From: Leucoraja erinacea
Taxonomy: Eukaryota
Reading direction: 5' to 3'
DNA: 64,000 nucleotides
Assembly (NCBI RefSeq): GCF_028641065.1
Contig: NC_073382.1
Coordinates: 57,412,001 to 57,476,000, forward strand
How positions within the stretch are numbered: position 1 is the first letter of the stretch; each line of letters starts with the position of its first letter. Below the pieces are notes generated by a model. That model was not told the DNA's origin. It made no database searches and saw nothing but the letters and a program-made list of their open reading frames with translations. The translations under genes and the position numbers were made by a program. Positions 1 through 64,000 of this stretch are shown in pieces.

Positions 1-130
1 TTACATTGACAATGCAATCTGCACACTGTGGATGGGCCGATTGTATTCACGCATTGTCTTTCCGCTGACTGATTAGAACTGGACAGAAGCTTTTCACTGT
101 ACCTCGGTACACGTGACAATAAACTAAACT
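1..130 (+). mobile_element. 3' tail of short Rex/Babar-like non-LTR element
   Basis: Ends AAGCTTTTCACTGTACCTCGGTACACGTGACAATAAACTAAACT. The same tail recurs at ~7420-7695(+), ~31550-31720(-), ~54480-54545(-), ~54850-54950(-) and ~54990-55225(-). Clade assignment is inference. Confidence 0.55.
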
Positions 131-1946
131 ATTTGTCAAGGTCTGCTGTGCTCCCTTGATATATCCCCATGTGTCCCCATTCCTTGCTGTAAGCTATTAG
201 TAAGATGGTTTGTTAATATTTCAACAATTAAATTTCACTCCAGGCTCTGATCCACTTTTAATGTTTCTGGCACCAGGCGGGGAAGATGCTGACAACAGCG
301 CCGTCTTCAGGGCAACGGCCACCCAATGGAAACCTTTCTTGCATCAATGCATTTGTCAAGTGCCGAGCATGTGGATGATTTACCAGAGCCAGTCTCTTTT
401 TTTTGTGCAAATACTGCGTGAGATTGCAGGGTATTTCACAGATACTACAGCAAATACATTAGGGATATTTAGCAACAGCTCAAAGTATTCATGGCTGTAA
501 CATTATTCTCACATAATGTAGCGAGCTAGTAGATGCTCTCTTTTGTGAAGTTGTAAGATGAGGATTTGGATAATGAATTAGTGCTTTGATTCAGAGTACT
601 AAGTAATAATTTTCAGTTATTTATTATCATTTCAGTAATAACTGCGTCTTAATTACAGATTGATTTCAAAACGGCCAATTTCAGATTATTATTAATACAC
701 TTCCATCTATTCAGTAATTTGCCAGGATTTCCTGTTTTTATTATTGCTGTGACTTAGTTCATGCAACTCTATGAACGATTCCAAAATTAATTATTACATC
801 TAGTAGAGCAAAACCCCATTATCCCTCCCAAGACCGCCCTTACTTGAAGAGACAAAGTCGACCAACTGAGGCGGTGCGTTGTGAACAACCAAACTGTGAA
901 TGTTGGCATCTTGTATTCTCCATGCCACGCTGTTTAGACAAAATGTCTTTCCAGCACTTAACTGTGCGCCGGCAACATGCAGCGGTTGTGTAAATGTGAC
1001 GGGGCTGCCAAGGCCGCTGAGTTACTCCAGCTTTTTGTGTCTATCCAAGGTTTTCCTCTTGGCAGAGCCGATGTCAATCCAGCATCCCGAGCAGACAGAG
1101 CCCAAAACACCGCAGACGCCAAATGTGTGGGATATGGAGGGAGGGCAGGAACAACACTGGCAGCTGAAAGATTCAGTTTATCCTCAGCAAGGAAGCCCCG
1201 GACCTTAGGAATATTTAATTTTGACTTCTGCCTGTGTTATCTTGTGTTACTAACAGATGAATTGTAATTCGCAGTTCTGAGGAGATTGCAAAAAAAACCC
1301 CACAAACAACGCCGTCTGCAACAGCTGCATGAAACACGGCGTTTAATCTTCTCTGAGGCTTCATGGAAATTTGTCACCGTTCTCTTTTATCACATCCACA
1401 ACGGCCGTTTACAATAGCTGCCACTATTGGCCAGGGATAAACTCACTTTCTTAAGAAGGAGGAAAATCCGGAGATTTTGGGGGCTATTGATAAACCTTGT
1501 GCTTCTTCTCCACAAAAGACTGATGACTCCGGCAAGCTTGGGAGACTGCAGAAAATGGGATTGACTTGGTGCTTAAATCTCAGTGAACCAGGGCAGCATA
1601 AGTAATTAGTGAATTGGATCCATACCGGGGTGCTAATGATGCCTAATACAGCCCAGCATTGGTCTAACACTCATAAGATGCACATCCATCTCACTCAGAT
1701 AGAATGCAAGAAGCCATAGTACAGGTGAGCACATGAAGATTTATTTCTCATGTAGCATATATTACCCTTCCCTTACCCCTACTGCACTGCATTCCCTTCC
1801 CCCAACCACCCCCCAAAATTCTAACTAGCTGAAACAGCTGGGCAACACTGAACACTATGGGATGGGGGGGCTGTTCCTTTTGGGGCTTCATTATGACAAC
1901 TTCTGCTGCTATTTTTAAATGAAGTATTAAATGGTATTTTTTTAAT

Positions 1947-2240
1947 GGGCGGCATATTGGCGCAGGAGTACAGTTGCTGTCTTACAGCACCAGAAACCCG
2001 GGTTCAATCCTGACTACGGGTGCTGTATGTACAGAGTTTGTACATTCTCCCCGTGACCGCATGGGTTTTCCCCGGTGTCCTCCAACATTCCAAACATGTA
2101 CAGGTTTGTAAGTTAATTGGCTTTGGCAAATATTGTAAATTGTCCCTAGTGTGTAGTATGTGCTAAGGTACGCTGGTTGGCATAGACTCGGTGGGCCGAA
2201 GGGCCTGTTTCCGCGCTGTATCTCCAAACTACAAAAACTA
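1947..2240 (+). mobile_element. tRNA-derived HE1-like V-SINE, full length
   Basis: A-box-like TGGCGCAGGAGT, B-box GGTTCAATCC, central domain, and a CR1-like tail GGGCCGAAGGGCCTGTTTCCGCGCTGTATCTC followed by (AAACT)n. Confidence 0.85.
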
Positions 2241-3129
2241 GTAATTGGAAGCAACCATATATTTATCTTAGTTTGCTGTTCTCAGTAATGCCAGACAATA
2301 AGAAAACCAGAAGATAGACACAAATGCTGGAGTAACTCAACAGGTCAGGCAGCATCTCCAGAGAAAAGGAATAGGTGAGGTTTTGAAATCCATCTTAAGA
2401 CTGAGAGTCGGGGGGAGGGAAATTAGAGGTATGAGTTGAGCTGATGAGCTTTAGAGAGGTCAAACTCAACTCAAAATGGACCTAACGACCTGCCCTTAAG
2501 GAAAATTAAAATGCATGAGATGCCAGTTTGAAATTTCATGAAGGATATGTTTCTCGATTTAAACCTTCCTAATCCTGTCTCAGTAATACGGAAGACTAAA
2601 ATAAACCAAGAAGAATTTAATGTCATGCAGTAGCAGTGGCAGGGAAAGCTGCGACTGCCAATGAGAGAAATTCAAAGTACTAATTTCTGCAGAGAATTTA
2701 ACCCTCTTCAGCTATATTTTTCCCAAAAGGGTATCGGGGGAAAGTTTAGTGATGTGGTTAACACTTTGTCAAACTGATCAGATTCTGATTGAAGTGATGT
2801 TAAATGATTTTATAAACATGTTCTTATCAGAAACAAGTTTCAAAGTGATCATTTTGAACTGGTGCCATATGAAATCCAAAGTTATCAACATAGGCAGATT
2901 GAAGGTTGTGGAATATTGCAGTGTTAGGAGTTAGATTTCTTTGCAGAACCTTTGGTGTACTTGCAGATATTTTCTGCATTTCATTTTTTCAATTGCACTG
3001 GTATCCTTGTCGGATTTTTCAAAGGCGTGATGAAATAAAATGAGATGAAACACTCCGAGATAATATTCCAGATTATTACTTAAACATGGTGTCAGGGAAA
3101 ATAAAGAGTGTCCTGATTCCTTCCCGATT

Positions 3130-3890
3130 CCAACCTCGAGACATTCAAAGCACTTTACGACCAAAGAAATACCCCTGAAACATCGGCACTGTTGGTGCAG
3201 TCGATGTGTACACAGCAAGATCCCACAGCCAGCAATGAGATAATGACCAGCTAATCGCCTATTGTAATGCAGAATGATGAATGGCTTTGGCCAGTTCGCT
3301 GAGCATATAATCCCCCATGTGCATTCAGAGTCATGTCATTTGGACGTTTTGAGAAAGAAGGCAACGCTTCTTTAAGCTTTGCCACCTTTGGCGGCCCAGT
3401 GTCTCAGCTGGCAAACGGGCTGCCTCATAGCGCCAGAGACCCGGGTGTGATCCTGAACTCAGGTGCTGTCTGTGTGCATTTTGCACGATCTCCCTGCTAC
3501 CGGGTGCACATCCCAAACACGTGTGGGTTTGAAGGTTAATTGGCCCTCGGAAAATTGCCCCTAGTGTGTAGGGAGTGGATGAGAAAGTGTGGTAACATAG
3601 AAGTAAGGTCAATGGGTATAAACATAAAATGCTGGAGTAATCCTGGGTCAGGCAGCATCTCTGGAGAAAAGGAATAGGTGGCATTTCGGGTCGGAACCCC
3701 TCTTCAGTGAAAACGGGTGGCTGGCATGGACTTAGTAGACTGAGGGGCCTGCTTCCATGCTGTATCTCTAAAGTAAACTAAACATCTCATCAAAATGATA
3801 TCACCTTCCCCCCCACCCCACTATCACATCATTTTTCCTAATCAAATCTGCAAAGTGGGTCTTCCTCAGACTGACAGAGTTACTATGAAC
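3130..3890 (-). mobile_element. Ancient Deu-domain SINE relic (SacSINE1/AmnSINE-like), interrupted by a younger SINE
   Basis: CAAAGCACTTTAC...CACAGCAAGATCCCACAGCCAGCAATGAGATAATGACCAG resembles the reverse complement of the Deu-SINE 3' region. It resumes at ~3780 (AACATCTCATC). Confidence 0.55.
3388..3782 (+). mobile_element. HE1-like SINE with nested Penelope-derived half element (~3610-3710)
   Basis: SINE head and tail motifs. Internal ATGCTGGAGTAA...CAGCATCTCTGGAGAAAAGGAATAGG...TTTCGGGTCGGAACCCCTCTTCAG. Confidence 0.75.
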
Positions 3891-4116
3891 AGCAACAGTA
3901 TAAGCTTTATAAGCTTTAGGTGAGAGTAAGCCATTTACAATAAAGGTTCACAATGAGACCCTGGGAACAAGTGACCCATCTCATATCTTGGAAGTCATCT
4001 CTCTGCGAAGGCCGACATCAATGACAGGCCTCACCTCACCACAGCCTTCGCTGCACACACGCAGCCTCTGGTCAATTGCGGTGAAAGGATTTCAAGACCT
4101 CGGTGTGTAGGAATGA

Positions 4117-5240
4117 ACTGCCTGCACGCATACCATAACCCTCCATTCCCTTCTCATCCATATGCCAATCCAATTTATTTTTAAATGATACCAATGAACC
4201 TGCCTCCACCACTTCCACTGGAAGCTCATTCCGCACCGCTACAACTCTCTGAGTAAAGAAGTTCCACCTCATGTTACCCCTAAACTTCTGTCCCTTAATT
4301 CTGAAGTCATGTCCTCTTGTTTGAATCTTCCCTATTCTCAAAGGGAAAAGCTTGTCCACATCAACTCTGTCTATCCCTCTCATCATTTTAAAGACCTCTA
4401 TCAAGTCCCCCCTTAACCTTCTGCGCTCCAGAGAATAAAGACCTAACTTATTCAACCTATCCCTGTAACTTAGTTGTTGAAACCCAGGCAACATTCTAGT
4501 AAATCTCGTCTGTACTCTCTCTATTTTGTTGACATCCTTCCTATAATTGGGCGACCAAAATTGTACACCATACTCCAGATTTGGTCTCTCACCAATGCCT
4601 TGTACAATTTTAACATTACATCCCAGCTTCTATACTCAATGCTCTGATTTATAAAGGCTAGCATACCAAAAGCTTTCTTTACCACCCTATCTATATGAGA
4701 TTCCACCTTCAAAGAACTATGCACGGTTATTCCCAGATCCCTCTGTTCAACTGTATTCTTCAATTCCCTACCATTTACCATGTACGTCCTATTTTGATTT
4801 GTCCTGCCAAGGTGTAGCACCTCACATTTATCAGCATTAAACTCCATCTGCCATCTTTCAGCCCATTTTTCCAAATGGCCTAAATCACTCTGTAGACTTT
4901 GGAAATCCTCTTCATTATCCACAACACCCCCTATCTTGGTATCATCTGCATACTTACTAATCCAATTTACCACACCTTCATCCAGATCATTGATGTACAT
5001 GACAAACAACAAAGGACCCAACACAGATCCCTGAGGCACCCCACTAGTCACCTGCCTCCAACCCGATAAACAGCCATCCACCATTACCCTCTGGCTTCTC
5101 CCATTCAGCCACTGTTGAATCCATCTTGCTATTCCTGCATTTATACCCAACAGTTGAACCTTCTTAACCAACCTTCCATGAGGAACCTTGTCAAAGGCCT
5201 TACTAAAGTCCATATAGACAACATCCACTGCTTTACCCTC
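4117..5240 (-). mobile_element. CR1-clade LINE fragment, reverse transcriptase C-terminal half
   Basis: ORF 4521-5228 has DFSKAFDKVPH, GVPQGSVLGP and YADD. The frameshifted ORF 4072-4494 has LERRRLRGDLIEVFK...FFTQRVV. Confidence 0.95.
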
Positions 5241-5547
5241 GTACTGCTATACCAAAGACACAAAGTGCTGGAGCAACTCAACAGGTCAGTCTGCATCTCT
5301 GGAGAAAGGGAATAGGTGGCAATTCAGGTCAGAACCCTTCTTCAGACAGAGATTTACGAGTTGGGTGGGGGGGGGATTAGCCTCAGTTTGCTGACGTCAG
5401 TCCTGGCACTAAACCATGTTAAACCAGGCGCCGATGAACCATGTCCTTTAGTGAGTTTCTGAGACCTGGACTATCTACAGCAGACAACTCAAGCCAATGG
5501 AAAAGTTAACCACCAATTCACAAGAAGAACAACTATAGCAAGATCAG

Positions 5548-5684
5548 ACACAATATGCTGCATCTCAGCATAACTGTTGACTTGCTCCAGCATTCTGTGA
5601 GCCACTGATTTACTACAGCATTTTGTGTGACCTGCTGAGTTACTCCGGTATTTTTGAACCAGCATCTGCAGCTCCTTCATGCAC
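5548..5684. mobile_element. Penelope-derived mini-insertion with 13-bp TSD
   Basis: ATAGCAAGATCAG at 5535-5547 and 5685-5697 flanks GAGTTACTCC...AACCAGCATCTGCAG sequence inside the RTE fossil. Confidence 0.7.
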
Positions 5685-5904
5685 ATAGCAAGATCAGTGT
5701 CCTCTCCCAGGGCAATGGTCCCTGGACTCAGGTCCTCATTACTCTCAATCATCGTTTATGTGCCCAACACCAAATTCCCAAAACGGACACTCTATTTCAA
5801 GCTCTGCCAAAGGAAGAGATTACCAGGCAGTCAGAGGAATAGATTTAGGGATATGCTCAAAGCTTCCTTAAATAAATGCACCATCCACGCTGACTTTTTT
5901 GATT

Positions 5905-6535
5905 GAAAGATACAGCATGGAAACAGGCCCTTTGGCCACCCAGTCGATCGATCTCTGGTTCACCTTAGTTCTATGTTATTTCACTTTTGCAACCACTTCA
6001 TACACGTGAGGGGCAATTTACAGAGGCCAATTAACCTACAAATCCACGTGTTTAGATTAGTTTAGTGTAGAGATACGGTGAAGAAACAGGCCATTCAGCC
6101 CACCGAGTACGCACCGCCAGCAATGCCCATACACTAACACTATCCTACACACTAGGAACAACTTACAATCTTTACCAAAGCCAATTAATCTACAAACCTG
6201 TATGTCTGGAGTGTGGGAGCATAGAAGTAATGTCAACAGGTATAAACATAAAATGCTGGAGTAATCCTGGGTCAGGCAACATCTCTGGAGAAAAGGAATA
6301 GGTGGCATTTCGGGTCGGAACCTGTGGCCAGGATTGAACCCAGGTCTCTGGCACTGTAAGGCAGTAACTATCCCTGTGCCACCCACCTTTGGGATAAGGG
6401 AGGAACTGGAGCAGCTTATGGAAACTCACACGGTCACAGGGAAAACATGCAAACTCCACTCAGACACGAGATCGGAATTGAACCGGGGTCTCTGATACTG
6501 TGAGGCAGCAGCTCTACCAGCTGCATCACTGTGAT
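5905..6535 (-). mobile_element. Cluster of nested HE1-like SINE pieces
   Basis: Reverse-complement SINE tails (ATACAGCATGGAAACAGGCCC; TTAGTTTAG) and heads (GAACCCAGGTCTCTGGCACTGTAAGGCAG). Confidence 0.75.
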
Positions 6536-7694
6536 CTTCAAACAGAGGAGAAACATCCCAGATGGTATTTAGTCCATGAATTTGGAGTTCACAGTAGCCA
6601 GAATAGGTGGCAGAAGGAGCAGACCACCCCACAACTTACCCACGCACTCCATCAGTTATTCTCTGGCCCTTCTATGTAACGGTTTGTTAATCCAACATCA
6701 GCCACCTCAAGAACATAGAACATAGAATTTGCAGGCAGATTAAGAGATGGTTTTGGCATCATGTTCAGCACAGACATTATGGGCCGAAGGGCCTGTTCCT
6801 GTGCTGTACCATTCTCTATTATGTTCTATGTTCCATAGAACAGCATGGCGCATGAACAGACCCTTTGGCCCACAACATCTCTGCTAAACATGATATCAAG
6901 ATAAAGGTAGGAAATGCAGATGCTAGTTTATACTGAAGATATTGCACATAATTCATATTCCTCCATTCCCCGTTTATCTATGTGTCCATCTAAAAGCCTC
7001 TTAACTGCCACTATCATATCTGTCTGAAAAATCAGGGTGGAGGCAAGTCATCCATGATCCTGAAGGACTTAGATGAAAACAAGAATAACTTGTCCCTCAT
7101 ATGTCTTATTCTAATTCGATTTGTCTTCAAAGCATTGAAGTTAAATACTTTAATCATTTGCTCTCTAAATGTTTAAAGCAATTAATATGGAGTGGTCTCT
7201 CACCCACCCTCAGTCTGAAGAAGGGTTCCTACATGAAACATCAGCTGTTCATTTTCTCCAGAGATGTTGCCTGTCCCGCTGAGTTACACCCAGCACTTTA
7301 TGTCTATCTTTGTTATAAACTAGCATGCGAGTTCCTTCCTACACATTTTCTCTCACCCACCTACCCCTACCACCCCAACAGAGAACATTGAAAAGCAATT
7401 CAGATAACGTTACAATCCACAAACAACAGCCAGATTGTTATGTATTTCCACTGGTTGGTTAGCATGCAACAAAAGATTTTCACTGGAGAGAAGGAATGGA
7501 TGTCTTTTCAGGTCGAGACCTTTCTTCAGATGTCTGAAACGTCACGTCATCCATTCCTTCTCTCCAGAGATAGTGTCTGTCCCGCTGGGTTACTCCAGCA
7601 TTTAGTGTCTATCTTTGGTTTAAACCAGCATCTGCAGTTCCTTCCTACTCAAAAGCTTTTCACTGTAGCTCGGTACACGTGACAATAAAATCAA

Positions 7695-8090
7695 CTCCAC
7701 TCCACCCCTCCCAAGTCAGGCTCTGCCCTTCGCCCACATAGCCTCCCCCCTCCAACCACACCTCCCCTTCCCCATCCTGCCTCTGCTCTCTCTCCCCCCA
7801 CAGCCCCTCCCCCCCCCCATCCTGCCATCCCCTCCCCCCCCCACCACGTCTCCCCTCCCCATCCTCTCCCCTCTTCCCCACACAGCCTCCCCTCCCCATC
7901 CTTTCCCCCACCCCCCACACAGCCTCCCCTCCCCCATCTTGCCTCCCCTCTCTCTCCCCCACACAGACTCCCCTCTCTCCCCCATCTGCCTCCCCTCTGT
8001 CCCCATCTTGCCTCCCCTCTCTCTCCCTCACACAGCCTCCCCTCCCACAAACAGCCTCCCCTCCCCTATCCTGCCTCCCCTCACTCCAGC
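7695..8090. repeat. C-rich degenerate minisatellite (G-quadruplex-prone on the minus strand)
   Basis: Repeated ~35-45-bp units like CACAGCCTCCCCTCCCCATCCTGCCTCCCCTCTCTCTCCCCC. Confidence 0.85.
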
Positions 8091-8849
8091 CCGAGCTGCG
8101 CTCAGTCACCTGGCACCGTTCCCCTCAGAGTCAAGCCTTTCTCACACATTGCACGGATCTACAAGGATGACTAAGATTCTGTTTGCTCTCAGCTGTGATA
8201 TCTGTGACCTGCCATGACCATTTGAGATTACACAATATACTTGCAGTTGGAGCTGAAGTTATATTTGTGCCACGGTGTTGGAACGGACAAGATGCGCTCT
8301 GGTGAATAAAGCAACAGCTCCAACTGCCCCGACCCATGGCTCCATCCGTTTTCCATTAAACTGTTTTAATAGAAATCTGTAAATCTTTCAGAATTTCAAG
8401 GTTTCAGAAGGCTTTCAAGAAAACCAGTTAAACGCACAAAAAATAACCCATTTAAAGGACCCTTGGTGGATCCAAAATTATATATGACATAAAAGGCATC
8501 TCTTGCGACAGTTCAATTATATTAATTTTTAATTCTATAATTTCCATATAATAATGTATCAATAATTGGTAAGAAGCAAAATTTGCAGATCACTGTTTAA
8601 CTCACAATTGCTCTTTACAGTATTTATTTTTAATGCGTGATGGCATTGATTCGTTATAAATGTTGTGTGGGAAGAGGAAGCAGAGAGGACAACAGATGAA
8701 AGAAGTTTAGGTGGATTACAGCCTAGTTCCAGGCTGATGGGCTACATAACGGGGGACGCTCTTATTTACGGGATGTTCCCACGGACGAAACACGGAGACG
8801 GACAACAAGTGTGGCTGGAAGACCATCAATACAGTGAAAGAATTGTTGG

Positions 8850-9630
8850 TTACCCAGAAACCAACTTACACAGTGAACAGTAGTGCTCTGCGGAGTGTTG
8901 CAAAGCAAAGGGACCAAGCAGTACAGGTACATGGTTCGTTGAAAGTGGCATCACAGGTAGATAGAGTAGTCAAAAAAACGACTATCTTTAGTAGTCACAT
9001 CGGCATTCTTTCAGTCAGAATATTGAGAATAGGAGTTGGGAGGTCATGTTGCAGTTGCATAAGATTGGTGAGGCCGCATTTAGAGTATTGTGTTCAGTTT
9101 TGGGCATCATGTTATAGGAAAAAATGTTGTCAAGCTGGAAAGGGTACAGAAAAGATTTAAGAGGATGTTGCCAGGACTCGATGGCCTGATTTATAGGGAG
9201 AGGTTGAGCAGGTTATGACTCTATTGCTTGGAGAGCAGGAGGATGAGGGGTGATTTTATAGACGTGTACAAAATCATGAGAGGAATAGATTGGAGAGACA
9301 CACAGTCTCTTGCCAAGAGTAGGGGAATCGGGAACGATGGACATAGGTTTAGGTGAGGGGGGAAAGATTTACTAGTAACCTGAGGGATAATTTTTCCACA
9401 CAAAGGGTGGTGGGTATATGGAACGAGCTGCCAGAGGAGGTAGTTGAGGCAGGTAGTATTGCATCATTTAAGAAACATTTAGATAGGTGCATGGATTGGA
9501 CAGGTTTAGAGGGATATGGGCCAAAGGCAGGCAGGTGGATCTAGTGTAGATGGAACATGTTGGCCTGTGTGGGCAAGTTGGGCCGAAAAACCTGTTTCTG
9601 TGCTGTATAACTCTATGACTCTATGACTCC
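8850..9630 (+). mobile_element. CR1/HER1-type LINE 3' fragment
   Basis: LVRPHLEYCVQFW and FSTQRVVGIWNELPEEVV motifs; (ACTCTATG)n tail at ~9610-9630. Confidence 0.9.
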
Positions 9631-10276
9631 ATAACAGTGAGATGTCGCAGGGGATGTCGCAGTCCACTGGCCCGCTCCAGACTGCAGGAGTACATGCTGA
9701 GGGATGCACCGAACATTAGTGGAGCCAACGACAAGGCTCTGTGGGGGAGGAGCACAGTCTAGGGTCCTTTCGCTGTGTGACATTGAAGGTCTTAGTCTAA
9801 ACAAAGGAAAATTATTGGAAAGGGTGTTTTGTGTAAAGACAGGTGTGAACACTACTGAGTATGACACTATTGAATGTATAGACATTGAGAATCAGACTGA
9901 AGAAGGGTTTCGGCCTGAAATGTTACCTATCTCCTTCGCTCCATAGATGCTGCTGCACCCGCTGAGTTCCTCCAGCATTTTTGTGTACCATACAATTTAT
10001 ACACATCTGTTGCAAAAGCGTTGGTCTGGTACAGAAATGGTGGTCTATTACAAAGTGTACGAAATACCTAGAGAGTTTACAGGACAGATGCAGGGAGAGT
10101 TAAGAGTCCAGCAGTCAGGATCACAGTCTTAAAATAAAGGGTATATTTAGGACTGAAATGCATAGAGCTTCCTACATTCAGAGATTGGCCTTGTCTTTGG
10201 AATTCTCTTACCAAAAGGGCTGCATATGCTCAGTCTCTGATTGGACTTGGAACCAAGACTGATGGGTTTCTGGATA

Positions 10277-11605
10277 TTGGATAGCAGTAGCAGGATTTGG
10301 ATAGCAGTAGCAGGATCAGTCCGAGTCAGCATGGATTTACGAGGGGGAAATCATGCTTGACTAATCTTCTGGAATTTTTTGAGAATGTAAACAGGATAAT
10401 GGATAAGGGAAAGCCAGTGGATGTGATGTATCTGGACTTTCAGAAAGCATTTGATAAGGTCCCACATAGGAGATTAATGGGCAAAATTAGAGCACATGGT
10501 ATTGGGGGTAGGGTGTTGACATGGATAGAAAATTGGTTGGCAGACAGGAAACAAATAGGAATTAACGATTCCCTTTCAGAATGGCAGGCAGTGACTAGTG
10601 GGGTTACGGCAAGGCTCGGTGCTGGGACCACAGCTATTTATAATATAAATGATTTGGATAAAGGGATTAAAAGTAACATTAGCAAATTTGCAGATAACAC
10701 AAAGCTGGGTGGCAGTGTGAACTGTGAGGAAGATGCTATGAGAATGCAGGGTGACTTGGACAGGTTGGGTGAGTGGGCAGATGCAAGGCAGATGTAGTTT
10801 AATGTGGATAAATGTGAGGTTATCCACTTTGATATCAAAAACAGGAAAGCAGTTTACTACCTAAATGGTGTCAAGTTGGGAAAAGGGGAAGTACAGCGGG
10901 GTCTGGGGGGTCCTTGTTCATCAGTCAATGAAAGTAATCATGCAGGTGCAGCAGGCAGTGAAGAAAGCGAATGGCTTGTTGACCTTTATAACAAGAGAAG
11001 TTGAGTATAGGAGCAAAAAGGTCCCTCTGCAGTTGTTTGGGCTCTAGTGAGACCACACCTGGAGTATTGAGTGCAGTTTTGATCCCATAATTTGAGGAAG
11101 GGCATTCTTGCTATTGGGGAAGTGCAGCGTAGGTTTACAAGGTTAATTCGCGGGATGGCGGGACTGTCGTATGCTGAGAGAATGGAGCGGCTGGTCTGGA
11201 GTTTAGAAGGATGAGGGGATCTTATTGAAACATTTAAGATTATTAAGGGTTGGACACGCTAGAGGCAGGAAACATGTTCCCGATGTTGGGGGAGTCCAGA
11301 ACCAGGGGCCATAGTTTACGAATAAGGGGTAAGCTATTTAGAACGGAGACGAGGAAACATTTTTTCTCACAGAGAGTTGTGAGTGCGTGGAATTCTCTGC
11401 CTCAGTGGAGGCCGGATCTCTGGATACTTTCAAGAGAGAGCTAGATAGAGCTCTTAAAGATAGCAGAGTCAGGGGATATGGGGAGAAGGCAGGAACGGGG
11501 TACTGATTGGGGATGAACAGCCATGATCACATTGAATGGCGGTGCTGTCTCGAAGGGCCGAATGGCCTACTCCTGCACCTATTGTCTATTGTCTATTGTC
11601 TATTG
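10277..11605 (+). mobile_element. CR1-clade LINE, 5'-truncated, inserted in an older CR1 tail (~10040-11750)
   Basis: ORF 10297-10797 has SQHGF..GKSCLTNL, YLDFQKAFDKVPH and FADN. (ATTGTCT)n tail; TATTG at both ends (10275-10279, 11601-11605). Confidence 0.93.
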
Positions 11606-12554
11606 AAAGGTTTAGAGGGATATGGGCCAAATGTGGGCAGGTGCGACTAGTGGAAACGGGGCATCTTGGTCGTCATTGGCTAGTTGGGCTGAAGGGCCTG
11701 TTTCCATGATGTATGACTTTATGACCTACCCCTGCTCCTATTTCTTATGTTTTTACACTGTGGGTTTAATTTAGGTCATTCTATTTCAGGACCCAGGTAA
11801 TTCTGATAGCTGGCAAATCAACAGAATAGTGGCCACATTGATTTTCATCCACATGAGGGTGAACAGGCAGCACCATGTTAAAGAATTTCTTGACAAGTGT
11901 ATTTTGTTAAAAAAAAACTGGGCTGGATCTGCAGTTCAAGGTTATAATGTGATCCCAGAATCTTTAAAGAAACTTTTGTTGATGCCCCAGTTTATTGGTT
12001 TGCTGGTTAATTGCTGAATATTTACACAAAAAAGTGGGAGATGAAAGACAATTCATGAAGGAATGTGATGATTCTCAGGCTAGTGGATTAGTAAAAGGCC
12101 CACATTTAATCCCCACTTTGTGCAGAGCCAAGTGGCATCAGTCAGCATAGTGATAGGGACACTGGAATTAACTTGAGCTATCATGGATTAGGGAGGGAAA
12201 GCTGGCCAGGATTCCTGCTTTGATCACTATCCACAGCTAGAACTCTGGGGACTTTGAGATGGGAAGGGGGCTGATTTAGCACTGACACCAAGGATCACTT
12301 ATCAATGAAATACCGGGCAGTTGGGCATATTAGCCTGGTGCATCCAGAACTTGTGAACCGAATGAAAGTAAAGAGCCATTGACTCCAAAACAAGACCACA
12401 TTGAGAAGGGAATGGTGGACAAGAAATTCCCTCATCAGTTTTTAATTAGTCATTTATTAAACAAAGGCATGCACGATAACTTATGTTTTAGCAATTGAGG
12501 GAATGAATGTTTACTCACTTTTCCCCAAAACAAAATTAAGGAGAACAAAATCAG

Positions 12555-12770
12555 TTGGGCACAGAATGTTGGAGTAACTCAGCAGGTCGGACGGCATCTC
12601 TGGAGAAAAAGAATAGATGACGTTTCAAGCCGAGACCTTTCATCAGACTATGTCTCAACCCAGCTCAGGGCAGATTTTCCAACCCAAATGGTGTGAAAAT
12701 CTACGACTCTGAAGAAGGGTCCCAACCCGAAACATTACCTATTCTTTTTTCTCCAGAGATGGGCTGAATT
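12555..12770. mobile_element. Head-to-head Penelope-derived palindromic mini-element
   Basis: Left arm ...GACGTTTCAAGCCGAGACCTTTCATCAG; right arm CTGAAGAAGGGTCCCAACCCGAAACATT...CTCCAGAGATG. The arms are reverse complements. Confidence 0.75.
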
Positions 12771-15116
12771 ACACTTCTGTAAGAAATATATAATTCCAAT
12801 CACCACAAATAATTTTACCTTATATTCTGTTCTCACAGCAAAAGTCACTATAACATTGTTATCTATTCATAATTAAAGACATTTCAATAAATATAATATC
12901 TTTGGTAATTTTTTGCCCTCTGCAAGGGAGCATACAATAAGAAAAAAATATTCACTAGTGTTAAATTAGTACAGAATGAAATTCCGATACCATTCTGATA
13001 GCATAGTCCAGCATTTTGAGACTTTCTTTGGTATAAGCCAGCGTCTGTAGTTCCTTCCTACACAAGATCAGGTGATTTGTTGATCACAGAAGCAGAAGTG
13101 GGTTATAGATGATCACAGCACAGAAACATCCCATTCGGCAAATCAAGTCTGCAACTATGCTTTGTCCACACAAGCCACTTAGACTAATCCCAAATGCTTG
13201 CTTGCCAATTACTGTGGAGCACAATCTCATTCACTGATGACTATTCAATTTAATTTAGACATTTTTAATAAATGATATTGCTATTAGTCAGGCCATTTGA
13301 TGGCTTTATTAAATTAATGCAACATGATGCAAGATTTCACTGTGGACAGCTCCCACGATACAGGAAGGAACGGAACGCAGCAGATTCTGTGAATCAGATC
13401 ATTTACTGCCTTCTAAGAACACAGATCAGGAGACAATTCCAGTACAACAAAAATCTACATGCTACATTATATTGCATTTAGTTTAACCAACATTGTTAAT
13501 GCGTAAAATGAGGAGGATGGGTGCAATTAAGACTGGTGTTGCATAAAATGGGGAAGTTTGTTTTCAGTTGTTTTCCATGAATCATGACTTTATATGCACA
13601 GTTATGTAAGAAAACTGTGCTTGTAGGTGGCATTGTTTAAGTGTCTCACTGTTCCAACAAATAAATGATTCACCTTCAGGCATGAGAGGCTCACAAACAG
13701 TTCAACAAACTAAGGCACAGGTCTGGCATCATTATCAATTCCTTAATAAAGTCCCCCACACGTGTCTACCTCAAAATGCAAGTTGTAAATTGTTCATGAT
13801 ATTTAATTTGGCTAAGATTGAAGATTTGAGTCTAAAATCGCAGAATAAAGTCGTTAAAATAAGCACATGGATAGATTATGTTTAGTTGCAGATTCAAACT
13901 TGATGGAGTTGGCTTACTGTTTAAGAAATGAAAATAATTTTATCTTGCAAAAACTATGAGGAAAATTGAAATAGGACTGGTGTCATTCGCCATCAGAGCC
14001 AAATTTCTGAATTGCTTTTTAAACCTGCAGCTCCCCCTAATGGTTCGCACTGTGTATGGCAGGCATGTTGTCATTCACAGTCTCATGGTAACAGCCAATC
14101 TATTTTTCCATGAGGATATGATCTATAAACTTACTGTTGAATCCTCACACATTATAAGTAAAACGTGAAGAAACAAAAGAGCGAAGCTTGCATGGAATAG
14201 AGTAGAAATACCCAAACATATGTAGGTAGTCATCACCATTATATATGTTTCAGTAAGGCTTGGGTTTATTTTTAATGGTTTAATTTTCGCGAAACTTGAT
14301 GGACTGAACATATGGTTTCACTTTGTATTTAAATATTAATAAATTAGCTTGACATCCTGTATAATCAGTTTATGAATATGGGAATTTTGCCAGGGATAAT
14401 TAAGTCAAAACACAGCACAGGTTGTTTTCTTTTGATTCGAATTCTTGAATTAGACAATGTATTTTATACTGATCAATTCATATTTTTGTTTATGTAACAC
14501 ATTGCAACCTTTTAAAAATCCTTACCCTGAAAATGCTTCTATAGGAAAGATAGTATATCTTCCATGGGAAGATGGTATATCAACTATTAACTTTCACCAT
14601 CTCAAGTGCAGTATATCTCAAAATATTCATCATTTGGAATAAAATATTTAAGCATTGCCTAAAAATGATTGCTTTCCAAATTTCTCTCCATTATTGCTGA
14701 AAATTTGTAAAAAAAATAATTTTTCAGATTCATGAAACTTTATGAATAGATGCCTTTGTTGAAAAACATCTGTGGTTTGGTTTATACAAAACCTGCCTAA
14801 TTTTAGGGACCAGGATATATTTTTTTTAATTACTACATTTTTCCTGAATTTTAGAATGGTATTGGAGTTGGATTCTTTAGCAATTTAACACAAGTGAATA
14901 CATTTTCATTTTTCTCTTATTGTACTCTCACCTGCAGAGGGCTGAAATTCACCAAAGATATCATATTTACAGCAATTTCTCTAATTTATGAATAAATAAC
15001 AATGTTTTGGTGTGACAACAGAATATAAGGTAAAATATTTTGTGGTAATTAGAATTATATATTTTTTAGAAGTGTAATAAATACATGATTGTAATTTGTC
15101 ACAAATTCATGGGTTT

Positions 15117-15414
15117 AGTTTAGTTTAGTTCAGTTTGGATACAGCACGGTAACTGGCCCTTCGGCACACAAAATCTGCGCCGACTAGCGATTACCCGTAC
15201 ACTAGCACTACTTTGCACATTAGGAACAATTTACAATTTTACAGAAGCAAATTAACCAACAAGCTTGTACATCTTTAGAGTGTGGGAGGAAACTGGAGAA
15301 CCTGACAAAAACCCATGTGGTAACGGGGAGAATGTACATATTCTGTACGGACAGCACCCGTTGTCTCTGGCAATGTAAGTGCAGCAAATCTACTGCTACG
15401 CCACTGTGCCGCCT
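15117..15414 (-). mobile_element. HE1-like SINE
   Basis: (TTTAG)n tail at left; CGCCACTGTGCCGCC head at right. Confidence 0.85.
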
Positions 15415-15519
15415 GATAAGTCTGGGGTTTTGGGAGTAAATGGCAGCAGTTCTGCACTTGCTTACATAGCTGCAACAAAGTTTGTCATTTGGAAATCCTA
15501 AATTAGCTTCCTGTTCTTT

Positions 15520-18500
15520 TTAATTTTTTTTTTATTTTCTTAGAAGCAGTGTACAAAAGTATAAACCGCAGCATCTGACATAATACATTTATTGTACAGC
15601 TTCAATTTTTAATTTTTAGCTAAGATGAAATAGAAAAAGAGAGAAAAAGCAAGAAAGAGAGAAAATGAAAGAGAAAGTGAATGTGTAAGAATAGAACCCC
15701 TAGACTACCAAATAAGTGTAGTCAAAGAAATTAGAAAAACGTAAAGAAATAAAAAGACAAAAACAGAAAGAAAAACAAAAAAGTGACGATATACCAGCTC
15801 CATATCTCTCCCTACCCATCACCCAACCCGTAAGGCGGTTTAATTCTGAAGTTGTGTTGCACCATACTATCCTTGTAATGAATCAATGAATGGAATCCAT
15901 GTCTTCGAAAATTGTTCTGGTTTTCCGGCTAAGACAAGTCTCATATTTTCAAGATGTAGCATCTCAGACATGTTTGTAATCCACATTTTAAGAGTAGGGG
16001 CAGATATGTTTTTCCAAAATTTATGTATTCGTTTTTTCACCATTATCAGGCCATAATTAAGGAAACGTCTTTGAAATATTGATAGCTCAGGGCAGGCTTC
16101 TGATGTTCCAAAAATAATCAGTTCCGTATGAGGGTCCAGTTTTGTTTTTAATGTTTTAGAGAAAATTTCAAAAATTCCTTTCCAAAAGTTATGTCGTTTT
16201 ATGCAAGAGGCAAAGGAGTGTGTTATAGTTGCTTCTTGAAGGAGACATTTGTCACAAATAGGAAAAATCTTATTCAGTTTAGTCTTTGAGTAATAGAGTC
16301 TGTGCAGTGTTTTAAATTCGATTAAAATGTGTCTAACATTAATCGAACAATTGCGGAAAAATATAAAAGATCTTTTTCCCATCTGTCTTTGGAAATTTTT
16401 AGGCCTAGTTCCACTTCCCAGTCTCTTCTAATTGCGTCTGATGATGGCATTTCTATATTTAGAAGGGTATTATACAAGTATGATGTTAGATTGTTTGACT
16501 CTGAGTTTCTATTCATACCTTCGTCTAATATATCTGGCAGCAGAGTTTGATAGTCATGGGTATATGTTTTCAAATAATCTCGAATTTGAAGATATCTAAA
16601 ATATTGATTACCTTTAGATTGTATTTTGAATGTCATTTCTGAAATGACAGGAGATTTCCCATCTCGTAGAGATCTCCAACTTTTTTAAATTCCTAGTCTT
16701 TCCCAATGTAAAGTTTTATCTGTAATAGATGGCTTAAACGAATGGTTATTAGCAATTGGTGAAAAAAGAGATAAATTTCTTAGTTTAAAAGTTGATTTTA
16801 CTTGTCTCCACATTCGTAAAGTGCTGTGAATAATCGGATTTTTTTATCATATAGTGTGTTTGTCAGCTTTGTTGGGGAGAGAAGAATCGCGCCTATATTA
16901 AAAGGCGAGCAATCCTCTCTCTCCATTATTAACCAGTCTACCTGTTGGCATCCGTTATCCAGCCAATAAATTTCATTTTTAATATTCGTTGCCCAATAAT
17001 AGTGTATGAAATTGGGGAGAGCCAATCCGCCCGTTTCTATGCATTTGCATAGATGTCATTTATGAATTCTGTGTTTTATAATCCCAGATAAAGTTTGTAA
17101 TCCGAGAATCAAGATTTAAAAAAAAATTATTAGGTAGGTATATTGATTGAAATAAATAGAGAATTTGTGGGAGAAAGATCATTTTTGTAGCATTCATTCT
17201 GCCTAATAGAGACATCGGAAGTGTTTTCCAGAATTGAATAAGAGCGTTTAATATAGTAACTAAAGGCGGGAAGTTTGCGTTGAATAAAGAAGTATATTTT
17301 CTGGTTACCTGAACACCCAGATATTTAAATTTTTCCGTAGCAATTCTGAAAGGGAATTTTAAAAGGTGTGTCAGCTCTTGAGGTTTTATTGCTATAATTT
17401 CACTTTTGTTCCAGTTTAGTCTATATCCTGAAATGGAATTGAATTCCTCTATAAGATTTAATATGTTTGGAATACTAACTTGGGAATTGGTGATATATAA
17501 TAATACATCATCTGCATATCATGATATTTTATTATTGGAGTGTTTAGTATTATAGCCGTGAATGTTTGGATGTACACTTATACTTTCCACTAAGGGTTCA
17601 ATCACAAGGGAAAAGAGCACGCGGTGATAATGCACATCCCTGTCTATTGCCCCTGGATAGCTGAAATTTCGGAGAAAGTATGTGGTTGGTCAGTATTCTG
17701 GCAGTCGGCCTATCATATAATAATTTTATCCATGAAATAAAATTCTCTCCCATCTGAAATTTTTGCAGTACTGTGAAAAGTTACTTCCATTCTACTTGGT
17801 CAAATGCTTTTTCTGCATCTAATAAAATAATTGATGTCTTCTTCTTTAGTTCTGTATCAGTCCATTATGTTAAAAAGGCGTCTCAAATTATTAAACGAAT
17901 GTCTCTTGGGTATAAACCCCGTTTGATCCGAGTGTATTAATTTATTAACGTATTTACTTAATCTTCTTGCCAAAGTTTTCGCTAGTATTTTCTGATCTGT
18001 ATTTAGCAGGGCGATTGCTCTGTATGATCCCGGGTCTTCTAGATCTTTATCTTTTTTGGGTATAAGTGTGATAGTCGATTTAGCTAGTGTTTGTGGTAAT
18101 GTCTGTTCATTAAATGTGTATGTATAAAGATTGTGTAAACGTGGGGAAATTTCCTCGTAAAATGTTTTATAAAATTTGTTACTAAACCCGTCTGGTCCTG
18201 GTGTTTTACAGTTTTTCAGTAAATTGATTGTCTCTTCTAGTTCTTTAATTGAAATCTGTGCTCCTAATTCCTCTTGTTCCAACGGATTAAGTGTTGGAAG
18301 TTTACAGTTGCCCAGAAAGTTTGTAATTTTTCTGCTTTCTGTCGATGTTTTGGATGTGTATAAGTTTTGATAAAATTGGGCAAATCTTTCATTAATGTCT
18401 TTTGGAAGCGTTAACAGTTCACCTTTATCTAATTTAATTTTTAGAATAGTCTGGTCTTTTCAACTTTTCTCAGCTGGCGTGCTGAAAATTTGTGTGGTTT

Positions 18501-18616
18501 GTCGAATTCAAAATGTTCCTGTTTTGTAATTTGAAATAATCTGATAACTATTGCAGATAAAATTTGGTTTAGTTTAAATTTCAATATTGCTATCTTGTTG
18601 TTGGATCTATCGCGTT
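15520..18616 (-). mobile_element. L1-clade LINE, 5'-truncated (ORF2 RT to 3' UTR), pseudogenised
   Basis: ORFs with KTPGPDGF, SYRAIALLNTDQKILAK, DQTGFIP, ALPNF..YYWA and CDKC...THSF..C. A-rich tail at left. Highly similar to 43735-47432. Confidence 0.95.
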
Positions 18617-18631
18617 TATCTGTCTTTTATC

Positions 18632-18705
18632 TCAGATTCAATTTTAATTCAGATTCAATTTTAATTGTCATTGTCAGTGTACAGTACAGAGACAACGAAA
18701 TGCAT
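18632..18705 (-). mobile_element. Short Rex/Babar-like 3' tail with 17-bp tandem terminus
   Basis: (TCAGATTCAATTTTAAT)x2 then TGTCATTG...CAACGAAATG, the reverse complement of a CATTTCGTT...GACAAT tail. Confidence 0.5.
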
Positions 18706-19394
18706 ATCTATCTGTCGTTTCTTGATTAAGGTTTGATGTTTGACTTTCGAACATCCATGCAGCAGAGCAGAATCTGCCCAACAATCTCAAACTTCTGAAC
18801 ATCAGAAACACTCAAGGCAATTGATAGATTTGATAGTTGGCTAAGCTATTGCAGCTGATTGGGAGAAATTGAAGGATTAAATAGTTGTTAAAAAGCAATT
18901 TCTTAACTGATTGATGAGTAGGACTTGTTTTAACCTCACCACAACGGCAGCTACCCTGCAACGGCCTTTCAAACCCCTGGAGCTCACTGTTGATGACCAG
19001 GACAGCGTTTTGAAGGAGGTTGCGATTGATTAATCCACAAAACATTAATTCACACATCACCTAGGTCAGTGCCAAGCTGAGATAGCTTCCCAAGGAGCCT
19101 CTGGGCGATGACCTACCCTGAAAACATTAACCTTATTGCATTTGAATTTCATTTAAAGTTGTTAAAGTTTGTAAAAAAAAAAAAAAAGGTTTTCATAAAA
19201 CTAGCACAGAATATTACAGAATTTACCCGGTGATTTCCACTTTTCCAGTGCCAAACAAACTATTATATTTGTCTGTGCCTCTTTTACGTTGATGCCTGGA
19301 CTATGGGTTTGCTGGGAGTTCAAGGCTGTATCTTTTGTACATGTGACCATTTATTTCACACAATTTCTATAACAGGGGTCTACCACAAGAATGT

Positions 19395-19720
19395 GGGACA
19401 ATGCACAGCTGGTAAACTGGCTGCCTCACAGCACCATAAACCCTGGTTCAACCATGACCTCGGGTGCTGTCTGTGCTGAATATATACATTCTCCCTGCGA
19501 CTGTATGGATTTCCTCCAGTTTCTTTGATGTTCTCCCACATCCCGAATACATGAGGGCCAGTTAGTAAGTTGTCCCTGGTCTGCAGGTAAGGTGATGAAT
19601 TTGGGGGGAGTTGATAAGAATGTGGTGGGATTAAAATTGAATTAATGTGGATGGAATGGGTGGCTGATGGTCAGTGTGGATTCAGTGGGCTGATGGGTCT
19701 GCTTCAGTGATACATGCCTC
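19395..19720 (+). mobile_element. Old HE1-like SINE
   Basis: Diverged head GCTGCCTCACAGCACC...GGTTCAACC, followed by central domain. Confidence 0.7.
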
Positions 19721-20949
19721 TTTAACATCAGCTGCCCAAACCCAAGCATTGGCCTCTATCTTTCTGGAAGATCATGGAAAGATCATGTTAATTCATATAA
19801 GCTATTCATGTGTTTTTTCACATTGTGAATGATGGATTATATACCAAATGGAATAGGTAAAGGAGACAACTAAGCTAATGCGTGAAGGTAATGCAAAACA
19901 TAAATTCACAAAGCTACTCATGTGGAAAGTTAGTCAGTCAGTAAACTCATTCAGTAAAACAAAGTCTCATAGAATTTTTTTCAAACTGCCTCTAGGAAGT
20001 ATCAAGTAGAAGGTTTACACTCCTGGGTCATGATTACTGGAAACATAATTTGCATCCCATCGAATTCACCATTTTATGCTTACTTGAAGTCATGCAACTT
20101 GCAAGGTAAACTAATTGCTGGACTAACATATATCCTGGAGTCTAACCAGCGACTGAAACACTGATGGACACAGTGCTGGAGTAACTCAGTGGGTCAGGTT
20201 AAATTCTGGAGAATATTGATAGGTGACATTATAGATTGGGACCCTTCTTCAGACTGAATGGAGTGGAGAACTGGACTGGACTCTTCTTCAGACTGGACAG
20301 GACTGGGACACTGTTTCTTAATCGTGATTCTATTTTGCTCAGTTGGTAAGGTAATTACAGATTTGAGAGAACCAAAGTATGTTCCTTTTCTGACATATTC
20401 AGATATCATCCTCAATAGAAAGATTTTGTGCATTGCTAGGCTTTCTACAATTTATTTTCTTCCTAAAGATTATACAATTACTAGTCGTGACGCTGTCCTG
20501 ATTGTAACTATTTTAAGAAGTTGCAAAGTCTTAATTTAAAACATGTCAATTTGACAATGTTTATTTTGCAAAAACAAAATTGACTGAAATGATAGAAATA
20601 TATTTAGAATGAATATGAAGAATAAAGAATTTCAAATATCAGAGAAGCACAACATGTTACAGAGAGGATTTTTAAAAATTGTTATCAGGCTTTAGCATCT
20701 GGGTAAATAATGAATATGAAGGAGATTTTGTGTGTTTGTTGATTCCGGTGGAAGTCTCCCGGAAAGTATGAGAAATTGTTATTGATCTCAGACAGTAGCA
20801 CAAAATGAACAATAACAAAGCATGCAGCTTTCTTACATCAAGCACAGTCATCTTTTGCATTGCAGAAATGGAAGAAATCCTGAACATAATAAATCAATGA
20901 AGGTATCATTGGTGTGATGAAGATAGGGGATCTTTCACTTTGCCCAATT

Positions 20950-21297
20950 TTATAAGTTCTAGGAGCAGAATTAGGCCATTCAGCCCATCAAATCTACTCC
21001 GCCATTCAATCATGGTTGATCTATCTTTCCCTCTCAACCCCAATCTCCTGCCTTCTCCCCATAAACCATGACACTTGTACTCATCAAGAATCCGTCAATC
21101 TCCACCTTAAAAAAATCCATTTACTTGGCCTACACAACTGTCTTTGGGAATGAATTCCACAGATTCACCAAACTCCTCCTCATCCCCTTTCTAATGGTAC
21201 ATCCTTTTATTCTGAGGCTATGGCCTTTGGTCCTAGACTCCCCTACTAGTGGAAACATCCTCTCCACGTCCACTCTATCCAGGCCTTTCACTCAGTA
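20950..21297 (-). mobile_element. CR1 3' fragment
   Basis: GCAGAATTAGGCCATTCAGCCC...GAATTCCACAGATTCAC...TCCACTCTATCC. Confidence 0.85.
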
Positions 21298-21486
21298 AGT
21301 AACTGTCCATTATTTGAATAGATGAGGTGCATTGAAGATGGAGTCAGTCACAAACCATGGAAACATGGATGAAGATTTTAAGTCAGACGCATTGGGAAAT
21401 GAATCAGGAAATGCTGCTTAATGATAGTGTCACAAGCAATCGAACATTGACAACAAGTGTCTTAATTTAGATCAAATTTATGGAAA

Positions 21487-21529
21487 TTGGAGGATGCCTA
21501 ACCAGTTGGAGGATGCCTAACCAGTTGGA
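21487..21529. repeat. 19-bp tandem duplication
   Basis: TTGGAGGATGCCTAACCAG x2 plus TTGGA. Confidence 0.9.
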
Positions 21530-21537
21530 AGAACATT

Positions 21538-21855
21538 GGGCGGCATGGTGTCACACCGGTATAGTTGTTGCCTCATAGAGCTTGCTGCGGCACAGACCCA
21601 GGTTCGATCCTGACTACAGATGCTGTCTGTAAGGAGTTTGTACGTTCTCTCCGTGACCTGCGTGGGTTTTCTCCGAGATCTTCGGTTTCCTCCCACACTC
21701 CAAAGATGTACAGGTATGTAGGTAAATTGGCTTGGTAAATGTAAACATTGTCCCTAGTGTGTGTAGGGTAGTGTTAATATGTGGGGATCGCTGGTCGGCG
21801 TGGACTCGGTGGGCTGAAGAGCCTGTTTCCGCGCTTTATCTCTAAACTAAACTAA
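21538..21855 (+). mobile_element. HE1-like SINE, full length
   Basis: B-box GGTTCGATCC; (TAAAC)n tail. Confidence 0.88.
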
Positions 21856-22619
21856 AAAAAAAATTGGAATAGTTGATTGAAAAGATATGGTTTTCAGTGT
21901 GATGTATTCGTAAAGAATGACTACAAGGGAATAAAGGGAAGTAGAAAATTACTTTGAGTAAAATGAATGCAGGGGTGAGAAAAGAATAGTTTGAGGATAG
22001 GATTTGCACCTTGACATCCCTCCTCAGCCCTTTGAACTGTTTTAGCATTGCACGTACATTGTTCAGGTCAAGCACGCTCCCAGCAACCTCTTCCCACTGA
22101 CAATGGGGTTGATGTCTGAATGTCATGGTGCTCCTTACCCGCAGGGGAACAGGATTCTCCTACGCTTGTTCATCCTCATCTCTTTTAACTTTTTTTTCCC
22201 AGAAAAATCCACCCACATGAAAGATTTAAATAGCTTTGATTGGGATTTGTCACCCTATGATTCACAGCACAGCTCCGTTACTTAGCAATACATTGAAATG
22301 TATGAATGGGGAATCATAGGTATTGTGTGTGTGACACGCAATGCTCGGAGGCAGGTTCTCTTGAAATGTCAGAAGATTACGTCCTGCATACGTTGCATAA
22401 AATGCAATAAATTACATATAACCTGCACACAATAACGCAGCAGGAAGGTGGATGGCACTGGAGAACTGTAGCACTTTGGCAATACAGTAGAAGACAATAT
22501 ACAGAGTCAACGCAGGAAGAATGGGATATTTTATTGATTGTTAAACTTATAAACTCCAAAAATAATCCCGTTTTGGACGATTGACAAATTATCAATTTAG
22601 AAGTGGATTGTGGATACTT

Positions 22620-23385
22620 AAAAAAAAAATTATATACTTTTTACTTTTATTGGAAGCAATTGTACAAAAAAGAATGACTTAACAGTTCTACAACTCTACC
22701 ACAGCTTCAATTTTAACATTTTACAAACAGAATATTAAATTGAAATAAGAAAAAAGAGAGAAGAAAGGAAAGAGAAAGATGAAAAGAAGGAGAAATAGAG
22801 GAGATAAATCTGTAGACCCACCCATGCACCCGTTCATCCAGCCTTACAATCAGTTTTGAGTTTGTGTTCAACCATTGTATTGATCAAGAAATTCAAAAAA
22901 GGAGACCATATTTTTAAGAATTGATCTGGTTTGTCAGTCATGTCAAACCTAATTTTTTCTAGATGTAGTGTCTCTGTCATTTCCGTAATCCACTGTGGGG
23001 ACTGTTGGCTTTTTCCAAAATTTAAGTATAATTTTTTTTTTTGCTGATATTAAACTGTAATCAAGACAGCATCTATGAAATACCATTAGTTTGACACATG
23101 CCTCTGATATTCCCAATATTATCAGTTTTGGGTCTGGTTCAAGTGGAATTTTCAGTGTTTTAGAGGTAACGTTAAAGACTTCCATCCAAAAATGTTCTAT
23201 TTTGTACAGAGTAGAAAAGTATGGTTTAAGGTGGCTTCATGAGAATGACATTTGTCACAAAAGGGGTAACACTGGGGAAAATCTTGCTCAATTCGGTCTT
23301 TGAGTAATATAGCCTGTGTAGTACTTTAAACTGTATCAGGCAGTATCTGGCATTTAAAGAGCAATGATGTATGTATTGTCTGCTT
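22620..23385 (-). mobile_element. L1-clade 3' fragment, more diverged subfamily
   Basis: LEPDPKLIILGISEAC...LKFWKKP is homologous to the ORF2 C-terminus of the other L1 copies; purine-rich 3' UTR. Confidence 0.85.
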
Positions 23386-23394
23386 TCGTCACGC

Positions 23395-23865
23395 TAGTGG
23401 ATACTTTTAAGGTGAAGATTGACAGATTCTTGATTAGTCCAGGTGTCAGGAGATATGGGGCAAAGGCAGGAGAATGGTGTTGCGAGGGAAAGATAGATCA
23501 ACCATGATTGAATGGTGGAGTAGACTTGATGGGCCGAATGGCGTAATTCTGCTCTTATAACATATGAACCTATGATACGGATCATGTACAGGCAGATGAG
23601 ATCAGTTTAACTGAGCATAGTTTTGGAGAAACAGCTTTAAAAGTGTGGGGCAAGTTTTATACATAGTGGCTGATGAGTGCCTGGAACGCGCTGCTGTGGT
23701 GGAGGCAGACATGATAGTGGCATTTATGAAGCTTCTGGATAGGCATATGGACGAGTGGAGGGATATGGATTAATTGCAGGCAGATCAGAATCGTTCTTGG
23801 CACAGATATTGTGGGTCAAAGGACAAGCTCCTGTGCTGTATCGTTTTATATTCTCTGTTCTAAAA
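23395..23865 (+). mobile_element. CR1 3' tail fragments
   Basis: GATTGAATGGTGGAGTAGACTTGATGGGCCGAATGG, plus a second tail ending CCTGTGCTGTA. Confidence 0.8.
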
Positions 23866-24165
23866 CACCTTTACTAACATCTTGTGTATTTATATATAAT
23901 TTGAGATTTGTCAGGTTGCCTGTCTCCACAATGATGGGATAATATGTGTTGGAGAGGAGCATTTATTCTTGCTAATTTCCTGTGTAAACAAATAAAATAA
24001 ATTTATTTAAGTTACCATATTAATAAATACAGTTTTAGCTCCATAAGTTCATATGTTCATAAATTCAAGGATCAAAATTAGTGCCAACCAACTCATATCT
24101 GCCAGCACATAATCCATATCCTTCCACTCCTTGCTCATCTATATGCCTATCCAGAAGCCATGTAA

Positions 24166-26558
24166 TAGCTGATTCTCACGTTGCGAGTTGACACAAGAGG
24201 TAACCCGAGTTAAAACTCATGGTAATAACGTATGATTAACGTATGGAACTCGTGGACTCAACTTAGAGATTCGTGGCGCTAATGGCAGGTACTCGTGTAA
24301 CTTGTCGACTCTTGCAAAAAATCAAACATGTTTGACATTTTCCACGAGTCAATTTTACTCTTGTGGTTAAGAATTGAAACATTTTAACTCGTTGTAAGAA
24401 CGTAGTGGCCCGTGCGTTTACCTTAGTGTATCGTAAGTCTACCGTGGGAACTCTTTAACTCAGCGGGCAGGCAGCAGCAGATTGTCGCTCCCTTCAGTTT
24501 CCCAGCGACAATCACCTGCCATAACGCGAGAGAGATCATGCACGTAGGTCTCCTTTGCACATCGGTGTTTCTGTCTTTCTCCACTCATTGTTGGTCCTAT
24601 CTATCACCACCCCCACCTACACCCCTCTGCTTCCTGGCCATGTGTGTGACCCCTTCCCTCCCCTCTCCAGCTCCCAGCCCATTGGACGGGGGGGCTTTGA
24701 GTCTGGGCGAGGGAAAGGTGGTGGTGGTTTCCCAGGGGGGGGGGGGGGGGGGGGAAAGGGTGGTGGGGTGGGGAGTGGGGGGGGGGGGGGGGGGGGGTGG
24801 GTGGGTTAGGTGAGCAGAAGATTGGGGTTGTTTGCAGTTGCAGAGGGAGGGGGCAAGGGCGGTACAGTTCCCAGTCTCAGCTCCTGTCCAGAGGGGGGGC
24901 CGGAGACGTCTGGACCAACGGGACACCGACCACCAGGCCCACCAGGCCCACCAGGCCCACTGCAAGCACGGAGATCCCAGAGACCCACAGCCAGCAGCAA
25001 CTCCAGCCCAGCCCCGCTCCAACTACAGAGGAACACGCTCCCCGTAGGGGCAGAAGCTGATGGTGTGCAAGGTACGTCTTGTTCTTGGGGTGGCGGATGA
25101 GGGGGGCGCAGCTCGGGCTGTGGGCGAACTGCCACTTGTCGCCGTAGTGGCCCATCGGGGAGCGAATTCCTCTGGAGTTGGAGCGGGGCTGGGCTGGAGT
25201 TGCTGTTGGCTGTTGGCCTCTGGGTTCTCCGTGCTTGCAGTGGGCCTGGTGGGCCTGGGGGTCGGTGTCCCGTTGGTCCTGACGTCTCCGGCCACCCCCC
25301 TGGACAGGAGCTGAGACTGGGAACTGTACCGCCCTTGCCCCCTCCCTCTGCAACTGCAAACAACCCCACTCTCCTGCTCACCTAACCCACCCATCCTCAC
25401 CCCCCACCTTTCCCTCCCAACTCCAGTCCCGTCCCGACCCCCTGGGAAACTGAAGGGAGCAACTGCCCCGGTGAGACTGGTACTGACCTGCTGGCATCGT
25501 TGATGTGAAGACAGTGCAAAGCCCCCGTGCCGGTGCAATGGGCGGGGAGCTGGAGAGGGGAGGGAAGGGGTCACACACATGGCCGGGAAGCAGAGGGATG
25601 TAGGTGGGGGTGGTGATAGATAGGGCCAACAATGAGTGGAGAAAGACAGAAACACTGACGTGCAAAGGAGACCTACAACAGTGCATGATCTCTCTCGCGT
25701 AATGGCAGGTGATTGTCGCCTGCCCGCTGTTTCTGATGCTAAAGCCTTGGGATCGTTGCCCTTCGTGTTGGCGTGGAGGGGGAGGGGGGTATTGTGCTGT
25801 TTGATTGCCCCCTACAATCCCAGGGACAGGGAGACACAGCGGCTTTTGAGACTGGTGGGCAATCAATTCCAAAGTTCTGCCCACACAGTCAGTACACCTA
25901 TCCTACACTTGTCTCCCGCACTAAGATCACCCCGCAGAGGATGATCCCAGCCTAAACCAAGAGCCATGTCACCCCAGGCAGATTAATGACGCTCCCCCCG
26001 CCCCACCTCTCTCCATCTCAACTCACGCCTGGGCACCGAAGCAACTCAGGAGGCGAACACTGAGCTCCATCTCACAACAATCTGATGTGCACATCTGTCC
26101 ACATTCAAAGATTTAATCTCCCGTCTCCCCGCAGTGTGTAGACATGGCAGTAAATTCAATTAAAACATATCAAACCTGTGTGTTTCAAACAAATCATAAG
26201 TATAACTGCTCTGGCACTGGATGGTGTGCATTTTCCCTTTGTAGGTCGCATCAATAGATGCAGCCACTCTGAATTATATCTTTAAATCAAAGCCACAGGA
26301 TGGAGAGGTCTTCTTTAACACTGTTGCTTATTAAAACATAACACTTGCTTATTAAAACAAACCTTCAATCAGGATTGGCTCAAGAGTAACTCAGGAGACG
26401 AACTTGGAACATCGCAGAAATGACAAGTAAACGGCAAACTTGTCATACCCGTGGGAACTCGGTTAAACTCTTGATCATACACTTGCAATTTCGTACACAA
26501 CCACGAGTCTTTCACTCGAGGTACCTCTTGTCTCAACTCGCAACGTGAGAACCAGCCT
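24166..26558. mobile_element. Non-autonomous DNA transposon, PIF/Harbinger-like
   Basis: ~55-bp imperfect TIRs (GCTGATTCTCACGTTGCGAGTTGACACAAGAGGTA / TACCTCTTGTCTCAACTCGCAACGTGAGAACCAGC) and TAA at 24163-24165 and 26559-26561. It splits a CR1 tail that rejoins across it. No transposase ORF seen. Confidence 0.8.
24461..25729. repeat. Long internal inverted repeat (fold-back)
   Basis: 24505-24685 pairs with ~25540-25719, and 24797-25044 pairs with 25156-25392; spacer ~110 bp. Mirror-image ORFs on both strands confirm the symmetry. Confidence 0.92.
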
Positions 26559-26946
26559 TAAATGCCACTATCGTATCTGCCTACATAACCACCCACAGCA
26601 GCCTGTTGCAAGCACTCACCACCCTCTGTAAAAAAACTTGTCCTGCGCAACTCCTTTAAACTTTGCTCCTCTCACCTTAAAGCTACACTCTCTAGTGTTT
26701 GATATTTTCTTCCTTGGAAAAAGGTTCTGACTCTCTAATACATGCCTCTCATGATTTAATATACTTCTATCTGGTCTCTCATCAACCTCCAGTGCTAGAA
26801 AGAAAACAATCCAAGAATGTCCAAATAAGAGGTACCACCTTAAGACGATCATCATCTACTCCTCCAAAATCAGAAGAAACTGGGGTTCAAGTAGAAAGAC
26901 TAGATATGAGCAGCCCACCATCTTCAATGAGAAAACCATCTTCAGT

Positions 26947-26974
26947 CTGAAGAAGGGTCTCGACCCGAAACGTC
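26947..26974 (+). ncRNA. Minimal hammerhead ribozyme motif (Penelope-type), best copy
   Basis: AGT-CTGAAGA-A-GGGTC-TC-GACCC-GAAAC-GTC-ACT: CUGANGA box, helix II, GAAA box, palindromic ACGU, GUC triplet and 3-bp helix I. Flanked by ACCATCTTCAATGA at 26917-26930 and 27037-27050. Activity untested. Confidence 0.6.
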
Positions 26975-27290
26975 ACTCATTCCTTCTATCCAGAGAAGCT
27001 GCCTGTCCCGCTGAGCTACTCCAGCATTTTATGTCTACCATCTTCAATGATCTCCGCACTGACTACAGTCTCAATGACAACCCAGCATCCACTTCATCTG
27101 GTTGGTGGGATCAAAGACATAGGTTTGTTACCCACTTGTCTTTTACTGCTGGCACTACATGATGTTCTTGTGCAACAAAGCAATTATTGTGTAGGAAGGA
27201 ACTGCAGATATTGGTTTATACCGAAGATGGACACAAAATGCTGGAGTAACTCAGCAGGTCAAGCAGCATGACTGGACAAAAGGAATAGGT

Positions 27291-27318
27291 GACGTTTCGG
27301 GTCGAGACCTTTCTTCAG
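27291..27318 (-). ncRNA. Minimal hammerhead motif in Penelope-derived unit (~27188-27320)
   Basis: Reverse complement reads CTGAAGAAAGGTCTCGACCCGAAACGTC. Confidence 0.5.
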
Positions 27319-28234
27319 ACCAATGATTCCGTTTGAGAACAACTAACAATGTGTCCAGGTAAGTTACTGTCATGGCTAAATGAGAGAGCAGGGAAGCTGT
27401 GGAATATGGGTGTGAGGCTTGGAGTGAGAATGCTGATTAGTAGAGATTTCTGTTAGATGAATGATGGGATTGCCTCGCATGGAACAGTGTGTAAAACGTA
27501 TGTCTTTTGATTCACATTGTTAACCATGACAACAAAGACACTGGCTTGCAAATTATCAACGTAAGATCCTTCCATTGTAGCCAGGTTTCTTTTTAAAAAA
27601 GCTTTGCGTAGTTAATTATTTTAAAGTGTGTTTTCTACAAACTGACAACAAAACCTAAAGCCTAATAACAAGCTGCACTATCCTCAGTAGGAGTGCCATC
27701 TACTCTGCGATTAATTGAACACAGCTAATTATTACTTCTCAATTAATTGTTGTTCAGATCTCAAGTGTAATAAAATTAATGATATAGGCTAAGAATTCTT
27801 TTGGTTACTATGTGTCGCAACATTTTAATTGTACTCGTGAAGCTTTCTCTTGCGACCTCAGAATTTCAGGAAAAATTGATAAATGCATTTTTTGCATGAA
27901 TGATAACTTTACTGAGGATGCATCTTCTTAGATATATTTACAGCATCACTGGCAATAACAACCCAAGGAATTATTTTCCCATGGCATGTTAATTGGCATG
28001 AGGCTATATTGCATTTTTACTTCAAATGGAAGTAAAATTGAATTCAAAGTGGAGACAATTTTTAAATAATATCTAATAATTAATTTGAATGTAGGATTAA
28101 AATAACACACTGCTGCACATATAATATCAATAGGTTAAAAAAATATTATACATGCATGCACTCAGCCATTATCAGGTAGGGACAAAGGTTACTGTAACTA
28201 AATATAAAACACCAATGATCTTACTAAATATTTA

Positions 28235-28369
28235 TGTGTAGGATACAACGTCAGATGCTAGTTTAAATCAGTCTGAAGAAGGGTCTCGAACCGAAACGTC
28301 ACCCATTCCTTCTCTCCAGAGATGCTTCCTGTCCACTGAGTTACTCCAGTGTTTTGTGTCTATCTTGTG
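28235..28369 (+). mobile_element. Penelope-derived mini-element with hammerhead motif (28273-28300)
   Basis: CTGAAGAAGGGTCTCGAACCGAAACGTC. Flanks TTACTAAA(T/A)ATTTA at 28221-28234 and 28370-28383. Confidence 0.7.
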
Positions 28370-28379
28370 TTACTAAAAA

Positions 28380-28665
28380 TTTAGTTTAGTTCAGTTTAGC
28401 TTAGTTTAGTTTAGTTCAGCTTAGTTTAGTTTAGATTAGTTTCGAGATACAGCACAGAAACATGTCCTTTGGTCCACCGAGTCCCTGACGACCAGCGTTC
28501 CCCGCACACTAACACTATCCTATGTACACTAGGGACAATTTGCAAATTTACCAGGTCACAGGAGGAACGTACACACTCCGTACAGACAGCATCCATAGTT
28601 AGGATTCAACCCCGGTGTCTGGCACTGTAGGGCAGCAACTCTGCCACTGTGTCACCATGCCGCCC
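28380..28665 (-). mobile_element. HE1-like SINE with long (TTTAG)n tail
   Basis: Pentamer repeat at 28380-28442, then SINE body; head at ~28665. Confidence 0.85.
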
Positions 28666-29084
28666 TCTACAGGAAAAATAAATAAGACATCTATATTTGT
28701 GTGGCAAATATTTTAAAATTAATCCTTCCTTAGTTACATAATATCACTGCTTTGTGAAAATGTGCTGTTTTATCATGTTCTTTTTCTTTTTTTTTTTTAT
28801 GTTCGCTATTGCAATTTCACATTATTTGTGTAATAAATATGCCACAATGTACAAAATAACATTCATATTGATTAATTTTAGTTGTAAGATATAACATTAA
28901 TTAATTCATTTCCTACATCAAATAATTTTTCTGAAGTCAGAAAATGGTCTCCCGACCTGGAACATCGTCTGTCCATTCCCTTCCCTGCCTGACCTGTTGA
29001 GTTCCTCCAGAACTTTGTGTTTTGCTGAAGATTCCAGCATCTGCAGTTTTTTGTGTTTTCAAATCATTTTTCGGCTAATCCGTT

Positions 29085-31075
29085 TGTAGTAAAGTCAACC
29101 TTTCACTGTGGGTTAAAAATGAAATAGTCCCAACCGTGACCTAGCTGACTCGTAGGTCTGTTCTTCTAAATTAGACTGCTTCCAACCCGTTACTCTATCT
29201 TCCCTTGTAAAGCTTGTCTCCACTATGAAACCTGCAACCTGCCCCTTTGATGTTGTTCCCACTGCCCTTCTGAAGGATGTCTTTGCAACAGTCGGTCCCA
29301 ATATCCTCTCTATCATCAACAGTTCTCTGGCCACTGGCACTGTTCCAACTGGTTTCAAGCACACGATGGTCCAGCCAGTCCTGAAACAACCTAACCTAGA
29401 CCCCACCTTGCCTAGTAACTACTGACCTATTTCCAAACTGAAAAGGTAATTCGAGACCAATCTAGCCTTATCTACACCAAAATACCATCCTGGAAAGTTT
29501 CCAATCAGGTTTCAGGGCCCACCACAGCACAGAGTCTGCCTTGTTGAAGGTACACAATGACCTCCTTCTCGCCATCGACTCCAGTGACTGTGCTATCCTA
29601 CTCCTTCTCGACCTCAGTGCAGCGTTTGATACAGTGGACCATACCATCCTAATTGACCGTCTCCGATACGGGGTTGGTGTTGATGGCATTGTCCTAAGCT
29701 GGTTCGTTTCCTACCTAAAAAACACGAGTTTCTCTACCAATATAGGCAATTCTTTCTCTTCCCGAGCTAGCCTGTTCTGCGGGGTTCCACAAGGCTCCAT
29801 CCTTGGCCCCATTCTCTTCTCTCTCTACATGCTCCCCCTCGGCCAAGTCATTCAAAGGCATGGCATTTCTTTCCACTGCTATGCAGATGATACACAGCTC
29901 TAACTCACCCTGAAACCCAACAACCGGTCTAATTTAAACAGCCTCACGCATTGCCATGATGATTTATAATGTTGGATGGCTCAGAACTTCCTCCAATTTA
30001 ACGAGAGCAAGTCTGAGGTCATCCTACTCAGCCCCTCCGACCCCATCAAAACGATAACAGGCAGCCTTGGAAGCCTAACCTCCTTAGTCAAACCGCACGT
30101 CAAAAACCTTGGCGTGATATTTGACTCCACCTTGAAAATAATCAGCCTTGGAAGCCTAACACTCCTTCAGTCAAATTATCCGCCCGTCGCAATCAAAAAC
30201 CAAGACTTGGGGTACCCGTAAAAGGGATATTTGACTCTCACCTCCCAGTGAAAGAATAATTCATCCACGTTAAAGAGGGAACATCTTTTACACCGCTGGA
30301 GAAACTCAGCGGGTGCAGCAGCATCTATGGAGCTAACTTTCGGGCCGAAACTCCTGATCAGGGGTTTGGGGACACAAAAGGAGGAGGAGTAGCCGGAAGG
30401 CTGGACATCAGCAAGGACTAACAGAATTATCCCTGTCCCCCCGTCTGCAAAACGGAATTGAGTCCCAAAATGCTGTGGGCCATGGAGGACAGCAGGACAG
30501 AGAGGTCACTTCTGGGACGGGGGGAGTACCCGTCAAAGGTTATTGCGGACCACGGAGGTGTTCAAACCCCGATCCGCTGGCCTCTATAGATCTGCTGACA
30601 CTGAGCAGCCCAGTGTGGTATAGAAGAGATCAACTTCAACGATTGCTCCTGAAAGGAGTATTAGGGGGGAGGTACAAAGCCCTGCTAACGGGAAAGTGCC
30701 CCCCGAGAGGGAAGGGAAGAATTGACAAGGGACAAGCTCCTCTTATTCATTTACAAAGCCCTTAACGGGCTTGCCCCCCCCCCCATATCAAAAATCTTCT
30801 AACCAACCATTCTACCTCCAGGTCCCTCAGGTCTATCCCACTGACTATCCCGCGGTCTAGGTTTAAGCTCAGGGGTGACCGCACCTAAACTGTGGATTAG
30901 CATCCCGCTCCTCATCAGAACTGCCCGCACCATCGACTCATTTGTCACAACTCAAAACCTATTTCTACTCCCAAGCATTGTATGTATCAAATTAGTACCT
31001 GCACTGATGTGAAGCACTTTGGTCAACATGAGTTGTTTTCAAACGTGCTATACAAATAAATTTATTATTATTATT
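29085..31075 (+). mobile_element. L2-clade LINE, 5'-truncated, broken RT
   Basis: ORFs with [43 protein letters not shown] and NFLQFNESKSEV. L2-type tail GTGAAGCACTTTGG...GTGCTATACAAATAAA(TTA)n. Confidence 0.92.
30285..30735 (-). mobile_element. Heavily gapped Penelope-like fragment inside the L2
   Basis: GCTGGAGAAACTCAGCGGGTGCAGCAGCATCTATGGAG...TTTCGGGCCGAAAC terminal unit, followed by purine-rich sequence resembling an antisense Penelope 3' coding region (recalled similarity only). Confidence 0.45.
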
Positions 31076-31261
31076 TGCAAGGTTTCAACTGATCAGGAGC
31101 TTCTGCAATTTTACTTCTCTTGAAAGACTTCAATAACAGTTACTGAAGAAATCCAACAGATCTGAACTCTTCAGCTTTATTTTCACCCTTAACTCAGCCA
31201 GTATTCTAGCTGCCAAGTAACAAAGTTACAAGTCCAATATCGAAGGGCATTATCATAAATT

Positions 31262-31420
31262 GGAAGGTAGACAAAAATGTTGGAGAAACCCAGTGGGTGA
31301 GGCAGCATCTATGGAGAGAAGGAATCGGTGATGTTTCGGGTCGAGACCCTTCTTCAGACTGAGTTTCTCCAGCATTTTTGTCTACCTTTGATTTTTCCAG
31401 CATCTGCAGTTCTTTCTTAA
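31262..31420. mobile_element. Penelope-derived palindromic mini-element
   Basis: Minus-strand CTGAAGAAGGGTCTCGACCCGAAACATC at 31330-31357. Arms GTAGACAAAAATGTTGGAGAAAC / GTTTCTCCAGCATTTTTGTCTAC. Confidence 0.75.
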
Positions 31421-32165
31421 TCATATATTGGAATGTCCTTTTAATACTGTGAGAGTGCTTCCTAATCTGGGCAAGAACTTGGAGGCAGTAGCTCTAAATG
31501 AATGTGCAAAACACAAAGTGCTGGAGTAATTCAGCAGGTTTTAAAGTTTTCAGTTTAGTTTATTGTCAAGTTTACCGAGTAGTGAAAAGCTTTTCTTGCG
31601 TGCTGATCAGCCAGTGGAAAGACAATTATATGATTATAATCGAGCCATTTAGAATATAGATACATGATGAGGGAATAACCTTTAGTGCAAGGTAAAGCCA
31701 GTAAAATCCGAGCAAAGATACAGGTAGCATCTGTGAAGGGAATGGACAGGGGGCGTTTCAGATCGAGTCTCTTCCTCAGACTGATTGTAGTTGGGGGAAA
31801 AAACAGTTTGGGGAAGGACAAAGTTTTGCATGGTGGATACAGGTGAGCGGGAATTTGATCAGTAGATAGATGGAGAAAGTGACAAAATCTACAGATGAAA
31901 AGGAAACAAAAGGGTATCAGGTAAGGAGAGGAGGAGTGTAACAAAGAACCAGAGGGAGGGATACTGGTTGACAAAGGGATAATTCAATTGAGCAATTAGC
32001 ATTAAGGTACTGTCTGTATCATGATTAATGAATGGTTAATTCTAATCACTGTGCATTGTCAAGGAATATTCAACTAGCTGCATCTTATTTTCAGAAACAA
32101 AATGTGGTCCAAAAAAAATTTCAAAGATTGAAAGTGTCCATGCATTTGGGTCAGATGATTTTGAT

Positions 32166-32460
32166 GGGTGGCACAATGGCACAGTGGTAGAGTTGCTGCC
32201 TTACAGTGTCAGACACCTGAGTTTGATCCTAACTATGGTTGCTGACTGTATGGAGTTTGCACATTCTCCCTGCATGGGTTTTCTCTGGGTGTTGCGGTTT
32301 TGCTCCCACACCCCGAAGACATGCAGATTTGTAGAGTAATTGGCTTCTGTAAATTGTCCCTAGTGGATAGGATAGAACTAGTGCATGGGTGATTGTAGGT
32401 TGGCACGGACTTGGTGGGCCGAATGGCCTATTTCCATGCTGCAGCACTCAACTAAACTAA
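32166..32460 (+). mobile_element. HE1-like SINE
   Basis: Head TGGCACAGTGGTAGAGTTGCTGCC; tail AACTAAACTAA. Confidence 0.85.
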
Positions 32461-33224
32461 TTGGTTAAGACATGACCTCAAGCTGAATCAGCTGCCAGAG
32501 CTATTGAGCGGCATGAATGTTTGCAAATGCTTAAAAACATTCAGAAATTACAAAAAAATAAGTATTTTTACTTTTAAATCATTGGATTAAAATTAAAATA
32601 TACAATTTACTAAAACAAAAAACACTAGAAAAAAATTATTAGAGCACATTTATCAAAATTAATGCAAATTATATAAATCACCTTACATTTACTTCTTCTC
32701 CCTCACCACAGCCGTTCCGCTCAATTAATTGAATAGAATGTGCATCAGGTTAGCACTTCACCAATGTAGGAACCTGCATTAACAAGGAAGTTCTGAACTC
32801 CCTTCTAATTATCTGTGCGATTGCTGGCTGGTAAGTTACGCACTGGACTACCATCATTTTCCACAGAAATCTTGGACATTAAACTGGGACCCTTTCCATC
32901 CTTTTAAGTGGATACAATGCTTCCTGTGACACTACTTACAGATGACCAGACAGAGATAGATAGATTCTTGATTAGTACAGATGTCGGGGGTTGTGGGGAG
33001 AAGGCAGGAGAATGGAGTTAGGAGGGAGAGAGAGATCAGCCATGATTGAATAGCAGAGTAGACTTGATGGGCCGAATGGCCTAATTCTGCTCCTATCACA
33101 TGACCTTATGACCAAGAAATTGTCTGTAAAAAGACACAAGGTATTGGAGTAACTCAGCGTGTCAGGCAGCATCTCTGAAGAACATGGATAGGTGACGGTT
33201 CAGACAAGGACACTTCCCTCTAGT

Positions 33225-33530
33225 TCACCTTCTATCCCTCAATCAAAATCACAGGGAAGGAGGTAGACACAAAATGCTGGAGTAACTCAGCGGGTCAAGC
33301 AGCATCTCTGGAGAGAAGGAATGGGTTACGTTTCGGGTCGAGACCCTTTACTGAGAAGAACACTGTCTGGCCACCGACATTGGTGTTTTTTTGGGATCTT
33401 GCTGTGTACAATTCAGCAGTTGTTCTCTGTGATATTGACTACCCTTAAGAAGTGCACCTCTGCCAGCAAGTGTTTTGGGATATATTGTAGTTGCAAAGGG
33501 TGCTATAAAATGTCAGTATCTATTTTTTTC
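33225..33530 (+). mobile_element. Ancient Deu-domain SINE relic with nested Penelope-derived unit (~33262-33352)
   Basis: TGGGATCTTGCTGTGTACAA...GACTACCCTTAAGAAG...TTTTGGGAT...AAAGGGTGCTATAAAATG resembles the Deu-SINE 3' end. Confidence 0.55.
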
Positions 33531-33539
33531 TTTAATCAG

Positions 33540-36500
33540 TGCTGCTAACTAACACCCATCAGCTTTTATCCTCTGGAAAAGCAGGTTCCAATGACGGAAA
33601 ACCCATGATTAGTAAGTGGAAACCTTTAATACAGTGTACAGCTAATGTAAAAGTACATTTTCCATAGACATTTCAGAAATAATTAGATCAGAATGGTAAT
33701 CAAATTAACAACTGAATTAAATTAGTGTCAGAATGTTGTTCTTTGGCATCTCATCGTAACCTTAAAATACTTTTTTTTATGTTTTCCTCATCCTGTGATG
33801 ACTACTGCTTAAGGCATTGTTGGAGTTTTCTAATTTGCTACAATACTTTCTAACAGCAGGTCCTGGCTGGGCTATAATTGTTTTCTGAAAGCAAAACTTG
33901 TTCTCTTTGCTCAGGTTCTGATAAACGCTGGTGCTTGGAAACAGGCGGCTGCCTTATTCATCATTTCATCGACCCATGTACATTGACAATTCTTTTCACT
34001 GAGTTCTTGCCTGGCTTCAAGTTGGTATGTCAGAAATGAAAAGTGCTCGCAGAAATGAAACTATCCTCATTATGCAAATTCAAGTTCCACTGATAGGCAT
34101 GTTCTGTTTTGTAAATTATATCCTCTTGTCATAAGTCAAATTGTATTTGAATAACACCAGAGAAATTGTCACCAAGATTTTAGAATTGTGTGCAATGCAT
34201 GCCATTGTTGATTTGGTCAATGAGGGAAAAAAATAGACATATGTTGTTTTTCTTTGCATATGCACGCAAGATTGCTGTGGTACGAAATCTATTTACATCT
34301 GCCCTAGATGCATATCTTACTTCAATTATCTCTTGATGCTTATTTTCTTTTTGCAGTTTCCACGGCATTTAAACAAAGGTTTTAATAACATCCATCTGAC
34401 AGACTTACTTTGCCTGCGATGTGAAAAATTCAATTTGTTCCAGGAAAAATGACTTTTGTTCAAAAATCAAGAGGGAATTTCAGTTAAGATAAAATGGTGT
34501 TCAAACACATTTTATGGGGCTCATTTGAAACAAAATGGTAGGTGAAGAGAAGAATATAAATCTATTTAAGGAAAATAAATTGTTATCAAGTGTTTCAATT
34601 GTTTGAAAGGCAATAGGAACTCAATATAAGAATCACACAACTCTGTATTTACATTGAAAGGAAATGCTAATGTATGGAAGAAACTAATATAGCTGGAATT
34701 GACAACTAATTCCCTCCCTTTTTAAGACTTAGACATTGTGATTTAGAAGGACTGAAGAGGCTGCATTGAGCAAAATAATTATTGCTTTATTCCAGCTCTA
34801 ATTTTCAAACAAAATAATCCAGTCAGAAAATAATTTTACAACCCATGATCAATAAATTGTTATTTTTTTCTGGATCTGGTAATCAAATAACCTGAATATT
34901 AACTTTCTGATTATTTTCACAATAAATAATCTTGGCTATCTAAAATTTTCAAATAAGTTTGAAGAACAGGTTTTGATGAAAAATTAGAAACAGGAAATAT
35001 TCTTTCCTGCATGATCTGCTTTTATAGTTACAGGAGCAGCTTGTCCAATATAAATTTGTGAAGATTAATTGAATCGACCCTGATTACTAGAAACTAATAC
35101 GGCAGAAAAATAATTTTCTAAATAAAATTGAAACTAATTAATAAAGGTACATAAGGTCTTTTGTTTTAATTTGATTCAGAATTAGAATTTGATTAAGTAA
35201 AAACATATAGCTATTTTACATATAAAAAATTATGATCATAATTTTATTCCAGTATATTATGTATCAAAATTATATTTCTTAATAGTATCTCATTCCTATC
35301 TATTTGCTTGCTACTAAGTTTAAAATATTTTAAAAAAATAATTATTATTTTATTTTCCAGAAAATAGTATTATTAATGGTTTAAATTTAATCAAATATTT
35401 AAAAAGCAAATAGTTTTCAAGAAAACCTATGATTTCATCCTTTTATACAGTCATTAAGTATATTTTCAACATTATCATTTTACAGCAACTAAGGGAACCA
35501 ATATTAATAGCAAAAATATATTTTGACACAATAGTTTCAAATACCAATGAACTTATGAGTTCACTTATGCATCAGAAAGTAGCAATTTACAAAATTTTCC
35601 TCCTCCCACCCACCCTGCCAAAAAATATTGTTGGGGCTAATTTTAATATTAATGAATTCTTTACAACATCAGTTCAATGGTTTTGATTAAGCTTTAATTA
35701 GTAGCCAGAGGCAAATCAACAACCAAAATAAGTAGTTGAATTGCTAATTTGGAGTGCGTGTATGTAAGCAGAGCAGTAGGAAGTGTCTAGTAGTTGGAAG
35801 TCAGACAGGTTTTAACAATACAGAGGATTGTTATCTTTATTGAAGCCAAGTATTGAATGCTGCTGAATAATACCACAGGCACACAATTCATTATTTTGCA
35901 AACCGTCCTATCTTTCATCTCTCAAATTAAAGCCTTGTTAATAAGATAATGAAAAAAAGAAAATGAAGAATATTACAGATACCAACTTCATTAATTGATA
36001 ACTGTCTTTATTTAGCTTGTTAATTTTCTCAGAACTTTTATCTAATGGTTTTCCTGTGGTACGTCTTGCTTGATTATAGAGAGACATTGCTGCAGAATAT
36101 TGTATGTTAAAACAAATAATTTTAATAGCACTATTTTACGATCGTATACTTATCAATGTTAGTGCAATTTTTTGAATGCAAAACGTTATTTGAAGTTTTT
36201 AACTGTCTTTTTTAAGAAGATGGATGGCCTTAATCTAAAATGATTTAATGTCACCAATTTTTGTTTTTCTTCAGTATTTATCTATGATTAACATAAATTT
36301 CATCTCGCCAACGCCAAAATTACCAAACCAAGTTTGTTTCATTTTCTTACTATGAGTTATGAATCAATTTAAAACGATCAGATGTTGCATTCTTATTATT
36401 TAAAGAAATGATGTAGTGTAAAGATTAGTTAAGTATTGTTAATCTGTATATTTTACTTTTTGATCTTTGCTATAACCATGATCTCAGTATTTCTCATTTT

Positions 36501-37460
36501 TCTAAGAACAACAACACATGGAAAAACATGAAGGATTACATACATTTTATGATCAACTAGGCAGGAGTAATTTTCTGTGTGTTGTGTTAAAGTTGAGAAT
36601 TAAGTAATTTATTTTTAATCTATTCCTTAGTCCACAGGCTTAGTGTAAGCCCACCATTAGCCAAAGAATAAAAAAAACAGAGGCAGAGAAATGATATTTT
36701 TTACAGAAGCATTAAGTGTAAGCCTGTCTATTTTATCTGTGGAGCAGAAGAGAATCCTGAACAGATGAGGTGGCCTATCAGTTGCATTGTATAACTTGCG
36801 GACAGCACAGTTGCTGACTGTAATGGATACACTGTGGCTTTGGAAATGCATGCCACTGTGAAGATTCCAGAAAATTATCTTGGAAATTACTCATTCTGTG
36901 CATTGTAATGCAGCCCCACGCAGCATAAATCCACACCCAACAGAGTCTCAGCGACATCTGTTGAAATTTTACGTGTAACATTGTTGGCATCAAATGGATC
37001 ATTGAATTTGTAAAAGCAATTGATTTCCAGGCTATGGTAGAATAACCTCCATATAAATCTTTATCATTTATATTAAAATGCGTGCTTGAGTCTTTTTAAC
37101 TGTAGGATAACTTGTTCAATGTTTTAAACAGCCTTTCAGCCCTTTTTATTTTATTGGCTACGTTTTAAATTAACAGCAGTAACATTACATTTTGATGATC
37201 ATTTTCTCTTTTAAGACAATTTCTTATTAAAGTAAGAAATGGAAACTCAAAATTGGTTACTGGGAATTCATTGGTTTCCTATGAGGAAGCATGATGGACA
37301 AGTAATCAAATTTTATCTTTATACTCAACATGATCGCATGAATTTGAAATATAAGCCAACACATATTTATGATGAATTTAATGGGACTTTTCAGTTATCA
37401 GTTTCATTATATATAAATTATTTATACATGAGCAGCCTGTGTTTATAAAATGGCAACAAT
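33540..37460. promoter_or_regulatory. Repeat-free AT-rich island, candidate conserved non-coding/enhancer block
   Basis: ~3.9 kb with no recognisable TE in a window otherwise hit every few hundred bp; many TAAT/ATTA and ACAAT/ATTGT words. Function is inference. Confidence 0.3.
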
Positions 37461-37741
37461 AATATTTGGATTTATGTATGGGTTTACCATATTGTTAAAC
37501 GGCCTAAAACACTTCTTAGAAACAATTATTTTGAAATCCAGTGACTATTGTTATGTAGTCAAGCAAAGACATCAATCTTGACCTGTAATATGCCACTGAA
37601 GTGAATGATCAGTTGCTTTGATTTATTTCATGGTTATTGATTGAGCAAGACATTTTGGAAGGAAATTTCTATTGCTTTTTTTAATGATAAAAAAAAATCT
37701 TCCAAGAAACAATGCCAAAACACACACCAAAATGTTTGTCT

Positions 37742-38062
37742 TTAAGTTAGAGATACAACATGGAGACAGGACCTTCTGCCCAACAAGTCCATGCTAACCA
37801 TCAATCACTCATTCACACTAGTACTATGTTATCCATGTTCTCACCCACTTCTGGCACATTAAGAGCAATTTACAGTGGCCAAATAATCTACAAACCCACA
37901 CGTCTTTGGGCTGTGGGAGAAAACCGGAACAGCAGGAAGAATTCCATGCGGACACAGGGAGAACTTGCAAACTCCACACACACAGCACCCGAGGTCAAGA
38001 TCGAACCCGAGTCTCCAGCGCTGTGAGGCAGCAGCTCTACCAGCTGTGCCACTGTGCTGCCA
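37742..38062 (-). mobile_element. HE1-like SINE
   Basis: GATCGAACCC (B-box reverse complement); GTGCCACTGTGCTGCC head. Confidence 0.85.
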
Positions 38063-38264
38063 TTGACAGGAGGATGGTTATACCTATTTGATCTTGTATT
38101 TTTCCAAAGGCTCCCTTTTATATGGAAGGATTCAGAAAGTACTCCTCACAATATTTAACATGCACCTGACCAGACAGAGATGGATATAGATTCATATGTG
38201 CCTGGTAAATGCACATTTAAGTAGCTGGCATTAAAAATATTCAATGGTTTTGAGGGAAAAAGGG

Positions 38265-39740
38265 AGGCTCTGGAGGCCAAGTCAGTGGATATTTTTAAAT
38301 TCCATATTTATTTTAAATATGAATAAATTCGTGATTAGTATAGGTGTCAGGGGTTATGGGGAGAAGGCAGGAGAATGGGGTTGAGAGGGAAACATAGATC
38401 AGCCATGATTGAATGGCAGAGTCGACTTGATGGACTGAATGGCCTAATTCTGCTCATGTAACTTATGAACTCATGTATAGACATCAAGCAAGTAAATGAA
38501 TTTAGTTCAAGGGACTTTTCTGAATAAAGCTTAATTTAGCGTTGATACATTTAATGAAATCTCCACAGATTGCACTGACATTCCCCGTAATCTGCAATGG
38601 TTTATCTACTTCATAAGTAGAATTATATGATCAATTGTTTTGACACTAAAGGCCATTCAGCCCACTAATTCCATGTTGACTCCTGGGGAATACCTCCATC
38701 AATTGCACTCCCACCATCACCCACATTCCCCACAGATCTGATTGATTCTACTTCCACCAGCACTGCAAGCAATGAGTTTCAATTCATAACTACATCCCAG
38801 ACATTAACAAAAAACTTTCCTTCATACTTCCCTTGTATCTCGTAGCCAACATTTTTATCTATGTTCCCAGTTCTACTAATCGAAAAATCTGAACAGCTTC
38901 TCCCTTCATGACCAAAATTGGTTATGATTTTGCACATCTCTAGAATGGGCAGCACAGAGGTGCAGCTAGTAGGGCTCCAATCTCACAGAGCCAGAGACCC
39001 AAGTTCGATTATGACCTCAGGTGCTGGCTGTGTGGAGTTTGAGCGTTCTCCCTGTGACCATGTGGGTTTTATCCGGGTGCTCCGGTTTCCTCCCCTATCC
39101 TAAGGACATGCAGGTTTGTAGGATGATTGCCCCTACTAGGGAGTGGGTGAGGAAGTGGGATAACATAGAACTAATGTGAACGGGTGAACCATGGTCGGCT
39201 CCGATTCATTGGGCAAAGGGCCTGTTTTCACGCTACAGCTTTCAATCAATCAAAATGACAATCCCAGGTTCTATTATATAAACTTGTAGCTGAATTTCAC
39301 CGTTCCTGAAAACATTGTAATAATCGTTTTGAATTCATGTTCCAGAATCATCGTAAAAATAGGTGACCAGAATTGGATGCAGTACTCTAATTGTTCTCAA
39401 AGTTTGACATAACCTCTCTGTATTTGCACTTCATGGCTCTATTAATATATACCCCAGGATTCCATATGCCCTACTAACTACTTTTTCAACATGCCCTGCC
39501 TTTCAAAGCTTTATCTACGTTATTTTTATCTACATATTTTTCCCTCTCTGTTTCTCCATGTCCTTTACAACAATGCTGCTTAGTCTTTGTTATCTCTCCA
39601 TATCTTTCAGCCAAAGTGTACCGCTTCACAGTTCTCCGCAGTAATTTCATTAGCCATTTTTAAGCCCATTCTGACATCCTTTGTTGCCTGTTATCGGTCT
39701 CCTCGTTTATTATTCACAATGTGGAAATATGTGTACATTT
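38265..39740. mobile_element. CR1 tail (+, 38265-38475), old decayed CR1 (-, ~38620-39740) and nested SINE (+, 38946-39253)
   Basis: CR1 tail motifs; GGTGACCAGAATTGGATGCAGTACTC (reverse of EYCIQFWSP); SINE head and tail. Confidence 0.7.
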
Positions 39741-40222
39741 TTGTCAATCGCTGTCAGGGATAAGGCATCATCCTGATTCTGGCCAAATAACCAAGAAATA
39801 AAAGATTTAGACTTTAGACCACTTTACTTTAGATATCTAGCATGGAAACAGGCTCCTTGACCAATCAAGTCCACACCCACCAGCGATCACCCCGTGTTCT
39901 AAGGACAATTTACAAAAGCTGATTAACCAACAATCCTGTGCGTCTTTGAAGTGTGGGAGTGGAGGAGGAAGAAGAAAAGATGGAGAGAGGAGTAGCAGGA
40001 CCAAGCCTGGTGGGTAATAGGATGATATAGGTGAGCGGGGGGAGGGTGGGTTGATATGCAGGTGATCCGGTGGCGCCATGGCGCCATGCTTTAGCTCCGC
40101 TCCTGAAAATGCACTAAAAAGCGCTAAAAACCCTGAAAGAGGAATGGGACAGATTTAACAACACTCACCGGGAGATACCAGACGAAATCGCTGCAAACTG
40201 ACGGGGACACCGGTATTTCTAA

Positions 40223-41264
40223 ATGAACAAACGGAATTTACCGACGCTGCCCCAGGCAAGACCACTAACCAGACTGTGGGTCGCTCAAGATTTGGAGAAA
40301 AGAACACATCAAACAACTCCTGAAGAATCTGAGGAGGAAACTGAAGGACAAAGATTTATTGCTGCTATGGAAGGAAAAGTAAAAGAACAAGAACAATCTT
40401 TAAAAGAAGCTGTGACAAAGGACTTTGATGAGATTCTGAATAAGGAGCTTTCCAAGCTGTCTACTCAGCTGGGAAAGTTAGAAACAAGAATGGATGCCAG
40501 GAACAATAATATTTATGATAGAATTAGCATTCTACAGGATCGTGTTGAAGAAGTAGATACCGATTTAAGAGAAGAAATTAAACGGGTTGAAGAAGATTTC
40601 AGTAAAAAGCTGGAGCCCGTTCTCCTTACTTCAACAGAACAAAACAAAGCTATTAATAGATCTGGAAACTACAACTATGGACATGTCTGAAGCGATGCAA
40701 AGAATGAAAGAAGATCTAGACCGAGTTTCTGGGCAACTGGCCAGAATGACCGACAAATGCCTTGATCTTGAAGCCCGGTCCACACTGCAAAACTAAAGAA
40801 TTGTTGGAGTGAAAGAAGGGAAGGAAACTGGAATAGACCCTCGGGTTTTCACTGCCAACTTACTTCAACAAGTATTCAGTCTGTCTGTAAGACCCAAAGT
40901 AGATGCTGCACATCGAGTTCAGAGAGCACACTCAGGGGTCGGAGCTCCACCAAGACAGATTATCCTGAAACTTAACGACATAGCAGTTCTTGAAGACATT
41001 ATGAAGAAAGTGCAAATTGGAAAAAACCTGATGTTCGAAGGAGAAAGTGTAAGATTCTTCAGAGATTACCTGGCAGAGGTGGTGAAGAAACATGCCCTTT
41101 TTACAAAGACCCGGCTGATTCTTAAAGGAATCCCAAACCTGAGATATGGAATAATATATCCTGCCAAACTGAAGGTCACATATAATGACTCGGAGCGTTT
41201 CTTTACTGATCCTGAAGCAGCATTCAAATACGCACATGACTTAAAAAAGGACACTAAAGGATAA
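40223..41264 (+). pseudogene. L1 ORF1p (coiled-coil + RRM + CTD), frameshifted with an internal stop
   Basis: Heptad-rich region, then DLEARS..QN*RIVGVKEG, AHRV....PPRQIILKL, RFFRDY and YGIIYPAKLKV. Confidence 0.9.
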
Positions 41265-42436
41265 GTAAAATGCTACGGCTTTGCTGATTTTGTGGATTAA
41301 ACTACATGTTTAATGTATACCTTTTATATATATATTTATGTGGTAGATTGAGAGAATATGCTTCTTTACATAAAAAGATAAACAAAAGTTGCAGATAAGA
41401 TGGCCGACTAACTCGCACGTGCTAACGTCTAGATACCTTAACAGGGATGGATTGGAACGCAAGCGGATGGAATGTTCAAGGCCGTCGTGTTTACTAAAGA
41501 AAAATTCAAGAAACTGGAATTATGCAATATAGAAAACAAAAATTAAAAGGAGCGGAATGTAATAATCTACTAACAAATTATATGATCAATTATATCACTA
41601 ACATAAATAATTGTACTAAATCATTTATTTTAACCTAAAATGTAATATCATAACCGAATAATGATTAATTCCTCTTTAAAGCTAACACTGAATAATCTCA
41701 AGATGTATGACCTCTAGTTAAGGTTCATTGTTTCGGTATATATCAAAAATATGGTTAATCGATTTGTGTGGGCAAATTTCCCGAAAGGGTCAGGCCAAAC
41801 AGACAGAGAATCATCCAAGCTCGTAAGGAGCCAGTAAAAGACAGACTGAGATGAACCTGGCAGGCAGCCAAGACGCGGATCCAAGACTTAGTTCTCAGTT
41901 AACCCCTTCCAGCCAGATGATCCTTACTTAAATATGACAATTATTAATAAGTTTAAAAAAAAGTTTTTTCTTTTAAATTAAATGCAGCATTTAAATAGTA
42001 AATATCTATTTAGTTTAACCTATTAGATGAATTACTTATAGTACATGCTTGGCTGTTTTTTCTGCGAATATATTATCCGGTTCTGGCCTGTTCGTTCTCT
42101 TCCATAATACTAGTTTGTAAGGAGCGGAGCTAAATGTAATCTACATCTATGGAAGGTAACCCAAATTCTTCCACCATTCGGTGGTTTCACACAGTATTTC
42201 TAAATACTGTTTTTTCATATTATTTATGTTATTTAGCACCTTTTTTGCTTTTTCTCTATACGGCACCTTTCTTTGGGATATACCTACAGAGTTTAAAAAC
42301 TGGGAGCACCCACCCAGCACCCAGAAGGTTGAGTTATTGTGTTGCACCATCTGAAATAAAGAAACCAATGTAGGTTACAATGCAAGATGACCCTCTAAAG
42401 AAAACTGGAGGAATTACGTTTTGTAGCTGGAATATT

Positions 42437-42554
42437 AGATGAGAAAAACATTTTTCACAGAGATGAGAAAAACATTTTTCACAGAGATGAGAAAAACATT
42501 TTTCACAGAGATGAGAAAAACATTTTTCACAGAGATGAGAAAAACATTTTTCAC
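42437..42554 (+). repeat. 24-bp perfect tandem repeat x5
   Basis: AGATGAGAAAAACATTTTTCACAG head-to-tail, with no spacers. Confidence 0.97.
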
Positions 42555-42794
42555 ACAGAGAGTGGTAAATCTCAGGAACTCTCTGCCACAGAAGGTAGTT
42601 GAGGCCAGTTCATTGGCTATATTTAAGAGGGAGTTAGATGTGGCCCTTGTGGTTAAAGGGATCAGAGGGTATGGAGAGAAAGCAGGTACAGGATACTGAG
42701 TTGGATGATCAACCATGATCATATTGAATGGCAGTGCAGGCTCGAAGGGCCGAATGGCCTACTCCTGCACCTATTTTCTATGTTTCTGTGTTTC
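42439..42794 (+). mobile_element. CR1 3' fragment inserted in the L1 endonuclease
   Basis: FFTQRVVNLRNSLPQKVV and (TTTCTATG)-type tail; TATTAG at 42433-42438 and 42795-42800. Removing it restores SWNIRG. Confidence 0.92.
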
Positions 42795-45653
42795 TATTAG
42801 GGGTGCTAATGAGCCAATCAAAAGGGGTAAAATTCTTGCACAATTAAAATCACTCAATGCCGACATAATATTTTTACAGGAAACACATCTTAAAGTCCAA
42901 GCTCAGACCAGGCTGAAGGCCAATTGGATCGGTCAAAAATATCACCACCTATCTCTCTAAATCCAGAGGTACTGCAATTATAATCTGTAAGGGCATACCA
43001 TTTAAACATAAAAAACACCATTGCAGACAAAGAGGGGAAGTATGTCATAGTCTCTGAGGAGATACATTCTACCCCACTTACCATGGCAAATATTTATGCT
43101 CCTAACTTTGATAACCCACAATTTTTTAACAAAATCTTGAATATAATTTCTGAGTCCACTCAGCAAAATGTGATAATCGGGGGAGATTTCAATTGTGTTT
43201 TGGATCAATACCTCGATAAATCTGCCCAACAAAAGAGACATAATATAAAATCAAAATCCAGTGATACGTATTTAAAAAATACAAATACAACAGACGTATG
43301 GAGGATTGCAAACCCTGCCGGAAGAGAATACTCCTACTCATCAGTACATAAAATCTATACACGTATTGACTAGTTCCTAGTGGACACTAAATTAATACCC
43401 TTCACAACTAATCTTAAACACCATAATAGTATCATTTCCGATCATTCTCCACTAACCTTCTCCTTAAAACTAGAAGGAATGTTTAATAAAAAATCATTCT
43501 GGAGGTTTAATCCACAAATACTAAATAATCCGGACTGTTGTAAATAATTAAAACAACAGATGGAACTCTTTTTTGAGACCAATGATACCCCAGACATCTC
43601 ACCCTCCCTATTACGGGCATCTTTTAAGGCTTTTATTAAAGGTTCTATCATTTCATATCAAGCTAATCAAAATAATAAGAATAGGACGGAACAATTGCAA
43701 CTAGAAGAACAGATCAGCCAACTTGATTTAGAGAACGCGATAGATCCAACTATAGATAAACACAACAAGATAGCAATATTGAAATTTAAACTAAACCAAA
43801 TTTTATTTGCAAGAGTTATTAGATTATTTTAAATTACAAAGGAAAATTTCGAATTCGGTGACAAACCACAAAAACTTTTAGCACGCCAGCTGAGAAAAGT
43901 TGAAAAGGACCAGACTATTCTAAAAATTAAATCAGATAAAGGTGAACTGTTAACGCTTCCAAAAGACATTAATGAAAGATTTGCCCAATTTTATCAAAAC
44001 TTATACACATTCAAAACATCAATAGAAAGCAGAAAAATTACAAACTTTCTGGGCAAATGTAAACTTCCAACACTTAATCCGTTGGAACAAGACGAATTAG
44101 GAGCACAGATTTCAATTAAAGAACTAGAAGAGACAATCAATTCACTGAAGAACGGTAAAACACCAGGACCAGACGGGTTCAGTAATGAATTTTATAAAAG
44201 ATTTTACGAGGTAATTTCCCCACGTTTACACAATCTTTATACATACGCATTTAATGAACAGACATTACCACAAACACTAGCTGGATCAACTATCACACTT
44301 ATACCCAAAAAAGATAAAGATCTAGAAGACCCGGGATCATACAGAGCAATCGCCCTGCTAAATACAGATCAGAAAATACTAGCGAAAACTTTGGCAAGAA
44401 GATTAAGTAAATACGTTAATAAATTAATACACTCGGATCAAACGGGGTTTATACCCGAGAGACATTTGTTTAATAATTTGAGATGCCTTTTTAACATAAT
44501 GTACTCACACAGAACTAAAGAAGACATCAATTATTTCATTAGATGCAGAAAAAAATTTGATCAAGTAGAATGGAAATAGCTTTTCACAGTACTGCAAAAA
44601 TTTCAGTTGGAAGAGAATTTTATTTCATGGATAAAATTATTATATGATAGGCCTACTGCCAGAATACTGACCAACCACATACTTTCTCCGAAATTTCAGC
44701 TATCATGGGGCAATAGACAGGGATGTGCATTATCACCCCTGTTGTTTGCCCTTGTGATTGAACCCTTAGCAGAAAGTATAAGAGTACATCTGAACAATCA
44801 TGGTTATAATACTAAACACTCCAATAATAAAATATCATTATATGCAGATGATGTATTATTATATATCACCAATTCACAAGTTAGCATTCCAAATATATTA
44901 AAATTTATAGAGGAATTCGGTTCCTTTTCAGGATATAGAAAAAACTGGAACAAAAGAGAAATTATGGCAATAAAACCTCAAGAGCTGACACACCTTTTAA
45001 AATTCCCTTTCAGAATTGCTACAGAGAAATTTAAATATCTGGGTGTTCAGGTAACCAGAAAATATACTTCTTTATTCAATGCAAACTTCCCGCCTTTAGT
45101 TACTAAATTAAACGCTCTTATTCAATTCTGGAAAACACTTCCGATGTCTCTAATAGGCAGAATGAATGCTATAAAAATGAACTTCCTCCCACAAATTCTC
45201 TATTTATTTCAATCAATACCGATATACCTACCTAAAAGTTTTAAACAAATCTTGATTCTCGGATTACAAACTTTATCTGGGATTATAAAACACATAGAAT
45301 TCATAAACGACATCTATGCAAACCGAAAATCAACTTTTAAACTAAGAAATTTATTTCTTCTTTCACCAATAGCTAATAACCCTTTGTTTAAGCCATCTAT
45401 TATGGATAAATCGTTTACTTATTGGGAAAGACTAGGAATTAAAAACTCGGAGATCTCTACGAGATGGGAAATCTCCTGACATTTCAGAAATTACAGTCGA
45501 AATACAATCTGAAAGGTAATCAATATTTTAGATATCTTCAAATTCGAGATTATTTGAAGATATACTCATGACTATCAAACTCTGCTGCCAGATATATTAG
45601 ACGAAAGTATGAATAGAAACTCAGAGTCAAACAACCTAACATCATACATGTAT

Positions 45654-46488
45654 GATGTTCGGTAGGCGGCGCGACTCTGGTCAGCAGCGGCCTCTGCAGC
45701 CTGTCCGCGTTTTTATTATTTTTTGTCTGTGTTTTTATGTAGTTTTTGTTATTTTATGTTGGGGTGTGTGCACTCCCTGCACTGGAGACCCGACCTTTTC
45801 TCGTCGGGTCTCAGCTGTCGTTGGGGCCGCAACGAGGAGCGGCCTCCAACAGGAAGAAGCCGGGGACTCAGGTGCCGACTCACCGTCACCGTCGCGGAGC
45901 TGGCCGAGACCGGAGCGGGTGGAGCGGTGGAGGAGCGTTGCCGCTGCCCGCTGCTGCTGCTGCTGCTGCTGCTGCTGCCGCTGCTGCTGCTGCTGAGTCG
46001 GAGGCTGCTGCTGCGGGTCTGCGGACGGCGGCACCGGGAGCCCGCGGATCCCTGGAGGGAGACCGCTTTTCGGGGCTCCTGCAACGGCGACTTCTCCCGC
46101 CCGAGTTGCGGGGTCGAAGAGCTCCTGGAGCGGGGCTTAGCATCACTGCCCCGCGCGGCTTGGAATGCGGGACTTTGCGAGCGCACACCGGGGGCTCCAA
46201 CATCAAGACCCGGTGTGCGACCTTGCATCACCCGGCGTGGCTTTAATGGCCGCGGGACAATCGCCATCGCCAGCCGGGGGCTTTGACTTTGACTCTGACA
46301 TCGGGAGGGAGAGAGTGCAGTGGAGAGATAAGTTTATTTGGCCTTCCATCACAGCTATGTGATGGATGTTTATGTAAAATGTAATTATGTTGTGTCTGGG
46401 GTCTATTTGTGTGTAATGTATGGCTGCAGAAACGGCATTTCATTTGGACCTCCAGGGGTCCAAATGACAATTAAATATACTCACTCTT
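45654..46488 (+). mobile_element. GC/CpG-rich non-autonomous retroposon with Rex/Babar-like tail, inserted in L1 ORF2
   Basis: The empty site TCATACTTGTAT|AATACCCTTCT is visible in the other L1 copy (~16460-16485, -). Contains (CTG)n at ~45943-46013 and a 3' hairpin at 46441-46466. Confidence 0.8.
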
Positions 46489-47444
46489 AATACCCTTCTA
46501 AGTATAGAAATTCCATTGTCAGGCTGGGAAGAGGAACTAGGCCTAAAAATTTCCAAAGACAGATGGGAAAAAAATATTTTATTTATACATAATTGGTCGA
46601 CTAATGTTAGACACATTTTAATCTAATTTAAAACACTGCACAGACTCTACTACTCAAAGACTAAACTGAATAAGTTGTTTTCAAATGTTTCTCCTATTTG
46701 TGACAATTGTCTCCTTCAAGAAGCAACTATAACACATTCCTTTGCCTCTTGCATAAAACGACCTAACTTTTGGAAAGGAATTTTTGAAATTTTCTCAAAA
46801 ACATTAAATACAAAACTGGACCCCCATACGGAACTGATTATTTTCAGAACATCAGAAGCCTGCCCTGAGCTATCAATATTTCAAAGACGTTTCCTTAATT
46901 ATGGCCTGATAACGGCAAAAAATATTATATTTAAATTTTGGAAAAATACATCTGCCCCTACTCTTAAAATGTGGATTACAAACATGTCTGAGATGCTACA
47001 TCTTGAAAATATGAGACTTGTCTGAGCAGGAAAACCAGAGCAATTTTCGAAGACATGGATTCTATTCATTGATTTATTACAAGGATAGTATGGTGCAACA
47101 CAACTTCGGAATTAAACCGATTACGGGTTGGGTGATGGGTAGGGAGAGATATGAAGCAGGTATATCATCACTTTTTGTTTTTCTTTCTGTTTTTGTCTTT
47201 TTATTTCTTTACGTTTTTCTAATTTTTTTTCCTTACTCACTCTTCGACTACACCTATTTGGTATTCTAGGGGTTCTATTCTTACACATTCATTTTCTCTT
47301 TCATTTTCTCTCTTTCTTGCTTTTTCTCTCTTTTTCTATTTCATCTTAGCTAAAAATTAAAATTGAAGCGGTACAATAAATGTATTATGTCATACGCCTC
47401 AGTTTATACTTTTGTACCCTGCTTCTAATTAAATTTTTTTTTTT

Positions 47445-47870
47445 TTACAGAAGCCAATTAACCTACTAATCTGCACGTCTTTGGAGCGTGGGTGGAAACC
47501 TGTGCATCCGGAGAAATCCCATGCATTGACAGGGACAATGTACAAACTCCATACAGACAGCACCCACAGTCAGGATCGAACCCGTTTCTCTGGTGCTGTA
47601 AAGCAGCAACTCTACTGCGGCGCCAATTCAGAGAGTAGTTTACAAAAGAAGACACCAAATGCTGGAGTAACTCAGTGGGTCTGGAGAACATGAAAGGTGA
47701 CATTTTGGATTGGGACCCTTCTTCAGACTGATTGTAGTGGGGGGGGGGGGGGGGGGGGAGGAAGAAAAGATGGAGAGAGGAGTAGCAGGACAAAGCCTGG
47801 CAGGTAATAGGATGATATAGGTGAGAGGGGGGAGGGTGAGTTGATAGGTAGATGGTCGACAAAAGCTATG
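47445..47870 (-). mobile_element. SINE 5' half plus Penelope-derived terminal unit with purine-rich extension
   Basis: GGATCGAACCC, then ATGCTGGAGTAACTCAG...GACCCTTCTTCAGACTG and a G run. Confidence 0.7.
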
Positions 47871-49289
47871 GTTGATTTGCTTCTACTCAGTCTTAGGGGT
47901 TGTATGATGATTGATGCCAAGAATCCACAGGTGGGAGAGGCAGTGTTTGATGGGAAAAATAGTGGATTACATTGGAGTTTCCATCCCTCTTTCCACCGTT
48001 TTTTCTGAGCCTATATGTGTTTCAATGATACTTTATTGTTACAAGTACCTAGGTACAGCACAATTTTTTGTTTTGCATAGAACCTGGTAAAACCATACAG
48101 CAGACCTCACCAAGGCAGTACACAAAGAGTTGCCCCATTTCTGGCGCAGACAAACTCACATCTTTTGTTCTTCTTGTGTGGAAACACAAGCTGCTCCGTG
48201 CTTGTTGGATGTTCCATCTTTTGAGTGTTTTGAGTGTTCACAGACCAGGTTACCCTGTTAGTGAGGATATTTTATTTTCAAGGGGGTTTGAGAACATCCT
48301 CAAAGCATTTTCACCGTCCTAGAAATCTTTTGCTTTGTACAAGCTCGGAGCAGAGAGCTTGCTTCCGGCTTGAATCTGAATTTGAATTTGAATTTTCCTT
48401 TATTGTCATGACCTTACGGTCTGGTGTAACCCACCTGGGGAATGACCTGGGAACAGATTGGTCCACTAATTCAACTCTCAATCTGAAGAAGGGTCTTGAC
48501 CCGAAACATCACCCATTCCTTCTCTCCAGAGATGCTGCATTTCCCGCTGAGCTAATTCAGCATGTTGTGTCTATCTAACGAATTGGGGGATTTAGTTGAG
48601 AGAATCCAGAGGGTGTTCTCCATATTTTCCCTGGTGAAGGAAACATACCTTTTGCAATAGGCTTCTCTTGTGTATGTACTGTAGATAACATCCAGAAACA
48701 GCCACAAACCAGGAATTGGCAGTGAGCAAAGGAAAGTGGTTCAGTATTCCCACGCATTATGGAGGAGGTGTGTTCCTAATGGTCTTGACAAACGCTTGAT
48801 AAAAATGGACAAAAATGCTTGCTTCCGTCACATTTTGCACAAAATTGAGTTGTTTTTCATGGATACTGAAAGTCTCAAATGTTTTAGTTTAGTTTTTAGT
48901 TTTAGACTTACAATGCAAAAACAGGCCCTTCCGCCCACCAAGTCCACGCCGACCAGTGATCCCCGTTCACTAGTTCAATCCTTTACACAAGGGACAGTTT
49001 ACAGAAGTCAATTAACCTACAAACCTGCATGGCTTTGGAATATGGGAGGAAACTGGAGCACCCTACCGCTGCACCTCTGTCCTGCCCTAAATCTTTTGGT
49101 GGTGTTTTGTGAATTCCGTAAGGGTGAATTTTCATTAGCTGAACTGCCATTTTGTGGGAGTACACTGTAATGAGCAAATTTCTGGAGCTGTGGGCTCACA
49201 AGGCTCTTGGTGTTGACACACTTCATCTGAGAGTCTTATCAAGAAATGGCTGGTGAGGTAATTACTCATTGGTTTTATTTTTGTGAACT

Positions 49290-51470
49290 CCCCTATATTG
49301 CGTGCAGTTCCAGCTACTCAGATATAGGAAGGATATGGAGACTTTGGAAAGTGTCCAGAGGAGGATTACCAGAATAATGTCTGATTAAGGATGTTAGCTA
49401 CAAGGAGAGGTTGGAGAGACTTGGATGGTTTTCTCTGGAGGTTGATGGGAGACCTGATAGAACTATATAAAATGATGAGAGGCGGAGATAAGGTAGACAG
49501 CCAGAACCTTTATACTAGGATGGAAATATCAACTATCAGAGGGCACAGCTTTAAGGTGAAAGAGGTAATGTTTAAATGTGAGGGGCAAGTTTTTTTACAT
49601 AAAGAGTAGTACATAAAATTATGAGAGGTATAAGGTAGACAGTCAGAACCTTTTTGCCAGGGTGAAAATATCAAATACTGGAGGGCATAGCTTTAAGGTG
49701 AGAGGAGCAAAGTTTAATGGAGATGTACGGGGCAATCATTTTGTACAGAAGGTGGTGGGTGCTTGGACGCACTGCCAGGGTGGTGGAGGAGGCAGATACG
49801 ATAGTGACATTTAAGAGGCTTTTCGATGGGTACATGTATATGCATGGAATGGAGAGACAGATGCTAAAATAGCAAATGTAACTCGCATTCAAAAAAATAA
49901 AAGAAGCAGAAAGTGGGAAACTACCACTCAGTAAACTTAACATCTGTTATTGGAAAAAATGGTGGAAAATTATTATTGAAGATTTTCTTGTAGGGCACTC
50001 AGAATAAAAATCAAAGTAGTTCGACAAATATAGAACATAGAACAGTACAGCACAGGAATGGCCCCTTCAGCCCACAGTGTTTATGCCATATATGATGCCC
50101 AGTCAAACTGATCTCATCCTCCTCTGCATGATCCATGTCCCTCTATTCCCTGCATTTCCATGGAGCCTTTAATGGAGTTCTTGGAAGATGCAATATGTGC
50201 TGTGGATGAAGAGGAACCAATGGCTTCACTGCACTTAGATGTTCAGGAGGCGTGTTTTCAGGCATCACATCAAAGAAGATCATGGAAAATAAAAGCTCAT
50301 GGTGTAACATATATATTGCTCTGCATAGAAGATTGACTGGCTGGCAGGAAACGATGAGCAAGCATAAATGGGTCTTTCTTGGGTTCAAGTACTATCAAAT
50401 AGTCTGCTAGAGAAATCAGTGCTGGGGCTGCATCACCATTCAATTTGTAGATAAGACTTGGTTGAAGGCATCAAAGGTATGGTTTCTAAATTTGGCTATG
50501 GTAGGAAGATGGATAAGCTAAGTTAGTGGGCAGAGTCGACAAATAGATTACAAAGTATGAAAATTATTGTAAATGTCCATTTTGGCAGGAAAAATAATAA
50601 AAGAAGCATATTATCTGAGTGGTAAATTGCTGAGATGTAGAGGGATCCCGATGTCTTAACAGGGTGGAAAGAATATTTAATTCTTCGGGAGAATCTAGAA
50701 TTAAAATAAATAGGTTAAAAATAATGGGTGGCCCATTTAAAATAGAAATGGGGTTACGGGTGTCAGAGGTTATGGGGACAAGGCAGGAGAATGGGGTTAA
50801 GAGGGAGAGGTAGATCCGCCATGATTGAATGGTGAAGTAGACTACCGGGTTTATTAACCTACCACCAGGTGGTGCTTATACCACATGGTGGCCCTTCGAT
50901 GGCAGTCTTGCCTACAGTCTGTCCTTTTTGGTTTTATTTTTGTTATTTTTAGCGTGTTTAAAAATGATGTGTTAATGTTCTCTGGTTTGTTTTAAGTGTG
51001 GGGTGGACGGGGGGGAGGAGGGGGGGGGCGGATGATACTCCGACCCCCCCCCACAATAAGAGACCAACGTTGGGAAGCTCCAAAACCGCACGACGTTCGA
51101 CTGGCCCCGACCCGGGGTCGATGAGATATCCCCCCGATGCAGCAGCTTGTATGGCAAATCAAATTCCTCGTATGTTACAAAACATATTTGGCTAATAAAG
51201 TATGATTATGATTAGACTTGATGGGCCGAATGGCCTAATACTGTTCTTATCACATGATCTTATGAGGTGAAACTTTGTCTCTCAGAGGATTGCTATCATT
51301 TGGAACCCTCTTCCTCAAAGGCTGTTGAAAGCAGATTCATTGAATATTTTTAAGGGAAAATATTATGTGAAAGGTCATCACTCATGCTTGGTAATGCAGA
51401 ATTGAGGTTACAATCAGATCAGCCAAGGTCTGAGTAGGGTAAGGGGCCATGTGGACCACTAATGACAATT
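49290..51470 (+). mobile_element. Cluster of decayed CR1 fragments
   Basis: GDLIELYKMMRG..RGHSFKV appears twice; tail motifs; an opposite-strand tail at ~50030-50160. Confidence 0.75.
50844..51212 (+). mobile_element. Short non-autonomous retroposon with Rex-like tail and 6-bp TSD
   Basis: TAGACT at 50838-50843 and 51213-51218. GC head, T-rich tract, G-rich tract, AATAAA and (TATGAT)n end. Confidence 0.65.
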
Positions 51471-53129
51471 CAAGCCTGTGGGTTTAATACTTATGACCAC
51501 TGTTTTAAATTTGAGCATAGTCTTCATACATATATACATAACAATAAAATATTTATTTAAAATTGCTGAGTGAATGTTGGCATTTGTACTAGAAATACTA
51601 GACGATTGAGCAACACAACAAAACCTTACAACAGTCCAACACCAATGTGATAATATACTAATCAAGATGATCATTTATTCATTCATCACTCAGGCACTGT
51701 GGTTGTGGTTTTATTTATTTGAATATATATTACTTTATGATGTGAAAATTAGTTATTCGACTGATTAAACAATTGCACATATATTCTTTGACACTGTTAT
51801 ACAATGTGCATCGTGTTGAGCTTGAAATGGTGCTTACAACTGTATATCCACCTTCCTGTCCAATTTGATGTGAAAAAATGTTAAACAAATAATTTTCCTG
51901 TTTGAAGATCAAGCACGACTTTTTCAAATAAGACAGAACTGAACAGATTGCTGGCTGGAATTGATCACTTACAGTAAAGAACGTACAATTAAGAGACAAG
52001 GGAAAAGTGCAGTTTTACATCATAATTCAATATCTTTAACATCCTCATTGTTTACATAGCAATTTATATCTAAATCAATGTTTGCATTTTAACAGTGACA
52101 AAATACCTATTAATATTTAAAACTTTTATTGTTTGTTTTTTTTTCCTAGTGTGTACTTTTGTTCACATTGAATTTGAATAAAAAATGTTTTTTTTTAATG
52201 CAGCCATAGCCACAAAGACTAAACATTCACAATTCATTATTACCAATTAGGGTTCAATATAGTTCTTATCTTAAGTTAATTAGAAGACTACATTGTGCTG
52301 CACCAGATAATGTGACCAAACAGTGGGTTAGCAGCTGTGTGTGTTCAACTGTGACAAGGTCAATTCCTTAGCTCAGTCTCCCAGGTCGTGCCCTGCACCC
52401 GTGGCAGGATCTGACAGTCACAGCTCACAGCCTCCACCTGCTGTGGAGAGAAAGCCTCCAAATTAAATAAATTATATCAATCCCAATTCATGTGAATTCA
52501 TGGATGGTGATAAAAGTCTTATATGTTCATAATGCTCCAGCAAACAGCATTATGGAAAATAAAAATTGAGGAGTGTCAAATAGACATTCATTTGCAAAGA
52601 TTTGGTTGATATTAATTAACACTTTCAGATGATTGCAAACTTGCAATCATCACATCCAGTGAGTGAAATATTTCATGTCAAATTAAGCTCCTTGCTTTAG
52701 TCTTGGTTGTATGTGTTAATTTGTGCAAGGCACCAGTCAAAACTGATGATAAATTGACTAGTAATATTATTCGGCATAATATATTTCTATGCCATTCCTT
52801 TTGTTTTCTGTTTCTTAGTATCATTAATACTAAAGTGACTGAAATGTTTTGTTTATACAATCCTTTACTAATAGTGCAAAAAAAAAAATGCATCCTTCAA
52901 AATTAATACAGTCATCTTGAAGTTAGACATGGTTCATTTCTAACTTTAAAGAACCCAGATATTGGTTTCATGCTAAGAAATGTGATTGCAGTTTGTCATT
53001 GCGCAATGCATTGTCTGACTAGCAATCAAAATAAATGCTAGCATATTGCAATCAGATGGGCTACAATGTGGTCTGTGTAAGCTTACTGTGGGCAGGTAGA
53101 ATAATACAAAATCACCCTGATGAGACTGC

Positions 53130-53372
53130 AAACAATAGACAATAGGTGCAGGAGTAGGCCATTCGGTCCCTTGAGCCAGCACTGCCATTCAATGTGATCA
53201 TGGCTGGTCATCCACAATCAGTACCTCGTTCCTGCCTTCTCCCCATATCCCCTGACTCTGCTATCTTCAAGAGCCTTATCTAGCTCTCTCTTGAAAGTTT
53301 CCAGAGAACCGGCCTCCACCGCCCTCTGAGGCAGAGAATTCCACAGAATCACAACTCTCTGTGTGAAAAACA
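53130..53372 (-). mobile_element. CR1 3' fragment
   Basis: CAATAGACAATAGGTGCAGGAGTAGGCCATTCGG... is the reverse complement of the tail at 11400-11605. Confidence 0.9.
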
Positions 53373-54559
53373 GAAACATGTCTCAATCCTGTATGTTTAT
53401 TACTATTTAAAACATTTAAAATTTTAATATCATATATTTGTCTGAGTATTTTCTGTGACGGAATTATAAAGTTGGTATTGTGATCAATGAACCTTCAATA
53501 TTGTCAATCTCAGTCACACAGTCAAACTTGCTTCTCTATTGTCAGTTTTGACAATAACACCCACCTACAAAAAAAATTGGAAATTCTGATGTCACTTTTT
53601 TTTCATATGGTGTGTGGGTGTTATTGTCAAAACTGGGATTTTGTTTGCTCAACTCTTATTGCTACTGAGAAAATAGTGGTGAGCTGCTCAAGTTAATGTG
53701 TGATAAGAAATCCTATGTTACTGTCAGGAAGAGTGTTCATGCAAGTGTACTTGTAATAATGAAGGATCAACACGATATCTCCACGTTGGAATGTTGTTTA
53801 ATTTGAAGAGGAACTCTCTGGCTTTTGTGTTCCCACGTGCCTGCTTGTCATCATCCTTCTTGAGGCTAAATATTATGTGTTTGCAAAGAATAGCTCAGGT
53901 GAGCGCCCTGCCACTGTGTATTTGTGGCAAAGGTGATGAAGGCTCAAGGTGGCGGTAAGATGGCAATCAAGTAGGAAGCTCAGTTCTCAATGTTCTACAC
54001 TCATCCACAGGGCGGCATGGTGGCTTGTACGTGAGTTAGTACGTTCTCCCCCCCCCTGACCGTGTGCGTTTTCTCTGAGATCTTTGGTTTCCTCCCACAC
54101 TCCAAAGACGTACAGTTTGTAGGTTAATTGGCTTGGTATAAATGTAAAAATTGTCCCTATTGTGTAGGACCGCATTAATGAATCACTGGTTGGCGCGGAC
54201 TCGGTGGTCCGAAGGGCCTGTTCCCACGCTGTATCTCTAAACTAAACAAGTGGAAAGTCTTCTGTCATGGTTTTAATTAGTGTCATGTAGATAGTGGGTT
54301 TAGTCATTCAAAGTAGAATACAAGGATCTGACATATTATGACTGCAAAAGTCTTAGCAGTTATTCCAGTTGGGTTATGAATAGATAGTAAAAGAATAGAT
54401 AATAAAATAGGTGTTGATCATGGTGGATTCAGGAATGGAAATGCTGTTGAATAACAAGGAGAGATACATAATTATCCTTTTAGGTTTAGGTTTATTATTG
54501 TCATGTGTACCGAGGTATAGTGAAAATCTTTGTATTGCATGTTCCAAACAGATACTGTA

Positions 54560-54845
54560 GAAACAAAGAACTACATATGCTGGTTAATACAAAAAAGGAT
54601 ACAAAGGACTGGAGTAACTCAGTGGGTCAGGCAGCATCTCAGGAGAACATGGATAGGTGACATGTCAGGATGAGACCCTTCTTCAGACTGAGCACGCTAC
54701 CATTGTGTATTCAGATTGTCTGAAGAAGGGTCCCGACCCGAAATGCCACCTATCCTTTTCCTCCAGTGATGCTGCCTGACCCACTGAGTTACTCCAGCAC
54801 TTTGTGTCTATTTGATTTAAACCAACACCTGCAGTTCTTTATTTC
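54560..54845. mobile_element. Head-to-head Penelope-derived palindrome
   Basis: Arms 54560-54690 and 54715-54845 are reverse complements; each has a CTGAAGAAGGG...GA(A/C)A core. Confidence 0.8.
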
Positions 54846-55839
54846 TACTAGGTTAGGTTTGTTATTATCACGTATATTGAGGTACAGTGAAAGCTTTGTT
54901 CGCATGCTATCCAATCAAATCAGATAATACTATACATGTAAACAATATAATAAACAAAAAAAGGTTGTTTTTTTTAATATATATTTTTCTGTTTAGTTTA
55001 TTGTCACATGTACCAAGATACAGTAAAAAGCTTTTGTTGCGTGCTAACCAGCCAGCAGAAAGACAGTACATGATTACGATCAAGCCATCCACAGTGTACA
55101 GATACATGATAAATGGAATAACATGAATAACGTTTAGTGCAAGATAAAGTCCAGTAAAGTCAAAGATAGACCGAGGGTCTCCAATGAGGTAGATAGTAGT
55201 TCAGGACTGCTCTCTACAGGCACATAAAAACAAAAAACAAACAAAAAATAAATAAAAAAACAAATGCCCCCAATTCTATGTAGTTCAGAGTTCATTTGGA
55301 GGTTGTAGTGTTTAATAGCCTGATGGTCTTGCTGATGATTGGGAGTAGACTGATGATGCAGTAATTGCGCAAATTGAATTTGTTCTGTTCTATAGGAAAG
55401 GCCAGTACTGGGCAGTTTCACACGTTCCCAGGTGGACATCAATATTGTAGCTATACTGAATGACTTGGCTGAAGAAGCAACTAATCCTGGAGCACAATCT
55501 TCAGCAGGATGTTGCTGAGCTCTGCTAGCCAGTGCTCTCGGCTGATTCAAATCACACCAAGCAGGCGTTTGTGAAGGCATGAGGGGATGGTGAGATCAAG
55601 TATCCAAGCAGAACTGTTCGCTGAAGTTATTTATAAATAACTTGGCCTTCTCTTTTTCACTTCCATTAATGTTCACGATCCTCCTCCTAACAATGTTTTG
55701 TTTTAATTTAACATCAACATTCGCGGGTGAACATAACATTAGTTAAGTGCTTGGATCTATTACATTGATTATGTGATCACTTTGCTTTAGCATATTACTC
55801 CTGCTGTTGAACATTTAAATGGCCATATTTTGCAAGACG

Positions 55840-56535
55840 TTAGCGAGACCAAGAAATGTGTTCAGTTTTGGTCACCCTGCCATAGGAAAGATCTCATGAA
55901 GTTGGACAGGGTACAGAGAAGTGTGTAGGAAAGAACTGCTGGTGCTGGTTTATACCTAGGATAGACACAAAGTGCTGGAGCAACTCAGTGGGTCAGGCAG
56001 CATCTCTGGAGAAAAGGATTAGGTGACATTTCGGGTCGGATCCCTTCAGACTGAAAGTAAAGGGGGGCAACTAGAGGTAGGGCCCTTGTTCATCAGGTTA
56101 CAGGTACAATGTACAAGGATGTTGTCAGAACTCCAGTGCTTGTTGCAGGAGAGGTTGGTCAAACTCGGACTTTAGTGCAGGAGAGCAGGAAGCCAAGGGG
56201 TGATCTTATAAAGGTGTATAATATCATGAGGGAAATAGATTGGGTGAATGCACAGAATCTTTTTCCCAGGGAGGGTAATCAAGAACTGGAGGGCAAAGGT
56301 TTAAGATGAGAAAGGATAGAGTTAATTAGAACCTGAAGGGCAACTTTTTCACACAGAGGGACGTGATACAATAACAACATTTAAAATACATTTGGACAGG
56401 TGCATGGGCAGGGAAGGTTTAGAGGTGAATGGACCAAATGCAGATAAATGGGACTAACCTAGATAGAGCATCTATGTTGGGATAGACAAAATGGGCCGAA
56501 GGGCCTGTTTCCATGGTGTATGACTCTATGACATT
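55840..56535 (+). mobile_element. CR1 3' fragment with nested Penelope-derived unit (~55922-56055)
   Basis: RGDLIKVYNIMR; tail GGGCCGAAGGGCCTGTTTCC...(GACTCTAT). Confidence 0.8.
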
Positions 56536-56827
56536 GTCTTATCAGATTAGTATTAGCACTGCATCTTCAGGCAAGGCTATCGCTGTTCTTGGCATTCCCC
56601 ATTGAAACATGGTTAATTCCTTGGTTTGCTGATAACACCAAAGTTGCTAATATATCTGGACCACGTGGTATAATGTAGTCCTCAGCTGCTGATGGCCTAT
56701 GGCACCTCATGAACAGCTCATTCTGAGCCAGCAGATCTGCTCTGAATATAACATAGCATGGTCCTTTTGCCAGATATTAGAAGATGTTATCACAGTAAGA
56801 AACTGAGAACACAAAGTGAAAATTCTG

Positions 56828-58275
56828 GGTGGCACAGTGGCACAACGGTAGAGTTGCCACTTTACAATGCCAGAGATCCGGGTTCGATCCCGACTATGGG
56901 TGCTCTCTGTATGGAGTTGGTACGTTCTCACTGTGACCATGTGGATTTTCTCCAGGTTCTCCAGTTTCCTCCAGCACTCCAAAGACGTACAGGTTTGTAA
57001 GTTAACTGGCTTCAGTGAATTGTAAAATTGTCCCTAGTGTGCATGGGTTAATATACGGGGTGATCGCTGATCGGCTTGGACTCGGTGGCTTCTGCACTGT
57101 ATCTATAAACTAAACTAAACTAAACTAAAGCATTTAAGAATACAAATTAGGACCATGAACTTTCCACCTCAGTAGGGAGCAAATTTCTTACTCAGTCATT
57201 CTAAAAGATGCCAGTCTATAATAGAGAAAGAGAAATAATGTATTGTAGTTAGGTTTCTACAGTCCAGTTCTGCTCCAGCTTCAATTAATCGTTTTTGAAG
57301 TACTTCCTCCACATACCAACTCTACCTTTTCTGTAGTTTATTCAATAAACATGCTATTCTCACTTTCTAGTTCTTCCCAGGTTCACCGCTTTGTATGTTT
57401 GATTGAAAGATACAGAATGGAAACAGGTCCTTTGGTTCACCAAATCCACAATGACCATCAATCACCCGTTCATACTAGTTCTATGTTATCACATTTTCAC
57501 ATTTACTCCCTACACACCAGGGGCAATTTACAGAGACTAATTAACCTACAAACCAGTATATCTTTGGCATGTCGACGGAAACCGGGGCACCTGGGGAAAA
57601 CCACGCAGTCACAGGGAGAACGTGCAAATTCCACACAGACTGCACACAACGTCAGGATCGAACCCGAGTATCTGGCACTTTGGGTCAGCAGCTCTCCCAG
57701 CCACTGGGTCTCTCTGGGCCACTGTGCCACCCTATTTGTGTTCTCCAGTGCTGATTACTGAAGTGGTGACAATATTCCTTAATTGTCATAAAATGTAAAG
57801 AAACTCAGAATAAAAATCAAGCATCTTTGTATGTTTAGCAAAGATTACATGGCTGTATTAACAGGAAAGATTAGGAAAAATCTATTTTTTTTACAGAAAG
57901 TTATCCAATTATTCACTAACCTTGTGTATTATTATTATTAGATTTAGAAAAAATCTATCTGGCCGGCACAGCGGTACAGTTGCTGCCTTACGGCGCCAGA
58001 GACCCAGGTTCCCTCCTGACTACAGATACTATCTGTACAGAGTTTGTACATTCTCCCTCAAGTAGGTTTTCTCCAGGAGCTCCGGTTTCCTCCCACACTC
58101 CAAAGATATACAGGTTTATAGGCTAATTGGCTTCGTAAAATTTACATTTGAATTTGTCCCTGAAAATCAGAAATTGTCCCCAGTGTGTGTAGGATAGTGT
58201 TAGTTTGAGGGGATCACTGGTTGGTGTGGACTCGGTGGGCCAAAGAGGATGTTTCCATGCTGTATCTCTAAACTA
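56828..58275. mobile_element. Three HE1-like SINEs: 56828-57130(+), 57395-57732(-), 57960-58275(+)
   Basis: Head, B-box and tail motifs in each. Further copies at 39820-39960(-), 48885-49060(-), 54010-54248(+) and 59440-59730(-). Confidence 0.85.
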
Positions 58276-58869
58276 CTGTATCTGAATTATGTGTTAAGTT
58301 TTCTTTTTCAAATATGGTTGTGAAAAACCATGAAATGCAATTTTCCTTTTTTTGTTTTAATCACGCACGCTTGTCTATGGAAAGAGAAAAGACTGCTGTG
58401 TGTGCGCAGATGGGATTTAGCAGGACTAAATGGAGAAGGTGAATATAAGCCCAGTGATGCTGCCAGAAGCTGTCAGGTGGCATCGAAGTACCTGTCAGTT
58501 TGCCTCCTGCTGCAATTACAGGCTAATGCAGTGAGTTAGAAATAACTGAAGAGCATTGCTCCCACAGGCTCAAGTTTCAAAGACAACACAGAATGGTATT
58601 CTCACTGATCATCGAGGGTGACCTCAAACTGCAATACTTTCAGCATAAACTCCCTCCAAATTGCCATAGTACTTTGGTGACTGGAAACATTTGAATGTCG
58701 AAGTTGGCACAGCATTGGATCAGCTCTGCCTTCTGAAACTGAGAGGCAGGCCATTGATTTTCAGGCCTTGCCATCTCTTGACTTAATTGGATTCAATAGT
58801 TAGAGTGGACCAAACTTGAAAAATCTCCCATGTTCTGAATATCACTATGCATGTGTTTCTATTTCATGT

Positions 58870-59180
58870 TCATAAGTCATACGAGTAGAATTACGCTGTT
58901 TGACCCATCAAGTTTACTCAGCCATTCCATCATGGCCGATCTATCTTTCCCTCTCAACCCTATTCTCCTACCTTCTCCCTGAACCTTTGACGCCCTCACT
59001 CTCCACTTTGAAAATACACTATATATTGGCCTCCAGAGCCATCTGTGACAATGAATTCTTGGAAGATTCACCACCCTTTGACTAAAGAAATTCCTTCTTA
59101 TTTCCTATCTAAAGGTACGTCCTTTTTTTCTGAGTCCGTAGCCTCTGGTCTTAGACTCTCCCATTAGTGGAAACATCCTT
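58870..59180 (-). mobile_element. CR1 3' fragment
   Basis: Same family as 20950-21297. Confidence 0.8.
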
Positions 59181-59859
59181 TTGTTGTCTGTTCTCCAGTT
59201 CTGAAATTATCCTAAATACAAATTTCTAGCACCAATTGCTTGACCAGGCTAGTTTGACTATTTCCTAATCAAGGGCAGCACCTGCATGGAAATAGCACCA
59301 GCACTAAGATTTGCAAAATGCAATTGGTTGTTCATTGTCATTGGTTTCATACCCTGCATCACCACACCCAAGACCACTGTGGGCCACTCTCACCATGCGG
59401 AGAGCAACTGTTCAAGAAGGCAGCTCACTGCTATCTTTACTTTACACTTTAAAGATACAGCTCTGTTTAGTCCACTGATTCTGCAGCGATCACACCGTAC
59501 ACTAGCCTTAATCATACACTCGGGACAATATACAATTTTTACCTATATCTGTACGTCTTTGGAGTGTGGGAGGAAACAGGAGCACCCGGAGAAAACTAAT
59601 GTGGTTACAGGGAGAATGTACAAACTCCATACAGATAGCATCCATAGTCAGGATCATACCCGGGTCTCTTGCTCTGTAAGGCAGCATCTCCACCGTTGTG
59701 CCACTGTGTCAACCTGCTGCACCACTGTGCTGTCGCAGTTTCTCCAGCGCTATACATCATGGGCAATAAATGCTGACCATGCCAGAAAAGTCCAGATCCC
59801 ATCAATTAATTTATTTTCAAAATGCTGCAAGCTTTTGTTTCCTCTGTCTGCCATCTACT

Positions 59860-60727
59860 TCAATCAATCAATCAATCAGATTTATTCATCACATACACAA
59901 TAAAGTGCAGTGAAATGAACTTGCCAGCAGCGGTACAATCAAAAAGAACACACAATACACAATAAAAATTTAACACAAACATCCACCAGAGCATTCTTCA
60001 CTGTGGTGGAAGGCACAAAGTACAGTCAGCCCTCCTCCATTGTTCCCCCATGGTCGGGGCCATAAACCTCTGCAGTCGCCGCTGCAGGCGGCCAGATGTA
60101 CAGGCTCTCTCGTCTGAAGTAAATCACGAATCGGCGCTTCCCTACCGGACTTCAAGATGTTGTAGGCCGCAGGTCGGCAGTCGGATCTCTTCTCCTGGGA
60201 TCCCTGGCGAGTGATCCCTCTCCAGATGGTAACTCCACGCCGTGGCTAGAAGCTCCGCAGACCGCAGCTTCAAGATGTTGTAGGCCGCGGACCGGCGGTC
60301 GGAGCTCTTCTCCTCCAGGGATCCCCAACGAGGGATCCCAGGCTCCGGACGCCGCGCCCGTGGCTAGAAGCTCCACAGACCGTGGATTCAGGCTGAACAG
60401 TCCGTGGGACAGTGATCTGAGCACTACCTTCTGGTGAACCCGGCATGGGTTTGCCCCGCTCCACAATGAAAAAAAGTCCACGCTGCACCTGCTGCTGAAG
60501 CTCTGGGCCTGACCCCGGGAAAGGCCGCACCAATCCATGGTTTTAGGCCACAAGGGAGGTGACATGGAAAAAGTTGGTTCCCCCCTTTCCCCCCTCACCA
60601 TCCTCCACACTAGACACACCAAGAAACATTAAAACATACATTTGGACATACTGAAAAAACCCCAAAAAAGTAGAAATTACGAACATGCTGCTGGCAAGGC
60701 AGTCATCTCACAGCGCCCCCACCGACT
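59860..60727 (-). mobile_element. GC-rich non-autonomous retroposon with Rex-like tail and internal ~118-bp tandem dimer
   Basis: (TCAA)n + TTTATT tail at left; CACTGTGGTGGAAGGCACAAAG resembles the reverse of 46335-46355; CTTCAAGATGTTGTAGGCCGC units at 60150 and 60268. Confidence 0.7.
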
Positions 60728-60920
60728 TTTAATGCTTTCTTGTGGCAGTTCTTGGCAAAAGTAGGGATAGTTGTGATTTTAAATTTAAGTTAGTTTCAAA
60801 TAAAGTTAGTAACAAATAAAGTTATTAACAAATAAAGATAGTTTCTTTGCAGAAAGTTCCAGGTTTAATTGCAACCTATTTAATTGTCGAAGTGCCAAGT
60901 AAAAAATTCCTTTAAATGCT

Positions 60921-61075
60921 GTTGGTTGCTTATATGGTTCACCCTTATGTGGTCAATCGGAAAACAATTCAGCTGTAAAATCATGTTGGTTGCATTATTT
61001 GGTTCACCCTTATGTGGTCAATCGGAACAGGACAATTCAGCTGTACCAATCATGGTTACGACGTGCATTATTTGT
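60921..61075. repeat. ~64-bp tandem duplication
   Basis: TGGTTCACCCTTATGTGGTCAATCGGAA...ACAATTCAGCTGTA occurs twice. Confidence 0.9.
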
Positions 61076-61464
61076 GTTTGTTTCTGATGCTGTGAGTTAA
61101 AGCAAGTCAGTATCATAACTATAGGAGAGGCATAAATTTCCCCCAAGCCCAAATATACCATAAAATGGCATGAGAAATAATTTATAATTTAATTAATCTA
61201 AACATAGATTTCCAGCCCATACCACCATCCAAATGCAACTCGTTTTAGTTACTAAGCCCGACTTGTGCCTCCATCTATGTTGCTTTTATTTTGGCTTAAA
61301 TCACTTACTTGGCAACTGACCAAAAATTCCAAAAGTACAATTTCAATCCAATATTCTTTATTTGTATACTCTGAACTCGATCCTGGAAAAAATTCAAGGT
61401 CCGGTGGATTAGTCACGGGTCCGGGGGGAGTTTGACCTGCACTTTTTAAACAGTACATCACCGG

Positions 61465-61765
61465 GATAGTACATCACTGTTCATGGCCGTGGACTCAATG
61501 ACCGTGGGGGTCCAACCTTGGATTTCAGACTCGGTATTAAAATGAACTCATCATCGGCCTGGGGCTTGGACATCGTGAGAGACACGGAGAACAGGGGAGA
61601 GAAAAGACTTTGCCTTCAATCACAGTGGCTTCACTGTGATGGATTTTGTGTGAATTTAATTATGTGTATGTCTGTAAGACAGTGTCTTTGTTTGTATGGC
61701 TGTGGAAACAACATTTCGTTTGAGTCTCACTGGGGCTCAAATGATAATAAATTTGTATTGTATTT
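61465..61765 (+). mobile_element. 5'-truncated relative of the 45654 retroposon
   Basis: GGACATCG..GAGA...TTTGCCTTCAATCACAG...TGTATGGCTG..GAAAC..CATTTC, then hairpin, AATAAA and (TTGTA)n. Confidence 0.7.
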
Positions 61766-62030
61766 GGCCCTTCGATGTGATCATGGCTGATCATCCCCAA
61801 TCAGTACCCCGTTCCTGCCTTCTCCCCATATCCCCCTGACTCTGCTATTTTTAAGAGCCCTATTTAGCTCTCTCTTGAAAGCATCCAGAGAACCTGCCTC
61901 CACCGCCCTCTGAGGCAGATAATTCCACAGACTCACCACTCTCTGTGAGAAAAAGTGTTTCCTCGTCTCAGTTCTAAATGGCTTACTCCTTATTCTTAAA
62001 CTGTGGCCCCTGGTTCTGGACTCCCCCAAC
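61766..62030 (-). mobile_element. CR1 3' fragment
   Basis: ESRTRGHSLRIR..FFSQRVVSLWN, close to 11280-11540. Confidence 0.9.
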
Positions 62031-63012
62031 AATAGTCTATTGTGTATTGTCTATCGTATCCATATTCACCAAAGTTGAAAATTCTAAATTGTGTCAAATA
62101 AAATGTATTTCGTTTGACACTTTGTGTCAAAGTTACTCCAGCACGTTGTGTCTTTTTGGAAACCAGCATCTGCAGTTCCTTATGTTTACATGTAAATGTC
62201 CAAGGATAGAAGGAGCCATCAACAATGCTATTAAATTGTACTTTCCCACCAAAACAACCGTATATTATTGCTGAGTTAGGGCTCAGCCAGAACAACTTAT
62301 CTTCAGGCCACATTGCTAGCTTAGTGCAGACATAGAAGTGAACTCAGAAATTCTGAGGTAATTAACGTAATTTGACAACAAGGAGGCATTTTATCGAGTA
62401 TGGGATCAAAGATTTCTTTGTAAAACCAATCAAAAGGGTTCGGGGACAAAATTGCCCACAGGCTGAGACGTACCTTGAAGAAAAATGGCAGTTGTCCAAA
62501 GAAAATTATCAGAGAAATTTTTCAGGACATTGTCCTTTGCTCAAGTGCTTTCAATTTCCTCGTCAATGATCTTCTAAGATTCAGAGTGAAGAGGTCTGAT
62601 CGCTGAAGACCAATTTTAATAGTGGAAACCAACTTGAATAGACCAGGGGTGAAGGAACTCACAAAACATAGTTCTCAATTCAACATGGCAGATATAGAAC
62701 ACCACTATTTTGGGTGGTGTACCCAGTTGAACTGCTGGATGGCTGAGGAAGGGGAAAAATGGATTCACATGGTATTTGGACAGTGTAGACACCATACAAA
62801 AATAATTGTGTAGATTTAGTGATTTAATTTTGAGTAAAGTAGATAACAATGAATTAAGAAAAGACTAGTATTCAAATGCAAGAAGATGCAACATATACGA
62901 TTTCTCACAGTTCATGTAGAATCAATAATTTAGCTTGGATTTCAAGTTCCACAATGTTCTTAATTGATTAGTATCAGCCATTACACTGTAACCAATATAC
63001 AATTATTATTAA

Positions 63013-63253
63013 GGAGTAAAAACAAGGAACTCCAGATGCTGATTAATACACAAAAGGGCGCAAAGAGCTGGTGTAACTCAGCAGGTCAGGCAGCATCTCT
63101 GGAGAATATGGGTAGATGACGTTTTGTGTTGAGATCGTTCTTCAGACCCATCATCTGAAGAAGGGTCTCGACCTGAAATGTCACCCATCCGTTCTCCAGA
63201 GATGCTGCCTGGCCCGCTGACTTATGTCAGCACTTTGCGCCCTTTTGCACACC
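63013..63253. mobile_element. Head-to-head Penelope-derived palindrome with 9-bp TSD
   Basis: TATTATTAA at 63004-63012 and 63254-63262; core CTGAAGAAGGGTCTCGACCTGAAATGTC at 63155-63182. Confidence 0.75.
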
Positions 63254-63324
63254 TATTATTAAATGACTTGAAATGTTCTACTGATCTCAAATGCATTTGC
63301 AATTTTGTTTAACGTAAGCAGGAT

Positions 63325-63865
63325 TTATAAGTTCATAAGCAGAATTAGTTCATTCAGCCCATCCAGTCTACTCCGCCATTCAATCATGGTTGATCTATCT
63401 TTCCCTCTCAACCCCATTCTCCTATCTTCTCTCCATAACCCCGGACACCCTTACTAATCAAGAATCTGTCAATCTGCGCCTTAAAGCTTCTCAGGGGCTT
63501 TGTGTGATGTCTGGAACTCTTGAGTGTCTGGATTATTTCATAGTAAAGATTGAAGACTGATAGCTACAACCAATTTCTGATGCTTTGTATACGTACAGTG
63601 AGCACCATCTTCCATTTATATTGCCTAAATCGTCTTTGTGGAATTGTTTGCCACAGATGGCTGTGGAGGACAAGTCAATTGATATACAGTATTTAAGGCA
63701 GAGATAAATAGATTCTTGATTCGTATGTGTGTCCGAGGTTATGGGGAGAAGGCAGGAGAATTGGGTTTGGAGGGAGAGATAGATCAGTCATGATTGAATG
63801 GCGGAGTAGACTTGATGGGCCAAATGGCCTAATTCTGCTTCGATCACTTATGATCTTATGATCTA
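63325..63865. mobile_element. Two CR1 tails in inverted orientation (63325-63485 -, 63640-63865 +)
   Basis: GCAGAATTAG..CATTCAGCCCATC..GTCTACTCCGCCATTCAATCATG versus its reverse complement at 63790-63840. Confidence 0.85.
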
Positions 63866-64000
63866 TGACACAAACTTGTATTTTATGATCATGAGGGAAA
63901 ACTTTAATTGTTCATTTTTAGTCACTTCAAGTGTTTAAACATCAACATGTTTGTGAAAACCCTGCCATTGATCTGTCTTTAGAAGCATGGCAACAAGCAC

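Follow-up and report, generated by a model that had tools for sequence, protein, structure and literature searches.

Short hammerhead-bearing repeats of Leucoraja erinacea are probably 3′-end insertions of a high-copy Neptune-type Penelope-like element

The window analysed here is a stretch of 64,000 nucleotides of Leucoraja erinacea (contig NC_073382.1, positions 57,412,001 to 57,476,000, forward strand). By HMM search, we found 28 scattered copies of a short repeat unit of 95–135 bases in it (Table 1). A first-pass annotation had listed 20 of these copies, and the motif is present at all 8 plus-strand and all 12 minus-strand positions it named; further copies lie at about 2303–2419, 6243–6323, 7536–7647, 28935–29052, 30295–30732, 31357–31430, 33130–33216 and 63021–63147. 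The exact core pattern matched three times in the window and not once in 100 shuffles. Only the copy at 30295–30732 reaches an open reading frame (ORF). The window is rich in repeats, with other LINE fragments at 4072–5246, 10291–10797, 15867–18459, 29466–29903 and 40223–46627, which by motif we take to be CR1-, L1/Tx1- and L2-like.

The focal copy had been given as 26917–27050. A plus-strand copy does lie there, but this span also takes in the copy's 14-bp target-site duplication (TSD). Its hammerhead motif consists of CUGAAGA (26947–26953), an extra A, helix II (26955–26966), GAAA (26967–26970) and the palindromic ACGU in ACGUC, with a predicted cut after 26974, which the earlier annotation had placed correctly. 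Helix II, described there as 5 bp with a 2-nt loop, has 4 bp and a tetraloop (26955–26958 with 26963–26966), and helix I is 2 bp long in the focal motif and in the family. The assignment to the minimal type I hammerheads of Penelope-like elements (PLEs) held up, with CUGAnGA, GAAA, NUH, G10.1-C11.1, the extra nucleotide and a palindromic helix III all present. The bases at the 5′ edge, TCAGT or TCAGTCT, are presumably Inr-like, as they fit the initiator consensus. The filler at 26931–26941 may represent a microhomology join.

Table 1 Parts of the focal copy and other copies of the repeat unit in the window
Feature	Position	Strand	Remark
Stub and piece of 3′ UTR	2303–2419	−	
Stub	3619–3707	−	
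Stub	5256–5375	−	
Stub without 5′ core	6243–6323	−	
Stub with tail and 13-bp TSD	7201–7345	+	
Head-to-head pair	7484–7647	both arms	
Young-subfamily stub	9891–10009	+	
Head-to-head pair	12547–12761	both arms	spacer ~54 nt
Degenerate stub	20174–20257	−	
Focal copy: left TSD, 14 bp	26917–26930	+	exact repeat at 27037–27050
Focal copy: filler at 5′ junction, 11 nt	26931–26941	+	from the sequence; second partial target copy overlapping the element's first bases
Focal copy: TCAGT	26942–26946	+	5′ edge of stub, helix I 5′ strand and start point of most copies
Focal copy: minimal type I hammerhead motif	26947–26974	+	layout matches PMC4209133
Focal copy: remaining pLTR, up to tail-less 3′ end	26975–27039	+	model 506–573
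Focal copy: right TSD	27037–27050	+	its first 3 bases are shared with the end of the element
Separate stub with tail	27188–27320	−	model 476–607
Stub without tail	28267–28366	+	
Old degenerate stub	28935–29052	+	
Degenerate longer copy	30295–30732	−	remnants of endonuclease end and 3′ UTR
Stub (minus) abutting inverted tail-bearing 3′ piece (plus)	31257–31430	both	
Degenerate stub	31722–31797	−	
Two adjacent stubs	33130–33348	−	33261–33348 and 33130–33216
Stub and ~40–60 nt pyrimidine-rich 3′ UTR	47650–47770	−	
Stub without tail	48478–48576	+	
Head-to-head pair, both arms tailed	54562–54843	both arms	26-nt spacer
Stub with tail	55922–56054	−	
Head-to-head pair, one arm tailed	63021–63236	both arms	

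The motif shares several traits with the minimal hammerheads of metazoan PLEs described by Cervera and De la Pena 2014 (PMC4209133), namely CUGAnGA, the extra nucleotide before helix II, G10.1-C11.1, GAAA, the palindromic 15.2-16.2 and the occurrence mostly as dispersed single motifs. Most such single motifs are ascribed to truncated PLEs in that text, and their activity is described as low even as dimers. Helix II, with 4 bp, is shorter than the 7–8 bp of S. mansoni, and helix I has just 2 bp, a length also found in D. virilis (PMC4209133). A search of Rfam at gathering thresholds gave no match. A strict minimal-hammerhead descriptor matched once in the window (at 26947) compared to zero matches in 20 shuffles, and 19 times in 600 kb of random genome compared to 0–1 in 5 shuffles.

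In line with a prediction of the first-pass annotation, the core is better conserved than its surroundings: across 122 copies, conservation is 0.955 in the 10 non-CpG core columns and 0.867 in 53 downstream columns of the unit (P 6e-4), a difference biased by the selection of copies for spanning the core and by subfamily differences at the source level, which depress the flank values. Mismatches to the majority of the copy's own subfamily amount to 4.4% in the core and 9.0% downstream, and the gap between core and flanks narrows with base-matched columns. We read this as conservation among source elements rather than selection on the stubs. Changes in the helices are one-sided, the closing pair of helix II being U-A in 87 and U-G in 17 copies, with the same change in helix I (74 versus 15 copies). 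Double compensatory changes were not found within the family, in which respect the motif differs from the hammerheads of PMC4209133. Among predicted folds, the ribozyme fold is not favoured, and the energies are ordinary (z −0.4 to +0.7). Old and rare relatives with the core context CUGAUG were seen at random loci (L097, position 868; L067, 4854; L072, 7311) and may represent a different PLE family whose hammerhead has a longer helix I.

A search of the genome (2.19 Gb) for GIY-YIG endonucleases revealed a family whose ORF end precedes the unit; used as a query, its endonuclease gave 110,003 first-look candidates genome-wide. Among the top 30 matches, a set that is biased to one subfamily and contains the query locus, 29 carry the unit in the same orientation, 50–112 nt past the end of the ORF; one of these loci holds merely the first 20 nt of the unit, and at the 30th locus the unit follows at +511 behind an insertion. 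Twenty longer loci carry the unit at +68 to +117 (15 loci) or at +366 (one locus) or lack it (four loci). In a random sample (60 regions of 10 kb and the window), 16 of 20 ORF ends have the unit within 400 nt on the same strand, the other four being interrupted or broken in the UTR. Judged by eye, ORF-linked members occur in each of the main sequence subfamilies. The 3′ UTR between ORF end and hammerhead measures ~85–120 nt in young and 150–380 nt in older subfamilies and ends, in ORF-linked copies, in a pyrimidine tract that is usually followed by CAG.

The first-pass annotation had expected homology of the unit to the terminal repeats of an autonomous PLE, and the unit is such a repeat, occurring in pLTRs that flank an RT/GIY-YIG ORF. 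Loci L206–L209 show direct pLTRs in the order ORF end-UTR-hammerhead-tail, ORF, ORF end-UTR-hammerhead-tail, and L202 is a tandem of ~4.1 kb. RVT_1 was detected together with GIY-YIG in L150, L200 and L201 (RVT_1 E-values between 3e-6 and 3e-4, short of the curated cut-off), in L200 within a frame of 1193 amino acids (E 3e-6, likewise below the cut-off), and C-terminal fragments exceed the Pfam cut-off for GIY-YIG. A PDB sequence search with the RT-EN region had no match. A CxxxxCxxC linker lies between RT and endonuclease in L150, L155, L161, L163 and others. The family thus is a canonical EN+ PLE with pLTRs, comprising an ORF with RT and C-terminal GIY-YIG, pLTRs, an inverted copy, a one-sided tail and a TSD, and the unit is its 3′ end, i.e. 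a pLTR composed of the minimal hammerhead and an optional tail. The designation as Neptune-type was made only from the Zn-finger-like cysteine linker, which points to Neptune or Nematis, since it is common to both (PMC8557442). According to the same paper, Neptune EN+ PLEs resemble the skate family in the single ORF with RT and then a C-terminal GIY-YIG, the cysteine linker, the partial tandems that give rise to pLTRs, the inverted 5′-truncated copy, the hammerhead in the pLTR, the 30–40-bp tail at one end and the heavy 5′ truncation. In contrast, the extreme excess of stubs of 95–135 nt and their sharp 5′ boundary at the hammerhead set the skate family apart.

From 442 unit matches in 100 regions of 10 kb, picked at round coordinates on large contigs, we extrapolated ~0.97 million copies (bootstrap 0.84–1.12 million); for the N-terminus of the ORF, 595 first-look candidates compare to ~1e6 stubs. 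The 3′ ends form two groups about 35 nt apart, which corresponds to a tail of 35 bp, and coverage falls to about zero past the tail (3′-end model built without the nine loci L009, L026, L028, L041, L042, L044, L046, L047 and L050). An inverted arm lies just upstream in 92 of 232 copies. Of 56 pair entries, in which some pairs are counted twice, 37 have the tail on a single arm and one has it on both arms (45 distinct pairs entered the TSD analysis); one-sided tails and inverted copies have been described before as traits of PLEs (PMC8557442). Exact TSDs of 9–18 bp flank 14 of 87 solo copies and 13 of 45 pairs, compared to 0.4% and 0.9% in swapped-flank controls. The short copies are primary insertions. 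Alternatively, the stubs would be solo pLTRs left over when formerly longer insertions were deleted, an interpretation given to rotifer solo pLTRs without TSDs in PMC3846280. Exact TSDs are indeed absent from most copies here (73 of the 87 solos), as would be expected at a divergence of 7–17%. However, short copies and pairs are immediately flanked by TSDs on either side, far more often than the controls, and recombination between pLTRs would retain the 3′ UTR and the ORF end, which are missing from most stubs. Deletion is thus a highly improbable origin.

We consider it very probable that the repeats are short 3′-end insertions of a high-copy Neptune-type PLE, likely made by the RT/endonuclease of the parent and likely dead on arrival. 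This is based on the position of the unit after the ORF, the full-length parents, the TSDs, the two 3′ end points, the one-sided tails in head-to-head pairs and the 5′ ends 2–5 bases before the core. As a class, such copies are ordinary, truncated PLE ends with minimal hammerheads having been described since 2014; the fixed 5′ boundary is the extra. Among the matches listed in a literature search, there was no paper on this PLE family. Hammerhead counts in such genomes would mostly tally dead stubs.

The first-pass annotation had favoured another origin, in which the repeats are a retrozyme-like family that codes for no protein and cleaves itself, PLE proteins mobilising its unit-length or circular RNAs in trans. 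A copy number of ~1 million, sharp and recurring 5′ and 3′ ends with TSDs of their own and the better conserved core would suit such a family; with a first filter, just 11 of 127 hammerhead-containing copies were ORF-linked, and a 2026 preprint (10.64898/2026.07.22.740005) derives animal retrozymes from pLTRs. Non-LTR retrozymes are also short, non-coding and pLTR-related and carry a type I hammerhead (PMC7229834 and the preprint). According to PMC7229834, their units stand in tandem, each with a full hammerhead and bounded by cut sites, and give unit-length and circular RNA, whereas the skate copies are dispersed singles or head-to-head pairs that are not bounded by cut sites. A neighbour on the same strand and no more than 150 nt away was seen for just 3 of 232 copies, so the family does not show the tandem repetition of non-LTR retrozymes, and no tandem array with a complete hammerhead per unit was found in the window. 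Tandem arrays of 66 bp do occur elsewhere (L044, G000:C83:153000-162000; also L019, L038, L045, L046, L051 and L215), but they repeat only the part of the unit that runs from GAAA up to the first of the two 3′ end points and are without the CUGA half of the core, which in L044 is present in the first unit only.

Only 4 of 232 copies start near the cut site (model 503–509), and none of 25 TSD-defined junctions lies there; cleavage does not define the stub ends. Also unfavourable to a retrozyme are the small share of copies that pass the strict descriptor (19 of ~250) and the upstream flanks, which are shared in one weak pair among 65 solos. In addition, the PAc RNA of Anolis, from a different clade, needs sequence beyond the RT start sites (PMC11167929), which is absent from the stubs. 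RNA reads came from other, related organisms, with 1–6% of each run sampled. In bulk runs of two of them, the unit is covered about equally in both directions and 91–93% of the reads continue into unlike sequence, which also argues against a retrozyme, and no stacked read ends occur anywhere on the unit in polyA and single-cell runs, libraries that would miss small circles. This coverage fits passive read-through. Since the copies are rarely tandem, not bounded by cut sites and free of shared transduced flanks, and their subfamilies are ORF-linked, a distinct family mobilised in trans appears very unlikely. In polyA run X21 (L150:4700-5340), reads over the ORF end are skewed 1.3–4-fold to first-mate-plus, while those over the hammerhead unit are balanced.

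For the course of PLE stub insertion, Poseidon of Anolis carolinensis (Frangieh et al. 2024, PMC11167929) offers a model from a different clade. Two internal sites at which the RT starts delimit its tail, and both strands are nicked and extended (PMC11167929). As in the skate family, two 3′ end points bound the tail, the hammerhead lies just upstream at the pLTR-ORF junction and uncleaved RNA is the template. The ORF starts inside the hammerhead there, in contrast to a first ATG ~33 nt downstream of the tail here. By analogy, the RT of the skate element would start at two internal sites bounding the tail, and priming from nicks on both strands would give rise to paired head-to-head arms. The Anolis hammerhead cleaves only with protein, and hammerhead mutants still insert (PMC11167929); in the skate, it is likely the parent element that benefits from the hammerhead, whose activity would be weak and aided by protein or a dimer. 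The PLE cycle and the role of the hammerhead are named as open questions in PMC8557442 and PMC11167929. For the PLE mechanism, the skate family supplies roughly a million insertions whose end points are fixed; these end points suggest a mostly uncleaved template and mark one base as a likely RNA start.

This base lies where the 5′ ends concentrate, 2–5 bases before the hammerhead core. In the random sample, 71 of 206 copies begin at model 472–477, which is the TCAGT before the core, and the 25 TSD-defined junctions, which remain after removal of five tandem-array rows from 30 TSD rows, start in CAGT (16), within the next 11 nt (8) or at 512 (1). Because older subfamilies have different UTRs, the pile-up was re-tested with a multi-subfamily library of 36 of 148 natural UTRs. 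Of 142 core-containing copies, 87 extend at most 15 nt into the library, compared to 130 of 142 in a random-flank control; the remaining 55 extend further (12 in the control), a class that is inflated among inverted copies. An artefact of the one-subfamily model was thus partly true, given the older UTRs of 150–380 nt, but the pile-up persists with natural UTRs, and roughly two thirds of the core-containing copies start at the edge of the core. In reads and contigs of three other organisms, loose ends occur before the same A or G. In full-length copies, ~165 nt separate the TCAGT point from the first ATG that follows the tail further downstream. It is not an absolute stop, since 7 of 14 upstream pLTRs in near-full-length copies run through it into an upstream ORF.

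One explanation of the edge, to which we give slightly less than an even chance, is that the RNA of the element starts at TCAGT. RT priming at the pLTR-ORF junction would then run off the RNA 5′ end in a strong-stop-like manner after ~95 or 130 nt, and long copies would come from tandem read-through RNA. Such a start combined with priming at the internal sites would produce cDNAs of 95 or 130 nt, both of which are observed sizes. More tentatively, the ~1 million stubs as a whole may be integrated strong-stop cDNAs of an RNA that begins at the initiator 2–3 nt before the core, with full copies requiring tandem read-through RNA. If so, the hammerhead would sit at the capped 5′ end, monomeric mRNA primed internally would yield only ribozyme-plus-tail stubs, the need of PLEs for partial tandems would be explained, and the stubs across the genome would amount to fossils of PLE priming and run-off. 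Several observations speak against an RNA start at this point: a cap-derived extra G gave no consistent signal at the junctions, RNA of related organisms shows no stacked read starts, the upstream pLTRs mentioned above run through it in 7 of 14 cases, and the corresponding place in D. virilis is a splice acceptor. A strong-stop reading for PLEs is absent from the literature among the matches listed.

The same PLE stubs could also owe their 5′ pile-up to an obstacle to the RT and not to an RNA start, which we regard as a comparably tentative possibility. The RT could be held up by splicing factors bound to the polypyrimidine tract and the CAG acceptor, by the C-rich tract, or where the mini-palindrome TCAG-T-CTGA folds back and anneals. 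A pyrimidine tract ending in CAG directly precedes the core in every ORF-linked subfamily, and according to PMC4209133 and PMC2377424, the same place in the Penelope of D. virilis is a splice acceptor, the intron (75 bp, with the transcription start site 46 nt upstream) ending at helix I. Some head-to-head junctions centre on TCAG-T-CTGA or helix II, and palindromes at inverted junctions are interpreted as self-priming in PMC3846280. However, solo copies show no palindromic extension past TCAG, the best 15 of 173 rows contain no RNA splice joint, and spliced retrocopies were found neither by a genome-wide pattern search nor at 196 ORF ends. The pattern search, which may skip very common words, gave a single exact match to the junction pattern, coincidental in the longer UTR of another subfamily; at the ORF ends the unit lies within 35 nt in 2 of 196 cases, neither a clean splice. 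Joining to random exons was rejected as well, the T at −5 being kept in 55% of 65 solos.

An intact PLE of 759 amino acids (L001–L003) was considered as the parent and dismissed, since the unit has no match in it and its protein is only 32% identical to that of the main family. This second PLE, whose frame combines RT and GIY-YIG and in which no hammerhead motif was found, exists in near-identical copies (L250, G000:C23:1-7000; L251; L252) where three large contigs terminate, its 5′ end pointing outward. In at least two of the three contigs, CCCTAA-type repeats come after its 3′ end. This orientation is the one described for telomere-attached EN-minus PLEs, yet the endonuclease is present.
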